Below, in pieces: positions 1 through 64,000 of a stretch of DNA of 64,000 nucleotides. Each line of letters starts with the position of its first letter. The stretch's first letter is position 1. The stretch covers positions 96,001 through 160,000 of the forward strand of contig CAVPSB010000022.1 of assembly GCA_963708025.1 (NCBI GenBank), written 5' to 3'. Made by a program: the position numbers and the translations under genes. The stretch comes from an uncultured Candidatus Rokubacteria bacterium. Lineage in GTDB: Bacteria > Methylomirabilota > Methylomirabilia > Rokubacteriales > DASRDR01. The notes beneath the pieces are model-generated. The model was not told the origin of the DNA and ran no database searches. It saw only the letters and a program-made list of their open reading frames with translations.

Positions 1-608
1 CCGAGGCGCGGCCGCTGGCCCGCCGGGTGGCCGGCGAGCTCGGCTTCCCCTGCTTCGTCAAGCCGCGCGAACCTCGGCTCGAGCGTCGGCATCAGCAAGG
101 TGGCCGGCGCCGCGGACCTCGGCGCGGCGATCGAGGCCGCCTTCGCCCACGACCGGAAGATCCTCGTCGAGCGGGGCGTGAGCGGACGGGAGGTCGAGGT
201 GAGCGTCCTCGGCAACGACGCGCCCGAGGCCTCGGTGCCGGGTGAGGTCCTGCCGGGCAAGGAGTGGTACGACTACGAGGCGAAGTACACCGAGGGCATC
301 GCCAAGCTCGTCATCCCGGCGCCGCTGACCCCGGAGCTGACGGCCGAGTTCCGGCGGCTCGCGGTCGCGGCGTTTCGGGCGATCGACGCGGCCGGGCTGG
401 CCCGCGTGGACTTCTTCCTCGAGGACGACGCGCGCATCTGGGTGAACGAGATCAACACGATCCCGGGCTTCACGCGCACCTCGGCCTATCCGCAGCTCTG
501 GGAGGCGTCGGGGCTGCCCTACCCGCGCCTGATCGACCGGCTGATCGAGCTGGCGCTGGAGCACCACGCCGGGAAGCGCCGCTCTCCGCGAGCGGTGATG
601 GCCGGTAG
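1..608 (+). CDS. ddl: D-alanine--D-alanine ligase, C-terminal part (5' truncated by window edge; frameshifts near 70 and ~590, end approximate)
   Basis: ORF 100..867 encodes [10 protein letters not shown]...YDYEAKY...ARVDFF...[19 protein letters not shown] (ATP-grasp Ddl motifs); GFPCFVKP lies upstream in another frame; adjacent to murG. Confidence 0.9.
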
Positions 609-650
609 CCTGGAGCGCGGGCTCACGGCGGTGAGGCGCGGCCGGTCCCG

Positions 651-1784
651 TTGCGGGTCGTCCTGGCCGGCGGCGGCACGGGCGGCCACACCTCCGCGGG
701 CCTGGCGATCGCCGCGGCGCTCCGCGCCCGGCTCGGCGAGCGGGTCCAGCTCGACTGGATCGGAAGCCACGCGGGCCTGGAGGCGACGCGGGTTCCCGCG
801 GCCGGGATCCGCTACCACGCCATCGCCACCGGGAAGCTGCGCCGGGCCGTCGCCGTCCGGAACCTGACCGATCTGGGCCTCCGGGTCCCGGCCGGGCTCG
901 TCCAGGCCTGGACCCGCCTCGGCCGCCTGCGGCCCGACGTCGTCGTCGCCACCGGCGGCTTCGTATCGGTGCCGACGGCACTCGCCGCCGCCGCCCGTCG
1001 CCGCCCGCTTCTCGTCCACGAGCAGGTGGCGGTTCCGGGCCTGGCCAACCGGCTGATCGCCCGGGTCGCCGACCGGGTGGCGGTCACCTTCGAGACCTCG
1101 GCCTCCGCCTTTCCCGCCCGGAAGGTGGTGGTGACGGGCAACCCGATGCGTCCGGAGCTGACCGCCGGCGATCCCGCGCGGGCCTTCACCGGCTTCGGCC
1201 TCGACCCCGCCGTCCCGCTCGTCTACGTCACCGGTGGAGCCCAGGGCTCCCATCGCATCAACCGGGTCGTGGGCGCCGCCCTCGCCCCCCTCGTCGCCGG
1301 CTGCCAGCTCGTCCACCAGTGCGGGACCAACGAGTACGGCGACGCCGAATGGCTCGCAGGCCAGGCCGAGGCGCTCCCGCCGGCGGCGAGGGCGCGCTAC
1401 CGGGTGGTGCCGTTCGTGACCGACGCCCTCGCCGACCTCTACGCCGCCGCCGCGCTCGTCGTCGGCCGCGCGGGCGCCGGCACCGTCACCGAGCTGTGCG
1501 CGGTCGGCCTGCCGGCGATCCTGATCCCCCTGCCGCAGGCCCGCGGCGACGAGCAGACGGCCAACGCCCGGATCCTGGCCGACGCCGGGGCCGCCGTCCT
1601 GCTCCGCGATCAGGATCTGTCGGCCGAGCGCCTGGTCCAGACGGTCCGCGAGCTGATCGGCACCCCCGGCCGCCTCAAGCAGATGGGGGAGCGCGCCCAG
1701 AGCCTGGCCCGCCCCGACGCCGCCGAGCGCCTCGTCGATCTGATCCTCGAGCTGGCCCGCCAACCCCAGGGCCCTCGAGCCTAG
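651..1784 (+). CDS. murG: MurG lipid II GlcNAc transferase
   Basis: [16 protein letters not shown]...PGLAN, TGNP, TGGAQG, GRAGAGT and Q..NA motifs. Confidence 0.93.
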
Positions 1785-1887
1785 TGCCGTTTCAACTACA
1801 TGAGCCAAAATGGGCAAGCGATTCTTGAAGCGCGACCTTGCCGCATTCCTCGAAAGCACTAGCTGGGACAAGTTGGAACGGCACTAG
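1781..1887. mobile_element. 107-bp MITE-like element, copy 1 (CTAG at both ends, terminal inverted repeats)
   Basis: Begins CTAGTGCCGTTTCAAC and ends GTTGGAACGGCACTAG; lower GC than its flanks; second copy at 48592..48698. Confidence 0.85.
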
Positions 1888-1923
1888 TTGCACCTGCCGT
1901 CCCGCCGGAGCGAGACTGGACCC

Positions 1924-2365
1924 ATGCCGCCCGAAACCCGGTACGCCAGGAGCGGGGATATTCACATCGCCTACCAGGTCGTGGGCGACGGGCCCTTCGA
2001 CCTGCTCTTCGTGCCCGGCTTCGTCTCGCATCTCGAGGCGAACTGGGACGACCCGAACATCGCCGCGATGCTCGGGCGACTGGCGCGGTTCTCCCGGCTC
2101 ATCCTCTTCGACAAGCGAGGCACCGGGCTCTCCGACCGGGGCTCGCTGAACTTCACGCTCGAGCAGCGGATGGAGGACGTCCGGGCCGTGCTCGACGCCG
2201 TCGGGTCGCAGCGGGCGGCGCTCTTCGGCATCTCGGAGGGCGGGCCGATGTCCGCCCTCTACGCCGCGACGTACCCGGAGCGCACCTCCGCTCTGGTGAT
2301 CTACGGCTCCTACGCCCGGCGGAGCTGGGCGCCCGATCATCCGTTCGGGATGACCGACCCAGGTG
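1924..2365 (+). pseudogene. Truncated alpha/beta hydrolase (N-terminal domain of hydrolase-cyclase/LipJ-type proteins)
   Basis: MPPETRYARSGDIHIAYQVVGDGP...FDKRGTGLSD...GISEGG; similarity stops abruptly near 2360 where the convergent gene ends. Confidence 0.7.
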
Positions 2366-2389
2366 AACCGAGATCTGACCGGCAGCGCC

Positions 2390-3072
2390 TCAGAGCCGCG
2401 GAGGCCGGCCGCGCAGGTCGAAGCGCAGCGGGCATTCCGTGCACCGGGCCACCGACGTCCGACAATATTCCTTCGCGACCCGCACCAGGAGGGCGTGATA
2501 CTCGTTGAAGAGCGCGGGATCCCGGGGCAGGTGATCCATGACGAGAGCCTGGAGCTCCGCGTAGCCCACGTCGGCCGCCACCACGCGGTGCCGTGAGAGG
2601 ATGCGCCGGGTGTAGGCGTCCACCACGAAGACGGGGCGGCCGGCCGCGTAGAGCAGGATCGAGTCCGCGATCTCCGGCCCGATGCCCGGGATCGACAGGA
2701 GCTCGGCCCGGAGAGCCGGCGCCGGCTGGCGGAGGAAGCGACGGAGGCGCCCGGCGTGGCGATGCGCCAGGTGCTGGAGGAAGGCGCGGAGCCGGCCGGC
2801 CTTGACGCGGTAGAAGCCGGAGGCGCGGACGAGCGTCGCGAGCCGGCGGGGGGGAGCCGGTGGAGCACGCCGGGCCGGAGCCCGCCCGCCCGGCGGAGCG
2901 CCGCGATGGCGCGCTCCACGTTGACCCAGGCGGTGCTCTGGGTCAGGATGGCGCCGACGACGACCTCGAAGGCCGAGCGCGCCGGCCACCACCCCTGGGG
3001 ACCGAAGCGCCTCAGCAGCGCGTCGTACAGGCGGAAGAGTCGCCGGCGGAGCGGACGACTCCGAGGAAGCAC
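2390..3072 (-). CDS. Endonuclease III-related HhH-GPD DNA glycosylase (frameshift ~2850)
   Basis: WWPARSAFEVVVGAILTQST, LLSIPGIGPEIADSILLYA, VVDAYTRR, C-terminal CxxxxxxCxxC. Confidence 0.85.
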
Positions 3073-3115
3073 GCGGCCCCGCGGCGGGGACGAACGATCA
3101 ACGGGAGGGCGCGGC

Positions 3116-3599
3116 ATGCTTCGAGGCGCTGCTGAGCCGGCATCTGATGGTCCTGGTCATGCTCATCCTGGCCGGGGTCGGATGGCTGCTGGAGGCCAAG
3201 CTCAACCTCTTCGAGTGGTTCTACGACTTCTCCCGTCAATACGAGACCATCGCCCTCGACGGGCTGGTGCCCGGCATCCTCCTGGTGCTCGTGGGCGCGT
3301 TCCTCGATACCTACCGGGCCCACCTGCAATCGCTCCGCGAGCGCGACCGGCTGCAGGTCATGATGGAGATGGCCGCGACCGTCGCCCACGAGGTCAACGA
3401 CCCGCTGACCACGATCATCGCTCACCTGGAGGTGGCGGTGGAGGAGATGGAGCCCGACGACCCGCAGCGCGACCGGATGACGTCGCTCCGCGAGGCGGCC
3501 TGGCGCATGGCGAGCCGGGTCAAGCAGCTCACCGAGCTCCGCGAGTATCGGCCCCGGGAGGTGGGTGTCGGCCCGCGTCTCATCGATCTCCCCCGGTGA
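3116..3599 (+). CDS. Small two-TM membrane protein with a HisKA/DHp domain only (ORF track start 3147; probable true start 3116 across a 1-nt frameshift)
   Basis: Two hydrophobic helices then AATVAHEVNDPLTTIIAHLE H-box; no HATPase domain; GGGAGG upstream of ATG 3116. Confidence 0.65.
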
Positions 3600-4597
3600 T
3601 CCTCGGTCTCGCCCTCGCCCTGCTCGCGGCGTCCGCGCCGCTGGCCGTCAGCGTGGGCGGGCCCGCCGAGGACCCGGCGTACCTGCCCGTCCACGTCGCC
3701 GCGGCCCTCGGCACCTTCCAGGCCGAGGGCGTCGAGGTCGTGCTGCGGCGGGCCAAGCACCCGGCGGGGGCGATGGAGGCCCTCCGGGACCGGGCCGCCA
3801 CCGTGGCGGTCAGCACCGCCGACCAGGCCGTGCGCGGCGCCTGGGCCCGCGGGACGCCGGTCCGCATCCTGGTGGCCCACACCCGGGCGCCGGCCGTCGC
3901 GCTGCTCGTCTCGGCCAAGCATCGGGACGCCATCCGCCGCGTGGAGGACCTCCGCGGGCGGCGGGTGGGCATGCCGGGCCCGGGCACCACCGGCCACCTC
4001 GTGCTCGCCACGCTCCTCGCCCGGCGCCGGCTGGGGCCGGCCGACGCTCAGCTCGCCAGCCTCGGAGGCACCGCCCTCGTATCCGGGCTCGCGTCCGGGG
4101 AGCTGGCCGCGGCCGTCCTCGAGGAGCCGTGGATCGGGCGGGCCCTCGACGCCGGCGTAGCCCAGCTGCTGCTCGACGTCCGCCAGCCCGAGGACTGCGT
4201 CCGGCACCTCGGCGGACCCTTCCACGAGATCCTGAGCGTGGCCCGCGCCGACGAGAAGGCCCTGGCCGAGCTGGAGCCGGCTCTGGCCGCCTACGCGCGC
4301 GCCCTCATCCGGGTGCAGGCGTGGCTGGCCGCGACGCCGGCGTCGGCGGTGGCCGAGCGGCTGCCCCCCGCGCTGATCGGGGACCCGGCGCGGTTCGTCT
4401 CGCGGCTCGACGCCGCGCGGGTGGCCTACCTTCCCGACGGGCATGCGACCGAGGCCGGCCTGCGCGCGACGTTCCGGGTCCTCCGGGCCGGGAGCCCCTG
4501 GCCGGTCACCCTCAAAGTCACGCCGGAAGGCCTGCAGGAGCCGTCGTTCGTCACCGCGGCCCGGACGGCGCTGGGCCCGGCGCCCCCGGCTCCCTGA
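3596..4597 (+). CDS. NitT/TauT (NMT1/SsuA-like) ABC transporter substrate-binding protein
   Basis: Signal peptide; YLPVHVAAALGTFQAEGVEV; IRRVEDLRGRRVGMPGPGTTG; GTGA overlap with upstream stop. Confidence 0.8.
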   Translation: MILGLALALLAASAPLAVSVGGPAEDPAYLPVHVAAALGTFQAEGVEVVLRRAKHPAGAMEALRDRAATVAVSTADQAVRGAWARGTPVRILVAHTRAPAVALLVSAKHRDAIRRVEDLRGRRVGMPGPGTTGHLVLATLLARRRLGPADAQLASLGGTALVSGLASGELAAAVLEEPWIGRALDAGVAQLLLDVRQPEDCVRHLGGPFHEILSVARADEKALAELEPALAAYARALIRVQAWLAATPASAVAERLPPALIGDPARFVSRLDAARVAYLPDGHATEAGLRATFRVLRAGSPWPVTLKVTPEGLQEPSFVTAARTALGPAPPAP

Positions 4598-5178
4598 CCG
4601 GCTCCAGGCCGAACGCGCGAAGCAGTCGGGCTGTCGTCGTCAGGGGCAGCCCGACCACGTTCGTGTAACAGCCCTCGACCCGCTCGACCAGCCGGCCGCC
4701 CTCCCCCTGGACGGCGTAGCCGCCGGCCTTGTCGTACGGCTCGGGCGTCGCGACGTACGCGTCGAGCTCGGCCGCCGTGTAGGCGCGCATCAGCACCCGG
4801 CTGACCACCGTCTCGGTCGCCTCGCGCCCGGCCGTCGCGTCCACCACCGCCACGGCCGTGACGACGACGTGGGGGCGGGCGCGGAGGGCCAGGAGCATCC
4901 GGCGGGCCTCCTCGCGCGACGCCGGCTTGCCGAACGGACGGCCGTCCAGGACGACGAGCGTGTCCGCCCCGAGGACGAGGCCGGGGCCGAGTCGGGCGGC
5001 GACCGCGCGCGCCTTGGCCAGGGCCAGCCCGGCGGCCTGAGCCGGAATAGGCGCGTCGGGCGCCAGCGCCTCGTTCGACGGCGCTGGGGACGACGTCGAA
5101 CGGCAGACCCAGCTGCGCGAGCAACTCGCGGCGGCGAGGCGAGGCGGAGGCCAGGGTCAGGCCTTTCGATCTTGACAA
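4551..5178 (-). CDS. maf: Maf family nucleoside triphosphate pyrophosphatase (frameshifted)
   Basis: LTLASASPRRRELL at N-terminus; EPYDKAGGYAVQG and GCYTNVVGLP at C-terminus. Confidence 0.88.
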
Positions 5179-5246
5179 TCTTGCCAGTCCGCCGGGGAAT
5201 GCCTCCCCGGCGGCACCTGCTTTGAAAGACTGAAAGGCCTGACCCC

Positions 5247-6164
5247 CTAACAGACGATCAGGGGCTCGGCGTCCGTGATCACCCGCTCCGATCGCGCCAG
5301 GGCCTGCCGGATGTGCTTGGGCAGGCTGAACATGTGCTGGTGGGCCAGGCCGTCGTAGAAGCCCAGCTCCCCGGGCACCCGCTCGCGGAGGCGCCGGTCG
5401 ACGGCGTCCGGGGTGAGCTCGCGCGGATCGCCGGACCGGGAGGCCACGATGAACCCCCAGGGGGTCCCGAAGCACGAGATGTAGGACTGGTAGGGGGCGA
5501 CGACGGGAAACACCTCCCGCAGCGTGCGCGCCATGGCGGCGTAGAAGTCCAGCTCGCCGACCTTGGTCATCCCGGCCTGCAGCGTCAGCGCCCCCTCGGG
5601 GGACAGGCGGCTCTGCAGCAGACGGTAGAACTCGCGGGTGAACAGGAGGCAGGCCGGCCCCTCCTCCAGGGGCTCGGTCAGATCGACGATCGCCACGTCG
5701 AACCGTTCCCGGGTGGTCTCCAGGTAGGCGCGAGCGTCCTCGTGGCGCAGCTCGGTCCGCGGATCGTCGAAGGCGTTCCGGTGCATCTCGGGGAGGTGCT
5801 CGCGGCAGGCGGCCACGACCGCGTCGTCGATGTCCACCATGACCGCCTTCTGGATGGACGGGTAGCGCAGCACCTCTCGCAGGGTCGCCCCCTCGCCGCC
5901 GCCGATGACGAGTGCCGTCGTCGGGTGGGGCGGCAGGATCATGCCGGGGTGGACGAGCGTCTCGTGGTAGACGAACTCGTCCGCGGCGCTCGACTGGATG
6001 CGCCCGTCCAGGACGAGGCACTTCCCGTAGCTCGCGGTCTCCAAGATCTCCATCTGCTGAAACTTGGTGCGGAGCGCGAAGATCGTCCGGGTGATGGCGT
6101 GAAAGTGCCCCTCGACGGGGGTGGTCGTCTCAAAAAACCACTTGTAGACGTTCGGCTGGGCCAT
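5247..6164 (-). CDS. speE: Polyamine aminopropyltransferase (Thermus-type, GGGEG motif)
   Basis: LVLDGRIQS...YHETLVHP...LVIGGGEGATLREVL...VDID...DLTEP. Confidence 0.93.
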   Translation of the reverse strand: MAQPNVYKWFFETTTPVEGHFHAITRTIFALRTKFQQMEILETASYGKCLVLDGRIQSSAADEFVYHETLVHPGMILPPHPTTALVIGGGEGATLREVLRYPSIQKAVMVDIDDAVVAACREHLPEMHRNAFDDPRTELRHEDARAYLETTRERFDVAIVDLTEPLEEGPACLLFTREFYRLLQSRLSPEGALTLQAGMTKVGELDFYAAMARTLREVFPVVAPYQSYISCFGTPWGFIVASRSGDPRELTPDAVDRRLRERVPGELGFYDGLAHQHMFSLPKHIRQALARSERVITDAEPLIVC

Positions 6165-6561
6165 TCGACGCGGCACCTTCCTTCTCGGTCTTGTTGAGGG
6201 GTCCGGGACTGCCCGGGAACACGCCGCGCTTGACTTCCACGCACGAGGCCCGGCTGGCCTGGAATTGCTCGACCAGGTATGAGGCCGCCTCGGCCGGCTT
6301 CAGGGTATCGCCGCAGGAGAAAATGTTGACGGCGGCGTACCGGTATTCGGGCCACGTGTGGATGGAGAGGTGCGACTCGGCGATCACCACCACACCGGAG
6401 ATCCCGAACGGGTTGAACTCGTGAAACACCACGTCGATGATGGTAGCCTCGGCACGCTTCGCCGCTTCCACCAGTGCGGCCTTCACGGTTTCGAGGTTGT
6501 TGAGGATCTCGGAGCTGCAGTCGTGCAGCTCCAACAGCAGGTGACGACCCAGGCTGTGCAC
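6130..6561 (-). CDS. speD: S-adenosylmethionine decarboxylase proenzyme (class 1B)
   Basis: LGRHLLLELHDC...GISGVVVIAE|SHLSIHTWPEYRYAAVNIFSCG self-cleavage motif. Confidence 0.93.
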   Translation of the reverse strand: MHSLGRHLLLELHDCSSEILNNLETVKAALVEAAKRAEATIIDVVFHEFNPFGISGVVVIAESHLSIHTWPEYRYAAVNIFSCGDTLKPAEAASYLVEQFQASRASCVEVKRGVFPGSPGPLNKTEKEGAASNGPAERLQVVF

Positions 6562-6709
6562 TCCGATCGACCCCCTTCCCTCGCCCGAGACCGCGCCCGT
6601 CGATCATCGGCTCGCGGCGGTGCCGGCCGGCGACCGTCGCGCGCCACTCACTTGCGGGCCGCGATCTCTTCCCCGAAAAAATTTCGAGACCGGGGCGAAA
6701 TTCGCCTGA

Positions 6710-6737
6710 ATTATAGAGCACGAAGACCGCGATGCAA
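6710..6737 (-). promoter_or_regulatory. Putative sigma70 promoter for speD-speE (TTGCAT-16-TATAAT)
   Basis: Perfect TATAAT (6710-6715) and TTGCAT (6732-6737) in an AT-rich intergenic patch. Confidence 0.6.
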
Positions 6738-6748
6738 GGAAAAAATGC

Positions 6749-6776
6749 TTGCGTTTTAGTTTTGGGCCAGTATCAT
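6749..6776 (+). promoter_or_regulatory. Putative sigma70 promoter for the arginine decarboxylase-speB operon (TTGCGT-16-TATCAT)
   Basis: Motif match, back-to-back with the speD promoter. Confidence 0.5.
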
Positions 6777-6893
6777 CAGGACCGGCTTCGGACCAATCGC
6801 GACGTGAAGCCGGAGCGAGCGATGTCGCCCGAGAGCCGAAGGCCGACGAAACATCGCGAGGCCGGAGCCGTCGCGAGCGAAAAGGAGGTGGCG

Positions 6894-7376
6894 ATGATCT
6901 GGAAGAAGGTGACGAAGGTGGCGGTGACGGCCGGCGCGGCCGAGGGTGGCACGGCACTGAACGCGTTCGACAACGCGCTCCTGGCGGCCGGGATCGGCAA
7001 CGTGAACCTCGTCAAGATCTCCAGCATCGTCCCGCCCGACGTTGACGTCGTCGACCTCCCCCAGATCAAGCCCGGCGCGATCGTCCCCACCGCCTACGCC
7101 TCCCTGACCAGCGAGACGCCCGGCGAGACGATCGCGGCGGCGGTCGGCTACGCGTTGCCCGAGGACCGGACCAAGGCCGGCGTCATCATGGAGTTCCACG
7201 GCCAGGCCGACCGGGCCACCGCCGAGCAGAGCGTCCGCGCCATGCTGGCGGAAGCCTTCGCCGTCCGCGGCGAGCGCATCCGGGAGCTGCGGGTGGTGGT
7301 GGCCGAGCACCGCGTCCGGGCGGTCGGCGGCGTGGTCGCGGCGATTCCCCTCCTGTCGGAAGAGGACCTCATCTGA
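6894..7376 (+). CDS. pdaD: Pyruvoyl-dependent arginine decarboxylase (PvlArgDC)
   Basis: LNAFDNALLAAGIGNVNLVKIS|SIVPP cleavage motif; strong RBS AAAGGAGGTG before ATG 6894. Confidence 0.9.
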   Translation: MIWKKVTKVAVTAGAAEGGTALNAFDNALLAAGIGNVNLVKISSIVPPDVDVVDLPQIKPGAIVPTAYASLTSETPGETIAAAVGYALPEDRTKAGVIMEFHGQADRATAEQSVRAMLAEAFAVRGERIRELRVVVAEHRVRAVGGVVAAIPLLSEEDLI

Positions 7377-7453
7377 CGGGATCTCCCCGTCCCCGCCGGG
7401 GGAGCGGGTCGGGGTAAGCCCCCGATCCTCGCCTTCCGGGGAGGGAGTGTCGA

Positions 7454-8341
7454 ATGGCCCTGAGGCCCGCGCGTCCCCCCTTCATCGCGTGCCGCCCGGA
7501 CCCCCTCGGGGCGGACGTCGTCCTTTACGGCATCCCGTTCGAAGGCCGGGTGAACCAGCGGAAGGGCGCGTCGCTGGGCCCCGGCGCCGTCCGGCGCGCC
7601 TCGGACCTCCTCGAGACCTACGTCCCCGCCCTCGGCCTCGACCTCGCCGACCTCGCCCTGGCCGATGCCGGCGACGTCCCCGTCCCCGACGCGGAGCCGC
7701 GGGCCGCGCTGGCCGTCGTCGAGCGGGAGCTCCGGGCCGCCCTGGACCCGCGCCAGCGCTGGGTCTTCCTGGGGGGAGACCACACGGTGGCGGCGCCGAT
7801 CGTGGCGGCGGCCCTGGCTCACTATCCCGACCTCCGCGTCGTCCAGTTCGACGCCCACCCAGACCTCCGGTCGCAGTACCTCGGCGAGGCCTGGAACTAC
7901 GCCTCGGCGATGACCCGCGTGCTGGACCACCTCGCCCCGGACCGGCTCTACCAGATCGGGCTCCGGACCGGCGATCGCGAGGAGTGGCTCCCCCCCCGCG
8001 GCACCCGGGTCTTCCCCGGCTGGAGCATCCCGGCGGCCCAGGCAGCAGCCCAGGTCGCGGCCGAGGTCGGAAGTCACCCGCTCTACGTGACCCTCGACAT
8101 CGACGTCCTCGATCCCGCGGTGGCCCCGGGAACCGGCTCGCCCGAGCCCGGCGGGATCGGGCTCCACGAGCTCCTGGGCGCTCTCCGGCACCTCGGGGCC
8201 GCGCGGGTCATCGGCTTCGACCTCGTCGAGGTCTCGCCCCTCTGGGATCCCGGGGGCCGGACGGCGATCACGGCGGCGGCCGTGGTGCGAGAGGCCATCC
8301 TCGGCTGGTGGACCAAGCCGTCGCCGGGATCCACGCGCTGA
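7454..8341 (+). CDS. speB: Agmatinase / (aminopropyl)agmatine ureohydrolase
   Basis: LGGDHT, FDAHPDLR, TLDIDVLDP..APGTGSPEPGG and DLVEVSP ureohydrolase motifs. Confidence 0.92.
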   Translation: MALRPARPPFIACRPDPLGADVVLYGIPFEGRVNQRKGASLGPGAVRRASDLLETYVPALGLDLADLALADAGDVPVPDAEPRAALAVVERELRAALDPRQRWVFLGGDHTVAAPIVAAALAHYPDLRVVQFDAHPDLRSQYLGEAWNYASAMTRVLDHLAPDRLYQIGLRTGDREEWLPPRGTRVFPGWSIPAAQAAAQVAAEVGSHPLYVTLDIDVLDPAVAPGTGSPEPGGIGLHELLGALRHLGAARVIGFDLVEVSPLWDPGGRTAITAAAVVREAILGWWTKPSPGSTR

Positions 8342-8344
8342 AGA

Positions 8345-8381
8345 GCTTCGGGGGGGTCGGAAGGTCCCCCGATGCCCTCCC
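8345..8381. repeat. Palindromic interspersed repeat family B (degenerate core only)
   Basis: GCTTCGGGGGGGTCGGAAGGTCCCCCGATGCCCTCCC resembles the 59032..59074 core. Confidence 0.55.
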
Positions 8382-9196
8382 TCGGATGTCCCGATTTCTC
8401 GGATAGAGACGAAGCGGTGAGAACGAGCTCGGGCGGCGGGTACGACTACCCGCGCTACTACGAGATCGCGTTCAACGTCAATCGGAAGCGCGAGTGCGAT
8501 TTCCTGGAAGCCGCGTTCCGCCGGCATGCTCGCCGGCGCGTCTCGCGGGTCGTCGACCTCGCGTGCGGCACCGGCCAGCACCTCGTCCGATTGGCTCAGC
8601 GCGGCTACCGCATGACCGGGATCGACCTGTCGGCCGAGAACGTGCGCTACGTCGCGACCCGGGCGGCGGCGCTCGGGCTCCCGGTGCGGATGCAGCGCGC
8701 CGACATGGCCGCGTTCCGCCTGCCGGAGCGGCAGGACGCGGCGATCTGCATGACCGATTCCCAGGGGCACCTCCTGACCAACGAGGCCATCCTGGCCCAT
8801 TTCCGGTGCGTGGCGCGGGCGCTCCGGCCCGGCGGCCTCTACGTCTTCGACCGGATGCTGCCGGACGACTGGTTCGACCCCACGCACGAGTACCGCTGGA
8901 CGCGCCGCCAGGGGGCGACCCGGGTCACGACGACCTTTCGCACCCTGCTGGACGTGGACCCGGTGCGACAGGTCTGCTGGGAGGAGATGGCCTTCACCGT
9001 GGAGGAGCGCGGGGTCGTCCGGCGCACCCGGCAGCGCCACCCGACCCGGGTGGTCTTTCCGCAGGAGCTGCGCGCCCTCGTCGAGCTGTCGGGCGCCTTC
9101 GACCTGGTCGCGTGGCACCCCAACTTCACGCTGAAACGCCGGCTCGAGGAGTCCCGGCATCCCATGATGCTCGTCGCGATCCTCCGCCGGAAGTAG
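8372..9196 (+). CDS. Class I SAM-dependent methyltransferase, paralog 1 (alternative GTG start 8417)
   Basis: VVDLACGTG motif I, TGIDLS, ADM, DAAICM, ALRPGGLYVFD. Confidence 0.85.
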   Translation: MPSLGCPDFSDRDEAVRTSSGGGYDYPRYYEIAFNVNRKRECDFLEAAFRRHARRRVSRVVDLACGTGQHLVRLAQRGYRMTGIDLSAENVRYVATRAAALGLPVRMQRADMAAFRLPERQDAAICMTDSQGHLLTNEAILAHFRCVARALRPGGLYVFDRMLPDDWFDPTHEYRWTRRQGATRVTTTFRTLLDVDPVRQVCWEEMAFTVEERGVVRRTRQRHPTRVVFPQELRALVELSGAFDLVAWHPNFTLKRRLEESRHPMMLVAILRRK

Positions 9197-9203
9197 CCCG
9201 AGC

Positions 9204-9998
9204 ATGGCCCCGGCGCGAACAGCCGGCGGAGTCGCCACGCCCTATGCCCAGCCGGCCGCCTACGACGTGGCCTTCGCCGCCCACCGGGAAACCGAGGTCG
9301 CGTTCCTGGTCGGCTGCTTCCGGCGGTGGGGTCGCGGCGGGGTCCGGCGGGTCCTCGACATCGCGTGCGGGACCGGCCCCCACCTGGTCCGCCTCGCACG
9401 ACGCGGCTACCGCGTGACCGGCCTCGACACCTCGGCGGCGAACCTCGCGTACGTCGCCGCCCGGGCGCGGCGCGCGGGGGTCGCCGTCACCCTCACGGCG
9501 CAGGACATGGGCACGTTCCGGCTGACGGAGCGACACGACGCGGCGATCTGTCTCCAGAACTCTCAGGGCTATCTGCTGACGAACGCCGACCTGCTCCGGC
9601 ATTTCCGGAGCGTCACCCGCGCGCTCCGCCCGGGTGGCCTCTACGTCTTCGACCGGTACCTCCTGTCCTCGTGGCGCGACCCGGTCCGACGCTGGCTCTG
9701 GGAGCGACGGCGGGGCGGCCTCACGGTGCGGAGCGCGCTCTCGATGCTCCACGACGTGGACCCCGTGTGCCAGACCTTCGAAGAGCGGTTGACCCTGGAG
9801 GTCGGCGAGGGTCCGGCCTCCGCCGTCTACCGGCACGCCGAGCGCTCGCGGCTGGTCTTCCCCCAGGAGCTCCGCACGCTGGTCGCGCTGGCCGGTGGCT
9901 TCGAGTGGCTCGGCTGGTTCTCGCGCTACAGCCTGGCCCGACCGCTCGAGCGCGCCCGCCGGCCGATCATGCTGATCGCGGTCCTGCGCCGCCGCTGA
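9204..9998 (+). CDS. Class I SAM-dependent methyltransferase, paralog 2
   Basis: VLDIACGTG, TGLDTS, QDM, DAAICL, ALRPGGLYVFD; collinear with paralog 1. Confidence 0.85.
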   Translation: MAPARTAGGVATPYAQPAAYDVAFAAHRETEVAFLVGCFRRWGRGGVRRVLDIACGTGPHLVRLARRGYRVTGLDTSAANLAYVAARARRAGVAVTLTAQDMGTFRLTERHDAAICLQNSQGYLLTNADLLRHFRSVTRALRPGGLYVFDRYLLSSWRDPVRRWLWERRRGGLTVRSALSMLHDVDPVCQTFEERLTLEVGEGPASAVYRHAERSRLVFPQELRTLVALAGGFEWLGWFSRYSLARPLERARRPIMLIAVLRRR

Positions 9999-10017
9999 CG
10001 GGGCAGGACGTCCGACG

Positions 10018-11193
10018 GTGGCCCGGCTCGTCCTCCGTCCCCGTCACGAGGCCCGGCTCCTGGCCGGGCATCCCTGGGTCTACCGCTCCGACGTGGCGCG
10101 GCTGGACGGCCCCTGGCGCCCGGACGAGGCGGTGACGGTCGCGGACGCCGCCGGCCGCGTGGTCGGGCGCGGCTTCTACAACCCGCGCCCCCAGATCGTG
10201 TGCCGCCTCCTGACGCGGCTCGACGAGCCGGTGGACCGGGCCTTCTTCGAGCGCCGGCTCCAGGCGGCGTGGCGCTTCCGCCAGTCGCTCGGCTACGACG
10301 GCGATGCCGGCCGGGTGGTGGGGAGCGAGGGCGACGGGCTGCCCGGCCTGATCCTGGACCGCTACGCAGACACGTTAGTCCTCCAGACGCTGACCCTCGG
10401 GATCGCGGCGCACGCGGCCACGCTCGCGGAGCTGGCGGCCGCCACCGTGGGCGCGCGGGCGGTGTACCGGCGAGCCGACGCCGCGGCGGCGGCGATCGAA
10501 GGGCTCGAGGACGGCTCGGGCTGGCTCGTGGGTGAGGCGGCGCTCGACGTGGAGATCCGCGAGGGCCCCTGCCGCTTCCGCGTCGATCTCGCCGCCGGGC
10601 ACAAGACCGGCTTCTACCTCGACCAGCGGGAGAACCGCCCCGCCGTCGCGCGGCTGGCCGCCGGCCGCGAGGTGCTCGACGCCTTCTGTTACACCGGGGC
10701 CTTCAGCGCCTGGGCCCTCCGGAGCGGCGCCGACGGGGTCGTGGGCGTGGAGTCCTCGGCCGAGGCCGGGGAGCGGGCCCGGGCCCACGCCGAGCTGAAC
10801 GGCGGCGCCGGCCGCTTCACGCTGCTCCAGGGGAACGCGTTCGACGTCCTCCGGGACTTCCAGCGGGATGGCCGGCGGTTCGATCTCGTCGTCCTCGACC
10901 CCCCGTCGTTCACCCGCCGCAAGACCGCCGTCGAGCCCGCGCTGCGGGGCTACAAGGAGATCAACCTCCGCGCCCTCGCCTGTCTCCGGCCCGGGGGCCT
11001 CCTCGCCACCTTCTCGTGCTCGCACCACGTGAGCCCCGCCCTCTTCGAGGAGGTCTGCCGGGCGGCGGCAGGCGATGCCCGGCGCACCGTCCGCGTCCGG
11101 GCAACGTACCTCCAGGCCCAGGACCACCCCATCATCCTGACCATCCCGGAGACGCGCTACCTGAAGGGCTTCCTGCTGGAAGCTCTGGACTAG
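10018..11193 (+). CDS. rlmI: RlmI-like 23S rRNA m5C methyltransferase (PUA + SAM domains)
   Basis: GHPWVYRS, SEGDGLPGLILDRY, GHKTGFYLDQRENR, VVLDPPSF, DHP...PETRYLKG. Confidence 0.85.
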   Translation: MARLVLRPRHEARLLAGHPWVYRSDVARLDGPWRPDEAVTVADAAGRVVGRGFYNPRPQIVCRLLTRLDEPVDRAFFERRLQAAWRFRQSLGYDGDAGRVVGSEGDGLPGLILDRYADTLVLQTLTLGIAAHAATLAELAAATVGARAVYRRADAAAAAIEGLEDGSGWLVGEAALDVEIREGPCRFRVDLAAGHKTGFYLDQRENRPAVARLAAGREVLDAFCYTGAFSAWALRSGADGVVGVESSAEAGERARAHAELNGGAGRFTLLQGNAFDVLRDFQRDGRRFDLVVLDPPSFTRRKTAVEPALRGYKEINLRALACLRPGGLLATFSCSHHVSPALFEEVCRAAAGDARRTVRVRATYLQAQDHPIILTIPETRYLKGFLLEALD

Positions 11194-11307
11194 ACCAGTC
11201 GAGCCGAACCAGACCGGGCGCGTCGCCCCTGCCTCCCCGGCAACTGTCTACGCAACCTCGATCGAACCGATCTCGCAGTGGGCGCTCGGACGAGGAGGAC
11301 GGGGCCG

Positions 11308-12362
11308 ATGACTTCGCACGCAAGACCCGCTTTGGCCACGACCGAAGCGTCCCATCGAACAATCCGAAACATCACCGGCTCGCTCGTGGCGCTCGTGCTG
11401 GTGGCCGGACCGTCGAGTGCCGTAGCTACCGTCACCGTATTCGGGCCGACGCTGTACACCCAGACGGGAAGTGCCCCTGTCCATTCGTGCCTGCCGAACC
11501 GGGCCGCGAAGGTCCGGACGGAGAACGGGCCACAGGGTCGCCCCAAGGTGACGAGGGCAACGGTTCGTCTCAACGGCAGACCGTGATCAGCTTCACGTCG
11601 AGCGGCGGCAACCCGATCCGCGAGAAAGTGGTCACGCTCAACGCCGACAACACGATCGCCGTCACCACCCTGTCCGGCCCGACCGGGGCGACACTGGCCG
11701 TGAGCATCCTGAGCGACGTTCCGTGTCTCGACGTGACGATCGCCAGTCCCAGTCCGGGCGTCCAGGTACCCCAGGGGCCGCTGGTCGTGCGTGGCACGGT
11801 CCCGGCCATCGCCGGGGCCGGTGTGACGGTCAACGGCGTGCCCGCCGCCGTGGCCGGGACGGCGTTCGGCGCGGTCGTGCCGATCGACGCGACCGTGAGC
11901 GAGCTGGTTGTCCTGGCCGTCGCCCCTGATGGCACGCGAGGCGAGGCCCGCCGCGCACTCCTGGTGTCGGAGGACGAGGCCCCCGTGATCCTGCGGGCCA
12001 CCCCGAGATCCGGCCCCGCCCCGCTCGATGTCGAATTCAATCTCACGACCTCGGTGCCGGTGATCAGCGTCTCCCTGGATCTCCAAGGATCGGGAACCCC
12101 CACGTTCCAGGGGCCGACGCTCCAGGGGCAGACGTTCAGCTATCCCAGCCCGGGGCTCTTCTATCCTGTAGTCACGGTGACCGACGACCAGGGCCAGCAG
12201 CACGTCGCCACGACGCTCGTCAACGTCCAGGACCTTGCGGCGCTCGACGGTCAGCTTCAGGCCAAGTGGGCGGCGCTTCGCACCGCCCTCGCGCAGGGCG
12301 ACGTGGTGGCGGCGAGTGCCCTCTTCACGGGGCGGCGCCCGGACAGGGATCGGGAAAGGTGA
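11308..12362 (+). pseudogene. Secreted Ig-like/PKD-domain protein, frameshifted and apparently C-terminally truncated
   Basis: RBS GAGGAGG + ATG 11308, signal peptide, VFGP motif; frameshift ~11580 into VTIASPSPG...VTVNGVPA...SGPAPLDVEF...YPSPGLFYPVVTVTDDQG. Confidence 0.6.
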
Positions 12363-12593
12363 TCTACTACCTCTCGCCGTCGGATCAGCCCGTGACATGC
12401 CGCTTCATCTTCAAGGGTCGCTTCGACGGCGACCCGCCGCTCGTCCCAGGCTCCGATCCCTCCAGTTGGCCCGTACGGAGCGCTCACGCCGTGGCCTGCC
12501 CCGTCTCGTAGGAGCCGCGTCTCCCTCGGGGCCTCTCGAGGCTCCCACGGGAGTCGCCGTCAACCCCGGCTACTGGGGCCTGGAGAAGCGGGA

Positions 12594-13169
12594 ATGAGCC
12601 GGCGCGCGGCTCACATGGGCCTGGGGCCGCTCATCCTGCTGGCGGCGCTCCTCATGGCGCCACAGCCGGGCAGGGGGCAGCCCTACCTCGAAGGGTATCG
12701 GGGACCCTATCACGGACGCGTCGTGGACGCGGAGACCGGCCGCCCGCTGGCCGGGGCGGTGGTCGTGGCGGTGTGGAGCCGGGAACGGCTCCTGCCCTTC
12801 CACTCATCGACCGTGTTCCACGCGGTGCGCGAAGCCTTGACCGGGCCGGACGGAACCTGGGTCCTCGACGGCCGCGACGTAGAGGAGCACGCGCCGGCCC
12901 GGACCCTGCCCCCATCGTTCGACGTCTACTACCCAGGATACGCGGCCATCACCAGCGGAGCGTTCACTAGGTTCGGCGGCTCTGAGATAGGTGACATGGC
13001 CGCCGGCGGCACCGTCCGCCTCCCGCGGCTCCGGACGCGGGAGGACCGCCGCCTGAGGTTCCCTCTGGTGCCCGACACTCCGAGGCCGTTTCGGGACGTA
13101 CCGAACCTGATGCGGCTGATCAACATCGAACGAGCAAATCTCGGTTTGGAGCCGTTGTACGGCGAATGA
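12594..13169 (+). CDS. Secreted protein with a carboxypeptidase-regulatory-like (transthyretin-like) domain
   Basis: Signal peptide then GPYHGRVVDAETGRPLAGAVVVAVW...ALTGPDG...YYPGY. Confidence 0.75.
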   Translation: MSRRAAHMGLGPLILLAALLMAPQPGRGQPYLEGYRGPYHGRVVDAETGRPLAGAVVVAVWSRERLLPFHSSTVFHAVREALTGPDGTWVLDGRDVEEHAPARTLPPSFDVYYPGYAAITSGAFTRFGGSEIGDMAAGGTVRLPRLRTREDRRLRFPLVPDTPRPFRDVPNLMRLINIERANLGLEPLYGE

Positions 13170-13330
13170 GACGCATGGAGGAGCGATGAATGGCTCACAC
13201 ACTGTGCGACGGCACGCTTCCGGATGAGACCGCGCGAGCGCCGGCCAGGGGCCCCGGCGAGTCCCGAGGACCCCTGGCGGCGCTCGGGCCGGGAATCTAC
13301 CGGCCTGCCGAGGCTCGCCCTCCGAGTCGA

Positions 13331-13924
13331 TCAGTCGTCGTCGTCTTCGTCCAGCTGGGCGCGGATCTCGCCGGGGGCGAACCGATCGGTGTGGACGTTC
13401 GCGTAGACCGCGCCGGTCCGTAGGGCCTCCAGAAGGGCGTCGAAGCCCTCCTCACCGGCGGGGAGCCCTTGGCCGGCCAGCGCGAGAACGTGCTGCGGGC
13501 GGATGGTGCCGGTCACTTTCCCGGAGGGGCTCGGGCACGTTGCGGTGTCCGCCGCCACGGTGGCGGGGGCGGGATTTTCCGTCGACTCGCACAGCCACAC
13601 GGTGATGCCGCCGGTGGTGTGCCTCTGGCCGAAGTGGAGGTGAGCCTGGTTGACGAACTGAGTGCCCGCGATCGTCGTGTCGCCGGCGTCGGGGAAGGCG
13701 TAGGTCAGCTCGAAATGGATCTCGCGGTCATGCTTGTCGATCCTGAGCTTGATCCGACCGCTGCCGGTACTGAAGATGGCGCCAACGCCGAGGGACGGGC
13801 CGTGCACTTCGTTGAATCCCGAGAGCGTCGCGCGGAGCCGGTCATCGTCGGCCTGGCCCGGCGCCGGGGCCAGGAGGGCGAGTAGCCCGACTGCGGCCAA
13901 GAAGGTCCTGAAGCGTCCGTTCAC
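13331..13924 (-). CDS. Secreted CHRD-domain protein
   Basis: Signal peptide, ATLSGFNEV, QAHLHFG, YANVHTDRFAPGEIRAQL; RBS AAGGAGG. Confidence 0.88.
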   Translation of the reverse strand: MNGRFRTFLAAVGLLALLAPAPGQADDDRLRATLSGFNEVHGPSLGVGAIFSTGSGRIKLRIDKHDREIHFELTYAFPDAGDTTIAGTQFVNQAHLHFGQRHTTGGITVWLCESTENPAPATVAADTATCPSPSGKVTGTIRPQHVLALAGQGLPAGEEGFDALLEALRTGAVYANVHTDRFAPGEIRAQLDEDDDD

Positions 13925-14425
13925 CTTTCTTCCTCCTTCGATAGGTCGACAGGACTTCGGCGACCCGCCCCCCGGACCGACCCCAACTCAAGGCCCGGGC
14001 GAGGCGGTCCCTCCCCTTCTTCCCCCGTTGCGCTGGCGCTCCTCCTTTCTCGCCGGAATCGCGAGCGTTGCTCGAACTGCCTGGAGGGGGGACACAGGAT
14101 GACGCAGGAGTGCAATCGACCATGGACGCCGCTCTCGACGTGCCGTCCCGACCTCCCACAGCCCGCCCCGGACGGGAGCAACGCAGGATCACTCCGCCTT
14201 CGCCCCCGCGAGGTGGGCCGTCCCGGGTGCCGGGTCGGCTTCGCAGGGGCAGGCAGCGGGCGCCTCACTCGGCCGGGCGCCCATCGCCTGGGCGGAGGTG
14301 ACGTTGGTGAAACCCCCGACCCGCGGCTCCGGTTCCGTCGCCGGCCTCGCGCCGCCACTTCCCATCCGGGATTTGGCGCCAGGCGACGTCCGGGGGGCGT
14401 CAGTCGGCTGGCAGGTCTGGTGGGA

Positions 14426-15053
14426 TCAGTGGGCGCGGGGGCTGGTGAGGCGGCGGTACGCCACCCGGGCCACCCAGACCGCGAGCGCGACGGCCACGAG
14501 CCCGCCCGCGATGGTGCTGTAGCGGACCAGGAGCTCCGTCGCCCACTCCAGGTGGCTGCCGGCCCAGAGCCCGATGCCCACGACGAACACGTTCCAGACG
14601 ACCACGGCGAAGCCGGCGAAGACGCAGACCTTCCAGGCAGGGAAAGTCGGCGAGCCCGGCCGCCGGCATGACCAGCGCCCGGATCCCGGGGAGGAAGCGG
14701 GAGACCGCGATGGCGGGGGCGCCGTAACGCGCGAACCAGCCCTCGAGCTTCCAGAGCTTCTCGGCCGGGACGTAGCGTCGCATCGGGCCGGCCAGGAGCG
14801 ACCGGCCCCAGCGGCGACAGATCCAGAAGACCGCCAGGACCCCGACCTGGGTCCCGAGCACGGCGGCCAGGAAGACCAGGGACGGCGCCACGACCCCGCG
14901 CCCGGCGAGGAAGCCGGCGTAGACGGCGATGACGTCGGTCGGCCAGGGCGGGAAGAAGCTCTCGAGAATGCAGCTCCCGAAGACGACGGCGTAGACGACG
15001 GCGGGCGGGATGCCGGGGTCGAGCAGGACGGCGGCGAGATGGTCCAGCTTCAC
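14426..15053 (-). CDS. DedA family membrane protein (frameshift ~14641)
   Basis: ESFFPPWPTD...AGFLAGRG...WFARYG...SRFLPGIR...PAAG. Confidence 0.85.
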
Positions 15054-15095
15054 GCGGCCGGGCCGGGACCCGTCAGAGACCGAGCCGCGTCGCGA

Positions 15096-15773
15096 TCACG
15101 GCCCCACGACGAGACGCTCGGGCCGGCCTTCGGCGCGCTGGACCGCGAATGGCAGCGTGAGCACCCGCGGGACGTCGCCGAGACGGTAGTGGAACTCGAA
15201 GGTGAGCCGGCTCGCCTCGCGGCGCAGCCGGGGGAAGTAGACGTAGCCCTGGAGGCGGGCCTGGGGCTGCAGCGTGCCGACCGGCAGCGCCTGGCCCAGG
15301 ACGTCGTCGAGGCGAAGCGGCGCGTAGTCCCAGTAGTAGGGCGGGCCCCACCACCACGGATACCAGAACCCCGGCCGCCGCCAGTGGAGCGACGCCGAGG
15401 TCGCCGCCGCCGCCAGCCGTGCCTCGGGGTCCCGGCCGCCCCAGCGCAGCAGCCGGCCCACGTCCCCCGGCGGGATGGCGGTGTACTGGAAGCGCTCTTC
15501 GTCGAACAGCCGGAGGTCGCCGTAGTCGTACTGGAGCGGCTGGCTGGTGCCGTTGACGATCACGACGTGGAAGGGCGTGACGTAGGCCGGCAGGTAGGAG
15601 GGGGAACCGTCCCACGCCGACGGGCGGACCAGGATCTCGACGCCGTCGGCCGCGGCGCTGGCGCCCCCTTGCGGATCGAGGGCAACCCCGGGTGCCGGGA
15701 CCGACACGACCCGCGTGGTCGCGCAGCCGGCCAGGAGCGCGGCGCCGAGCGTGAGGGCGAGGCCCAGGCGCAC
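15096..15773 (-). CDS. Hypothetical lipoprotein
   Basis: GTG start after GGAGGGG; lipobox LLAG|C; aromatic/Pro-rich PGFWYPWWWGPPYYW segment. Confidence 0.7.
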   Translation of the reverse strand: MRLGLALTLGAALLAGCATTRVVSVPAPGVALDPQGGASAAADGVEILVRPSAWDGSPSYLPAYVTPFHVVIVNGTSQPLQYDYGDLRLFDEERFQYTAIPPGDVGRLLRWGGRDPEARLAAAATSASLHWRRPGFWYPWWWGPPYYWDYAPLRLDDVLGQALPVGTLQPQARLQGYVYFPRLRREASRLTFEFHYRLGDVPRVLTLPFAVQRAEGRPERLVVGP

Positions 15774-15796
15774 GCCCCTCCGTTCGGGACCTCCCG

Positions 15797-15883
15797 CCCA
15801 CCCGACCATTCGACGGCCTTCGGCCTCTGGCCCCCCTCCCCCACGATTCGACGGCCTTCGGCCTTTGGCCGGGGGGAGGAGGG
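15797..15883. repeat. Repeat family C: two tandem GACGGCCTTCGGCC hairpin units
   Basis: ATTCGACGGCCTTCGGCCTYTGGCC at 15808 and 15846; same architecture as 27803..27890. Confidence 0.8.
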
Positions 15884-15920
15884 AGCCGGATCTGACTGCA
15901 TCACGTGCGCTCAGAGCCTC

Positions 15921-18612
15921 TCACCCTCCCGCGGCGGTCGCCACCCAGTCGTAGACGGAGGCCAGCGCGCCATCCAGCGCCGCCGGGTTCTTTCCTCCGG
16001 CCTGCGCCAGGTCTGGCCGGCCGCCGCCGCCGCCGTCCACGGCCTTCGCGACCTGCTGGACCAGCTTGCCGGCGTGGAAGCGCTTGCGTGAGATCCTTGG
16101 TGACGGCGCCGACGAGGCTCACCTTTCCATCCGACACGCTCCCGAGACAGACGACGCCGGAGCCCAGTCGCTCGCGCACCGAGTCCGCGACCGTGCGCAG
16201 GCCTTCCGGATCGAGCCCGTCGAGCCGCGCCACGACGACCGCCACGCCGCCCACCTGCCGGGCCCCCGCCACCAGCTCCTGGGCCCGGCCCCTCGCGAGC
16301 CGCGCCTCCAGCTCGGCCAGGCGCTTCTCCAGCGCCCGCTGCTCCTCGAGCAGCTTGCCCAGGCGCCGGGGCACCTCGAGCGGCGGGATCTTGAGGAGGT
16401 CGGCCGTCTCGCGGAGCGCCGCCTCCTCCTGCCCGACGTGGCGCAGGGCGGCCGGGCCGGTCACCGCCTCGAGCCGCCGGACGCCGGCGGCGACCGCGCC
16501 CTCGCCGACCACCTTGAAGAGCCCGATCTGCCCGGTGGCGTCGAGATGCGTCCCGCCGCAGAGCTCGGTCGAGAAGTCGCCGATCTTCACGACGCGGACG
16601 CGCTGGCCGTACTTCTCCCCGAAGAGCGCGAGCGCGCCCATCCGCAGGGCCTCGTCCTTCTCGGTCCAGAACGGGTCGACGGCGATGTTGTCCTGGACCT
16701 TCTCGTTGACCAGCGTCTCGACGTGCTCCAGGTCGCGGTCCTTGACCGGGGCGCCGTGCGTGAAGTCGAAGCGCAGCCGCTCGGGCGCCACCAGCGAGCC
16801 CGCCTGGGTGACGTGCGTGCCCAGGACGCGCCGGAGCGCGGCGTGGAGCAGGTGCGTCCCGGTGTGGTGGAGACGCAGTCCCTGCCGGCGCGGCGACTCC
16901 ACGGCCACCGCCACCTCTTCCCCCTCGCGGAAGCCGCCCTCGGTGACGCGCAGCCGGTGGACGATCAGCCCCGGCACCGCGTACTGGGTGTCGGCGATCT
17001 CCCCCCGTCCCTGCCGGCCGGTGAGCTGACCGGCGTCGCCGATCTGGCCACCCGACTCCGCGTAGAACGGCGTCCGGTCGAGGATCACCTCGACCTCGTC
17101 GCCGGCCACCGCCTCTCGGCGCCGGCGGCCGCCGGCCACCATGGCCAGGATGCGGGCCGGCGCCGTCAGGGCCTCGTAGCCCAGGAACTCGACCGCCGGC
17201 AGCTCGGTGGCCAACGCCTGGTAGACTTTCTGGGTCTCCTCGTCGGCAGCGGCCCCGAACGTCGCCGCGGCGCGAGCCCGCTCGCGCTGCGCCGCCATCG
17301 CCCTCTCGTACCCCGCCCGCGTCGCTTCGCTGACGACCGCCCCCGGCTGCACCTTGAGGATGTCCTCGGCCTGGTCGGGCGGCAGGCCGTACGTGTCGTG
17401 GAGCGTGAACAGCGCGTCGCCGGACACGACGCGAACCGAGCCCTCGACGGAGTACAGCTTCCCCTGCTTTTCCAGCTCGGCGATCTTCTCGGGGGCCCGG
17501 TCCAGGACCTCGGCGAAGCGCTCCTCCTCCAGCTTGACGATCTCGGCGACCCGCGACCGCTGCTCGATCAGCTCGGGGTAGACACCGCCCATCTGCTCCG
17601 CCACCGTCCCGGTGACCTGCCAGAGGAACGGCTCCGTCAACCCCAGGTGCCGGCCATAGCTCATCGCCCGCCGCATGATCCGGCGGAGGACGTAGCCCCG
17701 CCACTCGTTGGACGGCAGCACGCCGTCGGAGATCAGGAAGGCCGCCGCCCGGGCGTGGTCGGCGATCACCCGCATGGCGATGTCGCTCTTCTCCCCCTTG
17801 CCGTAGGGCCGCTGGCTCAGGCGCTCGACGTGGGCGAGCAGCGGACGGATCAGGTCGGTCAGGTAGCTCGACTCCACGCCCTGCACGACCGCGGTGATCC
17901 GCTCGAGCCCCATCCCGGTGTCGATCGAGGGCTTGGGAAGCGGGGTCAGGCGGCCCGAGGCGTCCCGGTCGAACTGCATGAAGACCAGGTTCCAGATCTC
18001 GAGCCAGCGGTCGCACTCGCAGGCCGGGCCCTGGCACGAGCGGCCGGCGGCCACTTCCGCGCACGGCAGGTGGTCGCCCTGGTGGTAGTGGAGCTCGGAG
18101 CACGGGCCGCAGGGCCCGGTCTCCCCCATCGCCCAGAAGTTGTCCTTCTCGCCCAGCCGCAGGATCTTCGCCGCCGGCAGCCCGGCCACCGACTGCCAGA
18201 GCCCGAAGGCCTCGTCGTCGTCGGTGTAGACGGTCGCCATGAGTCGGGCCGGCGCGAGGCCCAGGTCCTTCGTCACGAGCTCCCAGGCATAGGCGATCGC
18301 CTCCGCCTTGAAGTAGTCGCCGAAGGAGAAGTTCCCCAGCATCTCGAAGAACGTGTGGTGCCGGGCGGTGTAGCCGACGTTCTCGAGGTCGTTGTGCTTG
18401 CCGCCCGCCCGCACGCACTTCTGGCAGGTGGTGGCCCGCACGTACTCCCGCCGCTCCTCGCCGAGGAACACCGACTTGAACTGGACCATGCCCGCGTTGG
18501 TGAAGAGCAGGGTCGGGTCCTGAGCCGGGACCAGGGGCGAGGAGGGCACGATCGTGTGCCCGTTTCGCTCGAAGTACCGGAGAAAGCGCTCCCGCAGCTC
18601 GTGGCCGGTCAT
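15921..18612 (-). CDS. alaS: Alanine--tRNA ligase (frameshift ~16085)
   Basis: [55 protein letters not shown]-Ala motif in the shifted frame. Confidence 0.97.
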
Positions 18613-18657
18613 AGGCTTTCATCCTACCAGATGCGGGATTCCCTCGCAGCCGGGCGG

Positions 18658-20016
18658 TCAGTCGCGGCGTGGTGCCCGTGAAGCGGAACGGCGGCGAGGT
18701 GCAGGGTCGGGATCGCGGATCGAGCCGGCGTCGAAGTCCCAGAGGTCGAGCTTCTGGAGCTTGAGGCGGTCCTCCATCGCGACGACGCCGCCGAGCGCCT
18801 CGTGGTAGGACTGCGTGAAGCGGAAGTTCCGCAGCGGGTAGGCGATCTCGCCGCGCTCGACCCAGAAGGTGCCGTCGCGGGTCATGCCCGTCACGATGGT
18901 CTTGAGCGGGTGGACCCAGCGCGTGTACCAGAAGCGCGTGACGAGGATCCCCCGCTCGACCCCGGCCAGGAGGGCCTCCCGGGTCCGCGACCCCGGCTCG
19001 AGGCGGAGATGCATCGGGAGCGGGACGGCGGTCGTCGTCGGCAGCGCGTGCCCGGTGTTGCCGGCGCCGTTCCGCGCCGCGGTCTGGGAGTCGTAGACGA
19101 TGGCCCGGGCGACCCCGCGCTCGATCAGGGAGAGCCGCGCGGACGGCACCCCTTCGAAATCGAAGGACCGGGGGAGCCCGTCGGGATCGAGAGGATCCTC
19201 GACGAGCGTGACGGCCTCGCCGGTGACCGGCGTGCCCAGCCGGCCGCCGACGAAGGAGCGCCCCTCCTCGACCGCGAGGCCGGTGAGCTGGGAGCCCAGG
19301 AACTCGACGATGTCGCTCACCGCGTAGGGCTCGAGGACGACCGGGTAGGTCCCGGCCGGCAGGTCGCGCGGGTTCTGGGCCCGCCGCGCCGTCTGGACCG
19401 CCTCGCGGGCGACCGCCTCGACGTCGACGCGCGTGAAGTCGGCGTGGACCCGGTCCGCGTACCCCGAGCCCGCGCTCCCCATCGCGACCGCCTGGGCCTC
19501 GGCGACGGTGCCCGCGTGGTACGCCCACGTCCCGCGCGAGCTGGCGACCGCGACCTCGTTGACCGCCGTGGAGACGTAGCCGGCGGCCCGCAAGCCGGCC
19601 CCCGCCGCCGCGCCGCAGATCACCCCCACCGCCCGGGCGCGGCTCTCCGGCGACGCCGCCGCCGTCGGCTCGGCGAAGCCGCCCGCCTCCGGGGCGCGGC
19701 CGGCCGCCGGCAGCCCCGCCCATTGCGGGTTCTCGGGCGCGACCCGCGCCAGCTCGCTGGCGCGCCCCGCGGCCTCCACGATCCCGTCGGCGTCGAGGCG
19801 GTTCGTCCAGACCGCGGCCACCCGCTTGCCGGCGACCACGCGGATCCGGAGGGTGGCGCTCGCCTCCGCCACGTTCTGGTGGATCGCGTTGTTGGCGAAG
19901 CGGGTCAGGGCCAGCGTCCGGCCCAGCACCAGCGCCTCGACCTCGTCGCCTCGCGCGGCCCGGAGGGCCCGCTCCGCCGCCTCGCGCAGCACCCGCTCGC
20001 CGAAGGCGCCCGTCAC
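18658..20016 (-). CDS. TldE/PmbA family protein
   Basis: LTRFANNAIHQN, YPVVLEPYAV, FDFEGVP, GILVTRFWY, TGMTRDGTF; lacks HExxH. Confidence 0.87.
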   Translation of the reverse strand: MTGAFGERVLREAAERALRAARGDEVEALVLGRTLALTRFANNAIHQNVAEASATLRIRVVAGKRVAAVWTNRLDADGIVEAAGRASELARVAPENPQWAGLPAAGRAPEAGGFAEPTAAASPESRARAVGVICGAAAGAGLRAAGYVSTAVNEVAVASSRGTWAYHAGTVAEAQAVAMGSAGSGYADRVHADFTRVDVEAVAREAVQTARRAQNPRDLPAGTYPVVLEPYAVSDIVEFLGSQLTGLAVEEGRSFVGGRLGTPVTGEAVTLVEDPLDPDGLPRSFDFEGVPSARLSLIERGVARAIVYDSQTAARNGAGNTGHALPTTTAVPLPMHLRLEPGSRTREALLAGVERGILVTRFWYTRWVHPLKTIVTGMTRDGTFWVERGEIAYPLRNFRFTQSYHEALGGVVAMEDRLKLQKLDLWDFDAGSIRDPDPAPRRRSASRAPRRD

Positions 20017-20044
20017 CGCATCACTCCGACCCGCACTGTCCAAG

Positions 20045-20147
20045 CAGGGGGGGAGTGCCAACCGTCCGATCGCCGGGACGCCTCGTGCCTGCGGCACTCG
20101 GAACGTCCCGCCCTTCCGGTGGTCCCCCCCTGGACCCCCCCACCTGG
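20045..20147. repeat. Palindromic repeat family A, copy 1 (between tldD and tldE)
   Basis: GGGGGGAGTGCCAACC...GGGACG-CCTC-GTGCC-TGC-GGCAC-TCGGAA-CGTCCC...GGTCCCCCCCTGGACCCCCCCACCTGG. Confidence 0.85.
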
Positions 20148-20200
20148 CCTGGTCAACCCGCGAGGCGATCCGGTCCGGGGTGGTCCAGCGGAACCCGCGA

Positions 20201-21650
20201 TCATCGGACGACGCCGACCCGCACGTTCCGGAAGCGGGCGGGCGCCGCCCCGTGGCCCGTGTGGGCCGACTGGCCGGGCTGGCCCTTGCCGCAGTTCGGC
20301 GTCCCCCACATCACCCAGTCGGCCGGCCCGCCGACGGCGTCGCAGGACCCCCAGAACTCCGGCGTGATCCCGGTATAGGTCGGGTTGCGGAGCATGGCGC
20401 CGAGCTTGCCCTTCCGGATCTCCCACGCGATCTCGGTGCCGAACTGGAAGTTGAGCCGCCGGTCGTCGATCGACCACGAGCGGTTGGTGTCCATCAGGAT
20501 GCCGTCGTCCGTGTCGGCGATCAGGTCCTCGAGCCGCCAGGTCCCGGGCATGAGCGAGACGTTGGTCATCCGGATCAGCGGGAGCTTCGCCCAGCCGTCG
20601 GCCCGCATGGTGCCGTTCGAGGGCCGCCCGAGGGCGACCGCGGTCTCGCGGCTCATCAGGTAGCCGACGAACAGGCCCTCGCGCACGGCCCATCCCGTCG
20701 TGGCCGGGACCCCCTCGTCGTCGAAGCCGAAGGTCCCGAGCCCGCCGGGCAGCACCGAGTCGATCTGGATGTTGACGTGCTCGCTGCCGTAGCGGAAGCC
20801 GCCGAGCCGGTCGAGCGTCAGGAACGACGTGCCGGCGAAGGCCGCCTCGGATCCCCAGCACGCGGTCCAGCTCGATCGGATGGCCGCAGGACTCGTGGAC
20901 CTGGAGGGCCACCTGGTTGCCGGAGAGGATGATGGTGGTGCGGAGGTCCTGGGGGCACGGCTTCGCCGAGAGGAGCGCCACCGCCTCCTCCGCGATCCGC
21001 GGGGCGTGGCCGACCAGGTCCTGCTTCACCACGAACTCCCAGCCGCCGGTGTTCTGGTGGCGGCCGCCGGAGTTCGGGTAGGAGCGGCGCTGCATCTCGC
21101 CGTCCCCCACCGCCTCGGCCTCGATGCCGCACCCGGTCTCGTAGAGGGTCTGCTCGACGTCCGCGCCCTCGCTCGAGCGGAACAGCTTCCGCTCGCGCCA
21201 GATCTCGGCCGAGGCGCGGGTGGTCCGGAGGCCCTTGACCGCCCGCATGGCCGCCTCGGCGCGGAGCAGCAGGTCGACGCGCTCGCCGAAGGGCACCGTG
21301 AACGGGTCGATCTCGATCGGCGTCCGGTAGCTCCCCCGCTGCGGGGTCACCGGGGCCAGCCGGACGTCGGCCTGCTTGACGAGGGCGGCGGCCCGGGCGA
21401 GGGCCACGGCCTGGGCGGCGACGCGGTCCGCCTCGGCGGCGCTCAGGACCTGCGAGGCGGCGAACCCCCAGGCGCCGTCGGCGATCGCGCGCACGCCGAA
21501 GCCCGCCGAGTCCGACCGGGTGACCGCGTCGAGGTGGCCGTTCCGGACCAGGAAGTCCTCGGTCTCGCGCTGGACGAACCGCGCGTCGGCGTAGCTCGCC
21601 CCGCGGACCGCCGCCGTGTCGAGGGCGCGGGCGAGCCAGGTCGCGGCTCG
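20201..21650 (-). CDS. tldD: TldD metalloprotease (frameshift ~20855; start approximate)
   Basis: GFGVRAIADGAWGFA, LQVHESCGHPIELDR (HExxxH), PLIRMTN, CGKGQP. Confidence 0.9.
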
Positions 21651-21819
21651 GGGGTCAGGGAGCGGCGTCCAGCACGCCGGGGACCGGGTCGATGGCGAAG
21701 CGCGCCGTGGACGCCCGAGGGCGCGGCCAGGACCACCGGCCGTCCTCGAAGCGCTTCCACCACGAGCGCCGTCCCCTCGACAAGGCGCTCGTTGCGGTAG
21801 TGGACGGCCGCCCGTCGTA

Positions 21820-22233
21820 GATCGCTCAGCCGCGGTGGTGGCCGTCGGCCCAGAACTCCGCGTTCGGCCAGTCGGCCCAGATGGCTCCAGGTCGTCCACG
21901 TCGCCGTGCGGCCGGCCGTGCCGGTAGTGCGCCGCGCGTGTCGAGCCGGCCGTTGCCAGTGGAGCGTGCGGAATGGACCGTGTCGCACCTCGCCGCCGTC
22001 GGGCCGCGTCGTAGGCGGAGTAGACGGTGCCTCGCTGGTACGGGATGCGGCAGCCCCAGGCCGTAGGTGTGCCACGTCCGCGACGTGATGGACGATCTCG
22101 CGGACGCTCCACTCGTCGGGCCCCGGCCGCCAGTCGAGCTCCTCGGGGGTGATCCCCCGCAGCAGCGTCGGCGACCTCGGCGTAGCCGGCCTTGAAGCGG
22201 GCGATCAGGCTCGCCCGTCCGATCAGCGGTCAT
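21820..22233 (-). pseudogene. Truncated DinB paralog joined to a MORN-variant-like fragment (heavily frameshifted)
   Basis: Reconstructed IARFKAGYAEVADALRGITPEELDWRPGPDEWSVREIVHHVAD matches the neighbouring DinB N-terminus; then RHGPFRTLHW/NGRLDTR/HYRHGRPHG/TWTTW. Confidence 0.5.
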
Positions 22234-22248
22234 GCGCGCCTCTCCCCG

Positions 22249-22735
22249 TCAGGCCCGGCGGCGGGCCCAGGCCTCGCGGTTCTTGCGGATCTGGTCGGCG
22301 TGACCGTGGGCGTGGGCGGCGTAGACCTCGAGCCAGCGCTCGACGGAGTAGGGCCCCGACTCGCTGTGGATGCCGGCTCGCTGCCAGTCCGCCTCGGTCA
22401 TCGCGTCGAGGAGCTGCGCGGTCGTCGCCCGCGCCGCCTCGAAGGCCTGGAGCGCCGGCTCCATGGGGCGGCTCTGGTAGTCGAGGGCGCGGGCGTATCC
22501 GTCCTGGTCGTAGCCCTGGATGACGGGCTTGTCCTCGATCAGCAGCCGGCGGAGGCGAATGCCGGAGATCGTCTCGCTGTCGGCGAGGTGGTGGACCACC
22601 TCGCGGGCGCTCCACTCGCCGGGGGCCGGGCGCCAGTCCCGCTCCTCGGGCTGGATCCCGCGGAGCGCGGCCACCACCTCGGCGTACCCGGCCTTGTACC
22701 GCGCGATGTGCGCGCTTCCGCTCCTCGGTCGTCAT
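22249..22735 (-). CDS. DinB family (DinB_2) protein (frameshift near N-terminus)
   Basis: WSAREVVHHLADSE, YDQD, HAHGHADQI metal-binding His pattern; RBS GGAGGAG. Confidence 0.85.
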
Positions 22736-22858
22736 ACGCTCTCCTCCATTGATCGGATCCGCCAAATCCCGTTGACGGGATCGCCGGCGGCTCGTGCCCG
22801 GGGCCCCGCACTCCGGTCCTCCGGCGGGCACCGCTCGCGCGAGGCGGCCGCACAGTCC

Positions 22859-23380
22859 TCAGTCGTCGGGGACGGCGATGCCGCAGGTTTCCCGCACGAC
22901 CCGGCGGACGACGTCGCCCGGGAAGCCGCGCCGGAGCAGGTAGGCGCCGAGGCGGCGCGCCGCCTGGTCGGGCGCCGTCCGGCGCAGGGCCGGCAGCCGC
23001 CGCGCGGCCGCGGCCCGCGCCCCCGCCACCTCGTCGGTCTCGGCGAAGGCGCCGCGCACGGCGGCCTCGACCAGCGGTCGGGCCACGCCCTTGCGCGCGT
23101 CAGCTCGTGGGCCAGCCGCCGGCTCCCGAAGCCCCGCCCGCGGGCCCGGGATTCCGCCCAGGCGGCGGCGAAGGCCCGATCGTCCACGTAGCCGCGCGCC
23201 TCGAGGTCGGCCACCACCGCCTGCGGCGGTCTCGGCCGGCGCGCCGCGCCGCCGGAGGCGCGCCTGCAGCTCGCGGCGGGTCCAGGCCTTCCGGCTCAGG
23301 AGCTCGAGCGCGACGGCCCGCGCCCGCCGAGCGTCGAGGACTCGCTCCGCCCCGGCTCGCGCGGTCCCGAGCCGGGCCAC
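22859..23380 (-). CDS. recX: Regulatory protein RecX (two frameshifts)
   Basis: [44 protein letters not shown]; directly downstream of recA. Confidence 0.88.
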
Positions 23381-23383
23381 GGG

Positions 23384-25529
23384 TCAGGCGCCCCCGGGAG
23401 GACTTGAGCCCGAGCGCCGAGCGGACGGCCGTCTCGATCTCGGCGGCGGTCTTCGGGTTCTCCTTCAGGTACTTCCGCGCGTTGTCCCGGCCCTGGCCGA
23501 TCCGCTGGTCGCGGTAGGAGAACCAGGTGCCGCTCTTCTCGACGATGCCCTGCTCGACCCCCATGTCGATGATGTTCCCCTCGCGGGAGATGCCCTCGCC
23601 GTACATCACGTCGAACTCGGCCTCGCGGAAGGGCGGGGCCAGCTTGTTCTTCACGACCTTGACCTTCGTCCGGACGCCGATCGACTCGGTCCCCTGCTTC
23701 AGCGCGTCCATCCGGCGGATGTCCAGGCGGACCGAGGCGTAGAACTTGAGCGCGCGGCCGCCGGGGGTGGTCTCGGGCGAGTTGTGCACGACCACGCCGT
23801 CCACCGAGATACGTGTGGTGGCCCTCGATCTCGAGATCGAAGCGGTGGGTGGCCGGGAGCGGAGGCTTCACGTATCGCTTCCGGATCCGGGCGGGCACCG
23901 CCGGAGAGTCGCCGACGATCGGCGAGGTCCAGCGTCTCGGCGCGCACCGGGTGCCAGGCGAAGAGGCCGCGCTGGCTCGGGTGCAGCTTGTAGTCCATCG
24001 CGGGATGGAGATACGGGGCGATCAGCGCGTGGAGGCGGGCGGTCTGCTCCGAGTCGAACCAGAACCCTCGGCCGTCGTCGCGCGGCCGGCCGACGCCGAG
24101 CCGCTCGAGCGCCGCCATCACGCGCTCTCGCGCACTCGCGCGCCAGCGACGTGTTGTACAGGACCGCCTTCCCCTTGCCCCAGCGGGCGTACGAGCCCGC
24201 GAAGGAGCCGTCGTCGCCGTACCAGACCGCGAGCCCGCGGGCGTCCAGGCGATCGAGCGCGCCCGCTTCGGCGGTGCGGCCGCCATCGAGTCGTAGAGCT
24301 CCCGCCGGATGTCCGCCAGAGCCGGCATCGCAAGCGTGTCGAAGCCCCGGCCCCGGCCGGTCGGGCGGATCGGTCCCGCGAAGGGCTCGAGCATCGCGTG
24401 CTTCCACTCCAGATAGGCCTTCTGGCGGGCGCCGTGACCAACCCGGAAGTGCGCGGCATGCGCACCGGTCATGCGGATCGAGCCATCCCCCAGTGCCCCC
24501 GCCCAGCACGACCTGGAGCTGGTCGTCGGTGAGCGTGTAGTCCTCGACGCTGGCCAGCACCTCGTCGCCGACGGTCGAGCTGACCGGCCCGCCGGGGACC
24601 GTGCGGCGTGAAGATGACGTGGTTCTCGGTGTCAGGCGAAGTGGCGCCGGCCGGATGGACCGCCTTCCACCTCGAATTGCACGAAGTGATCGGCCCGGCC
24701 GTTGTCGAACCAGTTCACGACGCGACGTGGCTCGATCCGACCGGTCGTCGGGTCGTAGGAGAGGACCTCCACCGGCAGCCGCTGGTTGACGATCTTGCCG
24801 ATCTTCTCGCTCCGCCCGTCCGCCAACGTCACACGGTGTCGAGTAATGCATGCACCCGAACATCACGCCGATCTTCTCGCGGATCTGGTTGATGAAGAGA
24901 ACCGCGGTGCCGGAGCGCGAGATGGCGGCGGTGAGCTTGCGGAGCGCCTGCGACATGAGCCGGGCCTGGAGCCCGGGGAGGGAGTCGCCCATCTCCCCTT
25001 CCAGCTCGGCCTTCGGCACCAGCGCCGCCACCGAGTCGATCACGATGATGTCGATGGCGCCGGAGCGGACCAGGTGCTCGGCGATCTCCAGGGCCTGCTC
25101 CCCGGTGTCGGGCTGCGAGATGAGCAGCTCGTCGACGTTGACCCCGAGCGCCTTCGCGTACTGGGCGTCGAGCGCGTGCTCGGCGTCGATGAAGGCCGCG
25201 TAGCCGCCCGTGCGCTGGGCCTCCGCGATGACGTGGAGGGCGAGCGTCGTCTTGCCGGAGGACTCCGGGCCGTAGACCTCGGTGACGCGACCGCGCGGGA
25301 TGCCCCCCACGCCGAGGGCGACGTCGAGGGCGAGGGCGCCGGTGGGGATGATCGCGATCTCCTCCATGGCGCCGGACGAGCCGAGCTTCATGATGGCGCC
25401 CTTGCCGAACTGCCGCTCGATCTGGCTCAGCGCCAGGTCCAGAGCCTGGCGGCGGTCCCGGTCGGCCTTGGACTCGGCCTTGGAGTCGACCTTGGAGTCG
25501 GCCTTGGAGTCGCCCTTCGCCTCCGCCAT
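23384..25529 (-). CDS. recA: Recombinase RecA with intein (frameshifts inside the intein and near the stop)
   Basis: GPESSGKTT Walker [32 protein letters not shown]|intein|[19 protein letters not shown]. Confidence 0.97.
23781..24854 (-). mobile_element. RecA-b site intein with LAGLIDADG homing endonuclease (~358 codons)
   Basis: Starts [23 protein letters not shown] and ends DGVVVHN|S; endonuclease blocks QVVLGG.LGDG and LAVWYGDDG. Confidence 0.92.
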
Positions 25530-25600
25530 CACATCCCTCCGTCCTTCTCCCGCCGTGCCGTCACGGCAGGCTGTGCGTTGTCGCGTCGCAAGTCGCCGCC

Positions 25601-25629
25601 ATTCTACGGATTCCCCGGTGACAAGTCAA
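25601..25629 (-). promoter_or_regulatory. sigma70 promoter of recA (TTGACT-17-TAGAAT)
   Basis: Near-consensus hexamers with a 17-nt spacer, ~70 nt upstream of the recA start. Confidence 0.7.
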
Positions 25630-26270
25630 CGCCTGGCGAGTGTCCGGATCGCCCGCCGAGCGCCTCCCGCGCCAGAACGCCGTAGCGCGCGCCCTCCGGA
25701 TCGAGGTCCGAGCGCATGAGGTGCACCGCCTCCACCCGGCTCTCGCCCAGCGCGCTCCCCGGTCCCGTCCAGCAGCTCGCCGATCCCCGAGGCGCCGCGC
25801 GGCTCCCGGGCCCGCCCGAGCGTCACGTGGGGGTGGAACCCGCGACCCTCGGGCGCGATGCCGCAGCGGGCCAGCGCCGCCTCCAGCCGCGCGTGCAGCT
25901 CGACCAGGGGCTCGGCGCCGGCGGTCAGCCCCACCCAGATCACCCGCGGCGCGTGCGCCGCGGGAAAGCCGCCGAACCCGCCGAGGGCCAGCCGGAACGG
26001 CGCGATCCCCGAGGCGGCCTCGGTGAGCGCTTCCCGCGCCCGGCCGAGCGTCGCCTCGTCCACGGAGCCCAGGAAGCGGAGCGTCACGTGGAGGTTCTCC
26101 GCCCGCACCCACGAGACCGCCCCCGCCCGTCTCCGGAGCTCCGCGGCCGCCTCGTCCACTCGGGCCCGCACCGCCTCGGGCAGCAGCACCGCCACGAAGC
26201 TCCGGATCCCACGCGCCGCGTCGCCCTCACCCCGCGGCCGCTCCCGATCCTTCGCGCCGCGACGCCTCAT
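25604..26270 (-). CDS. thpR: RNA 2',3'-cyclic phosphodiesterase (2H family; frameshift ~25750)
   Basis: Two HxT motifs, LHVTLRFLG and FHPHVTLGR; classic cinA-thpR-recA context. Confidence 0.9.
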
Positions 26271-26275
26271 CGTCG

Positions 26276-26291
26276 AGCAACCGCCGTGCCA
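26276..26291 (-). promoter_or_regulatory. sigma54 (-24/-12) consensus TGGCACGGCGGTTGCT
   Basis: Exact TGGCACG-N4-TTGCW match immediately upstream of thpR. Confidence 0.45.
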
Positions 26292-26464
26292 CGCGCGTCA
26301 GCCCGCGCGAGGCCCGCCGATCCAGTCGGATTCACGATCGCACGAGGCCCGCGACCCGGCACCCCGCGGATACACCCCGTACTCGCCAGTCCCACTCACT
26401 GTCCTACCCTTCGGTCTCGACAAGGCAGCCACCGGCCCGGGCCGAGACCCGAGCAGCCCTAGGA

Positions 26465-26528
26465 CGCAGGGAGTCGCCGACCGCAGGCGTACTCCGAGTA
26501 CGCCGAGGATCGGCGACGACCGAGGACG
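26465..26528. repeat. Long imperfect palindrome (GTCGCCGA...GGCGTAC-TCCGA-GTACGCC...TCGGCGAC)
   Basis: Nested inverted repeats seen directly; single copy in the window. Confidence 0.6.
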
Positions 26529-26559
26529 ACGGGATCGCGACGGGTATCGGCCCGGGCCG

Positions 26560-27795
26560 TCACCCACGCTCCAGGCAGTAGCGCCGCAGCAGATCCAGCC
26601 CCCTCAGCGCGGACAGCGCCTTGTTGCCCTCGCGGTCGCGGTGGAACCGGTAGTGCTCCACCCTGGCGGCCCGGGCGTCGGCGAATCCGATGAACACGGT
26701 GCCGACGGGCTTGGCCGCGCTGCCGCCGTCGGGCCCCGCGATCCCGGTGACCGAGAGCCCGAGGTCCGTCCCGGCGTGGCCGCGGACGCCGCGTGCCATC
26801 GCCTCCGCGCACTCGGCCGACACCGCGCCGTGGCGGGCCAGCAGCGGCTCGGGCACGCCGAGGAGGGTCTGCTTCGCGGCGTTCGAGTAGACGACCAGGC
26901 CACGCTCGAAGTAGCGCGAGCTGCCGGCGATGTCGGTCAGCCGGTGGGCGATCAGGCCCCCGGTGCAGGACTCGGCGAGGGCCACGGTGAGCCCTCGCTC
27001 GTTGAGCAGCCGCCCGACGACGGCCTCCAGCCGCTCGTCGTCGGTGCCGTACCAGGCGAGCCCCAGGGCATCCCGCAGCGCCGGCGTCAGCTCGGCGAAG
27101 CGCTGCTCGGCGGCGGCCGCCGTCGGCTCGTGCAGCGCCAGGCGCACCCACACCTCGCCGGCCACCTCGGCCGGCCGGGCGCTCGCCGTGGCGGTGCCCC
27201 GCAGCGCGCCGTCGAGCCGCGCCGCGGCCTCGGCGGGGTCGAGGCCGATCAGCCGGAGCGTCCGGACGATCGTGACGGGCTCCCCGCCCCGCGGCGCCAC
27301 CCGCGGGAGGAGGTGCTCGGTGGCGAGCGCCGTCGCGGCGCCGGCGTCGTCCGGCAGGAGCGCCACCAGGGTCGCTCCGGCCTCCACGAGCAGGCCCGGC
27401 TCCCCAGGGGCGGCCACCAGGACCGTGGCGCCGCGGGGCACCAGGGCCAGCGCCTCGGCGCGGCGCGGCATGGCGCGGCCCTGGCGCGCGTAGGCGGTCG
27501 CGAGTGCGTCGAGCGCGCTGTCGCTCAGGACCAGGCGGGCGCCCAGCAGACGGGCCAAGGCCTGTCGCGCGGCATCGGCCCCGTCCCCGTCGCCGAGGCA
27601 CACGACGAGGCCGCCCGCCTCGACGGCCTGGCGGAGGGCGCGGTCGACCTCCTCCTCCTCCAGCGCCACCAGCCGCTGGCCGCGAACCACCACCCCGTGT
27701 CGCGTGAAGAGCCGCGCGAGCGTCGCGGCCGTCGCGGATCCCGCATCGCCGGCCACAGCGGGGTCCGGTGTGAGCGTGAGCAACTCGACCGTCAT
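26560..27795 (-). CDS. cinA: CinA-like protein (degenerate MoCF-like domain + NMN deamidase PncC domain)
   Basis: VALAESCTGGLIA, GSSRYF, HGAVSAECA, SVTGIAGPDGG, KPVGTVFI. Confidence 0.9.
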   Translation of the reverse strand: MTVELLTLTPDPAVAGDAGSATAATLARLFTRHGVVVRGQRLVALEEEEVDRALRQAVEAGGLVVCLGDGDGADAARQALARLLGARLVLSDSALDALATAYARQGRAMPRRAEALALVPRGATVLVAAPGEPGLLVEAGATLVALLPDDAGAATALATEHLLPRVAPRGGEPVTIVRTLRLIGLDPAEAAARLDGALRGTATASARPAEVAGEVWVRLALHEPTAAAAEQRFAELTPALRDALGLAWYGTDDERLEAVVGRLLNERGLTVALAESCTGGLIAHRLTDIAGSSRYFERGLVVYSNAAKQTLLGVPEPLLARHGAVSAECAEAMARGVRGHAGTDLGLSVTGIAGPDGGSAAKPVGTVFIGFADARAARVEHYRFHRDREGNKALSALRGLDLLRRYCLERG

Positions 27796-27802
27796 TTGGG
27801 TC

Positions 27803-27890
27803 CACCCCCACCCATTGACGGCCTTCGGCCTGTGGCGACCCCTCCCCACCAGTTGGACGGCCTTCGGCCTGTGGCGGGGGGAGGGGGGGC
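27803..27890. repeat. Repeat family C, copy 2 (two GACGGCCTTCGGCCTGTGGCG units)
   Basis: Identical 21-mers at 27817 and 27856; aligns with 15797..15883. Confidence 0.8.
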
Positions 27891-27949
27891 GCCCCGTAGT
27901 CCCCACGGGGTACGAGGTCGGCGGAACGAGTGGATTGACACCGGGCGTC

Positions 27950-28426
27950 TCATGCCCGCAGCCAGACGAGGTGGGTGAGCCACCCGAGGAGGCCCGCGTA
28001 GACCCCGGCGAGGAGATCGTCGACGACGATGCCCCAGCCGCCCGGGAGATCCTGGAGCCGGTGGATCGGGAAGGGCTTCCAGACGTCCATCACGCGGAAG
28101 AGGACGAAGAGCAGGAGCGCCCAGCCGAGCCCCGGCGGCGCGGCGAGCATCGCGACGAGCATCCCCGCCACCTCGTCCACGACGATGCTCCTCGGATCGT
28201 GCTCACCGGCGCGGGCCTCCTCCCGGCCCGCCGCCCAGATGCCGACGGCGGTCACGATCGCGGTCACCCCGAGGAGCCAGGACCGGGGCGGCGCCCACGC
28301 CCAGACGAGCAGCGCGACGGGGAGGCTGGTGACGCTGCCGGGCGCGAACGGCGCGTACCCGAGCCCGCCCGTGGTGGCGATCCACCGGGCGAGCGCGTCG
28401 CCCCGCGACGTCGCGGTGGGGCTCAC
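27950..28426 (-). CDS. pgpA: Phosphatidylglycerophosphatase A
   Basis: GLGYAPFAPGS, HDPRSIVVDEVAG, FRVMDVWKPFP, GGWGIVVDDLLAG. Confidence 0.93.
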   Translation of the reverse strand: MSPTATSRGDALARWIATTGGLGYAPFAPGSVTSLPVALLVWAWAPPRSWLLGVTAIVTAVGIWAAGREEARAGEHDPRSIVVDEVAGMLVAMLAAPPGLGWALLLFVLFRVMDVWKPFPIHRLQDLPGGWGIVVDDLLAGVYAGLLGWLTHLVWLRA

Positions 28427-28435
28427 CCGGGGCGC

Positions 28436-29767
28436 TCAGGAGCGGGGAACGGCCTCGCCGACCAGATCGTACCCGTCGACCTCGACGATGCGGACCGGCA
28501 CCCGCTGTCCGGGGCGCAGGCCGGCGTCCCGGAGGTAGACCACGCCGTCGATCTCCGGCGCCTGGCCGGCGGTACGCCCTTCCCAGGGAAACGCCGGGTC
28601 CTCGCTGGGCCCGTCCACGAGCACCTCCTGCACGGTGCCGAGGAGCGCCTGCTGGCGCGGCCACGCGAGCCGGTCCTGGGTCTCCTCGACGAGCCGGGCG
28701 CGCTCCGCCGCGACGTCGGACGGCACCGCGCCGGGCAGCGCCGCCGCCGGCGTCCCCTCCTCCGCGGAGTAGGTGAAGGCGCCGACGCGGTCGAAGGCGA
28801 CCTCCTCGAGAAACGCCAGCAGGCTCTCGAACGCCGCCTCCGTCTCCCCCGGGAAGCCGACGAGGACGGTCGTGCGCAGCGTGGCGCCCGGCATCGCCGC
28901 GCGGAGGGCGGCGACGATCTCGGCCATCCGCCGCCGGGTCACGCCGCGGCGCATGGCGCGCAGCAGTCCGTCGTCGGCGTGCTGGATCGGCATGTCGAGG
29001 TAGGGCAGCGCCCGCGCGCGGGCCAGCTTGGCGATGAGGCGATCGTGGAGGTGGGCCGGGTGGAGGTAGTGGTAGCGGATCCAGGGCACCGGCGTGTCGC
29101 CGAGTGCCTGGAGCAGGTCGCCGAAGTCGGGGCGGTCCGGGCCCGGCAGGTCCTTCCCGTAGGCCAGCGTGTCCTGGGAGACGAGCACGACCTCCGCCAC
29201 CCCGGCCCGTCCCAGCGCCGTCACCTCGGCCACGACGTCGGCCACCGGGCGGCTCCGGTGGCTGCCCCGCATCAGGGGGATCGCGCAGAAGGTGCAGCCC
29301 ATGTCGCAGCCCTCGGCGATCTTCACGTAGGCGTAGGGGACGCGGCCGAGCCGCACGCGCGGGGCGTCGGCGCGGTAGACGTAGCCGGGCGGCGCCCCCG
29401 TCACCCACTCCCGGCGCGCGTCGAGCCGGCCGACGACGTCCACGATGCGCCCCAGCTCGCCGGTCCCGAGGATCGCGTCGATCTCGGGCATCGCCTCCAG
29501 CAGCTCGGCGCCGTAGCGCTGGGGGAGGCACCCGGTGACGACCAGCCGCCGCCCGGGCGCCCGGCGCTTCCACGCCCCGAGCTCGAGGATCGCGTCGATC
29601 GACTCGGCCTTGGCGCGCTCGATGAAGGCGCAGGTGTTGACGACCAGGCAATCGGCCGCTCCCGGCTGCTCGACGGCGGTGACCCCGGCGCGGGCGAGGG
29701 CGCCGAGCATCAGCTCCGCGTCGACCTGATTCTTGGGGCAGCCGAGGCTGACGAGGTGGACGTTCAT
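28436..29767 (-). CDS. rimO: Ribosomal protein S12 methylthiotransferase
   Basis: SLGCPKNQVD, NTCAFI, KIAEGCDMGCTFC radical SAM motif, APEIDG TRAM domain. Confidence 0.93.
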   Translation of the reverse strand: MNVHLVSLGCPKNQVDAELMLGALARAGVTAVEQPGAADCLVVNTCAFIERAKAESIDAILELGAWKRRAPGRRLVVTGCLPQRYGAELLEAMPEIDAILGTGELGRIVDVVGRLDARREWVTGAPPGYVYRADAPRVRLGRVPYAYVKIAEGCDMGCTFCAIPLMRGSHRSRPVADVVAEVTALGRAGVAEVVLVSQDTLAYGKDLPGPDRPDFGDLLQALGDTPVPWIRYHYLHPAHLHDRLIAKLARARALPYLDMPIQHADDGLLRAMRRGVTRRRMAEIVAALRAAMPGATLRTTVLVGFPGETEAAFESLLAFLEEVAFDRVGAFTYSAEEGTPAAALPGAVPSDVAAERARLVEETQDRLAWPRQQALLGTVQEVLVDGPSEDPAFPWEGRTAGQAPEIDGVVYLRDAGLRPGQRVPVRIVEVDGYDLVGEAVPRS

Positions 29768-29863
29768 GAAGACGGCTCAGTATAGCACTCGGCCAATTCG
29801 GGAGCCCGTCGGGCCAGGCCTTGCTCGGGCTTCCATGCATCGCGACGCCGCGCCCGCTCCTGT

Positions 29864-29926
29864 CCGAGCGCCGGCTCCGCCGGCGCAACCGAAGGGGGAA
29901 TCGGGGGGTCTTCCGAGACCCCAGAA
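29864..29926. repeat. Palindromic repeat family B (full, two hairpins)
   Basis: CCGA-GCGCCGGC-TCC-GCCGGCGC...GGGGGAATCGGGGGGTCTTCCGAGACCCC. Confidence 0.8.
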
Positions 29927-29927
29927 A

Positions 29928-31042
29928 CTACGTCAGCGCCACCACGTTGAACGCGGGCACGGGCTTCAGGAGCCCCTTGAGCGCGAGCTCGCCGACGGGC
30001 TCGGCCTCCACCAGCCGCTCCACGGCCGCGAGCACGCGACGGGAGACCAGGATCTGGCCCGGCCGCGCCTCGCCGCAGAGCCGCGCGGCCAGGTTGGTCA
30101 CGGTGCCGATGGCCCCGTAGTCCCAGCGCCCCTCGAAGCCGATGGCGCCGATCGTGGCGTACCCCTGGGCGATGCCCACCCCGAAGTCCAGCTCGTAGCC
30201 CTGCTTGCGCCACCCCGCGGTCAGCGCGGCCAGCCGCTCGCGCATCGCCACCGCCATCCGAACCGCCCGCTCGCCCGGGTTCGGGATCGGCACCGGATCG
30301 TTGAAGAAGACCATCATCCCGTCGCCGGCGAAGCGCTCGAGCGTGCCCTCGTGGGCGAGGATCAGCGCCCCCATCGCGGCGTGGTACTCGCGGAGGACGC
30401 CCATGACCTCCTCCGGCTCGGCCGTCTCGGCGAAGGCGGTGAAGCCCCGGAGGTCGAGGAAGACGACCGTCACGTCGCGCCGGTGGGTGCGGAGCGGATC
30501 GTCGGCGCTCCCGGCGACGATCGCCTCGGCGAGCTGGGGGGAGAAGAACCGCTTGAGCCGCCCCAGGCGCTCGAGCTGGCCGACCTGCTCCTCGACCCGC
30601 CGCTCGAGGGTCCGGTTCGCGTCGCCGCAGCTGGGCGGCGAGCCCCTGGACCGTGTCGTGCAGCTCCTTGATGCGGAGCATCGACTTCACCCGGGCCACC
30701 AGGGCGGCCTGGTCCACCGGCTTGGTGAGGTACTCGTCGCCGCCCGCCTCCAGCCCGGCGACCACGTCCTTCGAGTCGCCCAGGGCCGTCACCAGGATGA
30801 TCGGCGCGAACGGCAGGGTCGGATCGCCCCGGAGGCGCCGGCAGACCTCCAGCCCGTCGCACTTCGGCATCATGACGTCCAGGAGGATCAGGTCGGGCTG
30901 CGCGTCGCGGGCGAGGGCGAGCGCCTCCTCGCCGTCGCCGGCGGTGAGGACCTCGTAGCCCTGGGACGGCCAGCCGCGTCCGGAGGATGTCCACGTTCAT
31001 CGGGTTGTCGTCGGCGACCAGGATCCGGGGCGGACTCCTCAC
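29928..31042 (-). CDS. Response regulator receiver + class III adenylate/guanylate cyclase (frameshifts ~30965 and ~30625)
   Basis: ILVADDN...DLILLDVMMP...KP; VVFLDLRGFT, RFAGDG, DYGAIGTVTNLAARLC. Confidence 0.9.
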
Positions 31043-31404
31043 CCGAGGAACTCGCGCATCTTGGCCAGGAGCGCCCGCGGGCTGAAGGGCTTGGTCACGT
31101 AGGCGTCGCAGCCGGCCTCCAGCGCCTTCACGTCGTCGCCGGAGAGCGCGTAGGAGGTCACCGCGATGATCGGGATCGCCCGGAGGGCGGGCTGCGCCTT
31201 GATCCGCCGGGTCGTCTCGTAGCCGTCGAGGCCGGGGAGCTGGATGTCCATCAGGATGAGATCGGGGCGCTCGCGCTCGGCGAGCGTGATACCCTCCTCG
31301 CCGGTGAGGGCCTCGATCATCTCGTAGCCGGCGGCGGTGAGGAGATCGCGCATGATGCGCCGGTTCTCCTCGTGGTCCTCGACGACCAGGATCCGCCGGC
31401 TCAC
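31039..31404 (-). CDS. Single-domain response regulator (DivK-like)
   Basis: ILVVEDH, PDLILMDIQLPGLDG, AVTSYA, GCDAYVTKP. Confidence 0.92.
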   Translation of the reverse strand: MSRRILVVEDHEENRRIMRDLLTAAGYEMIEALTGEEGITLAERERPDLILMDIQLPGLDGYETTRRIKAQPALRAIPIIAVTSYALSGDDVKALEAGCDAYVTKPFSPRALLAKMREFLG

Positions 31405-34400
31405 GAGCTGCCCGCCTGGCGCTCGACGCGCACCGGCACCGTGACCGTGAACGTCGAGCCGCGCCCCGGCGCCGAGTCCACCGCGAGGCGGCCGCCGTGC
31501 AGCTCGACGATGCGCCGCGCGATGGAGAGCCCGAGGCCGGTGCCGCCCTTCTTGCGCGTCGCGGAGCTGTCGGCCTGCTGGAACTCCTCGAAGATCCGGG
31601 GCTGGTCGGCCGGCGCGATGCCGGGGCCGGTGTCGGCGACCGCGACGACGAAGGCGCCGTCGCTCACGCGAGCGTCGATCCGCACCTCGCCCGCCTCGGT
31701 GAACTTCAGCGCGTTGCCGACCAGGTTCAGGAGCACCTGGGTGAGCCGCCGCTCGTCGCCGCGGCCACGCGGAAGATCCGGGGCGACGGCGGCCTTCAGC
31801 GCGAGCTTCTTCTCGGCCGCCAGGGACTCCACCGCGGTGACGACCGTGTGGACCACCTCCTTCATCGAGTAGTCCCCGAGCGTGAGCACGAGCTGGCCGG
31901 CCTCGATCTTGGAGAGATCCAGGACGTCGTTGATCAAGCCCAGCAGGTGCCGCCCGCTCCTGTCTACCCGCTCCATGACCTCGGCGATCTTCGGGGGCAC
32001 CTCGCCGTAGATCCGGTCCTGGATCAGCTCGGTGTAGCCGAGGATGGCGTTCAGCGGGGTGCGCAGCTCGTGGCTCATGTTGGCCAGGAACTGAGACTTG
32101 TGACGGCTGGCCACCTCGAGCTGGCGGCCTTTCTCCTCGATCTCGCGGAACAGCCGGGCGTTCTGGATGGCCAGCGCCGACTGGGTGGCAAAGGTCTTGA
32201 GCAGCTCCACGACCTCGGGGGCGAACTCCCCGGGCACTCGCCGGTTCACCACGAGCGCGCCGATGACCTGGTCTTCCCGCACCAGCGGCACCGCCAGCAG
32301 CGCCCGGAAGCCCATCCGGAGCACCATGTCCCGGAGTCGGCTCTGGTAGGCGCCCTCCCGGGTGATGTCGGGCACCTGGATCGGCTCCCGCCGCTCGGCG
32401 GCGCGCCCCATGAGGCTCTCGCCCATCCGGAGCGGGATGGCCCGGAGGCTCTCGACGAGCTCCGGGTCGTAGTTGTGGGTCGCGCGCATCGGGAACTCGC
32501 GGGTGGCGTCGTCGTACTCGTGGATCGAGGCGCCATCGGCCCCCGCGAGCTGGGCGGCCCGCGACACGATCGTGCTCAGCACCGTTTCGAGGTCCAGCGT
32601 CGAGCTGACCGCCTGTCCAACCTCACCGAGAGCACGCAACTCCTCCACCGAGCGGGTCAGCTCGCGTGTCCGCGTCTGCAGCTCGGTGAACAGCCGGACG
32701 TTCTCGATGGCGATGACCGCCTGGGCGGTGAACGTCTTCAGCAGCTCCACCTCCGCATCGGAGAACAGGCCAGGCGTCTGCCGGGTGACGACGATGGCGC
32801 CTACGGCTTCGCCCGCGGACAGCATCGGGACGGCAACGCAGCTGCGGAATCCGAGCAGGTGCCCGGCTTCCCGCACGGTCGCGGTTACCGACGGATCCTC
32901 GACGTCCGGAATCTGAACGGGCGCCCGCGCCAGGATCGCGCTTCCCGGCGCGGTGTCCGGGCCGACCGGCCGGGGATACAGCGCCCGAGTGGCGGCCAGG
33001 GCCTCGGGGGCGCCGCCGTAGTTTGCGGGATGGTACAGCATCCCCCGCTCGACTCGAAACACCGCGGCGTTGGCGGCGTTGCAGAGGCGTGCCGCGCTCT
33101 GCACGATCGTGTCGAGGACCGGCTGGGCGTCGGTGTGGGCGCTGCTGATGACGCGCAGGATCTCGCTCGTCGCCGTCTGCTGGTCGAGCGCCTGGGTGAG
33201 GTCGCGATTCCGCACCTCCAGCTCCTGGAAGAGCCGCACGTTCTCGATGGCGATCACCGCCTGGTCGGCGAAGGTCTGGAGCAGCGAAATCTGCTGGTCG
33301 CGGAACGGCCCCGACTCCCGCCGGTAGATGACGATCGCCCCGATTGCGGTGCCGCCGCGGAGGATCGGCACCGCCAGCAGGCTTCGAATTTCCGCGCGCG
33401 TGGCTAGGGGACTCGGATTGTACTCCGGATCCAGCGCGACGTCGGGGATCTGGACGACCGAGCCGCTCAGGATCGCCCGACCTGAGATGCGAGCGCGGGT
33501 CGGGCGCGTCGGGTACTCCGTCCGGACCTGTTCCAGCCACATCTGGGAGAGGTTGTAGTGCGCCACGAGATGCATGAGATCGCCGTCGAAGCTGAACACG
33601 GCCCCGTGCCGCGCGTCGCACAATCGCACCGCGCTCTCCATGATCACGTTGAAGACCGGCTGGAGGTCGGTCGGCGAGCTGGAGATGACCCGCAGGATCT
33701 CGGCCGTCGCCGTCTGCTGCTCCAGGGCCTCGGTCAGCTCGCGGTTCCGCGCCTGCAGCTCCTGGAACAGGCGCACGTTCTCGATGGCGATCACCGCCTG
33801 GTCGGCGAATGTGCTCAGCAGCGCGACCAGGCTCGGCTCGAACGACCCGGCGACGGAGCGACCCACCGCGATCGCGCCGATCGGTACCCCATCGCGGAGC
33901 ATCGGAACGGCCACGATGCTGTGCATGCCGAGCGGATCGGCCATCTCCCGGTTCCGAAACTCGGGATCCGCTGCGCGTCCGCGACGTTCACGACCTCGCG
34001 ATCGAGAATCGCCCGCATGCCGACCAGGCCGCGATGGGGCGGGGCCGGGAAAGCTGCGCTCGAAGCGCTCGACCATCCACCCGGGAATGTTGTACGACCC
34101 GGCGAGATGCACCAGGCCGTTCTCGACCCGGTAGATGGCAGCCGAACAGTCCCGAGCAGAGCTTGGTCGCGCTGGCCGCGATCGTCTCGAACACCGGTCG
34201 CACGTCAGTCGGCGAGCGAGAGATGACCCGCAGGATCTCGGCCGTCGCCGTCTGCTGCTCCAGCGCCTCGGTCAGGTCGCGGTTTCGCGCCTCGAGCTCC
34301 TGGAAGAGCCGCACGTTCTCGATCGCGATCACGGCCTGGTCGGCGAAGGTTTCGAGCAGCTTGACCTGTGGGTCCGTGAACGGGCGAACTCTCGGCTCGC

Positions 34401-37400
34401 CGGATCCCGATCGCCCCGACCGCCGCGCCCTCCCGAAGCAGGGGAACCGCGAGGAATGTCCGGTAGCCCAGCCGCCGCGCAATCGCGCTGCCGTCCGGGA
34501 ACTCCGTGGCCTCGGACTGCGCGTCGAGGACGTGGATGGTCCGCCGATCCAGCACGGCGCGGCCAGTCACGTAGCCGCGCTCGATCGGGAGACCCCTCTC
34601 GCGGAAGAGCTCCGACGTCACTGGAATGGACCCGTGGTGCGCCACGGCGCGCAGAACCGCACCGTCCACCCGGAGGATCGTGGCATCGACCGCGTCGCAC
34701 AGTCGGGCCGATGTTCGGGCGACCGCCTCGAGCACGGGCTCCAGATGTCCGTGCGACCGCATCGAGCACGGGCTCCAGGTCCGTCGGCGAGCGACTGATG
34801 ACCCGAAGGATCTCGCTGGTCGCCGTCTGCTGCTCCAGGGCCTCGGTCAGCTCGCGGTTCCGGGTCTGGAGCTCCTGGAACAAGCGGACGTTCTCGACGG
34901 CGAGAACCGCCTGCGCGGCGAAGGTCTCGAGGAGCGAAACCTGCCCGTCGGAGAAGGGCCTCACCTCCGTCCGGACGACCGCGATGACACCGAGGGGCAC
35001 ATCCTCGCGCAGCAGAGGGACCGCGAGCATCGTGCGATGCCCGTAGCGGCGCTGCAAGTCCTTGCCCACCGGGAACTCGTCGTCGGACTCCGACGCCAGG
35101 TCGCGAATGTGAAGCGTGCGTCGGTCCACGACCGCCCGACCAGCCACCGACCCGCGAACCATCGGGAACTGCTGATCAGGCCGTATTGTCTCGGCGAACG
35201 GGCCGACGCTCGCGACGCGCCGGAGGGCGTCACCATCGACACGGAGGATGATGACGTTCGGAGCCTCGCACAGCCGCGCGGCGTTGTCGGCCACGGCGTC
35301 GAAGACGGGCTGGAGGTCGGTCGGTGAGCTGGAGATGACCCGCAGGATCTCGGCCGTCGCCGTCTGCTGCTCCAGGGCCTCGGTCAGCTCGCGGTTCCGG
35401 GCCTGCAGTTCCTGGAAGAGCCGCACGTTCTCGATGGCGATCACGGCCTGGTCGGCGAAGGTCTCGAGCAGCTTCATCTGCTTGTCGGAGAACAGCCCGG
35501 GCTCGTCCCGGCGGATCGTGATCGTCCCGATCCCCTCGCCCTTCCTCAGGAGCGGGGCGGCTAGCACGGCCCGGTGGCTGGTGTGCCTCGCCAGCCGCAG
35601 CGCATCCGGAAACTCGTCCCCGGCGGCGCCGACCTCCGGGACGTGGACCGTCACCCGGTCCAGCACGGCCCGGCCCGAGGGCACGCCACGACTGAGTGGG
35701 AACTCGGTCGCCGGCAAGCGCCCGTATACCGCCATCGGCCGAAGGATGTCACCCTCGGACCGGTAGACCACGGCGTTGTCCACCCCGCAGAGGCGGGCCG
35801 CCTTCTCGGCCACGGCGTCCATGACCGGCTGGAGATCGGCCGGCGAGCTGGAGATGATCCGCAACACCTCGCTGGTCGCCGTCTGCTGCTCCAGCGCCTC
35901 GGTCAGCTCGCGGTTCCGGGCCTCGAGCTCCTGGAAGAGCCGCACGTTCTCGATGGCGATCACCGCTTGGGTGGCCAAGGTCTGCATGAGGCCGATCTGA
36001 CGGTCCGTGAAGAGACAGCACCTCGGCCGGCGGTACACGGAGATGGCGCCGACGAGCCGCCCGTCCTTCAGGAGCGGCACCATGAGCAGCGTTCGCATGC
36101 CTTCGAGCTCGATGACGCTCGACGCGCGGATCGCCCTCGCCGAACGCCGCGTCTACAAGCACGTCGTCGATGTGCATCGGGCGGAGCTCCCGGAGAACCC
36201 GGCCCAGCGCCGTGCTGCGGCCCCGGTCGGTGGGTGGCGCTCGTGGTGCTCGACGAGTGCCGACGCGGTGCCCCGAAACGCGGCGGCGTGGTAGACCTCA
36301 CCGTCGAAGAGGAACACGCGCCGCTGCTGTGCCTCGCACAATCGCGTGGCGTTGTCGACGATCGTCTCAAACACGGGCTCGACATCGATCGGCGAGCGGC
36401 TGATGACGCGCAGGATCTTCGCCGTCGCCGTCTGCTGCTCCAGGGCCTCGGTCAGCTCGCGGTTGCGGGACCCGAGCTCCTGGAAGAGCCGCACGTTCTC
36501 GATGGCGATCACCGCCTGGGCGGCGAAGGTCCGGAGCAGCGCGATCTGCTTGTCCCCGAACGGGCCGACGTCGGCGCGCCAGACTGTTATCGCACCGATC
36601 GGCGTCTCGTCGCGCAGCATCGGCACGGACAGCGCGCTGCGAAAGCCGGCAGCTCGGATCAAGACGTGGGGCTCGTACTCGTGATCCGCCTCGATGTCCG
36701 GGACGTGCACGACGGCACGCTCCAGGATCGCCCGTCCGGTGAACCGGCCGCGACCGGGGCGCGTCGGGAACAACTGCCGCGATGCCTCGATCGCTTCGCG
36801 AGGATAGTTGAAGTCGGCGACCATGTGGATCAGCTCGCCGTCGAATCGATACACGGAGCCGAACAGCGCGCCGCAGAGCCGGACCGCCCGCTCGGCGATC
36901 GCGTCGAAGACGGGCTGGAGATCCGTCGGCGAGCGGCTGATGACGTCCAGGATCTCGGCCGTCGCCGTCTGCTGTTCCAGCGCCTCGGTCAGCTCGCGAT
37001 TCCGGGCCTGGAGCTCCTGGAAGAGCCTGGCGTTCACGATGGCGATCACCGCCTGGTCGGCGAAGATCTCGAGAAGCTTGATCTGCTTGTCGGTGAAGGG
37101 CTCGGGGACGACCCGGCGGATCGTGATCGTCCCGACCGCCTCGCCCTTCCTCAGGAGGGGCGCGGCCAGAATGGCGCGACGGCCATAGCGTTTCACGAAC
37201 TGCACCGAATCCGGATACTCGTCCTCGGCCGCGGCAATATCGGGGACGTGAATGGTCTGACGGTCGAGCGCCGCCCGGCCCGAGGGCACACCCCGACTGA
37301 GCGGGAGATCGGAGGCCGGAAACCGCCCGTACACCGCCATCGGCCGAAGGATGTCACCCTCGGACCGATACACCACGGCATTGTCCACACTGCAGAGACG

Positions 37401-38671
37401 GGCCGCTCGCTCGGCCACGGCGTCCATGACCGGCTGCAGATCGGCCGGTGAGCCGGAGATGATCCGCAACACCTCGCCGGTCGCCGTCTGCTGCTCCAGG
37501 GCCTCGGTCAGCTCGCGGTTGCGCGCCCCGAGCGCCTGGAAGAGGCGCACGTTCTCGATCGCGATCACCGCCTGGGCGGCGAAGGTCTGGACCAGCTCGA
37601 TCTGCTTCGCCGAGAAAGGGCGGACCACCATGCGGCGGATCACCAGGGCGCCGATCGCGGCTCCCTCCCGAAGCAGCGGCACCACCAGCACCGTCCGGAT
37701 CCCGTGGCGCTCGACGGGGCTCCAGGCCTCGGGATACTCGTGAGCACCATCTGTCAGGAAGTCGTGGATGTGGATCGTCTCGCCCGTCAGGATGGCGCGA
37801 CCGCTCGCGGAGCGAGGCGTGATCGGCCGCGTCTCTCCGCGCTCGAGGCCGCTGATGCCCTGGCTGGCCACGTTCTGCATGACATCGTGCTCGGCGCGGT
37901 AGAGCGAGACGTCGGTGGCCTCGCAGAGACGCATCGCGCTCGCCACCACCGCTTCGAACACCGGCTGGACGTCGGTCGGCGAGCTGCTGATGACCTCGTA
38001 GGATCTCGCTCGTCGCCGTCTGCTGCTCCAGGGCCTCGCTCAGCTCGCGGTTGCGGGCCTGGCTCTCCTGGAACAGCCGGACGTTCTCGATCGCGATCAC
38101 CGCCTGGGCGGCGAAGGTCTCCAGGAGCGCGATCTGCCGGTCCGAGAACGGCCGCACCGTGCGACGCCAGACGCTGATCGCGCCGATCGGCTCGCCGTCC
38201 CGGAGCATGGGGACGGAGAGCAGTGTCCGGTAGCCGGCGAGCGTCCGGATCGCGCAGGGAGCCGGTATTCGGGATCGGCCCGGACGTCGTGGATGTGGGC
38301 GGGGCGGCGGTCCAGGATCGCCCGACCGTTGGCGCTCCTCCGGTCGGCCGGGAACGGGAAGACGTGCCGCCGCAGGGTGTCCACCTCGTCGGGGGAAATG
38401 TTGTAATGACGCGTCCAGCGTGATGAGCCCGTTGTTCGAACCGGTGCACCCCGGCGAAGGCCGCGTCGCACAGCCGGGTGGCGCTCTCGGCGATCGAGTC
38501 GAACACCGGCTGGACGTCGCTCCGGGAGCCCGCGATGACGCGGAGGATCTCGGCGGTGGCGCGCTCGCGCTCGAGCGCCTCGGCGAGCTGGCGGCGGACG
38601 CCGGCGCCGGCGCGCCCGGGGGGCGCGGGCTTCCGGGAGGAGGAGCGTGGAGGCTTGCGTCGGTCCGGCAC
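31401..38671 (-). CDS. Giant soluble histidine kinase with ~12 tandem GAF domains (~2400 aa; multiple frameshifts)
   Basis: Twelve repeats ending in variants of [45 protein letters not shown]-box; [23 protein letters not shown]; no TM segments. Confidence 0.9.
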
Positions 38672-38762
38672 GGGACTGGCCTCCTCGGGCGCACTCGGTC
38701 GGACGACATTCTACCCCACCGGACGGCGCCGACGGCACCGCCGGGCTACTGCGCGGCGGTCA

Positions 38763-39567
38763 TCAGGCGATGGGCCCGGCTTTCCCCACGCGGGCCAGCC
38801 AGCCGAGCAGCTCGTCGGCCACCGCCTCCCAGCCGTCCTCCAGCATCGACATGTGGGCGTGAGCCGGCAGCTCCCGGTACTCGCTCCCGTACTTCGCGGC
38901 GATCCGACGCTGGACCCGGCACGGCGTGATGGCGTCCAGCGCCGGCGCCGACGACGAGGGTCGGACAGCGCACGCGCGCCGGGTCCACCGCGACGAGTCC
39001 GAGCGCGACCTCGCGCGCCGCCCGGCCCGACTCGGGGACCAGCCGGGCGTAGGCGTCGCGGCGGACGTCGGGCGCCAGGTTGTTGAAGAGGAGCGCGTCG
39101 GCGTCGGCCCGGCTCGGCACGAAGGCGCGGCCCGCGAGCATCGCCCCCGCGTAGCGTCCGAGGCGGCGGAGCACCGGCCAGTGGAGCGCCGGGATCCCGC
39201 GCGGCGGCGCGCTGGCGAGAAAGACCGCCGCCGGCAGCCGGACCTGCTCGGCGGTCTTCTGGGCGACGAGCCCGCCCAGGCTGTGGCCGATCAGGACGAC
39301 CTCGCCCAGCTCGGCCACGCAGCGGGTCACGTCGGCGACGTAGTCCTGGATGCTCAGGCCGCCGACCTCGACGCCGGGGTCGCTCCCGTGGTGGCCGCGC
39401 AGGTTCACGGCCCAGGCGTCCCACCCGGCCTCGGCGAAGCGCCGCAGGAGGTAGCCCCAGTACCAGCTCCCGCCCCACATGCCGTGGACGAGGAGCAGGC
39501 GCCCGCGGGCCGGCCCGCGAATGGGTGGCTTCCGCTCGAGCCAGAGCTGACCGATCCGCTCGTACAC
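38763..39567 (-). CDS. Alpha/beta fold hydrolase (frameshift ~38940)
   Basis: LLVHGMWGG, NLRGHHGS, GHSLGG nucleophile elbow. Confidence 0.85.
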
Positions 39568-39674
39568 CGGGCCCCCCTCGGGGAAGACCTTACCCGACTT
39601 CGGGACCGACCGGGGGGCAGCGCGCGGCAGAGAGACGACGGCCGCGCGCACCCGGCGCGGCGGGGCCGGGGAGC

Positions 39675-40175
39675 CTATTCGGAGCGGTAGTTCGTGAACT
39701 GCGTCTCGATGCCCAGGTCCTTCTCGCGGACCAGCTTGATCACCGTCTGGAGGTCGTCCTTGTTCTTCCCGAACACCCGGACGTGATCCTCCTGGATCTG
39801 GGCCTGGACCTTCAGCTTCGCGTCCTTGATGAGGCGCACGATCTCCTTCGCCTTCTCCATCGGGATCCCCTGCTGGATGGCGATCCGCTGGCGCACGGTG
39901 CTGCCGCTGGCCGGCTCCACCTTGCCGTAGGAGAGCGCCTTGAGCGGCACCCCCCGCCGGTGGAGCTTCGACTGGAGGAGATCGATCACCTGCTTGAGGA
40001 CGTAGTCGTTGTCGGAATGGACGACGATCGCCTCTTTCTCGAGCGTGACCTCGCTCTTGGTCTGCTTGAGGTCGTAGCGCGTCTGGATCTCGCGGCTCGC
40101 CTGGTGGACGGCGTCGGTCACGGCCTGGGGATCGACCTTGCAGGCGACGTCGAAGGAGTTCTCGCCCTTGGCCAT
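39675..40175 (-). CDS. yajQ: YajQ family nucleotide/c-di-GMP-binding protein
   Basis: SFDV...RYDLK...QQGI...KLKVQAQIQ...[12 protein letters not shown]...QFTNYR. Confidence 0.92.
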
Positions 40176-40183
40176 CGGCGCGG

Positions 40184-40846
40184 CTACTGCACCACCACCG
40201 CGCCGGGCGGCGGGGTGAAGACGAAGAGCCGATCGGGGAGCCCCGCGTTCACGAGCGACGTCGAGAAAGGCGAGGCGGACCTCGTTGCCGAGCTCGTCGT
40301 ACAGGACCGCCTTCCGCACGAGCCAGCTCCGCGGGTCGACGGAGAGGACGAGCCGGGCCAGCAGGGGCTGCGGCGTTTTGGGCGTCAGGTTGAGGACCAC
40401 CAGGCCCTCGGCGTCGGCCGGCTGGGCCGGGTTCAGGAAGCGGACCTCGAACTGCTCGCGGAGCTGCCCCAGGCCCTGGAGGAAGCTGCCGGCCGGGCCG
40501 GCCAGGGCCTGGGGCGCGGCGGCCACGTTGACCTGCTTCAGCGCGGGCGTGTAGACCCAGAGCTTCTGGCCGTCCGAGACGATCTCCTGCGGCGTGGGCG
40601 TCGCGAACTCCCAGCGGAGCTTGCCGGGCTTCTTGAGGTAGAGCGTGCCCTTGGCCTCGGTGGTCTGGTTCATGGCGCGGTTGACGGCCGTCTGGCGGAA
40701 GTCGGCCTTGAGGTCGCGAAGCGCCCTGGTACGTCGTCTCGAGCCGCTGCACCGCCTCGTCGAGCGTCGGAGCGCGTGGAGGCGGCGGCCGACGCGCAGG
40801 CCGGCAGAGCGAGGAGGAGGACAAGGAGCCGGCGGAGGCCGGCCAC
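40184..40846 (-). CDS. lolA: Outer-membrane lipoprotein carrier LolA (frameshifted)
   Basis: Signal peptide; [14 protein letters not shown]...[17 protein letters not shown] at C-terminus; near ftsK. Confidence 0.85.
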
Positions 40847-40850
40847 GCGG

Positions 40851-41184
40851 CTACAGCCCCAGCTCTTCGAGGGCCTCGATGATGACGTGCTTGGGGGCGA
40901 GGTGGACATCGTTGAGGTGGATCAGGTATCCCGAGAGCTCATCCGGCAGCTGAAACGGCAGGTGGCACTTCCGGCACGTTTCCCGGCGAGGCGGGATCTG
41001 GACCCCGTAAGCGCGCAGGACGGACCGCAGGAGCTGGCTCTCGCGGCTGACCCGCACGCGCTCCACCCCGACCCCGAACGCCTGCTCGAAGATCTGGGCC
41101 ACCGCGCAGGCGGCATCGCCCTCGGTCAGGGACGCCGAAGGCCTGACGCCGGTCGTTGTCTCGCAGGAACTCGCTGAGCTTCAT
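40851..41184 (-). CDS. Small hypothetical protein with a C2H2 zinc-finger-like motif (frameshift ~41130)
   Basis: MKLSEFLRD...CRKCHLPFQLPDELSGYLIHLNDVH; removing one extra C joins the two ORFs; GGAG RBS. Confidence 0.6.
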
Positions 41185-41410
41185 TCTCTCCGTCCGTGTG
41201 GGTCTCTCCCCTTCGAATCGCATCCCCATGATTCCCGAGACGACCCCCATCTGTCAACCGTCGGGGCGAGGCCGGACTCCTCGGCCTGCCAGCCGATGGT
41301 CCCTGGCAGGGACCTTGCTTCGCCGGCTCTCGGGCCAACCGCCGCGCCGGCCGCCCCGGGGATGCCGGAGACCGTGGCCGCTCGCTTGTCGGTTGCCTCA
41401 ACGCCGTGCT

Positions 41411-41764
41411 CTAATCCCCGCGGGCGATGCAGCTCGAGCTCTTCCAGGGCCCGCACATCCCGCTGATTCGCTCCTGGCCGCCCTCGAGAGCCTCTATGAG
41501 ACGACTGATGAACCGGGCGGTGGCATCCCGGGGGAGTTCGAGAACTACGATGCCGCCGAACCTGTCCGGGGGATAGTTCCGGATGTCCGCGAATCCCCAG
41601 TCGCCGGTGAGCAGGCACGCGTTCTGAGCCTGGGCGAAGCCGGCGATCGTCGAATCACTCGCGCTGGCCAGGCCGACGTCCCGCACGTCGATCGCTTCGT
41701 GACCGTATCGGACCAGCAGTCCCTTGGCCGATCGCGGGAGGTCGGCGTCGATGATGAAGCGCAA
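41411..41764 (-). CDS. DUF5615 PIN-like toxin (VapC45-type)
   Basis: RFIIDADLP...GHEAIDVRDVGL..ASD..I...A...LLTGDWGF...GIVVL. Confidence 0.85.
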   Translation of the reverse strand: MRFIIDADLPRSAKGLLVRYGHEAIDVRDVGLASASDSTIAGFAQAQNACLLTGDWGFADIRNYPPDRFGGIVVLELPRDATARFISRLIEALEGGQERISGMCGPWKSSSCIARGD

Positions 41765-41772
41765 GTCGCCGC

Positions 41773-41997
41773 CTACTCCATCGGAAGCGGATGATGCACC
41801 TCCCGCTCGATCAGTCGGCTCGCGTACTCGAGGGCAGCCCGCACGTCCCCCTCGGTCACGACGTACTCCCGCACGACCTCTTCGACGGTCATCCCCCCGG
41901 CGAGTCCGCCGAGGATGCGCGCGATCGGTACCCTGGTCCCCCGGATCACGGGCTTGCCGTGCTGGATCGCTGGATCGATGATCACCCGGTTTTCCAT
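41773..41997 (-). CDS. DUF433 antitoxin
   Basis: IDPAIQHGKPVIRGTRVP...GMTVEEV...DVRAALEYA; RBS GGAGG. Confidence 0.92.
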   Translation of the reverse strand: MENRVIIDPAIQHGKPVIRGTRVPIARILGGLAGGMTVEEVVREYVVTEGDVRAALEYASRLIEREVHHPLPME

Positions 41998-42025
41998 GTC
42001 GCCTCCGACCACGCCGACTGTTCGT

Positions 42026-42034
42026 ATTCTAGCA
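42026..42034 (-). promoter_or_regulatory. Extended -10 promoter (TGCTAGAAT) of the toxin-antitoxin operon
   Basis: TGn-TAGAAT ~30 nt upstream of the antitoxin ATG. Confidence 0.55.
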
Positions 42035-42180
42035 TCGGGTAACTCTTCACCTCCGGTTCAACTCCCTCAGGACAGTGACCGCAACGTCCCGCCGCCGTAG
42101 CCTCCAGGGCTCCGAACACCATCACCCATTCGGCTGCTTGCCACTTTTCCGAACAGGGCCTCGCGGCACGGCGCTCCACT

Positions 42181-42270
42181 CCGGGCCGCGGCCCGAGGGC
42201 CGAAGACCGTCCAACCGGTCGCGACCTCCGAATGGGGGAACCCCGGGGGTCTTCCGAAAGCCCCGGATCC
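42181..42270. repeat. Mosaic palindromic repeat (A/C-like hairpins fused to a family B core) downstream of ftsK
   Basis: GGGCCGCGGCCCGAGGGCCGAAGACCGTCCAACC followed by GGGGGAACCCCGGGGGTCTTCCGAAAGCCCCGG. Confidence 0.65.
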
Positions 42271-42272
42271 GC

Positions 42273-44456
42273 TCAGCGGGGGGCGGCGCGGCGGGCCAGG
42301 TACTCGGGGCCGACCAGGATCTGGCGCGGCTTGGCGCCATCGCCCGGCCCGATGATGCGGTCCTGCTCCATCAGGTCGATGAAGCGGGCGGCCTTGGGGT
42401 AGCCGAGGCCGAGGCGGCGCTGGATGAAGCTGATCGACCCTTGCTTCTGGCTGATGACCAGCTCGACGGCGCGCCAGTAGTGGTCGTCGCGCTCGGCCTC
42501 GCTGGCGCCCTCCCCGCCGGGCGTCATGTCCTTGACGGGCTGGATCAGCCCCTCCTCGTAGACCGCCTGCCCCTGCTTCTTGAGGAACGCCGCGATCTCC
42601 CGGACCTCGCCCTCCGACACCCAGGCGCCGTGGATCCGTACCGGGCGCGACGAGGCGGGCGGGACGAACAGCATGTCGCCGCGGCCGAGGAGCTGCTCGG
42701 CGCCGTTCTGGTCGAGGATGGTCCGCGAGTCCACCTTGGAGGCGACCTGGAAGGCGATGCGGGCGGGAAAGTTCGCCTTGATGAGCCCGGTGATGACGTC
42801 CACCGACGGCCGCTGGGTGGCGATCATCAGGTGGATGCCGACCGCCCGGGCGATCTGGGCGAGCCGGGCCAGCGAGGTCTCGACCTCGCCGGCAGAGACC
42901 ATCATGAGGTCGGCCAGCTCGTCCACGATGACGATCCAGTAGGGCAGCCGCTCGGCGGGCTCGACCGCGCGATTGTACCCCTCGATGTTCCGCACCGACT
43001 TCGCGGCCAGGAGCTTGTAGCGCTCCTCCATCCGGCCGACGATCCAGCGGAGGCGGACGGCCGCCTCCTTGGCGTCGGTCACCACCGGCGACAGGAGGTG
43101 CGGGATCCCGTCGTACATGCCCAGCTCGAGCCGCTTGGGGTCGATCATGAGCAGGCGGACGTCGGACGGCGGGCACCGGTACAGGATCGAGCAGAGCATC
43201 GCGTTGAGGCCGGCCGACTTGCCGGCCCCGGTGGCGCCGGCGATCAGGAGGTGCGGCATCGCGGCGAGGTCGGTCACGTAGGGCTGGCCGATCGCGTCCT
43301 TGCCGAGGGCGAGGGCGAGCGGGGCCTTGGACTCCACGAACTCCTTCGAGACCAGGATCTCCCGCAGGTGGACCGTCGACGCCTCGGGGTTCGGGACCTC
43401 GATCGCCACCGTGCCCCGCCCGGGCACCGGGCCGAAGACCCGCACGGCCCCGGCCTTCATGGCCAGGGCCAGGTCGTCGGCCAGGTTCACCACCTGGTTG
43501 ACCTTGACCCCCGGCGCCGGCTCGAACTCGTAGCCGGTGATGATGGGACCGGGGTTCACCTGGACGATCCGCCCACTCACCCCGAAGTCCTCCAGGCGCT
43601 TGCGGAGCAGGTCGGCGTTCTGGGAGAGCTCCTCGCGCGTCCGCCGCCGCTCGGTGGCCGGCGCGGCCTTGAGGAGGCCGATCGGCGGAAGCTGGAAGGT
43701 CTGCCCCGCCCGGGCGAAGTCAAAGGTCTCCTGCCAGGAGAGGCCGCGCTCGGCGAGGCGGCCCTTCGCCCGCTCGCCCGTCGCGCCGGGCCGCGGAGCC
43801 GGGGCCATCGTCGGCGGCGGCTCGACGGCGCCCGCGATCGCGGGCGGCTCCGGCGCCGGCTCGACGATCGTCGTCGATGGCGCCGACTCCGGGCGGGCGC
43901 GCCGCCGCAACAGCCGCCGCAGCCGCACGAGCCCCCGCTGGCCGAGCCCCGCGTACGAGACCTGGGTCAGGCAGAGCGCCGCCACCGCCGCGATCGTGAG
44001 CAGGACGAGGACGCTCCCGAGGTCCCCGAGCGTGCCCCGCAGCGCCCCGTCGACGAGGCGCCCGAACAGGCCGCCCCGGTGGAGGTAGACGCCGCCGCTC
44101 ACGCCGGACACGCGGGCCAGGAGCCCGGTCAGGCCGACCAGCCCCAGGCCGACGCCGGCCAGCGTGAAGACGCCGGCGGCCGGAACGGGACGGACGAAGG
44201 CGGCGACCGCCCAGCCGGCGAGCGCGAGCGGCACCAGGTACCCGGCGTAGCCGACGGCGGTGAACAGGGCCCAGCCGATCCAGAGCCCGACGACGCCGAC
44301 CTGGGCCTCCTGGTCGAGCCAGTGGAGCGCCGGGTCGTAGGAGAGGAGCGCCAGGAAGACGTAGACGCCCACGCCGAAGGCGACGACCGCTTGCGCTTCG
44401 CGCACCCAGCGGAGCGTCGGCCTGGAAGCAGCTCTGGCTCGCGCCTTCGCCATCAT
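42273..44456 (-). CDS. ftsK: DNA translocase FtsK
   Basis: Four N-terminal TMs, MPHLLIAGATGAGKS, IVDELADLM, ATQRPSVDVITG, gamma domain. Confidence 0.96.
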   Translation of the reverse strand: MMAKARARAASRPTLRWVREAQAVVAFGVGVYVFLALLSYDPALHWLDQEAQVGVVGLWIGWALFTAVGYAGYLVPLALAGWAVAAFVRPVPAAGVFTLAGVGLGLVGLTGLLARVSGVSGGVYLHRGGLFGRLVDGALRGTLGDLGSVLVLLTIAAVAALCLTQVSYAGLGQRGLVRLRRLLRRRARPESAPSTTIVEPAPEPPAIAGAVEPPPTMAPAPRPGATGERAKGRLAERGLSWQETFDFARAGQTFQLPPIGLLKAAPATERRRTREELSQNADLLRKRLEDFGVSGRIVQVNPGPIITGYEFEPAPGVKVNQVVNLADDLALAMKAGAVRVFGPVPGRGTVAIEVPNPEASTVHLREILVSKEFVESKAPLALALGKDAIGQPYVTDLAAMPHLLIAGATGAGKSAGLNAMLCSILYRCPPSDVRLLMIDPKRLELGMYDGIPHLLSPVVTDAKEAAVRLRWIVGRMEERYKLLAAKSVRNIEGYNRAVEPAERLPYWIVIVDELADLMMVSAGEVETSLARLAQIARAVGIHLMIATQRPSVDVITGLIKANFPARIAFQVASKVDSRTILDQNGAEQLLGRGDMLFVPPASSRPVRIHGAWVSEGEVREIAAFLKKQGQAVYEEGLIQPVKDMTPGGEGASEAERDDHYWRAVELVISQKQGSISFIQRRLGLGYPKAARFIDLMEQDRIIGPGDGAKPRQILVGPEYLARRAAPR

Positions 44457-44514
44457 CCAACAGGGGGGGGAGTCCCAACTACTCCTCCCCCTGAACCCCC
44501 CCCATCTGGGGGTC
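44451..44514. repeat. Family A short copy (both ends kept, central hairpin missing); supplies the ftsK ATG
   Basis: CATCATCCAACAGGGGGGGGAGTCCCAAC...CCCCCTGAACCCCCCCCATCTGGGGGTC matches both ends of the 54511..54629 copy. Confidence 0.8.
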
Positions 44515-44540
44515 TACCGCGCCAATATCGCCCATACCTA

Positions 44541-46250
44541 TCACGCTTCGAGGATGATCGGCAGCACGATCGGCTTCCGGTCGTAGCGCTGGCTGATGAA
44601 CCGCCGCAGCGTCCCGCGCAGCAGCGACTGGAGCACGTCGCGGCCCATCGGCTCCTCCCCGGTCCGGGCGGCCAGCGCCTCGCGCAGGACTCCCTTGGCT
44701 TCCTCCAGCACCGCCTCCGACTCCCGCTCGTACACCCACCCCCGGGAGGCGATCTCCGGGCCGGCGATGATCTCCCCCGTCCCGCGGTCCACGGTCACCG
44801 CCACGACCACCATGCCGTCCTGGGCGAGGAGCTCCCGGTCGCGCAGCACCACCGCCCCCACGTCGCCGATCCCCTTGCCGTCCACCAGGACGCGGCCGAC
44901 CGGGAAGCGCTGGAGGACGCGCGCCGTCGTCTTGGTGAACTCGACCCCCTGCCCGTCCTCGATCACGAGGGTGCGATCGACGGTGAGCCCCACCTCCTGG
45001 GCCAGCCGGGCGTGGCCGAGGAGGTGGCGGTACTCGCCGTGGACCGGGATGAAGAAGCTCGGGCGGACCAGGTTGAGCATGAGTTTCAGCTCCTCCTGGG
45101 CCGCGTGGCCTGAGACGTGGACGAAGGCGACGGGCTCCCACAGGACCTCGGCGCCGAGCCGGAGGAGCTGGTTCACGAGCCGGGTGATCGTCCGCTCGTG
45201 GCCCGGGATGATGCGGGCCGAGAGGATGACGAGGTCGCCCTCCGCCACCTGGACGTACTTGTGCTCCTCGCTGGCCATGAGCGCCATCGCCGAGTTGGGC
45301 TCGCCCTGGCTGCCCGTCGAGAGGATCACCTGGCGGTAGGGCGGCAGCTCGGCCAGCTCCTCGAGCGAGGCCAGGCAGCCCTCCGGGACCCGGAGGTAGC
45401 CGAGCTCGGCGGCGATGCGGACGTTCGTCTCCATGCTCCGCCCCAGCAGGGCCACCCGGCGGCTGAAGGCCGCCGCCAGGTCGAGGACCTGCTGGATCCG
45501 GTGGATATGCGAGGCGAACGTCGCCAGGATGACGCGCCCCGGCGCCTTGCGGAAGCGCTCGGCCAGGTGACGGCCCACCTCGCGCTCCGACGGGGTCGTG
45601 CCCGGGCGATCCACGTTGGTGGAGTCGGCCATCAGGCAGAGGACGCCGCGCTCGCCCAGCTCCGCGAGCCGGTGGTAGTCAGAGCGCTCGTCGTCGATCG
45701 GGCTCGGGTCGAACTTGAAGTCGCCGCTGTGGACGAGCGTCCCCACCGGCGTGTCGATCGCGTAGCCGACGCCGTCCACCACCGAGTGGGTGACCCGGAT
45801 CGGCTCGACCCGGAAGGGGCCGAGCTCGAAGACCTGGCGCGGCTCGACCGGGATCAGGCGCGCCCGCTCGGCGAGGCCGTGCTCGCGAAGGCGCTCGGTC
45901 GCCAGCGCCAGCGCCATTCGCGTGCCGTACACCGGGACGTCGACCTCCCGCAGGAGATAGGACAGCGCGCCGATGTGGTCCTCGTGCCCGTGGGTGAGGA
46001 TCACCCCGCGGAGGTGCGCGCGCTTGGCCAGGACATACGAGAAGTCGGGGATGACGTAGTCGATCCCCGGCATCTCGGCGTCGGGGAACATGAGCCCGCA
46101 GTCGATGGCGACGAGGTCCTCCCCCGACTCGAGGAGCATCATGTTCAGGCCGATCTCCCCGAGACCCCCGAGAGGGATGACGCGGACGGTCGGCTCGATG
46201 GCGCCCTCGGACCCGATGGGGGCGCCGGCAGGTTCGGACGACTCCGTCAT
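44541..46250 (-). CDS. rnj: Ribonuclease J
   Basis: PLGGLGEIGLN, THGHEDHIG, DSTN, HVSGHA, PVHGE. Confidence 0.96.
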   Translation of the reverse strand: MTESSEPAGAPIGSEGAIEPTVRVIPLGGLGEIGLNMMLLESGEDLVAIDCGLMFPDAEMPGIDYVIPDFSYVLAKRAHLRGVILTHGHEDHIGALSYLLREVDVPVYGTRMALALATERLREHGLAERARLIPVEPRQVFELGPFRVEPIRVTHSVVDGVGYAIDTPVGTLVHSGDFKFDPSPIDDERSDYHRLAELGERGVLCLMADSTNVDRPGTTPSEREVGRHLAERFRKAPGRVILATFASHIHRIQQVLDLAAAFSRRVALLGRSMETNVRIAAELGYLRVPEGCLASLEELAELPPYRQVILSTGSQGEPNSAMALMASEEHKYVQVAEGDLVILSARIIPGHERTITRLVNQLLRLGAEVLWEPVAFVHVSGHAAQEELKLMLNLVRPSFFIPVHGEYRHLLGHARLAQEVGLTVDRTLVIEDGQGVEFTKTTARVLQRFPVGRVLVDGKGIGDVGAVVLRDRELLAQDGMVVVAVTVDRGTGEIIAGPEIASRGWVYERESEAVLEEAKGVLREALAARTGEEPMGRDVLQSLLRGTLRRFISQRYDRKPIVLPIILEA

Positions 46251-46266
46251 CGTTGGCGGTATGGTA

Positions 46267-47091
46267 TCACGCGGCCTCGGACGCCACGAAGAAGTGGGCG
46301 AGTCGGGCAAACTCCGGCAGGCTCAGCGTCTCCGCGCGCCGGCGCCCGTCGATCCCCGCCGCCGTCAGACCGGCCTCCACCCCCGCCGCGCCGAGCCCGG
46401 GAAAGCCGGCCCGGAGCGCGTTGGCCAGCGTCTTCCGGCGCTGGGCGAACCCCGCCTTCACGACCCGGACGAAGGCCGCCGGATCGGCGATCGGCACCGG
46501 GGGCGTTGCGTGAAAGACGGCGCGCACGACCGCGGACTCGACCTTCGGCGGCGGGCGGAAGGCCCGGGCCGGCACGACGAAGAGCAGCGCCAGCTCCGCC
46601 CACGCCTGCCAGAGCACGGACAGGACCCCGTAGGCCTTGCCACCGGGCGGCGCGACGAGCCGCTCGGCGACCTCGCGCTGGAGCATCACGGTCGCCGCGT
46701 CGAGCGTGCCCCGCGCCTCCCAGAGCCGGAAGAGGATGGGCTTGGAGGCGCTGTACGGCAGGTTGCCGACGACGAGGACCCGGCCCCCGGGGCTCGGACG
46801 GAGGTCCCGGAGCGTCTCGTAGGGGAAGGTCCGGGCGTCGGCGAGGCGCGGGTCCACGCCCGGCCAGCCCTCGCCCCGGGCCGCCAGCCGCGCGTGGAGC
46901 GCGGGGTCCAGCTCGAGGGCGACGACGTGGCCGGCGCGCCCGGCGAAGAGCTCGGTCAGGACCCCGTACCCCGCGCCGATCTCGCAGACCAGGTCGGCCG
47001 CCGTCGCGCCGACGGCCTCCACGATGCGGCCCGCCACGACCGGATCGGCCAGGAAGTGCTGGCCCAGCGCGCGCCGGTCGGACGCCTTCAC
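46267..47091 (-). CDS. rsmA: 16S rRNA dimethyltransferase RsmA/KsgA
   Basis: [45 protein letters not shown]. Confidence 0.94.
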
Positions 47092-47718
47092 CCTCGCCTC
47101 GCGCGGTGCTCGGCCAGCAGGGCCGCGTGCACCGCCCTCACCTGGGCCGCCGTCTCCTCGGGGCCGTCCGAGTTGTCGATGACGTAGTGGGCCTGCTTGA
47201 CCTTCTCCGCCAGCGGCATCTGGCTCGCGATGCGCCGCTCGGCCTCGGCGGCGTCCAGCCCATCCCGTCGCATCAGGCGGTCGCGCTGCGCGGCCGGCTC
47301 GGCATAGACCACGATCACCCGATCGACGTCGGCGTGGGCGCCCACCTCGATCAGGAGCGCCGCGTCCTGGACGACGATCCCGTCGAAGCCGCGGGCCGCC
47401 AGCTCCTCGAGCGCGGCGGCGCGCCGCCGCCGGATCGCTGGATGCGTGATCTCCTCCAGCGCGCCGGCGCTTCCCGGGATCGGCGAAGATCAGGGCGCCG
47501 AGGCGGGCGCGGTCGAGGCTCCCGTCCGGCTGGAGGATCTCGGGCCCGAATGCCTCGACGATCGCCTGCAGGGCCGGCTCGCCCGGCGCCACCACTTCGC
47601 GAGCCAGCACGTCGGCGTCGATCACGTGGCAGCCCAGCTCGGCGAGCTGCCGGCTCACCGTGGACTTGCCGGAGGCGATCCCCCCGGTCAGCCCCACGAG
47701 CAGGAACGGCCGCGCCAC
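47088..47718 (-). CDS. coaE: Dephospho-CoA kinase (frameshift ~47465)
   Basis: [28 protein letters not shown]. Confidence 0.93.
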
Positions 47719-48572
47719 TAGCGCGCTACGTCCAGCCGGAACTCGCCGCGGGCGACGACGACCGCCGTGCCACCGACCTCCACCTTCGTCGCCTGCTCGC
47801 GCGAGCCCTCGACCCTGGCGAAGAGCGTGCTGGGCCGGCCGACCTCGGCGCCCTGGCTGATCTCGATCTCCTCGCCGAAGCCGATCCGCCCGTGGCGGGC
47901 CAGGTGCCAGGCCAGCGGTCCCGCCGCCGAGCCGGTGGCCGGGTCCTCGGGGATCCCGTGGCCCGGGACGAACGCCCGGGCCTTCCAGCGCCGCCCGGCG
48001 CCGGCCACGCAGTTGGTGATCATGCCCCCCAGCCGCGCCAGCGCGGCGAAATCCGGCTGGAGCCCCGCCACCGCCGCCTCGCCGGCCAGCGTCACGTAGA
48101 CGTGCCGCGGGCCGTTGGTGTAGAGCTCGACCGGGAGCTCCGACCGCTCGACGCCGAGCGCGGCGAGGAGCGCCGGCACGGCGGCGTACGGCTCGACGGT
48201 GGGGAGGGGCTGGCGCATCCGGCCGAAGACGATCCGGGCACCTTCGCGCTCCAGCGTCACCGGCACCAGGCCGGCGCCGGTCTCGAGGACGATCTCGGGG
48301 AGCTGGAGCGGTGCGGCCAGGACGAACGCCGCGCCGAGGACCGGGTGCCCAGCGAACGGCAGCTCGCTCCCGGGCGTGAAGATGCGGATCCGCACGTGGC
48401 CCCCCCGCCCGGGCGGATAGACGAAGACGGTCTCGGAGAAGTTGACCTCCCGGGCGAGCGGCTGGAGCAGCGCCTCGGGGATGCCCCGGGCGTCCGTGAA
48501 GACCGCGAGCTGGTTCCCGGCCAGCGGCCGGTCGGTGAAGACATCGCAGACGACGTAGCGGAAGTCGGTCAT
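47718..48572 (-). CDS. PhzF family isomerase
   Basis: [43 protein letters not shown]. Confidence 0.92.
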
Positions 48573-48591
48573 CCAGGCCCCGACGGGCGGG

Positions 48592-48698
48592 CTAGTGGCG
48601 TTCCAACTTGTTCCAGCTAGTGCTTTCGATCCATGCGGCAAGTCCGTGCTTCAAGAATCGCTTGCCCATTTTGGCTCATGTAGTTGGAACGGCACTAG
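48592..48698. mobile_element. 107-bp MITE-like element, copy 2 (inverted relative to copy 1)
   Basis: Reverse complement matches 1781..1887 with 9 substitutions by manual alignment; CTAG at both ends. Confidence 0.85.
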
Positions 48699-49255
48699 CC
48701 GAGGAGCTCGCCGACGGACAGGATCAGGTCGGGAAAGGCCGCGGGGGCGACGGTGTCGCCGCGCGCGAGTCGCTGGAGGTCGCGATAGCGGTCGCCGACG
48801 GGCACACGGTGGGTGTCCACCCGTTCGTTCACGAGATCGACGATCCAGAACTCCGGGATCCCGGCGGCGGCGTAGGCGGGCAGCTTCACCTGGCGGTCAT
48901 ACGCAAGCGAAGCGTCGGAGACCTCGATGAGGAGCAGGACGTCGCCCGGGGCCGGATCGGCGTCCCGATACGCGGCGCGAGGTGGCCGAACGAGCAGCAG
49001 ATCGGGCTGGTACTCTGTCCGAGGTCCGAGGCGAATCGAGGCCTGCGGCAGGAGCAGCGCGCGGCCGCTGAGCCTCGGAGCAAGCCACTCGGCGAGGAAC
49101 CCGACGCAGAGGGCGTGTCGGCGTCCGATGGGCGTCATGTGGACGATCTCCCCGTCGACCAGCTCGACGCGCGGCTCGGCGAGGAAGAGTCCCGCCTCGG
49201 CCATCCGGTAGAACTCCTCTACCGTGAAGCGGTGCTTCGCCAGCTCGACCTGCAT
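48695..49255 (-). CDS. Uma2 family (DUF820) putative endonuclease
   Basis: HRFTVEEFYRM, VELVDG, QPDL, LLIEVSD.SL.YDR.VK..YA..GIPEFWIVDL. Confidence 0.92.
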   Translation of the reverse strand: MQVELAKHRFTVEEFYRMAEAGLFLAEPRVELVDGEIVHMTPIGRRHALCVGFLAEWLAPRLSGRALLLPQASIRLGPRTEYQPDLLLVRPPRAAYRDADPAPGDVLLLIEVSDASLAYDRQVKLPAYAAAGIPEFWIVDLVNERVDTHRVPVGDRYRDLQRLARGDTVAPAAFPDLILSVGELLG

Positions 49256-49332
49256 GCGGCCTCCCGATGGCGATTCTACACGAGGACTTGCACGCTTCCT
49301 ACTTCATCAGCGCCCCTTCACGTCATCCCGAG

Positions 49333-52093
49333 TCACACCTCGGCCCAGTCGCGGCCTTCCTTGACGTCCACGCGCAGCGGCACGTCGAGCGTCATCACCG
49401 ACTCCATGATCTCGAGCACGAGCGGCCGGACCACCGCGCGCTCGTCCTCCGGCACCTCGAGGAGCAGCTCGTCGTGGACCTGGAGCAGGATGCGGGTCCG
49501 GAGCCCACGCTCGGCCAGCGCGCCGGCCAGCTTCACCATCGCGAGCTTGATGATGTCCGACGCCGTCCCCTGGATCGGCGCGTTCGAGGCCATCCGCTCC
49601 GCGCCCATCCGGGCCGGGACGTTCCGGGCGGCCAGCTCCGGCAGGTAGCGGCGCCGGCCGAGAAGGGTCGTCACGTAGCCCTTCTCGCGCCCCTCGGCGA
49701 CCGTGCGGTCGATGTACGCGCGTACCTTCGGGTGGGCCGCGAAGTAGGCCTCGATGTACCGCTGGGCGGCGGCGCGGTCGATGCTGGCCGCCTGGGCGAG
49801 CCCGAAGCCCGAGATGCCGTAGAGGATGCCGAAGTTGACGACCTTGGCGAGCCGCCGCATCTCCGGGGTGACCTGCTCGGGCGGGACGTGGAGGATGTCG
49901 GCCGCGGTGCGGGTGTGGATGTCCTCGTCCCGGCGGAAGGCCTCGAGCAGCGCCTCCTCGCCCGAGAGGTGGGCGAAGATCCGGAGCTCGATCTGCGAGT
50001 AGTCGGCGGCCAGGAAGTGCCAGCCGTCTTCCGGGATGAACGCCTGTCGGATGCGGCGCCCCAGCTCCGTGCGGATGGGGATGTTCTGAAGGTTGGGCTG
50101 GCTGCTCGAGAGCCTCCCCGTCGCCGCCACGAGCTGGTTGAACGAGGTGTGGATCCGCCCGGTCCGCGGGTTGATCAGCACGGGCAGCGCGTCGGCGTAC
50201 GTGCCCTTGAGCTTGGCGAGCTGGCGGTACTCGAGGATCTTCTGGGGGAGCGGGTGGCCCAGGGCCAGCTCCTCCAGCACGTCGACGTCGGTCGAGTAGC
50301 CGGTCTTGGTCCGCTTGATCGGCGGCAGCTTGAGCTTCTCGAACAGCACCACCGCGAGCTGCTTCGGCGAGTTCGGGTTCACGTCCTCGCCGGCCAGATG
50401 GTGGATCTCCTTCAGCAAGGCGTCGAGCTGGCGCTCCAGCTCCTTGGCCAGGAGCTCGAGCCGCTCGGGGGCGACCCGGATCCCCACCGTCTCCATCGCC
50501 GCCAGCACCGGGATCAGCGGCACCTCCAGGTCCCGGTAGAGCCGGACGAGGCCGTCCCGCTCGAGGAGCGGGCGCTGCCAGTCCCAGAGCCGCCACACCC
50601 CCTCGGCGCGGGCGCCAGCCCAGGCGGCGAGCAGTGCGGGATCGGCCTCCGCCGGCGAGCGGCCCTCGAGGAGCCCGGCGAGCGGGCCGGGGGGCTCCTG
50701 GCCGACGGCCTCCAGGCAGAGCTGCTCGAGCGGGTACCCCGCTCGGCCCGAGTTCAGCAGGTACGCCGCCACCGCGGTGTCGTCGATCCGCTCCGGCGGA
50801 ACCCGGACCCCCTGCCCCAGTGCCACCTCGACGAGCGCCTTCACGTCGTGGCCAATCAGCCGGCCGGCCTCGAGCCCGGGGAGCCCGGCCGCGTAGGCCG
50901 GGCCGGCGGCCGGGCTGTAGCCGCCCAGGCCCACGAGCGTCTGGTCGGGCGGGCTGCCGCCGAGCACGGCCTCGACGGCGACGGCCTCCCCGGCCCGCCC
51001 ACGCCACGCGCGCCAGCCGGCCGCGTCCAGGCACGGCACCCCGAGCGACGGGACGGTGACCGCGCGGGCCGGGAGCTGGCGAAGGAGGTTCGAGAACTCC
51101 AGCTCGGTCCAGAGCGCGCGGAGGCGCTCCCAGTCGGGGTCGCGGACGCGGAACCGCTCGAGGTCGATCTCGACCGGGACCTTCGCCTCGAGCACCGCGA
51201 GCTGGCGCGAGAAGAACGCCTGGTCGCGGTACCGGGCGAGCGTCTCGCGGAGCTTGGTCCCGGAGACGAGCGTCAGGTTCTCGTAAACCGCCTCCAGGCT
51301 CCCGAACTGCTTCAGGAGCTTCTGGGCGGTGACCTCGCCGACCCCGGGGACGCCGGGGATGTTGTCGATCGAGTCGCCCATGAGGCCGAGGATGTCGGGG
51401 ATCCGCTCGGGCGGGACGCCCCAGCGCTCCTGGACCTTGGCGGCGTCGTAGAGGATGCGCTCGCCGGTCCGGCCCAGCACGGACAGCACCGTCACCTTCG
51501 GCCCCACGAGCTGGAGGGCGTCCTTGTCGGCGGTGACCAGGACCAGCTCGACGGCCCGGTCGGCGAGCCGGTCGACGGCGGTGGCCAGGATGTCGTCCGC
51601 CTCGAACCCCGACACCTCGAGGACCGGCGGCCCCAGGATGTCGAGACTCTTCCGGATCCACGGGATCTGCTCGACCAGGTCCCGCGGCATCCCCGGCCGC
51701 TGGATCTTGTAGGCCTCGAACTGCTGGTGGCGGAAGGTCGGCCCCGGAGCGTCCCAGGCCACCGCCATGTAGGTGGGCCGCTCCTCGCGGAGCATCTTCC
51801 ACAGCATCATCGTCATCCCGAGCGTCGCGTTGGTCGGGACGCCGCGCGAGGTCGAGAGGTGACCGATCGCGTGGTAGGCGCGGTAGAGATACGACGGCCC
51901 GTCGACCAGGTAGAGCTGCTCGGCCTTCTCGGGCTTCTCGGACTTGCCGACGGGGGGGGAGTCCCAACCACCGGATCGCCCGGACGCCTCGGGCCTGCGG
52001 CCCTCGGGACGTCCGGCCCTCCCGGTGGTCCCCCCGAACGCCCCCACCTGGGCCGTTCGTCGCGTGTGCCGAGGGTGACGCTCGCCGGTTCAT
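49333..52093 (-). CDS. polA: DNA polymerase I (N-terminal extension derived from a family A repeat; start 52093 or 52047)
   Basis: LYLVDG...YRAYHA, EADD, GDSIDNIPGVPGVG, TGRLSS..PNLQNIP, DYSQIELR, KVVNFGILYG, QVHDEL. Confidence 0.96.
51947..52052. repeat. Palindromic repeat family A, copy at the polA 5' end
   Basis: GGGGGGGGAGTCCCAACCACCGGATCGCC-CGGACG-CCTC-GGGCC-TGC-GGCCC-TCGGGA-CGTCCG...CCCCCACCTGG. Confidence 0.88.
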
Positions 52094-55000
52094 CACGCCT
52101 TCCCCACGACGTCGAGGTAGTGCCGGCGGACCTCGCCGCTGACCTCGCGATAGCGCTCGACCAGCGCCCGCCCGCTCGGCAGCCCCAGCTCGCGGGCGAG
52201 CCGGGCCAGGAGATGCCCGGCGGCCGGCAGGCAGTCGGGCGGCCGGGCCTGGGCGAGCCGGAGCAGGCGGAGCAGGCCCTTCTCGAAATCGTACGCCTCG
52301 ACGAGAGCCCGGGCCGCCTCCGCTCCCAGGAAGCCGCGCTCGGCCAGCGCCCGGAGGGCGCGCCGGGTGGAGGGCGTCCGGAGGGCGCCATGGCGCGCGC
52401 CGTGGGTGAGCTGGAGGACCTGGGTGAGGAACTCGATGTCGACCAGCCCGCCGGCTCCGAACTTCAGGTGCAGGCGCCCGGGGCCTTCGCGGCCCAGCTC
52501 GAGCTCCATTCGCGTCCGCACCCGGTGGATCTCGGCGCGCTCGGCGTCGGAGAGCCCCGGCTCGAAGACGTGGGCCCGGCGGAGGGTCGCGAACCGCCGG
52601 GCGAGTCGCGGGTCCCCGAGGACCGGCCGCGCCTTGACCAGCGCCTGGCGCTCCCAGAGCATCGCCTCCTTCTCGAGGTAGCTCGACAGCGACGCCAGCG
52701 AGTGGCCGAGGCTCGTGCCCTTCCCGCCCTGCCGGAGGCGGAGGTCCACGCGGAAGGCCTGGCCCGTCCGCGTGATGGTCGTCAGCAGGAGATGGAGCCG
52801 CTCCACGAGCTGATCGAAGTAGACGGAGGCCGGCACGCGGTCGGGTCCGCGCGTCTGGCCATCGACGCCGTAGAGCACCACCAGGTCCAGGTCCGAGCCG
52901 TAGTCCAGCTCGCGCCCGCCCAGCTTGCCCATGCCGACGACGAGGGACGGGACGCGCACGCCGCCGGCTTCGGGCTCGCCGAACCGGTGGATCGCCACCG
53001 CCTCGGCCCAGTCCCACGCGATGCCGAGGCAGGCCCCGGCCAGCTCGGTCAGCGCCCAGGCCACCCGCGGCGCCGGCAGCGCGCCCACCACGTCCTGCCA
53101 GGCGATGCGCAGCTCCTCGGCGTGCTTGAAGAGCCGGAGCCGGTCGGCCGGCTCCGGCCCCGCCGCCGGCGCGGCCTCGAAGGCCGCCCGCAGCCGGCTC
53201 GCGGTGTGCTGGCGGCCGAGCGTCTGGACGTCGGCCAGGCGGTCCAGCAGCTCGGGGCGGTTGATGAGCGACTGCGCGAACCGGTCGGAGCGCGCGAACA
53301 GCGTGAGCACGCGCTCGAGGAGCACCGGCTCCCGGGCGAGCCGGGCCAGGTACGCCGTCCGCGGCCCGGCCGCCGCGACGAAGCGCTCCAGCGCGTTCAG
53401 CGCCGCATCCGGGTCGGGAACGCCCCGGAGCGCCGCCAGGACCGCCGGGAGGAGCGCCGCCAGCACCCGGCGGACCGCCTGGGGGGCCGGCACCAGGGGC
53501 GGCCCCTCCCAGAGGAGGCGGAGGTTCTGCCGGGCGCGCTCGGGATCGGCGAACCCGACGGCGGCGAGAGCCTCGGCATCCCAGGGCGGCGGCCCGGGCT
53601 CGCGGGAGGGCGGCGCGGCGAAGAACTGCTCGAAGGCCGCGCGGACCCGGGTGCGGGTCGCGTCGTAGTCGGCGAAGAAGCGGGCGCGCGCCGCGGCCCG
53701 GTCCCCCGCGTAGCCGAGTCGGCGGGCGAGCTTCCCCAGCTCGTCGGGATCGGCAGGCAGCGTGTGGGTCTGGAGCGCGTGGAGGAGCTGCAGCCGGTGC
53801 TCGACCGTGCGGAGGAAGACGTAGGCCCGGGCCAGCGCCCCCGACTCCTCCCAGGAGACGTAGCCCCGCTCGGCCAGGCGGTGGAGCACCCGCAGGCTGT
53901 TGCGCTCCTGGAGCCACGGGTCCTGGGCGCCGTAGAGGAGCTGGAGCGCCTGGACGTGGAACTCGATGTCGCGGATCCCGCCCACGCCGAGCTTCACGTG
54001 GCGCTCCTGGCTCCCGCGGGCCCGCAGGGAGCGGTCGATGCGGGCCTTCACCGCCTGGATCTCGCCGAGCGCCTCGCGCTCGAACCCCGGCCGGTACGCG
54101 AGCGTGCGGGCCAGGTCGAGGAAGGCGCGGCCCAGGGGCTCGTCGCCGGCCGCGACGCGCGCCTTGATCAGCGCCTGGCGCTCCCACAGGGCGCCCCGCG
54201 TCTCGTGGTACTGCCGGTAGCCGTCGAGGGGAAGCGCGAGCGCGCCGCCGGTGCCTTCCGGCCGCAGCCGGAGGTCGACCCGGAAGACGGTCCCCTCCTC
54301 CGTCATCTCGGTCAGCACCGCCAGCAGCCGCTCGGCGACCCGCGCGAAGAAGACCCGGTTCGGCGTGCTCTCGGGGCCGTCGGTCTCCCCCTCCGCCTCG
54401 TAGACGAAGCAGAGGTCGACGTCGGAGGAGTAGTTGAGCTCTTCTCCACCGAGCTTGCCCAGCGCGATGACCGCGAACGCGGTGGGGACAGGCTGAGAGT
54501 CCGACGTGCGACCCCCAGGTGGGGGGGGTCCAGGGGGGGACCCCCGGAGGGGCCGGACGCACCGAGGGCCACAGGCCCGAGGCGTCCGGGCGAATCGGTG
54601 GTTGGGACTCCCCCCCCTGTCGGATGATGCCTGGGCACACCGTAGCGCTCGATCAGGCCGGGCCGGACGATCTCCCACGCCTGCTGGAGGCACGCGTCGG
54701 CCAGGTTGGACAGCTCCTGCGTCGTCGTGACGAGATCGGCATCGCCCAGCATGTCGCGCAGCCCGATCCGGCAGAACTCCCGGCGCTTGACGCGGCGAAG
54801 CGCGTTGGCCCGCGCCTCCTCGGTCCGGAACGGGCGAACGGCGGCGGCGATCTCCTCGTGCATGCCCTCCCGGGGCCGGGGCCGCATGACCCGCGGATCG
54901 AGGAGCCAGGGCAAGAGCTGCGGGGTCCGCACGAGCGTGTCGGCCAGGAACTGGCTGCCCGCGGCCAGGGTGACGACGACCGCCATCGCCTGGGGGTGAT

Positions 55001-55295
55001 CGCGGAGCTGGGTATAGAGGAGCCCTCGGTCCATGACCGCGACGGCCAGGCGCTCGAGGTTGTTGAGGGCCATGTCGGGGTCGGCGGAGGCTCCGAGCTG
55101 GCGGAGGAGCCGGGGCAGGATCGCGGCCAGCAGCTCCGCCTGGCGGGGGGTCTCGGCCAGGCGCCGGACGTTGCGGAGGGCGCCGGCCGGGTCGCCGAAG
55201 CCCAGCGCCTCGAGGGCGGGCAGGCAGGCGGTCTCGGGAACGCTGGGATCGAGGAGGTCGGTGGAGGGCGGGAGCAGCTGCGTCTCGGAAGACAT
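52093..55295 (-). CDS. glnE: Bifunctional glutamine synthetase adenylyltransferase/deadenylase (repeat insertion and 1-nt frameshift ~54510-54630)
   Basis: Two nucleotidyltransferase domains, GKLGGEELNYSSDVD and GKLGGRELDYGSDLD; VDLRLR; WERQALIKAR; KLG.GGIRDIEF. Confidence 0.93.
54511..54629. repeat. Palindromic repeat family A, copy inside the glnE coding sequence (opposite orientation to the other copies)
   Basis: Reverse complement aligns with 51947..52052 and 20045..20147; lies between RYGVP and the AFAVIALGKLGG motif. Confidence 0.88.
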
Positions 55296-55323
55296 TCGGC
55301 AGGCCGCCTCCGGCCAGAGGCGG

Positions 55324-57238
<1,915 letters not shown>

Positions 57239-57341
57239 CCGCACGGCTCACTGCCTGCGAATCAAGTGCTGGTGGCATTCCGGCCGCCCGTTGGCTTTCT
57301 CGCATTCCTCTCGCTTCCGGCTACGGCCATGGTGTTCCACT

Positions 57342-57402
57342 TCGAGCCGCGGCTTCGCCGCGGCCTCCGCGGGGGGGCCTCGGGGGGCTTCCGAGCCCCG
57401 AT
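57342..57402. repeat. Palindromic repeat family B (full)
   Basis: CGA-GCCGCGGC-TTC-GCCGCGGC...GGGGGGGCCTCGGGGGGCTTCCGAGCCCCG. Confidence 0.75.
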
Positions 57403-57406
57403 GTGC

Positions 57407-59017
57407 TCACTGCTCCACGATCGGGTAGACCAGGGCCGTGATGTGCGAGTTGATCCGCTTGAGATTGGTCAGGACGTCGAGGTGGATCTCCGAGGTCTCC
57501 AGGGACTCGGCCAGCCCCGCCCGCAGCCGGTCCAGGTGCGACTGCCGCAGCTCGCGCTCGCGCTGGCGGATCGGCGCGCGCTGGTCCAGCACCTCCTGGG
57601 CCAGCGCGCGGTCGCCGGCGGCGAAGGCGACCATCGCCCGCTCGAGGTTCTTGGTGACGTCGGCGTGGAAGTCCATCAGCTCGGCTTCGCCCGCCTCCGA
57701 GAAGCGACGGCCCTGATAGAGCTTCTTCCGGGCCAGGTCCATCAGGTTCTTGTCGATGATGTCGCCGATGTTCTCCATGTTGCCGATGAAGCCCAGGAGG
57801 GCGATCTCCCGGCGCGACAGGTCCTCCGTCATCGTCTGCTTGCCGAGGCGGGTCAGGTACAGCTTGATCTCCCGCTCCAGGTAGTCCACCTGGTCGTCTC
57901 GGCGCTCGACGTCCTCCAGCAGCTCCTGGCCCCCCCTCCGGAAGACCACCGCCGCGTCCCGCAGCATGCCCTGGACGATGTCGGCCATCCGGAGCGCCTC
58001 CCGGGTGGCCTGGCCGATCGCCAGGCTCGGCTGGTCGGCGAAGCGGTCGTCGAGGTACCGGGTGCGGAAGCGGGCCTCCTCCTCGACGCGATCGGGCACC
58101 GCCGCCGTGATGAGCCGGGCCGCCGGGCCCTGGAAGGGCAGGAACAGCAGCGAGATGCCGACGTTGAACAAGGTGTGGGCGTTGGCGATCTGCCGCGGCA
58201 CGCCGGTCGCGCTCGCCGCCACCAGGTCGACGAACGCGGCGAGGAAGGGCAGCACCGCCGCCACCCCCAGGAGCTTGAACCCGATGTGGGCGACGGCCAC
58301 CCGCTTGGCCTCGGTGGTCGAGCCCAGCGAGGCGGTGAGGGCGGTCAGGCAGGTTCCGATGTTGGCGCCCAGGACCAGGGGCACCGCGCCGGCCAGCGGG
58401 AGCAGCCCGTGCGAGGCCAGGGCGAGGGCGAGGCCGATGGTGGCCGCCGAGGAGGCGACGATGGCGGTGAAGACCGCGGCGGCGCCGATCCCGAGGACCG
58501 GGCTCTCGGACAGGGCGACCAGCACCTGGCTGGTCAGCGGGCTGTCCTTCAGGGGCTCCATGCCGTCGATCATGAGCTTGAGGCCCAGGAAGATCAGCCC
58601 GAAGCCGAGGATCGCCTGGCCGAGATCCTTGAACAGGCGCCGCTTGGTGAAGAAGAGGATGCTGAAGCCCACCCCCACCAGGAGCGGCGCGTAGTCGTAG
58701 ATGTGGAACGCGATGAGCTGGACGGTGAACGTCGTCCCGACGTCCGCGCCGAGGATGATGCCCATGGCCTGGTGGAGGGTGAGGAGCCCGGCCTGGACGA
58801 AGCCGATCAGCATCACCGTGGTCGCCGTGGAGGACTGGATGAGCGCGGTGACGGCGGCCCCGGTCAGCGCCGCCGTGATCCGGTTGGAGGTCAGGTGGGT
58901 CAGGATCTGGCGGAGCCGGCCGCCGGCCGCCCGCTGGAGCCCCTCCCCGGTGAGCTGCATCCCGTAGAGGAGCAGCGCCATCCCTCCGAAGAGGATCAGG
59001 AGGAGCTTGGTCGTCAC
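57407..59017 (-). CDS. Na/Pi cotransporter family protein with C-terminal PhoU-like domains
   Basis: QSSTAT and ASSAAT repeats, LGADVGTT/LGANIGT, NMENIGD, LKRINSH. Confidence 0.9.
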   Translation of the reverse strand: MTTKLLLILFGGMALLLYGMQLTGEGLQRAAGGRLRQILTHLTSNRITAALTGAAVTALIQSSTATTVMLIGFVQAGLLTLHQAMGIILGADVGTTFTVQLIAFHIYDYAPLLVGVGFSILFFTKRRLFKDLGQAILGFGLIFLGLKLMIDGMEPLKDSPLTSQVLVALSESPVLGIGAAAVFTAIVASSAATIGLALALASHGLLPLAGAVPLVLGANIGTCLTALTASLGSTTEAKRVAVAHIGFKLLGVAAVLPFLAAFVDLVAASATGVPRQIANAHTLFNVGISLLFLPFQGPAARLITAAVPDRVEEEARFRTRYLDDRFADQPSLAIGQATREALRMADIVQGMLRDAAVVFRRGGQELLEDVERRDDQVDYLEREIKLYLTRLGKQTMTEDLSRREIALLGFIGNMENIGDIIDKNLMDLARKKLYQGRRFSEAGEAELMDFHADVTKNLERAMVAFAAGDRALAQEVLDQRAPIRQRERELRQSHLDRLRAGLAESLETSEIHLDVLTNLKRINSHITALVYPIVEQ

Positions 59018-59031
59018 CGGGCCCCGTCCTA

Positions 59032-59103
59032 GATCCTTCGGGGGGGTCTCGGAAGACCCCCCCGATGCCCCCCCGCCGGGGCGGCGGCGAGGCCGCCGCT
59101 CGG
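59032..59103. repeat. Palindromic repeat family B (full, inverted)
   Basis: CGGGGGGGTCTCGGAAGACCCCCCCG hairpin plus GCGGCGGC-GAG-GCCGCCGC hairpin. Confidence 0.8.
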
Positions 59104-59164
59104 ACGCCCCTCACGGCTCTCCTCGCACTGAACGCGATACGGCATACCCCGACGGTCTCCTGGA

Positions 59165-60595
59165 TCAGGGCGCCGGGATGCGAGCCAGGGCCGCGCGGAT
59201 CCGGCGGAGGGTCTCCTCCCGGCCCAGGTCGGCCATCACGCCGAAGAGCGGGGGGCTGGCCGTGCGGCCGGTGAGCGCCAGCCGGATCGGCTGCGCCACG
59301 TCCACCAGCTTCGCGTCCAGCTCGGCCGCGAGCTGGCGGGCGGCGCCCTCCAGCGTCGCCTCGTCCCAGGGCTCCACCGTCTCCAGCCGCCGGACGAAGC
59401 GCTCGAGGCGGGGCCGCGCGGCGGGCGTCAGGAGCTTCCCGGCCGCCTGGCGGTCGTACTCGGTGGGCGCCTCGAAGTAGAAGCGGGCCTGCTCCGCCAT
59501 CTCGGCCAGCGTGGTGGCGCGCTGGCTCAAGCTGCGCGCGGCGGCGGCCAGCAGCCGGTCCGGCGGCGCCGGGATTCCCAGCCGCTCGACGAACGGCCGG
59601 AGCCGCGGGGCGAGGCCCTCCCGGAAACGCTGGATCCACTGACTGTTGACCCACTCGAGCTTCGTCCGGTCGAAGATCGCGCCGGCGGCGCCGACCTGGG
59701 CGAGGTCGAAGAAGCGCACCAGCTCCTCGCGACTGAAGATCTCCTGGTCGCCGTGGGCCCAGCCGAGCCGGGCCAGATAGTTGACCATCGCCTCGGTCAG
59801 GAACCCCTGGTCGCGGAACACCAGCGTCGAGGTGGCCCCGTGGCGCTTCGACAGCCGGCTCCGGTCGGGGCCGAGGATCATCGGGATGTGGGCGAAGACC
59901 GGGCGGGCGTAGCCGAGCGCCTCGTAGAGCAGGATCTGCTTCGGCGTGTTGGAGATGTGGTCGTTGCCGCGGATGACGTGGGTGATCTTCGTCGTCACGT
60001 CGTCCACCACGACGCAGAAGTTGTAGGTCGGCGTGCCGTCCGAGCGCACGAGGATCCAGTCGTCCAGCGTCGCGCGGTCGAACTCGACGTCGCCGTGGAT
60101 CAGGTCCTTCACCACCGTCACGCCCTCGTCGGGGATCCGGAGGCGGAGGGCCGCCGGGACCCCGGGCCGCTCGGGCGCCGTCCGGCAGCGGCCGTCGTAG
60201 CGGAAGGTCTCCCCGCGAGCCCGGGCCGCCTCCCGGCGGGCCTCCAGCTCCTCGGGCGGGCAGTAGCAGCGATAGGCTTTCCCCTCGGCCAGCAGCCGCT
60301 CGGCGTGGGCGCGGTAGATCTCGAGCCGGCTCGTCTGGCGATAGTAGCCGCGCCAGGTGCCGTCGTCCTCGGGGCCCTCGGGGTCCCAGTCGAGCCCGAG
60401 CCAGCTCATCGCCTCCAGGATCTGGCGGATCGAGTCGTCGGTGGAGCGCGAGCGGTCGGTGTCCTCGATGCGGAGGAGGAAGGCGCCGCCGGCGTGGCGG
60501 GCGAACAGCCAGTTGAAGAGCGCGGTCCGCGCGCCGCCGACGTGGAGGTGCCCGGTGGGGCTAGGAGCGAAGCGGACGCGCACGAGCTCGCTCAT
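59165..60595 (-). CDS. gltX: Glutamate--tRNA ligase
   Basis: RFAPSPTGHLHVGG, RIEDTD, THVIRGNDH, LSKRHG. Confidence 0.96.
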   Translation of the reverse strand: MSELVRVRFAPSPTGHLHVGGARTALFNWLFARHAGGAFLLRIEDTDRSRSTDDSIRQILEAMSWLGLDWDPEGPEDDGTWRGYYRQTSRLEIYRAHAERLLAEGKAYRCYCPPEELEARREAARARGETFRYDGRCRTAPERPGVPAALRLRIPDEGVTVVKDLIHGDVEFDRATLDDWILVRSDGTPTYNFCVVVDDVTTKITHVIRGNDHISNTPKQILLYEALGYARPVFAHIPMILGPDRSRLSKRHGATSTLVFRDQGFLTEAMVNYLARLGWAHGDQEIFSREELVRFFDLAQVGAAGAIFDRTKLEWVNSQWIQRFREGLAPRLRPFVERLGIPAPPDRLLAAAARSLSQRATTLAEMAEQARFYFEAPTEYDRQAAGKLLTPAARPRLERFVRRLETVEPWDEATLEGAARQLAAELDAKLVDVAQPIRLALTGRTASPPLFGVMADLGREETLRRIRAALARIPAP

Positions 60596-60639
60596 GGAAT
60601 CATCATCTTATCGGAAGCGGGCCGGCCCGCTCCACCCGC

Positions 60640-61717
60640 TCAGTAGCGGGCGAAGAGGCGGCCCCAGCCGGTGCCGGCGAAGGCCCGGATCCGGGACCGC
60701 CCGACGGTCGGGTACCACAGGAAGTCGTGGTAGACGTTCGAGGCGAACGGCGCCCACACGACCAGCGGCGAGTGGAGCAGGAGGCGCTTGAGCGGCCGCA
60801 GCGGCCCCCGGCGGATGAGCTGATCCCCCCAGATGACCAGGCTCCGCGACGTCCGGCAGCGGAAGTTGACGTCGCCGACGTCGTCGCCGGCGAGGTCGAT
60901 CTCCCGGGGATCGGCCACGCCGAGGCCGCGCTCGTGGGCCATTCGCAGGTAGGGGATGCCGAGGGGGTCGTACCCCATCAGCCGGGCGGCGATGGCGTCG
61001 ATGGCGACCGAGTCGGCCGAGGCCAGGATCAGGTTGCCCTCGCGGGGGATCATCGTCCGGGGGCCGGCGCCGTCGCCGACCACCGTGCCATCCATCACCG
61101 CGAATATCGAGGGGTGCAGCTCACGCTGCATGTACAGGAGGTCGACCAGGACCTCGTGGATGAACTCGTGGGCGTAGTGGCGGACTTCCTTCAGGAGACC
61201 ACCGAAGGCGTTCTTGACGGCGCCCGTCGTGGTCGTGTGCCCGTGCGTCTTCATCGAAGGCAGGTGGAGCACGCTGGCCCCGACGAACATCTTGGGGATC
61301 TCGATCCCCTCCGGAAAGATCTGGTTCAGCTTGAGGAGCGGGCTCTCGAAGCGGTAGGTGATCCACTCCACCTCGGGGAGCGGGATGAACGGCAGGCCGT
61401 AGCGCTCCAGGATCGGGAGCCAGCGGTTGTTGACGGCCCCCCGGCGCGGGTTCGTCACCACGGTCTTGTTCTCGATCGGGATGGATCCGCTCCCGCTGGT
61501 AGCCGTCCTCGAGGAGGGTCTTGACCACGCCCTCGAGCTGCCAGGGCTGGGTCGAGCAGGCCGGGAAGTAGCGCGTCCACGAGAGGTTGAGCTTGAGGAG
61601 CAGCTCCCCCTCCCGCGACACGGCGCGATCGTAGGCGGCGAGCCGGAGCAGCCGGCCGTAGTCGGCGACGACCGTCTCCGGCCGCGTCCGCAGCACCGCC
61701 ACGCGCGCGCGCGTCAT
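60640..61717 (-). CDS. DUF362 domain protein (frameshift ~61480)
   Basis: LLKLNLSW, HLPSMKTHGHTTTTGAVKN, DGTVVGDGAGP, DSVAIDA. Confidence 0.75.
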
Positions 61718-61787
61718 GGGCGGAGTCTAGCACACGCCCGGCACCGGGCCTCGGCCTCGCCGCCGGCCCGTGGTCGCCGGCGCCCGG

Positions 61788-62672
61788 CTACCGTCCCAGG
61801 TAGAGCAACGCGACGACGGCCGCCGCCCACAGGGCGACGTCGAGCAGCAGCGCCCGATCGGTGAGCAGGTGCTCCGACGGGTTCCCGCCGAGGTCGCGGC
61901 GGTACAGGAGGTAGAGGTAGCGAAAGAGGCCGTAGAGCACGAAGGGAAGGGTGAGCGGGAGCTGGCTGGTGCCGAGCTTGGCGGCGGTCTCCGGCGACAT
62001 GGTGTAGAGGGCATACGCCATGAGGGTTGACGCCGTCACCACCGCGATCATCTGATCCAGCAGCTGCTGGGAGTACTCGGACAAGATGGGCCGGTGGTTC
62101 ATCGCGCTCTCCTCGAGGACGAGGATCTCGTGCCGCCGCTTGCCGAACGTGAGGAAGAGCGCCAGCAGGATCGTGCAGAGCATGAGCCAGTGGGAGAACT
62201 CGGCGTCGATCACCACCACGCCGCCGAGCGCCCGGAGGACGAACCCGGTCGCGATGATCAGGGCGTCGAGGATCACCACGTGTTTCAGCCCGACCGAGTA
62301 GGCCGCCAGGAGCACCGCATAGGCGAGCGCGACCGCTCCGAATCGCGCCGAGAGCGCGAAGGCGCCGGCGCACGCCGCCGCGAGGAGTCCCAGTCCCACG
62401 GCCAGAGCCACCCCGGGACGCAGCCGGCCGGACGCCACCGGGCGGTGCCGCTTCTGCGGGTGGCTCCGATCGCGCTCGGCATCCAGCACGTCGTTGACGA
62501 GATACGTCCCGCCCGAGAGGGCGCAGAAGGCGAGAAAGGCCAGCACCGCCCGGCCCGCCGGCGCGGCGTGGTGCAGGTTCTGGGAGAAGATCAGCCCCGC
62601 AAAGACGAGGAGGTTCTTCGTCCACTGCCGGGGCCGGAGCGACGTGATCAGGTTGACGATCACGATGGGCAC
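61788..62672 (-). CDS. UbiA family prenyltransferase (decaprenyl-phosphate phosphoribosyltransferase-like)
   Basis: LRPRQWTKNLLVF, YLVNDVLD...DRSHPQKRHRPVASG, LKH..ILD, GFVLR, KRRHE. Confidence 0.88.
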   Translation of the reverse strand: MPIVIVNLITSLRPRQWTKNLLVFAGLIFSQNLHHAAPAGRAVLAFLAFCALSGGTYLVNDVLDAERDRSHPQKRHRPVASGRLRPGVALAVGLGLLAAACAGAFALSARFGAVALAYAVLLAAYSVGLKHVVILDALIIATGFVLRALGGVVVIDAEFSHWLMLCTILLALFLTFGKRRHEILVLEESAMNHRPILSEYSQQLLDQMIAVVTASTLMAYALYTMSPETAAKLGTSQLPLTLPFVLYGLFRYLYLLYRRDLGGNPSEHLLTDRALLLDVALWAAAVVALLYLGR

Positions 62673-62687
62673 AGCCGGGCCTGACGC

Positions 62688-63629
62688 TCAGGCCCCGAAG
62701 GCGGCGACCGTACGGCGGAGACCCTCCGTGAAGCTGACGGCCGGCCAGTAGCCGAGGTGCGTCCGGGTCCGGGAGATGTCGGCCAGCGTGTCCCGCACAT
62801 CGCCTGGACGGGGCGGCGTGTGACGACGAGGAAGTGGCCGGCCCAGTACCTCTTCGAGGCGCGTCGCGATGTCGAGAACGGAGAGGCGCTCCCCGCACGC
62901 GACGTTGAACACGTGCCCGGCGCTCGTGGACGCCTCGGCGGCGCCCAGGTTCGCGTTGACCACGTTCGACACGTACGTGAAGTCGCGGGTCTGCTTCCCG
63001 TCGCCGTGAATCTCGAGCGGGACGCCCCGCTTCGCGGCCAGAATGAATCGCGCCACCACCGCCGCGTACTCGGAGGCCGGATCCTGGCGCGGTCCGAACA
63101 CGTTGAAGTAGCGGAGCGCGACCGTCGCCAGGCCGTAGTGCCGGGAGAAGTTCGCGCAGTAGTGCTCGCCGATCAGCTTGGAGGCGCCGTAGGGCGAGAT
63201 CGGGAGCGGCCGCAGCTCCTCGTGGAGCGGCTGCACGGGCTGGTCCCCGTAGACCGAGGACGACGAGGCGAAGACCAGCCGCCCGACCCCGGCCTCGCGG
63301 GCGGCGAGGAGGAGCCGCATGGTCCCCGTGACGTTCACGTCGTGATAGGAGTACGGGTCCTCGACCGAGCGTGGCACCGATCGGAGCGCGGCCTGATGGA
63401 AGATCACCTCGACCCCGGCGACCGCGCGCCGCAGCGCCTCGGGGTCCCGGATGTCGCCGGGGACGACCTCGAGGGCGGGATCCGCCGACAGGAACTCGCG
63501 CCGGCCGCTCGAGAAGTCGTCGAGGACCCGCACCCGGCGGTTCCGGGCCAGCAGAGCCTCGACCAGATGCGACCCGATGAAGCCGGCGCCGCCGGTCACG
63601 AGCGCGAGTCCGGCTCCCCCGGCTCCCAT
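62688..63629 (-). CDS. NAD-dependent nucleotide-sugar 4-epimerase (extended SDR, WbpP/GalE-like)
   Basis: TGGAGFIGSHL, HQAA..SVPRS, ASSSSVYG, YGASK, LRYFNVFGPRQ. Confidence 0.9.
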   Translation of the reverse strand: MGAGGAGLALVTGGAGFIGSHLVEALLARNRRVRVLDDFSSGRREFLSADPALEVVPGDIRDPEALRRAVAGVEVIFHQAALRSVPRSVEDPYSYHDVNVTGTMRLLLAAREAGVGRLVFASSSSVYGDQPVQPLHEELRPLPISPYGASKLIGEHYCANFSRHYGLATVALRYFNVFGPRQDPASEYAAVVARFILAAKRGVPLEIHGDGKQTRDFTYVSNVVNANLGAAEASTSAGHVFNVACGERLSVLDIATRLEEVLGRPLPRRHTPPRPGDVRDTLADISRTRTHLGYWPAVSFTEGLRRTVAAFGA

Positions 63630-63631
63630 GG

Positions 63632-64000
63632 TTACTGCCGGCCGGTCTGCTGGAGGAAGGCGATCACGCGGCGGAGCGTCTCGTCGAGCGAGACCTGTGG
63701 CCGGTACCCGACCACGCGCTCCGCCTTGTCGAGGGCGGGGACGCGGCGCCGCAGATCCTCGAACCCGGGCTGGTAGGCCTGGTCGTAGGGGACGTGGGTG
63801 ATCGGGGACCGGCTCCCGGTCAGGCGCTTCACGCGCTCGGCCAGGTCACCGATGGTCACCTCGTGGGCGCTGCCGACATTGAAGACCTGCCCCACCGCCG
63901 CCGGGCTCGCCGCCAGGGCCACCGTCGCCCGCACGGTGTCCTCCACGTCCGTGAAACAGCGCGACTGGCCCCCGTCGCCGTGGACGGTGATCGGCTGTCC
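63632..64000 (-). CDS. Second NAD-dependent epimerase/dehydratase, C-terminal part (truncated by window edge)
   Basis: ITVHGDGGQSRCFTDVED...VFNVGS...FEDLRRRVP. Confidence 0.85.
   Translation of the reverse strand, partial: GQPITVHGDGGQSRCFTDVEDTVRATVALAASPAAVGQVFNVGSAHEVTIGDLAERVKRLTGSRSPITHVPYDQAYQPGFEDLRRRVPALDKAERVVGYRPQVSLDETLRRVIAFLQQTGRQ

Follow-up and report, generated by a model that had tools for sequence, protein, structure and literature searches.

A hairpin repeat of Rokubacteria found within a variable loop of glnE

The nitrogen-regulation gene glnE of an uncultured Rokubacteria bacterium is interrupted, in the 64-kb window that we analysed (the term refers to the whole stretch of DNA), by ~125 extra bases located between the PR and PT codons of its first nucleotidyltransferase domain. 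Comparison with related sequences indicates that this insert is real and recent, and that it belongs to a family of hairpin repeats of which the window contains four copies. As assembled, the two halves of glnE are out of frame, and we lean cautiously towards an assembly indel as the likeliest cause of this offset.

Results

The insert in glnE

The N-terminal frame of glnE (ORF 54312..55295, minus strand) runs through ...LIERYGVPR into a Gly/Pro-rich peptide and stops at 54312, and the C-terminal frame (ORF 52093..54693, minus strand) reads ...PTAFAVIALGKLGG, from where it extends as far as the natural GlnE terminus. The stretch from the PR to the PT codons (54487..54629, minus strand), which consists of remnants of the native loop plus the inserted repeat, spans 143 nt, versus 18 nt in the closest orthologs; 143 leaves a remainder of two when divided by three, and the frames are one base apart, as the first-pass annotation of this DNA had stated. 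The annotation was also correct in describing all three minus-strand (sense) frames as open, which holds over the full 143 nt; two of the three antisense frames contain one stop each. By our own arithmetic, such open frames constitute weak evidence at 75% G+C. The annotated protein of the window itself, P0001, is a 327-residue glnE stub.

The closest GlnE ortholog, P0003, has six codons at the site and shows 97% identity on each side of the insert. The N-terminal part of glnE up to the PR codons (54630..55295, minus strand) is ~97% identical to it, with six mismatches over the first 222 residues as counted by eye, and the C-terminal part, which begins at the PT codons and ends with the stop (52093..54486, minus strand), shares 775 of 797 residues. 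Given that the insert is missing from a relative that is 97% identical, the insertion is likely to be recent. The equal identity of the two flanks to P0003 argues that the locus is not a join of two strains, and this bears on the idea that the insert is an assembly artefact, with the repeat misplaced into glnE or two strains joined at the repeat. The many local errors of the contig, which concentrate in repeats and in an intein that probably varies between strains, and the fact that the insert is present in none of the 120 listed homologs would agree with such an artefact. However, the glnE copy has substitutions of its own with respect to the other three copies in the window, and an in-frame intragenic copy occurs in an independent assembly (L012, see below), so we give this explanation very little credence. 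At the protein level, the element peptides are missing from all 120 GlnE homologs listed, of which only two share a single 6-mer with them.

The site of insertion was described in the first-pass annotation as a variable loop, and this agrees with our data: the loop measures between 0 and 27 residues across 117 homologs, and in the AlphaFold model of an ortholog it forms the turn between strands E221-223 and E232-237, just before the GKLGG motif. The limits of the element, previously placed at 54511..54629, need a small extension. Clear similarity to the other window copies, in the long form described below, covers 54510..54629 (minus strand), with the forward motif on the sense strand of glnE, and copies in other genomes suggest that the inserted DNA extends slightly past 54511, to about 54490-54510. 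A search for a target duplication at the glnE insert found nothing above chance, and the exact insertion boundaries are therefore uncertain by ~12 nt. On the minus strand, the insert contains three homopolymers, given here as they read in the sense direction: a G8 run in the 5' arm of the outer stem (54610..54617), a C7 run in the 3' arm of the same stem (54533..54539), and a C8 run that is part of a second small hairpin (54521..54528). An extra nested hairpin (54545..54598, minus strand; approximate positions derived from the alignment) distinguishes this long form from a short form of ~50 nt.

A family of hairpin repeats

The description of the element as a palindromic repeat, given in the first-pass annotation, is borne out by its multi-copy occurrence and by 32 predicted base pairs, two of which are kept by compensatory changes among the three long copies of the window. 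The second long copy (51947..52052, plus strand; 87% identity over 110 nt) lies between the glnE stop (52093) and polA, and it encloses a GTG at 52047, which is the earliest start codon in frame with the polA ORF. The third long copy (20047..20147, plus strand; 86% identity over 103 nt) is located between tldD and pmbA and carries both compensatory stem changes. The remaining copy, of the short form (44451..44515, plus strand), occupies the spacer that separates the RNase J stop from the ftsK start; on the strand of the gene, the ATG of ftsK comes 6 nt after the C-run of the repeat. Searching the window by nhmmer with a short-form profile revealed no further copies.

The core of the family is a near-invariant double hairpin of ~50 nt built on one G7-8 run and two C7-8 runs. 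The palindromic long form (~105-120 nt) has an additional hairpin of ~55 nt nested in the first loop, and the length of this nested hairpin is identical in the three long copies. With respect to shuffled sequences, the folding energy of the long form is unexceptional (z-scores of -1.7 and -0.6), and that of the short form is exceptional (z-scores of -4.2 and -4.9; 0 of 200 shuffles). Outside the window, a search of public MAG records with a 19-base motif taken from the insert yielded 13 loci with 15 copies, belonging to Rokubacteria/Methylomirabilota. The element has a G+C content of ~75%, and its core is almost unchanged though the G+C content of the loci spans 62 to 74%.

Of the 19 copies, 16 are intergenic, two are located inside genes (glnE and L012), and one overlaps the polA start. 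The repeat has the same orientation as the flanking genes at 12 of the 13 loci, as do all three intergenic copies of the window; the glnE copy has the minority orientation relative to its gene. Most copies are single, and tandem copies occur in L004 and L010. The distances from repeat to start codon, which were read off the sequences by eye, amount to 6-10 nt in at least eight copies. In several loci, a putative TTG-initiated mini-frame in the loop of the first hairpin stops within a few bases of the downstream start, and this mini-frame ends within ten codons in 13 of the 15 short copies. Significant flanking direct repeats were detected at three of the 13 loci, where they have unequal lengths (25, 27 and 34 nt, each unmatched in 100 shuffles), and none were found at glnE or the other window copies. 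The genes downstream of the repeat include polA, ftsK, pmbA and those encoding a glutamine amidotransferase, an enoyl-CoA hydratase and ABC ATPases, among others; this diversity led us to reject the possibility that the repeat defines a separate regulon.

In the window, which covers 64 kb of a 258-kb contig, the ORFs scanned with Pfam contained no transposase domain, either RAYT or IS-type, and Rfam searches of the window, the glnE site and four loci, at gathering as well as permissive thresholds, returned no relevant family. Judged by titles and the opening parts of abstracts, we found no published report of repeats in Rokubacteria/Methylomirabilota. The family thus appears to be undescribed, though the kind of element to which it belongs is already known.

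An in-frame copy in a cytochrome c gene

In locus L012, a short-form copy lies in frame within the linker of a single cytochrome c gene, and full-length cytochrome c homologs cross this linker without the extra ~17 residues. The first-pass annotation had counted an absence of other in-frame coding copies among the things that would speak against its reading; the L012 copy is one such copy. The two intragenic copies are oppositely oriented relative to their genes and are consequently read in different frames. The element peptide of L012 (residues 240-300) had no matches among proteins of 420-1339 aa, and the peptide of the glnE N-terminal frame (P0001 residues 226-276) retrieved only P0001 itself among proteins of 179-573 aa, a range below GlnE proteins longer than 573 aa.

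Protein invasion by this repeat occurs, therefore, as an exception. The designation of the element as an RPE-like protein-invading element is overstated, given that 16 of 19 copies are intergenic and that the peptide searches found no other protein. In its behaviour the family is comparable to an intergenic repeat with an orientation bias, of which a copy occasionally becomes caught in a tolerant loop.

The one-base offset in glnE

Our preference for an assembly indel derives from the other frame breaks on the contig, which affect coaE, tldD, the recA intein, a multi-GAF kinase and, probably, a HhH-GPD gene, and which also back the earlier proposal that the offset is a sequencing error. The coaE gene is split at about 47490, with positions 2-80 of the Pfam model in one frame and positions 81-176 in another, and tldD is split at about 20850. 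The recA intein (23790-24850) shows at least four frame changes plus one in-frame TGA, and in the GAF array 3 of 11 unit spacings are not multiples of three. The break in the HhH-GPD gene, at the 7-nt run 2848-2854, is considered only probable because its upstream frame gave no Pfam match. The breaks in coaE and tldD are not located at long runs, so that an error inside the 143 nt of glnE is not guaranteed.

According to the account that we favour, a copy of a lineage-specific interspersed hairpin repeat of Rokubacteria/Methylomirabilota has inserted into glnE, landing in the turn ahead of the GKLGG strand of the first nucleotidyltransferase domain, a turn whose length varies widely among homologs. 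The repeat normally occupies short spacers at gene boundaries in a single orientation, and would have spread via a trans-acting mechanism that sometimes duplicates 22-34 nt of its target. Because it is GC-rich and stop-free, a copy arriving in a tolerant loop or linker can be read through as a Gly/Pro-rich peptide, as is the case for the cytochrome c gene of L012. An indel error at one of the three G/C runs (7-8 nt each) or in its vicinity would then most likely account for the offset, and the true gene would have gained 41 or 42 codons in frame and still encode a functional GlnE. Run lengths vary by one base among copies, the copy at 20047 having G7/C7/C7, and the same run lengths in glnE would make the loop 141 nt long and in frame; one added base would restore the frame too. 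The sequence itself, however, singles out none of the runs as miscalled, and the G8 and C8 lengths of glnE recur in the copy next to ftsK.

The main competitor of an assembly indel is that the frameshift is real, i.e., that the insertion inactivated or shortened glnE in this strain. What remains would be an N-terminal stub of 229 residues with an out-of-frame tail and, at most, a C-terminal product initiated internally. Random insertions are out of frame two times in three, and many bacteria can do without glnE. Since the insert is missing from the 97% identical relative, a young knockout that has yet to be purged is plausible. The frames are indeed one base apart as assembled, the gene call of the source corresponds to the stub P0001, and three of the four other coding homopolymers of at least 7 nt (at 7990, 48400 and 57930) are free of frame breaks. 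On the other hand, alignments of both halves to P0003 revealed no second lesion in the 3.2 kb of glnE, the insert contains three runs of 7-8 nt, and a probable break was found at one further run of this kind on the contig. In addition, coaE and recA on the same contig are also frame-broken, coaE being normally essential, which makes frame breaks on this contig poor evidence of gene death. Together, these considerations make a true frameshift rather unlikely in our opinion, though it is the foremost rival to an assembly indel.

Another scenario is that the frame is switchable, either because the G8/C8 runs form a DNA-level contingency (phase-variable) tract or through a -1 ribosomal or transcriptional slip on these runs, such that full-length GlnE would be made part of the time. 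A -1 event would exactly join the two frames, the 143 nt being read as 48 codons, and a -1 slip at the C8 run (54521..54528) would shift the N-terminal into the C-terminal frame. In the N-terminal frame, the sense strand reads G GGG GGA and C CCC CCC, with stable hairpins after these runs, the frame of glnE depends on its tracts of 7-8 nt, and tract lengths differ by one base among copies. These features notwithstanding, such tracts belong to the general make-up of the repeat and occur in all of its copies, also between genes, and slippage at G/C runs of 7-8 nt is not known from this phylum. The orthologs do not have the insert, which means that there is no conserved recoding signal; the slippery-like runs and hairpins thus lack the conservation expected of a programmed -1 frameshift. 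We consider a switch improbable, and it remains, together with a real frameshift, a rival to the proposed sequencing error. Translational bypass of the type known from byp elements and T4 gene 60 was considered and rejected: the sequence shows neither matching take-off and landing codons nor a stop codon following a take-off site.

Discussion

The split of glnE reported here calls for checks at the level of reads before it is interpreted as gene loss, and the same applies to coaE, tldD and recA. With respect to the conversion of repeat DNA into protein sequence outside Rickettsia, L012 provides one clean example and glnE one probable example. More generally, a seemingly undescribed and strongly conserved repeat family is present in an uncultured phylum, where it displays a marked strand bias and sits right before start codons. 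It may also be of practical use in these genomes, as a marker to type strains and to detect problematic assemblies.

REP/BIME, REPIN and MITE elements (ERIC, Correia) resemble the family in being short, structured, multi-copy and mostly extragenic palindromes, and in having composite long forms that arise by internal insertion, as known for ERIC. The abundance of the repeat (four copies in 64 kb), its predominantly intergenic location (16 of 19 copies) and its strongly folding double hairpin (z-scores of -4.2 to -4.9) are as in REP/REPIN sequences; a RAYT gene was not detected in the Pfam-scanned ORFs of the window. The family seems to differ from MITEs in that the flanking repeats at its loci have no fixed length and in the lack of classical terminal inverted repeats matching a known IS. 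Occasional intragenic copies with open frames are mentioned for such elements in PMC10969869.

In Rickettsia, the palindromic elements (RPEs) are repeats of ~100-150 nt that can sit in a conserved gene and be read as an extra peptide at a tolerant site, and PMC10969869 states for R. conorii that nearly half of them lie in genomic ORFs, each encoding a conserved peptide; a table row in PMC3184786 describes RPEs as well. The palindromic long form found here (~105-120 nt) is of similar size and can occupy similar sites. In contrast to RPEs, only 2 of 19 copies are intragenic, that in glnE being out of frame as assembled and that in L012 in frame, and these two are oppositely oriented and use different frames. 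Taking into account that the host belongs to another phylum and that the element has ~75% G+C, homology with RPEs, which were compared by description only, is unlikely, and the likeness is one of analogy.

The mycobacterial interspersed repetitive units (MIRUs) offer another parallel. According to PMC3184786, these GC-rich repeats measure 40-100 nt and contain internal inverted repeats; they reside in operon spacers, are co-transcribed, and have small ORFs that overlap the neighbouring genes at their ends. The co-orientation with flanking genes at 12 of 13 loci, the start codon 6-10 nt after the repeat in at least eight copies and the putative loop-TTG mini-frame are reminiscent of this arrangement. 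Differences, again by description only, are that MIRUs occur, according to the same source, mostly as tandem arrays with tetranucleotide direct repeats, whereas the copies studied here are mostly single and their flanking duplications long and variable (22-34 nt). By analogy, we infer a MIRU-like coupling role as one that the repeat might have. A bolder version of this idea would be that the double hairpin is not just selfish DNA but a portable gene-expression element of Rokubacteria operons that couples or gates downstream translation, and that the intragenic copies act as a reversible on/off or frame switch via their G/C runs, which strikes us as doubtful. On its mRNA strand, the double hairpin has a purine run resembling an SD sequence, a TTG within the hairpin loop, and a putative mini-frame for Gly-Leu-Pro-Pro whose stop coincides with the downstream start or adjoins it.

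The insertion site in glnE

The glnE gene, which lies on the minus strand, is divided over two ORFs that Pfam assigns to the GlnE family. The N-terminal frame (ORF 54312..55295) runs via ...LIERYGVPR into a Gly/Pro-rich peptide, exactly the one quoted in the first-pass annotation, and past the insert it continues out of frame until a stop at 54312. The other frame (ORF 52093..54693) holds ...PTAFAVIALGKLGG and the remaining ~800 GlnE residues. The PR and PT codons are separated by 143 nt (54487-54629), and because 143 mod 3 = 2 the two halves are one base out of register, as had been noticed. It had also been noticed that the minus-strand frames are open across the element; all three sense frames are indeed stop-free over the 143 nt, which is not remarkable at 75% G+C.

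When the C-terminal piece was used as query, a protein search listed 120 GlnE homologs. The closest of them, P0003 (1025 aa), reads RYGVPR-QGPDHR-PTAFAV at this site, with 6 codons in place of the window's 47 codons plus 2 bases, and further close orthologs read RHGxxxx-PT. The segment is anywhere from 0 to 27 residues long in 117 near-full-length homologs, and AlphaFold2 (37-sequence alignment, mean pLDDT 88.7) models that of P0003 as the turn between strands 221-223 and 232-237, directly before the GKLGG motif. Since the orthologs are shorter here, the segment is variable in length and it forms a turn in the model, ~125 nt of extra DNA occupies a length-tolerant site, and the placement in a variable loop is thereby borne out. 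Only two of the 120 listed homologs have, anywhere in their sequence, one 6-mer in common with the sense-frame translations of the insert.

The insert might itself be an artefact, for instance of a join between two strains. P0003, however, is about equally identical on both sides (~216 of the first 222 residues, with 6 mismatches counted by eye, and 775 of 797 residues on the C-terminal side; ~97% in each case), which argues against such a join; an artefactual insert is very improbable.

The repeat family

The window contains four copies of the repeat, and an nhmmer profile found no more in it. Three are of the long form: the minus-strand glnE copy within 54487-54629, one between the glnE stop and polA (51947-52052) and one between tldD and pmbA (20047-20147). 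A shorter copy lies between the genes for RNase J and ftsK (44451-44515); the names of the adjacent genes come from Pfam. A scan of one genome per species with a 19-base motif of the repeat matched 13 further loci (L001-L013), nine of them in MAGs labelled Rokubacteria, Rokuibacteriota or Methylomirabilota, three in "uncultured bacterium" and one in "uncultured Actinomycetes". All 13 contain the short form, whose ~50-nt core is nearly invariant despite a locus G+C content of 62 to 74%. This core is predicted to fold into a pair of neighbouring hairpins, one having a 12-bp stem and a 7-nt loop and the other a 7-bp stem, with a folding energy of -41 to -43 kcal/mol (z -4.2 and -4.9; 0 of 200 shuffles as good). 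The three long copies consist of the same core with a ~55-nt hairpin nested in the first loop, and are equal in length between the homopolymer runs; in the copy at 20047, two of 32 predicted stem pairs are kept by two-sided changes. No Rfam family matched the repeat, and a literature search, judged from its listings, yielded no title on repeats in Rokubacteria or Methylomirabilota. The repeat appears to be an undescribed interspersed hairpin repeat of an already known kind.

Placement, orientation and mobility

The repeat reads C-run...G7...G7...C7 on the sense strand of its flanking genes in 12 of the 13 loci (the exception being L008) and in all three intergenic window copies, a combined bias of 15/16 that is expected by chance about 3 times in 10,000 (binomial). 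Sixteen of 19 copies are intergenic, two are intragenic and one overlaps a start. The downstream genes are functionally unrelated (polA, ftsK, pmbA, glutamine amidotransferase, enoyl-CoA hydratase, ABC ATPases, a radical-SAM enzyme and others), and on that ground we rejected a regulon reading.

The last C-run is followed after 6-10 nt by an ATG in at least eight copies (L001, L002, L004 twice, L006, L007, L009 and the copy at ftsK), and what comes after this ATG looks, in several of them, like the expected N-terminus of the downstream gene product. On the same strand, the first hairpin has a purine run resembling an SD sequence, and its loop contains a TTG (L001-L013 and window 44451-44515). 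In 13 of 15 short copies the frame opened by this TTG (Gly-Leu-Pro-Pro...) meets a stop within ten codons, often at or beside the downstream ATG, so that the putative mini-frame resembles a translational-coupling leader.

Direct duplications of flanking sequence are significant in three loci (0 of 100 shuffles reached the score in each case). The 3' end of the upstream gene is copied beyond the repeat in L003 (about 2400-2560; 27 nt, 4 mismatches) and L013 (about 2420-2560; 25 nt, 1 mismatch), and in L004 (2400-2700) a 34-nt-plus flank (34 nt) is copied likewise. Unlike classical target-site duplications of fixed length, these differ in length. Together with tandem repeat copies in L004 and L010, they are marks of real insertion or duplication events.

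Copies within or overlapping genes

Besides the glnE copy there is an intragenic copy of the short form in L012, where it separates two cytochrome c domains within an unbroken 765-codon frame. A search with this frame, which reaches the locus end, against 1.84 billion representative proteins (profile-free) returned a 752-aa homolog (P0124) with 60% identity over query residues 7-760 that covers both halves in a single alignment; P0125 and P0127 are likewise full-length homologs spanning both halves. The L012 linker is ~17 residues longer than in the homologs, exactly at the repeat. L012 is therefore a genuine in-frame intragenic copy; the earlier account had counted a want of other in-frame coding copies as evidence against itself, and here is one.

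The copy at 51947-52052 overlaps the start of polA (49333-52047): ahead of the 5'-3' exonuclease domain, the sole in-frame start is a GTG that lies within the repeat, and initiation there would add ~34 repeat-encoded residues to the protein. If the adjacent 8-nt run were one base shorter, the polA frame would gain both the TTG of the loop and an ATG that overlaps the stop of glnE.

The proposed protein-invading habit is not supported as a general one: the copies are predominantly intergenic, the L012 peptide region matched no protein among those of 420-1339 aa, and the glnE peptide region, compared with proteins 179-573 aa long, matched nothing other than the 327-aa product of the window itself.

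The one-base offset and other frame breaks

The homopolymer runs of the glnE copy are 8, 7 and 8 nt long, and those of the other window copies 7/7/7, 8/6/5 and 8/5/8. Runs of 7/7/7 would give an in-frame glnE loop of 141 nt; one additional base restores the frame too. When the prior expectation that intragenic copies which persist are usually in frame is weighed against contig error rates, an assembly indel is slightly favoured. A real frameshift is unlikely by the same weighing, although coding runs of 7-8 nt at 7990, 48400 and 57930 lie within intact domains and two other breaks, in coaE and tldD, are away from long runs; against it, several other conserved genes are broken in the same 64 kb. 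A switch operating through tract length or slippage is improbable. The earlier attribution of the offset to sequencing error thus gains from the other broken genes and loses from the three intact runs.

For coaE (47091-47799, minus), Pfam model positions 2-80 and 81-176 fall in different frames, and an additional base near 47490 would restore the gene; in tldD (20204-22229, minus) the frame changes near 20850, apparently through one extra base. Neither site has a long homopolymer, and both splits are probable assembly indels. The recA gene (23103-25625, minus) bears an intein at 23789-24845 (~1 kb, roughly 350 residues; extein junctions between VMFG and C and between HN and S), in which, as assembled, the junction where it starts shows a tandem duplication of 4 nt and the frame changes at least four times and includes a TGA at 23868; a Pfam scan of a single frame named no intein domain. 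As coaE is normally essential and recA near-universal, at least part of the frame breaks in the window are assembly errors.

A very large multi-GAF histidine kinase (about 31400-38700, minus) comprises 11-13 units of about 537 nt, with three of 11 motif spacings not multiples of 3 (538, 575 and 532 nt) and the frame interrupted; it is either mis-assembled or broken. In the HhH-GPD gene (2393-3156, minus), the Pfam match starts at model position 36 right after a 7-nt G/C run (2848-2854), where the frame is probably broken; upstream of the run, another frame reads like the missing N-terminus, and that piece gave no Pfam match when scanned on its own. Separately, one stop-free frame at 39678-40850 (minus) contains LolA (residues 45-200) and DUF520/YajQ (231-389), which reflects either a fusion, the loss of a stop or a further assembly fault.

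Comparison with known elements and other repeats in the window

Rickettsia palindromic elements (RPEs), as characterized in PMC10969869 (listed also in PMC3184786), have many in-frame intragenic copies encoding a conserved peptide. Set against that description alone, our repeat does not share this defining habit, and what remains of the term "RPE-like" is the outcome, namely that DNA of a palindromic repeat is read as protein where extra sequence is tolerated. As far as MIRUs (mycobacterial interspersed repetitive units) are outlined in PMC3184786, the repeat is nearer to these in location, orientation and small overlapping frame, and its structure is nearer to REP/MITE-type elements. No transposase turned up among the window ORFs covered by the Pfam scans.

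A second set of G7/C7 hairpins adjoins gene boundaries at 59040-59074, 8350-8385 and 57371-57400, with the layout of the main repeat (G-run, small loop, C-run, four bases, C-run) and a different loop sequence. A MITE-like pair of 107-nt elements (1781-1887 and 48592-48698) is mutually inverted, 92% identical and less GC-rich, with perfect terminal inverted repeats of ~16 nt; the copy at 48592-48698 abuts a Uma2-family gene (48698-49303). In a third small family (15795-15887 and 27802-27893), a ~38-nt unit bearing a short GC hairpin is arranged in tandem pairs, with a G-rich run after every pair.
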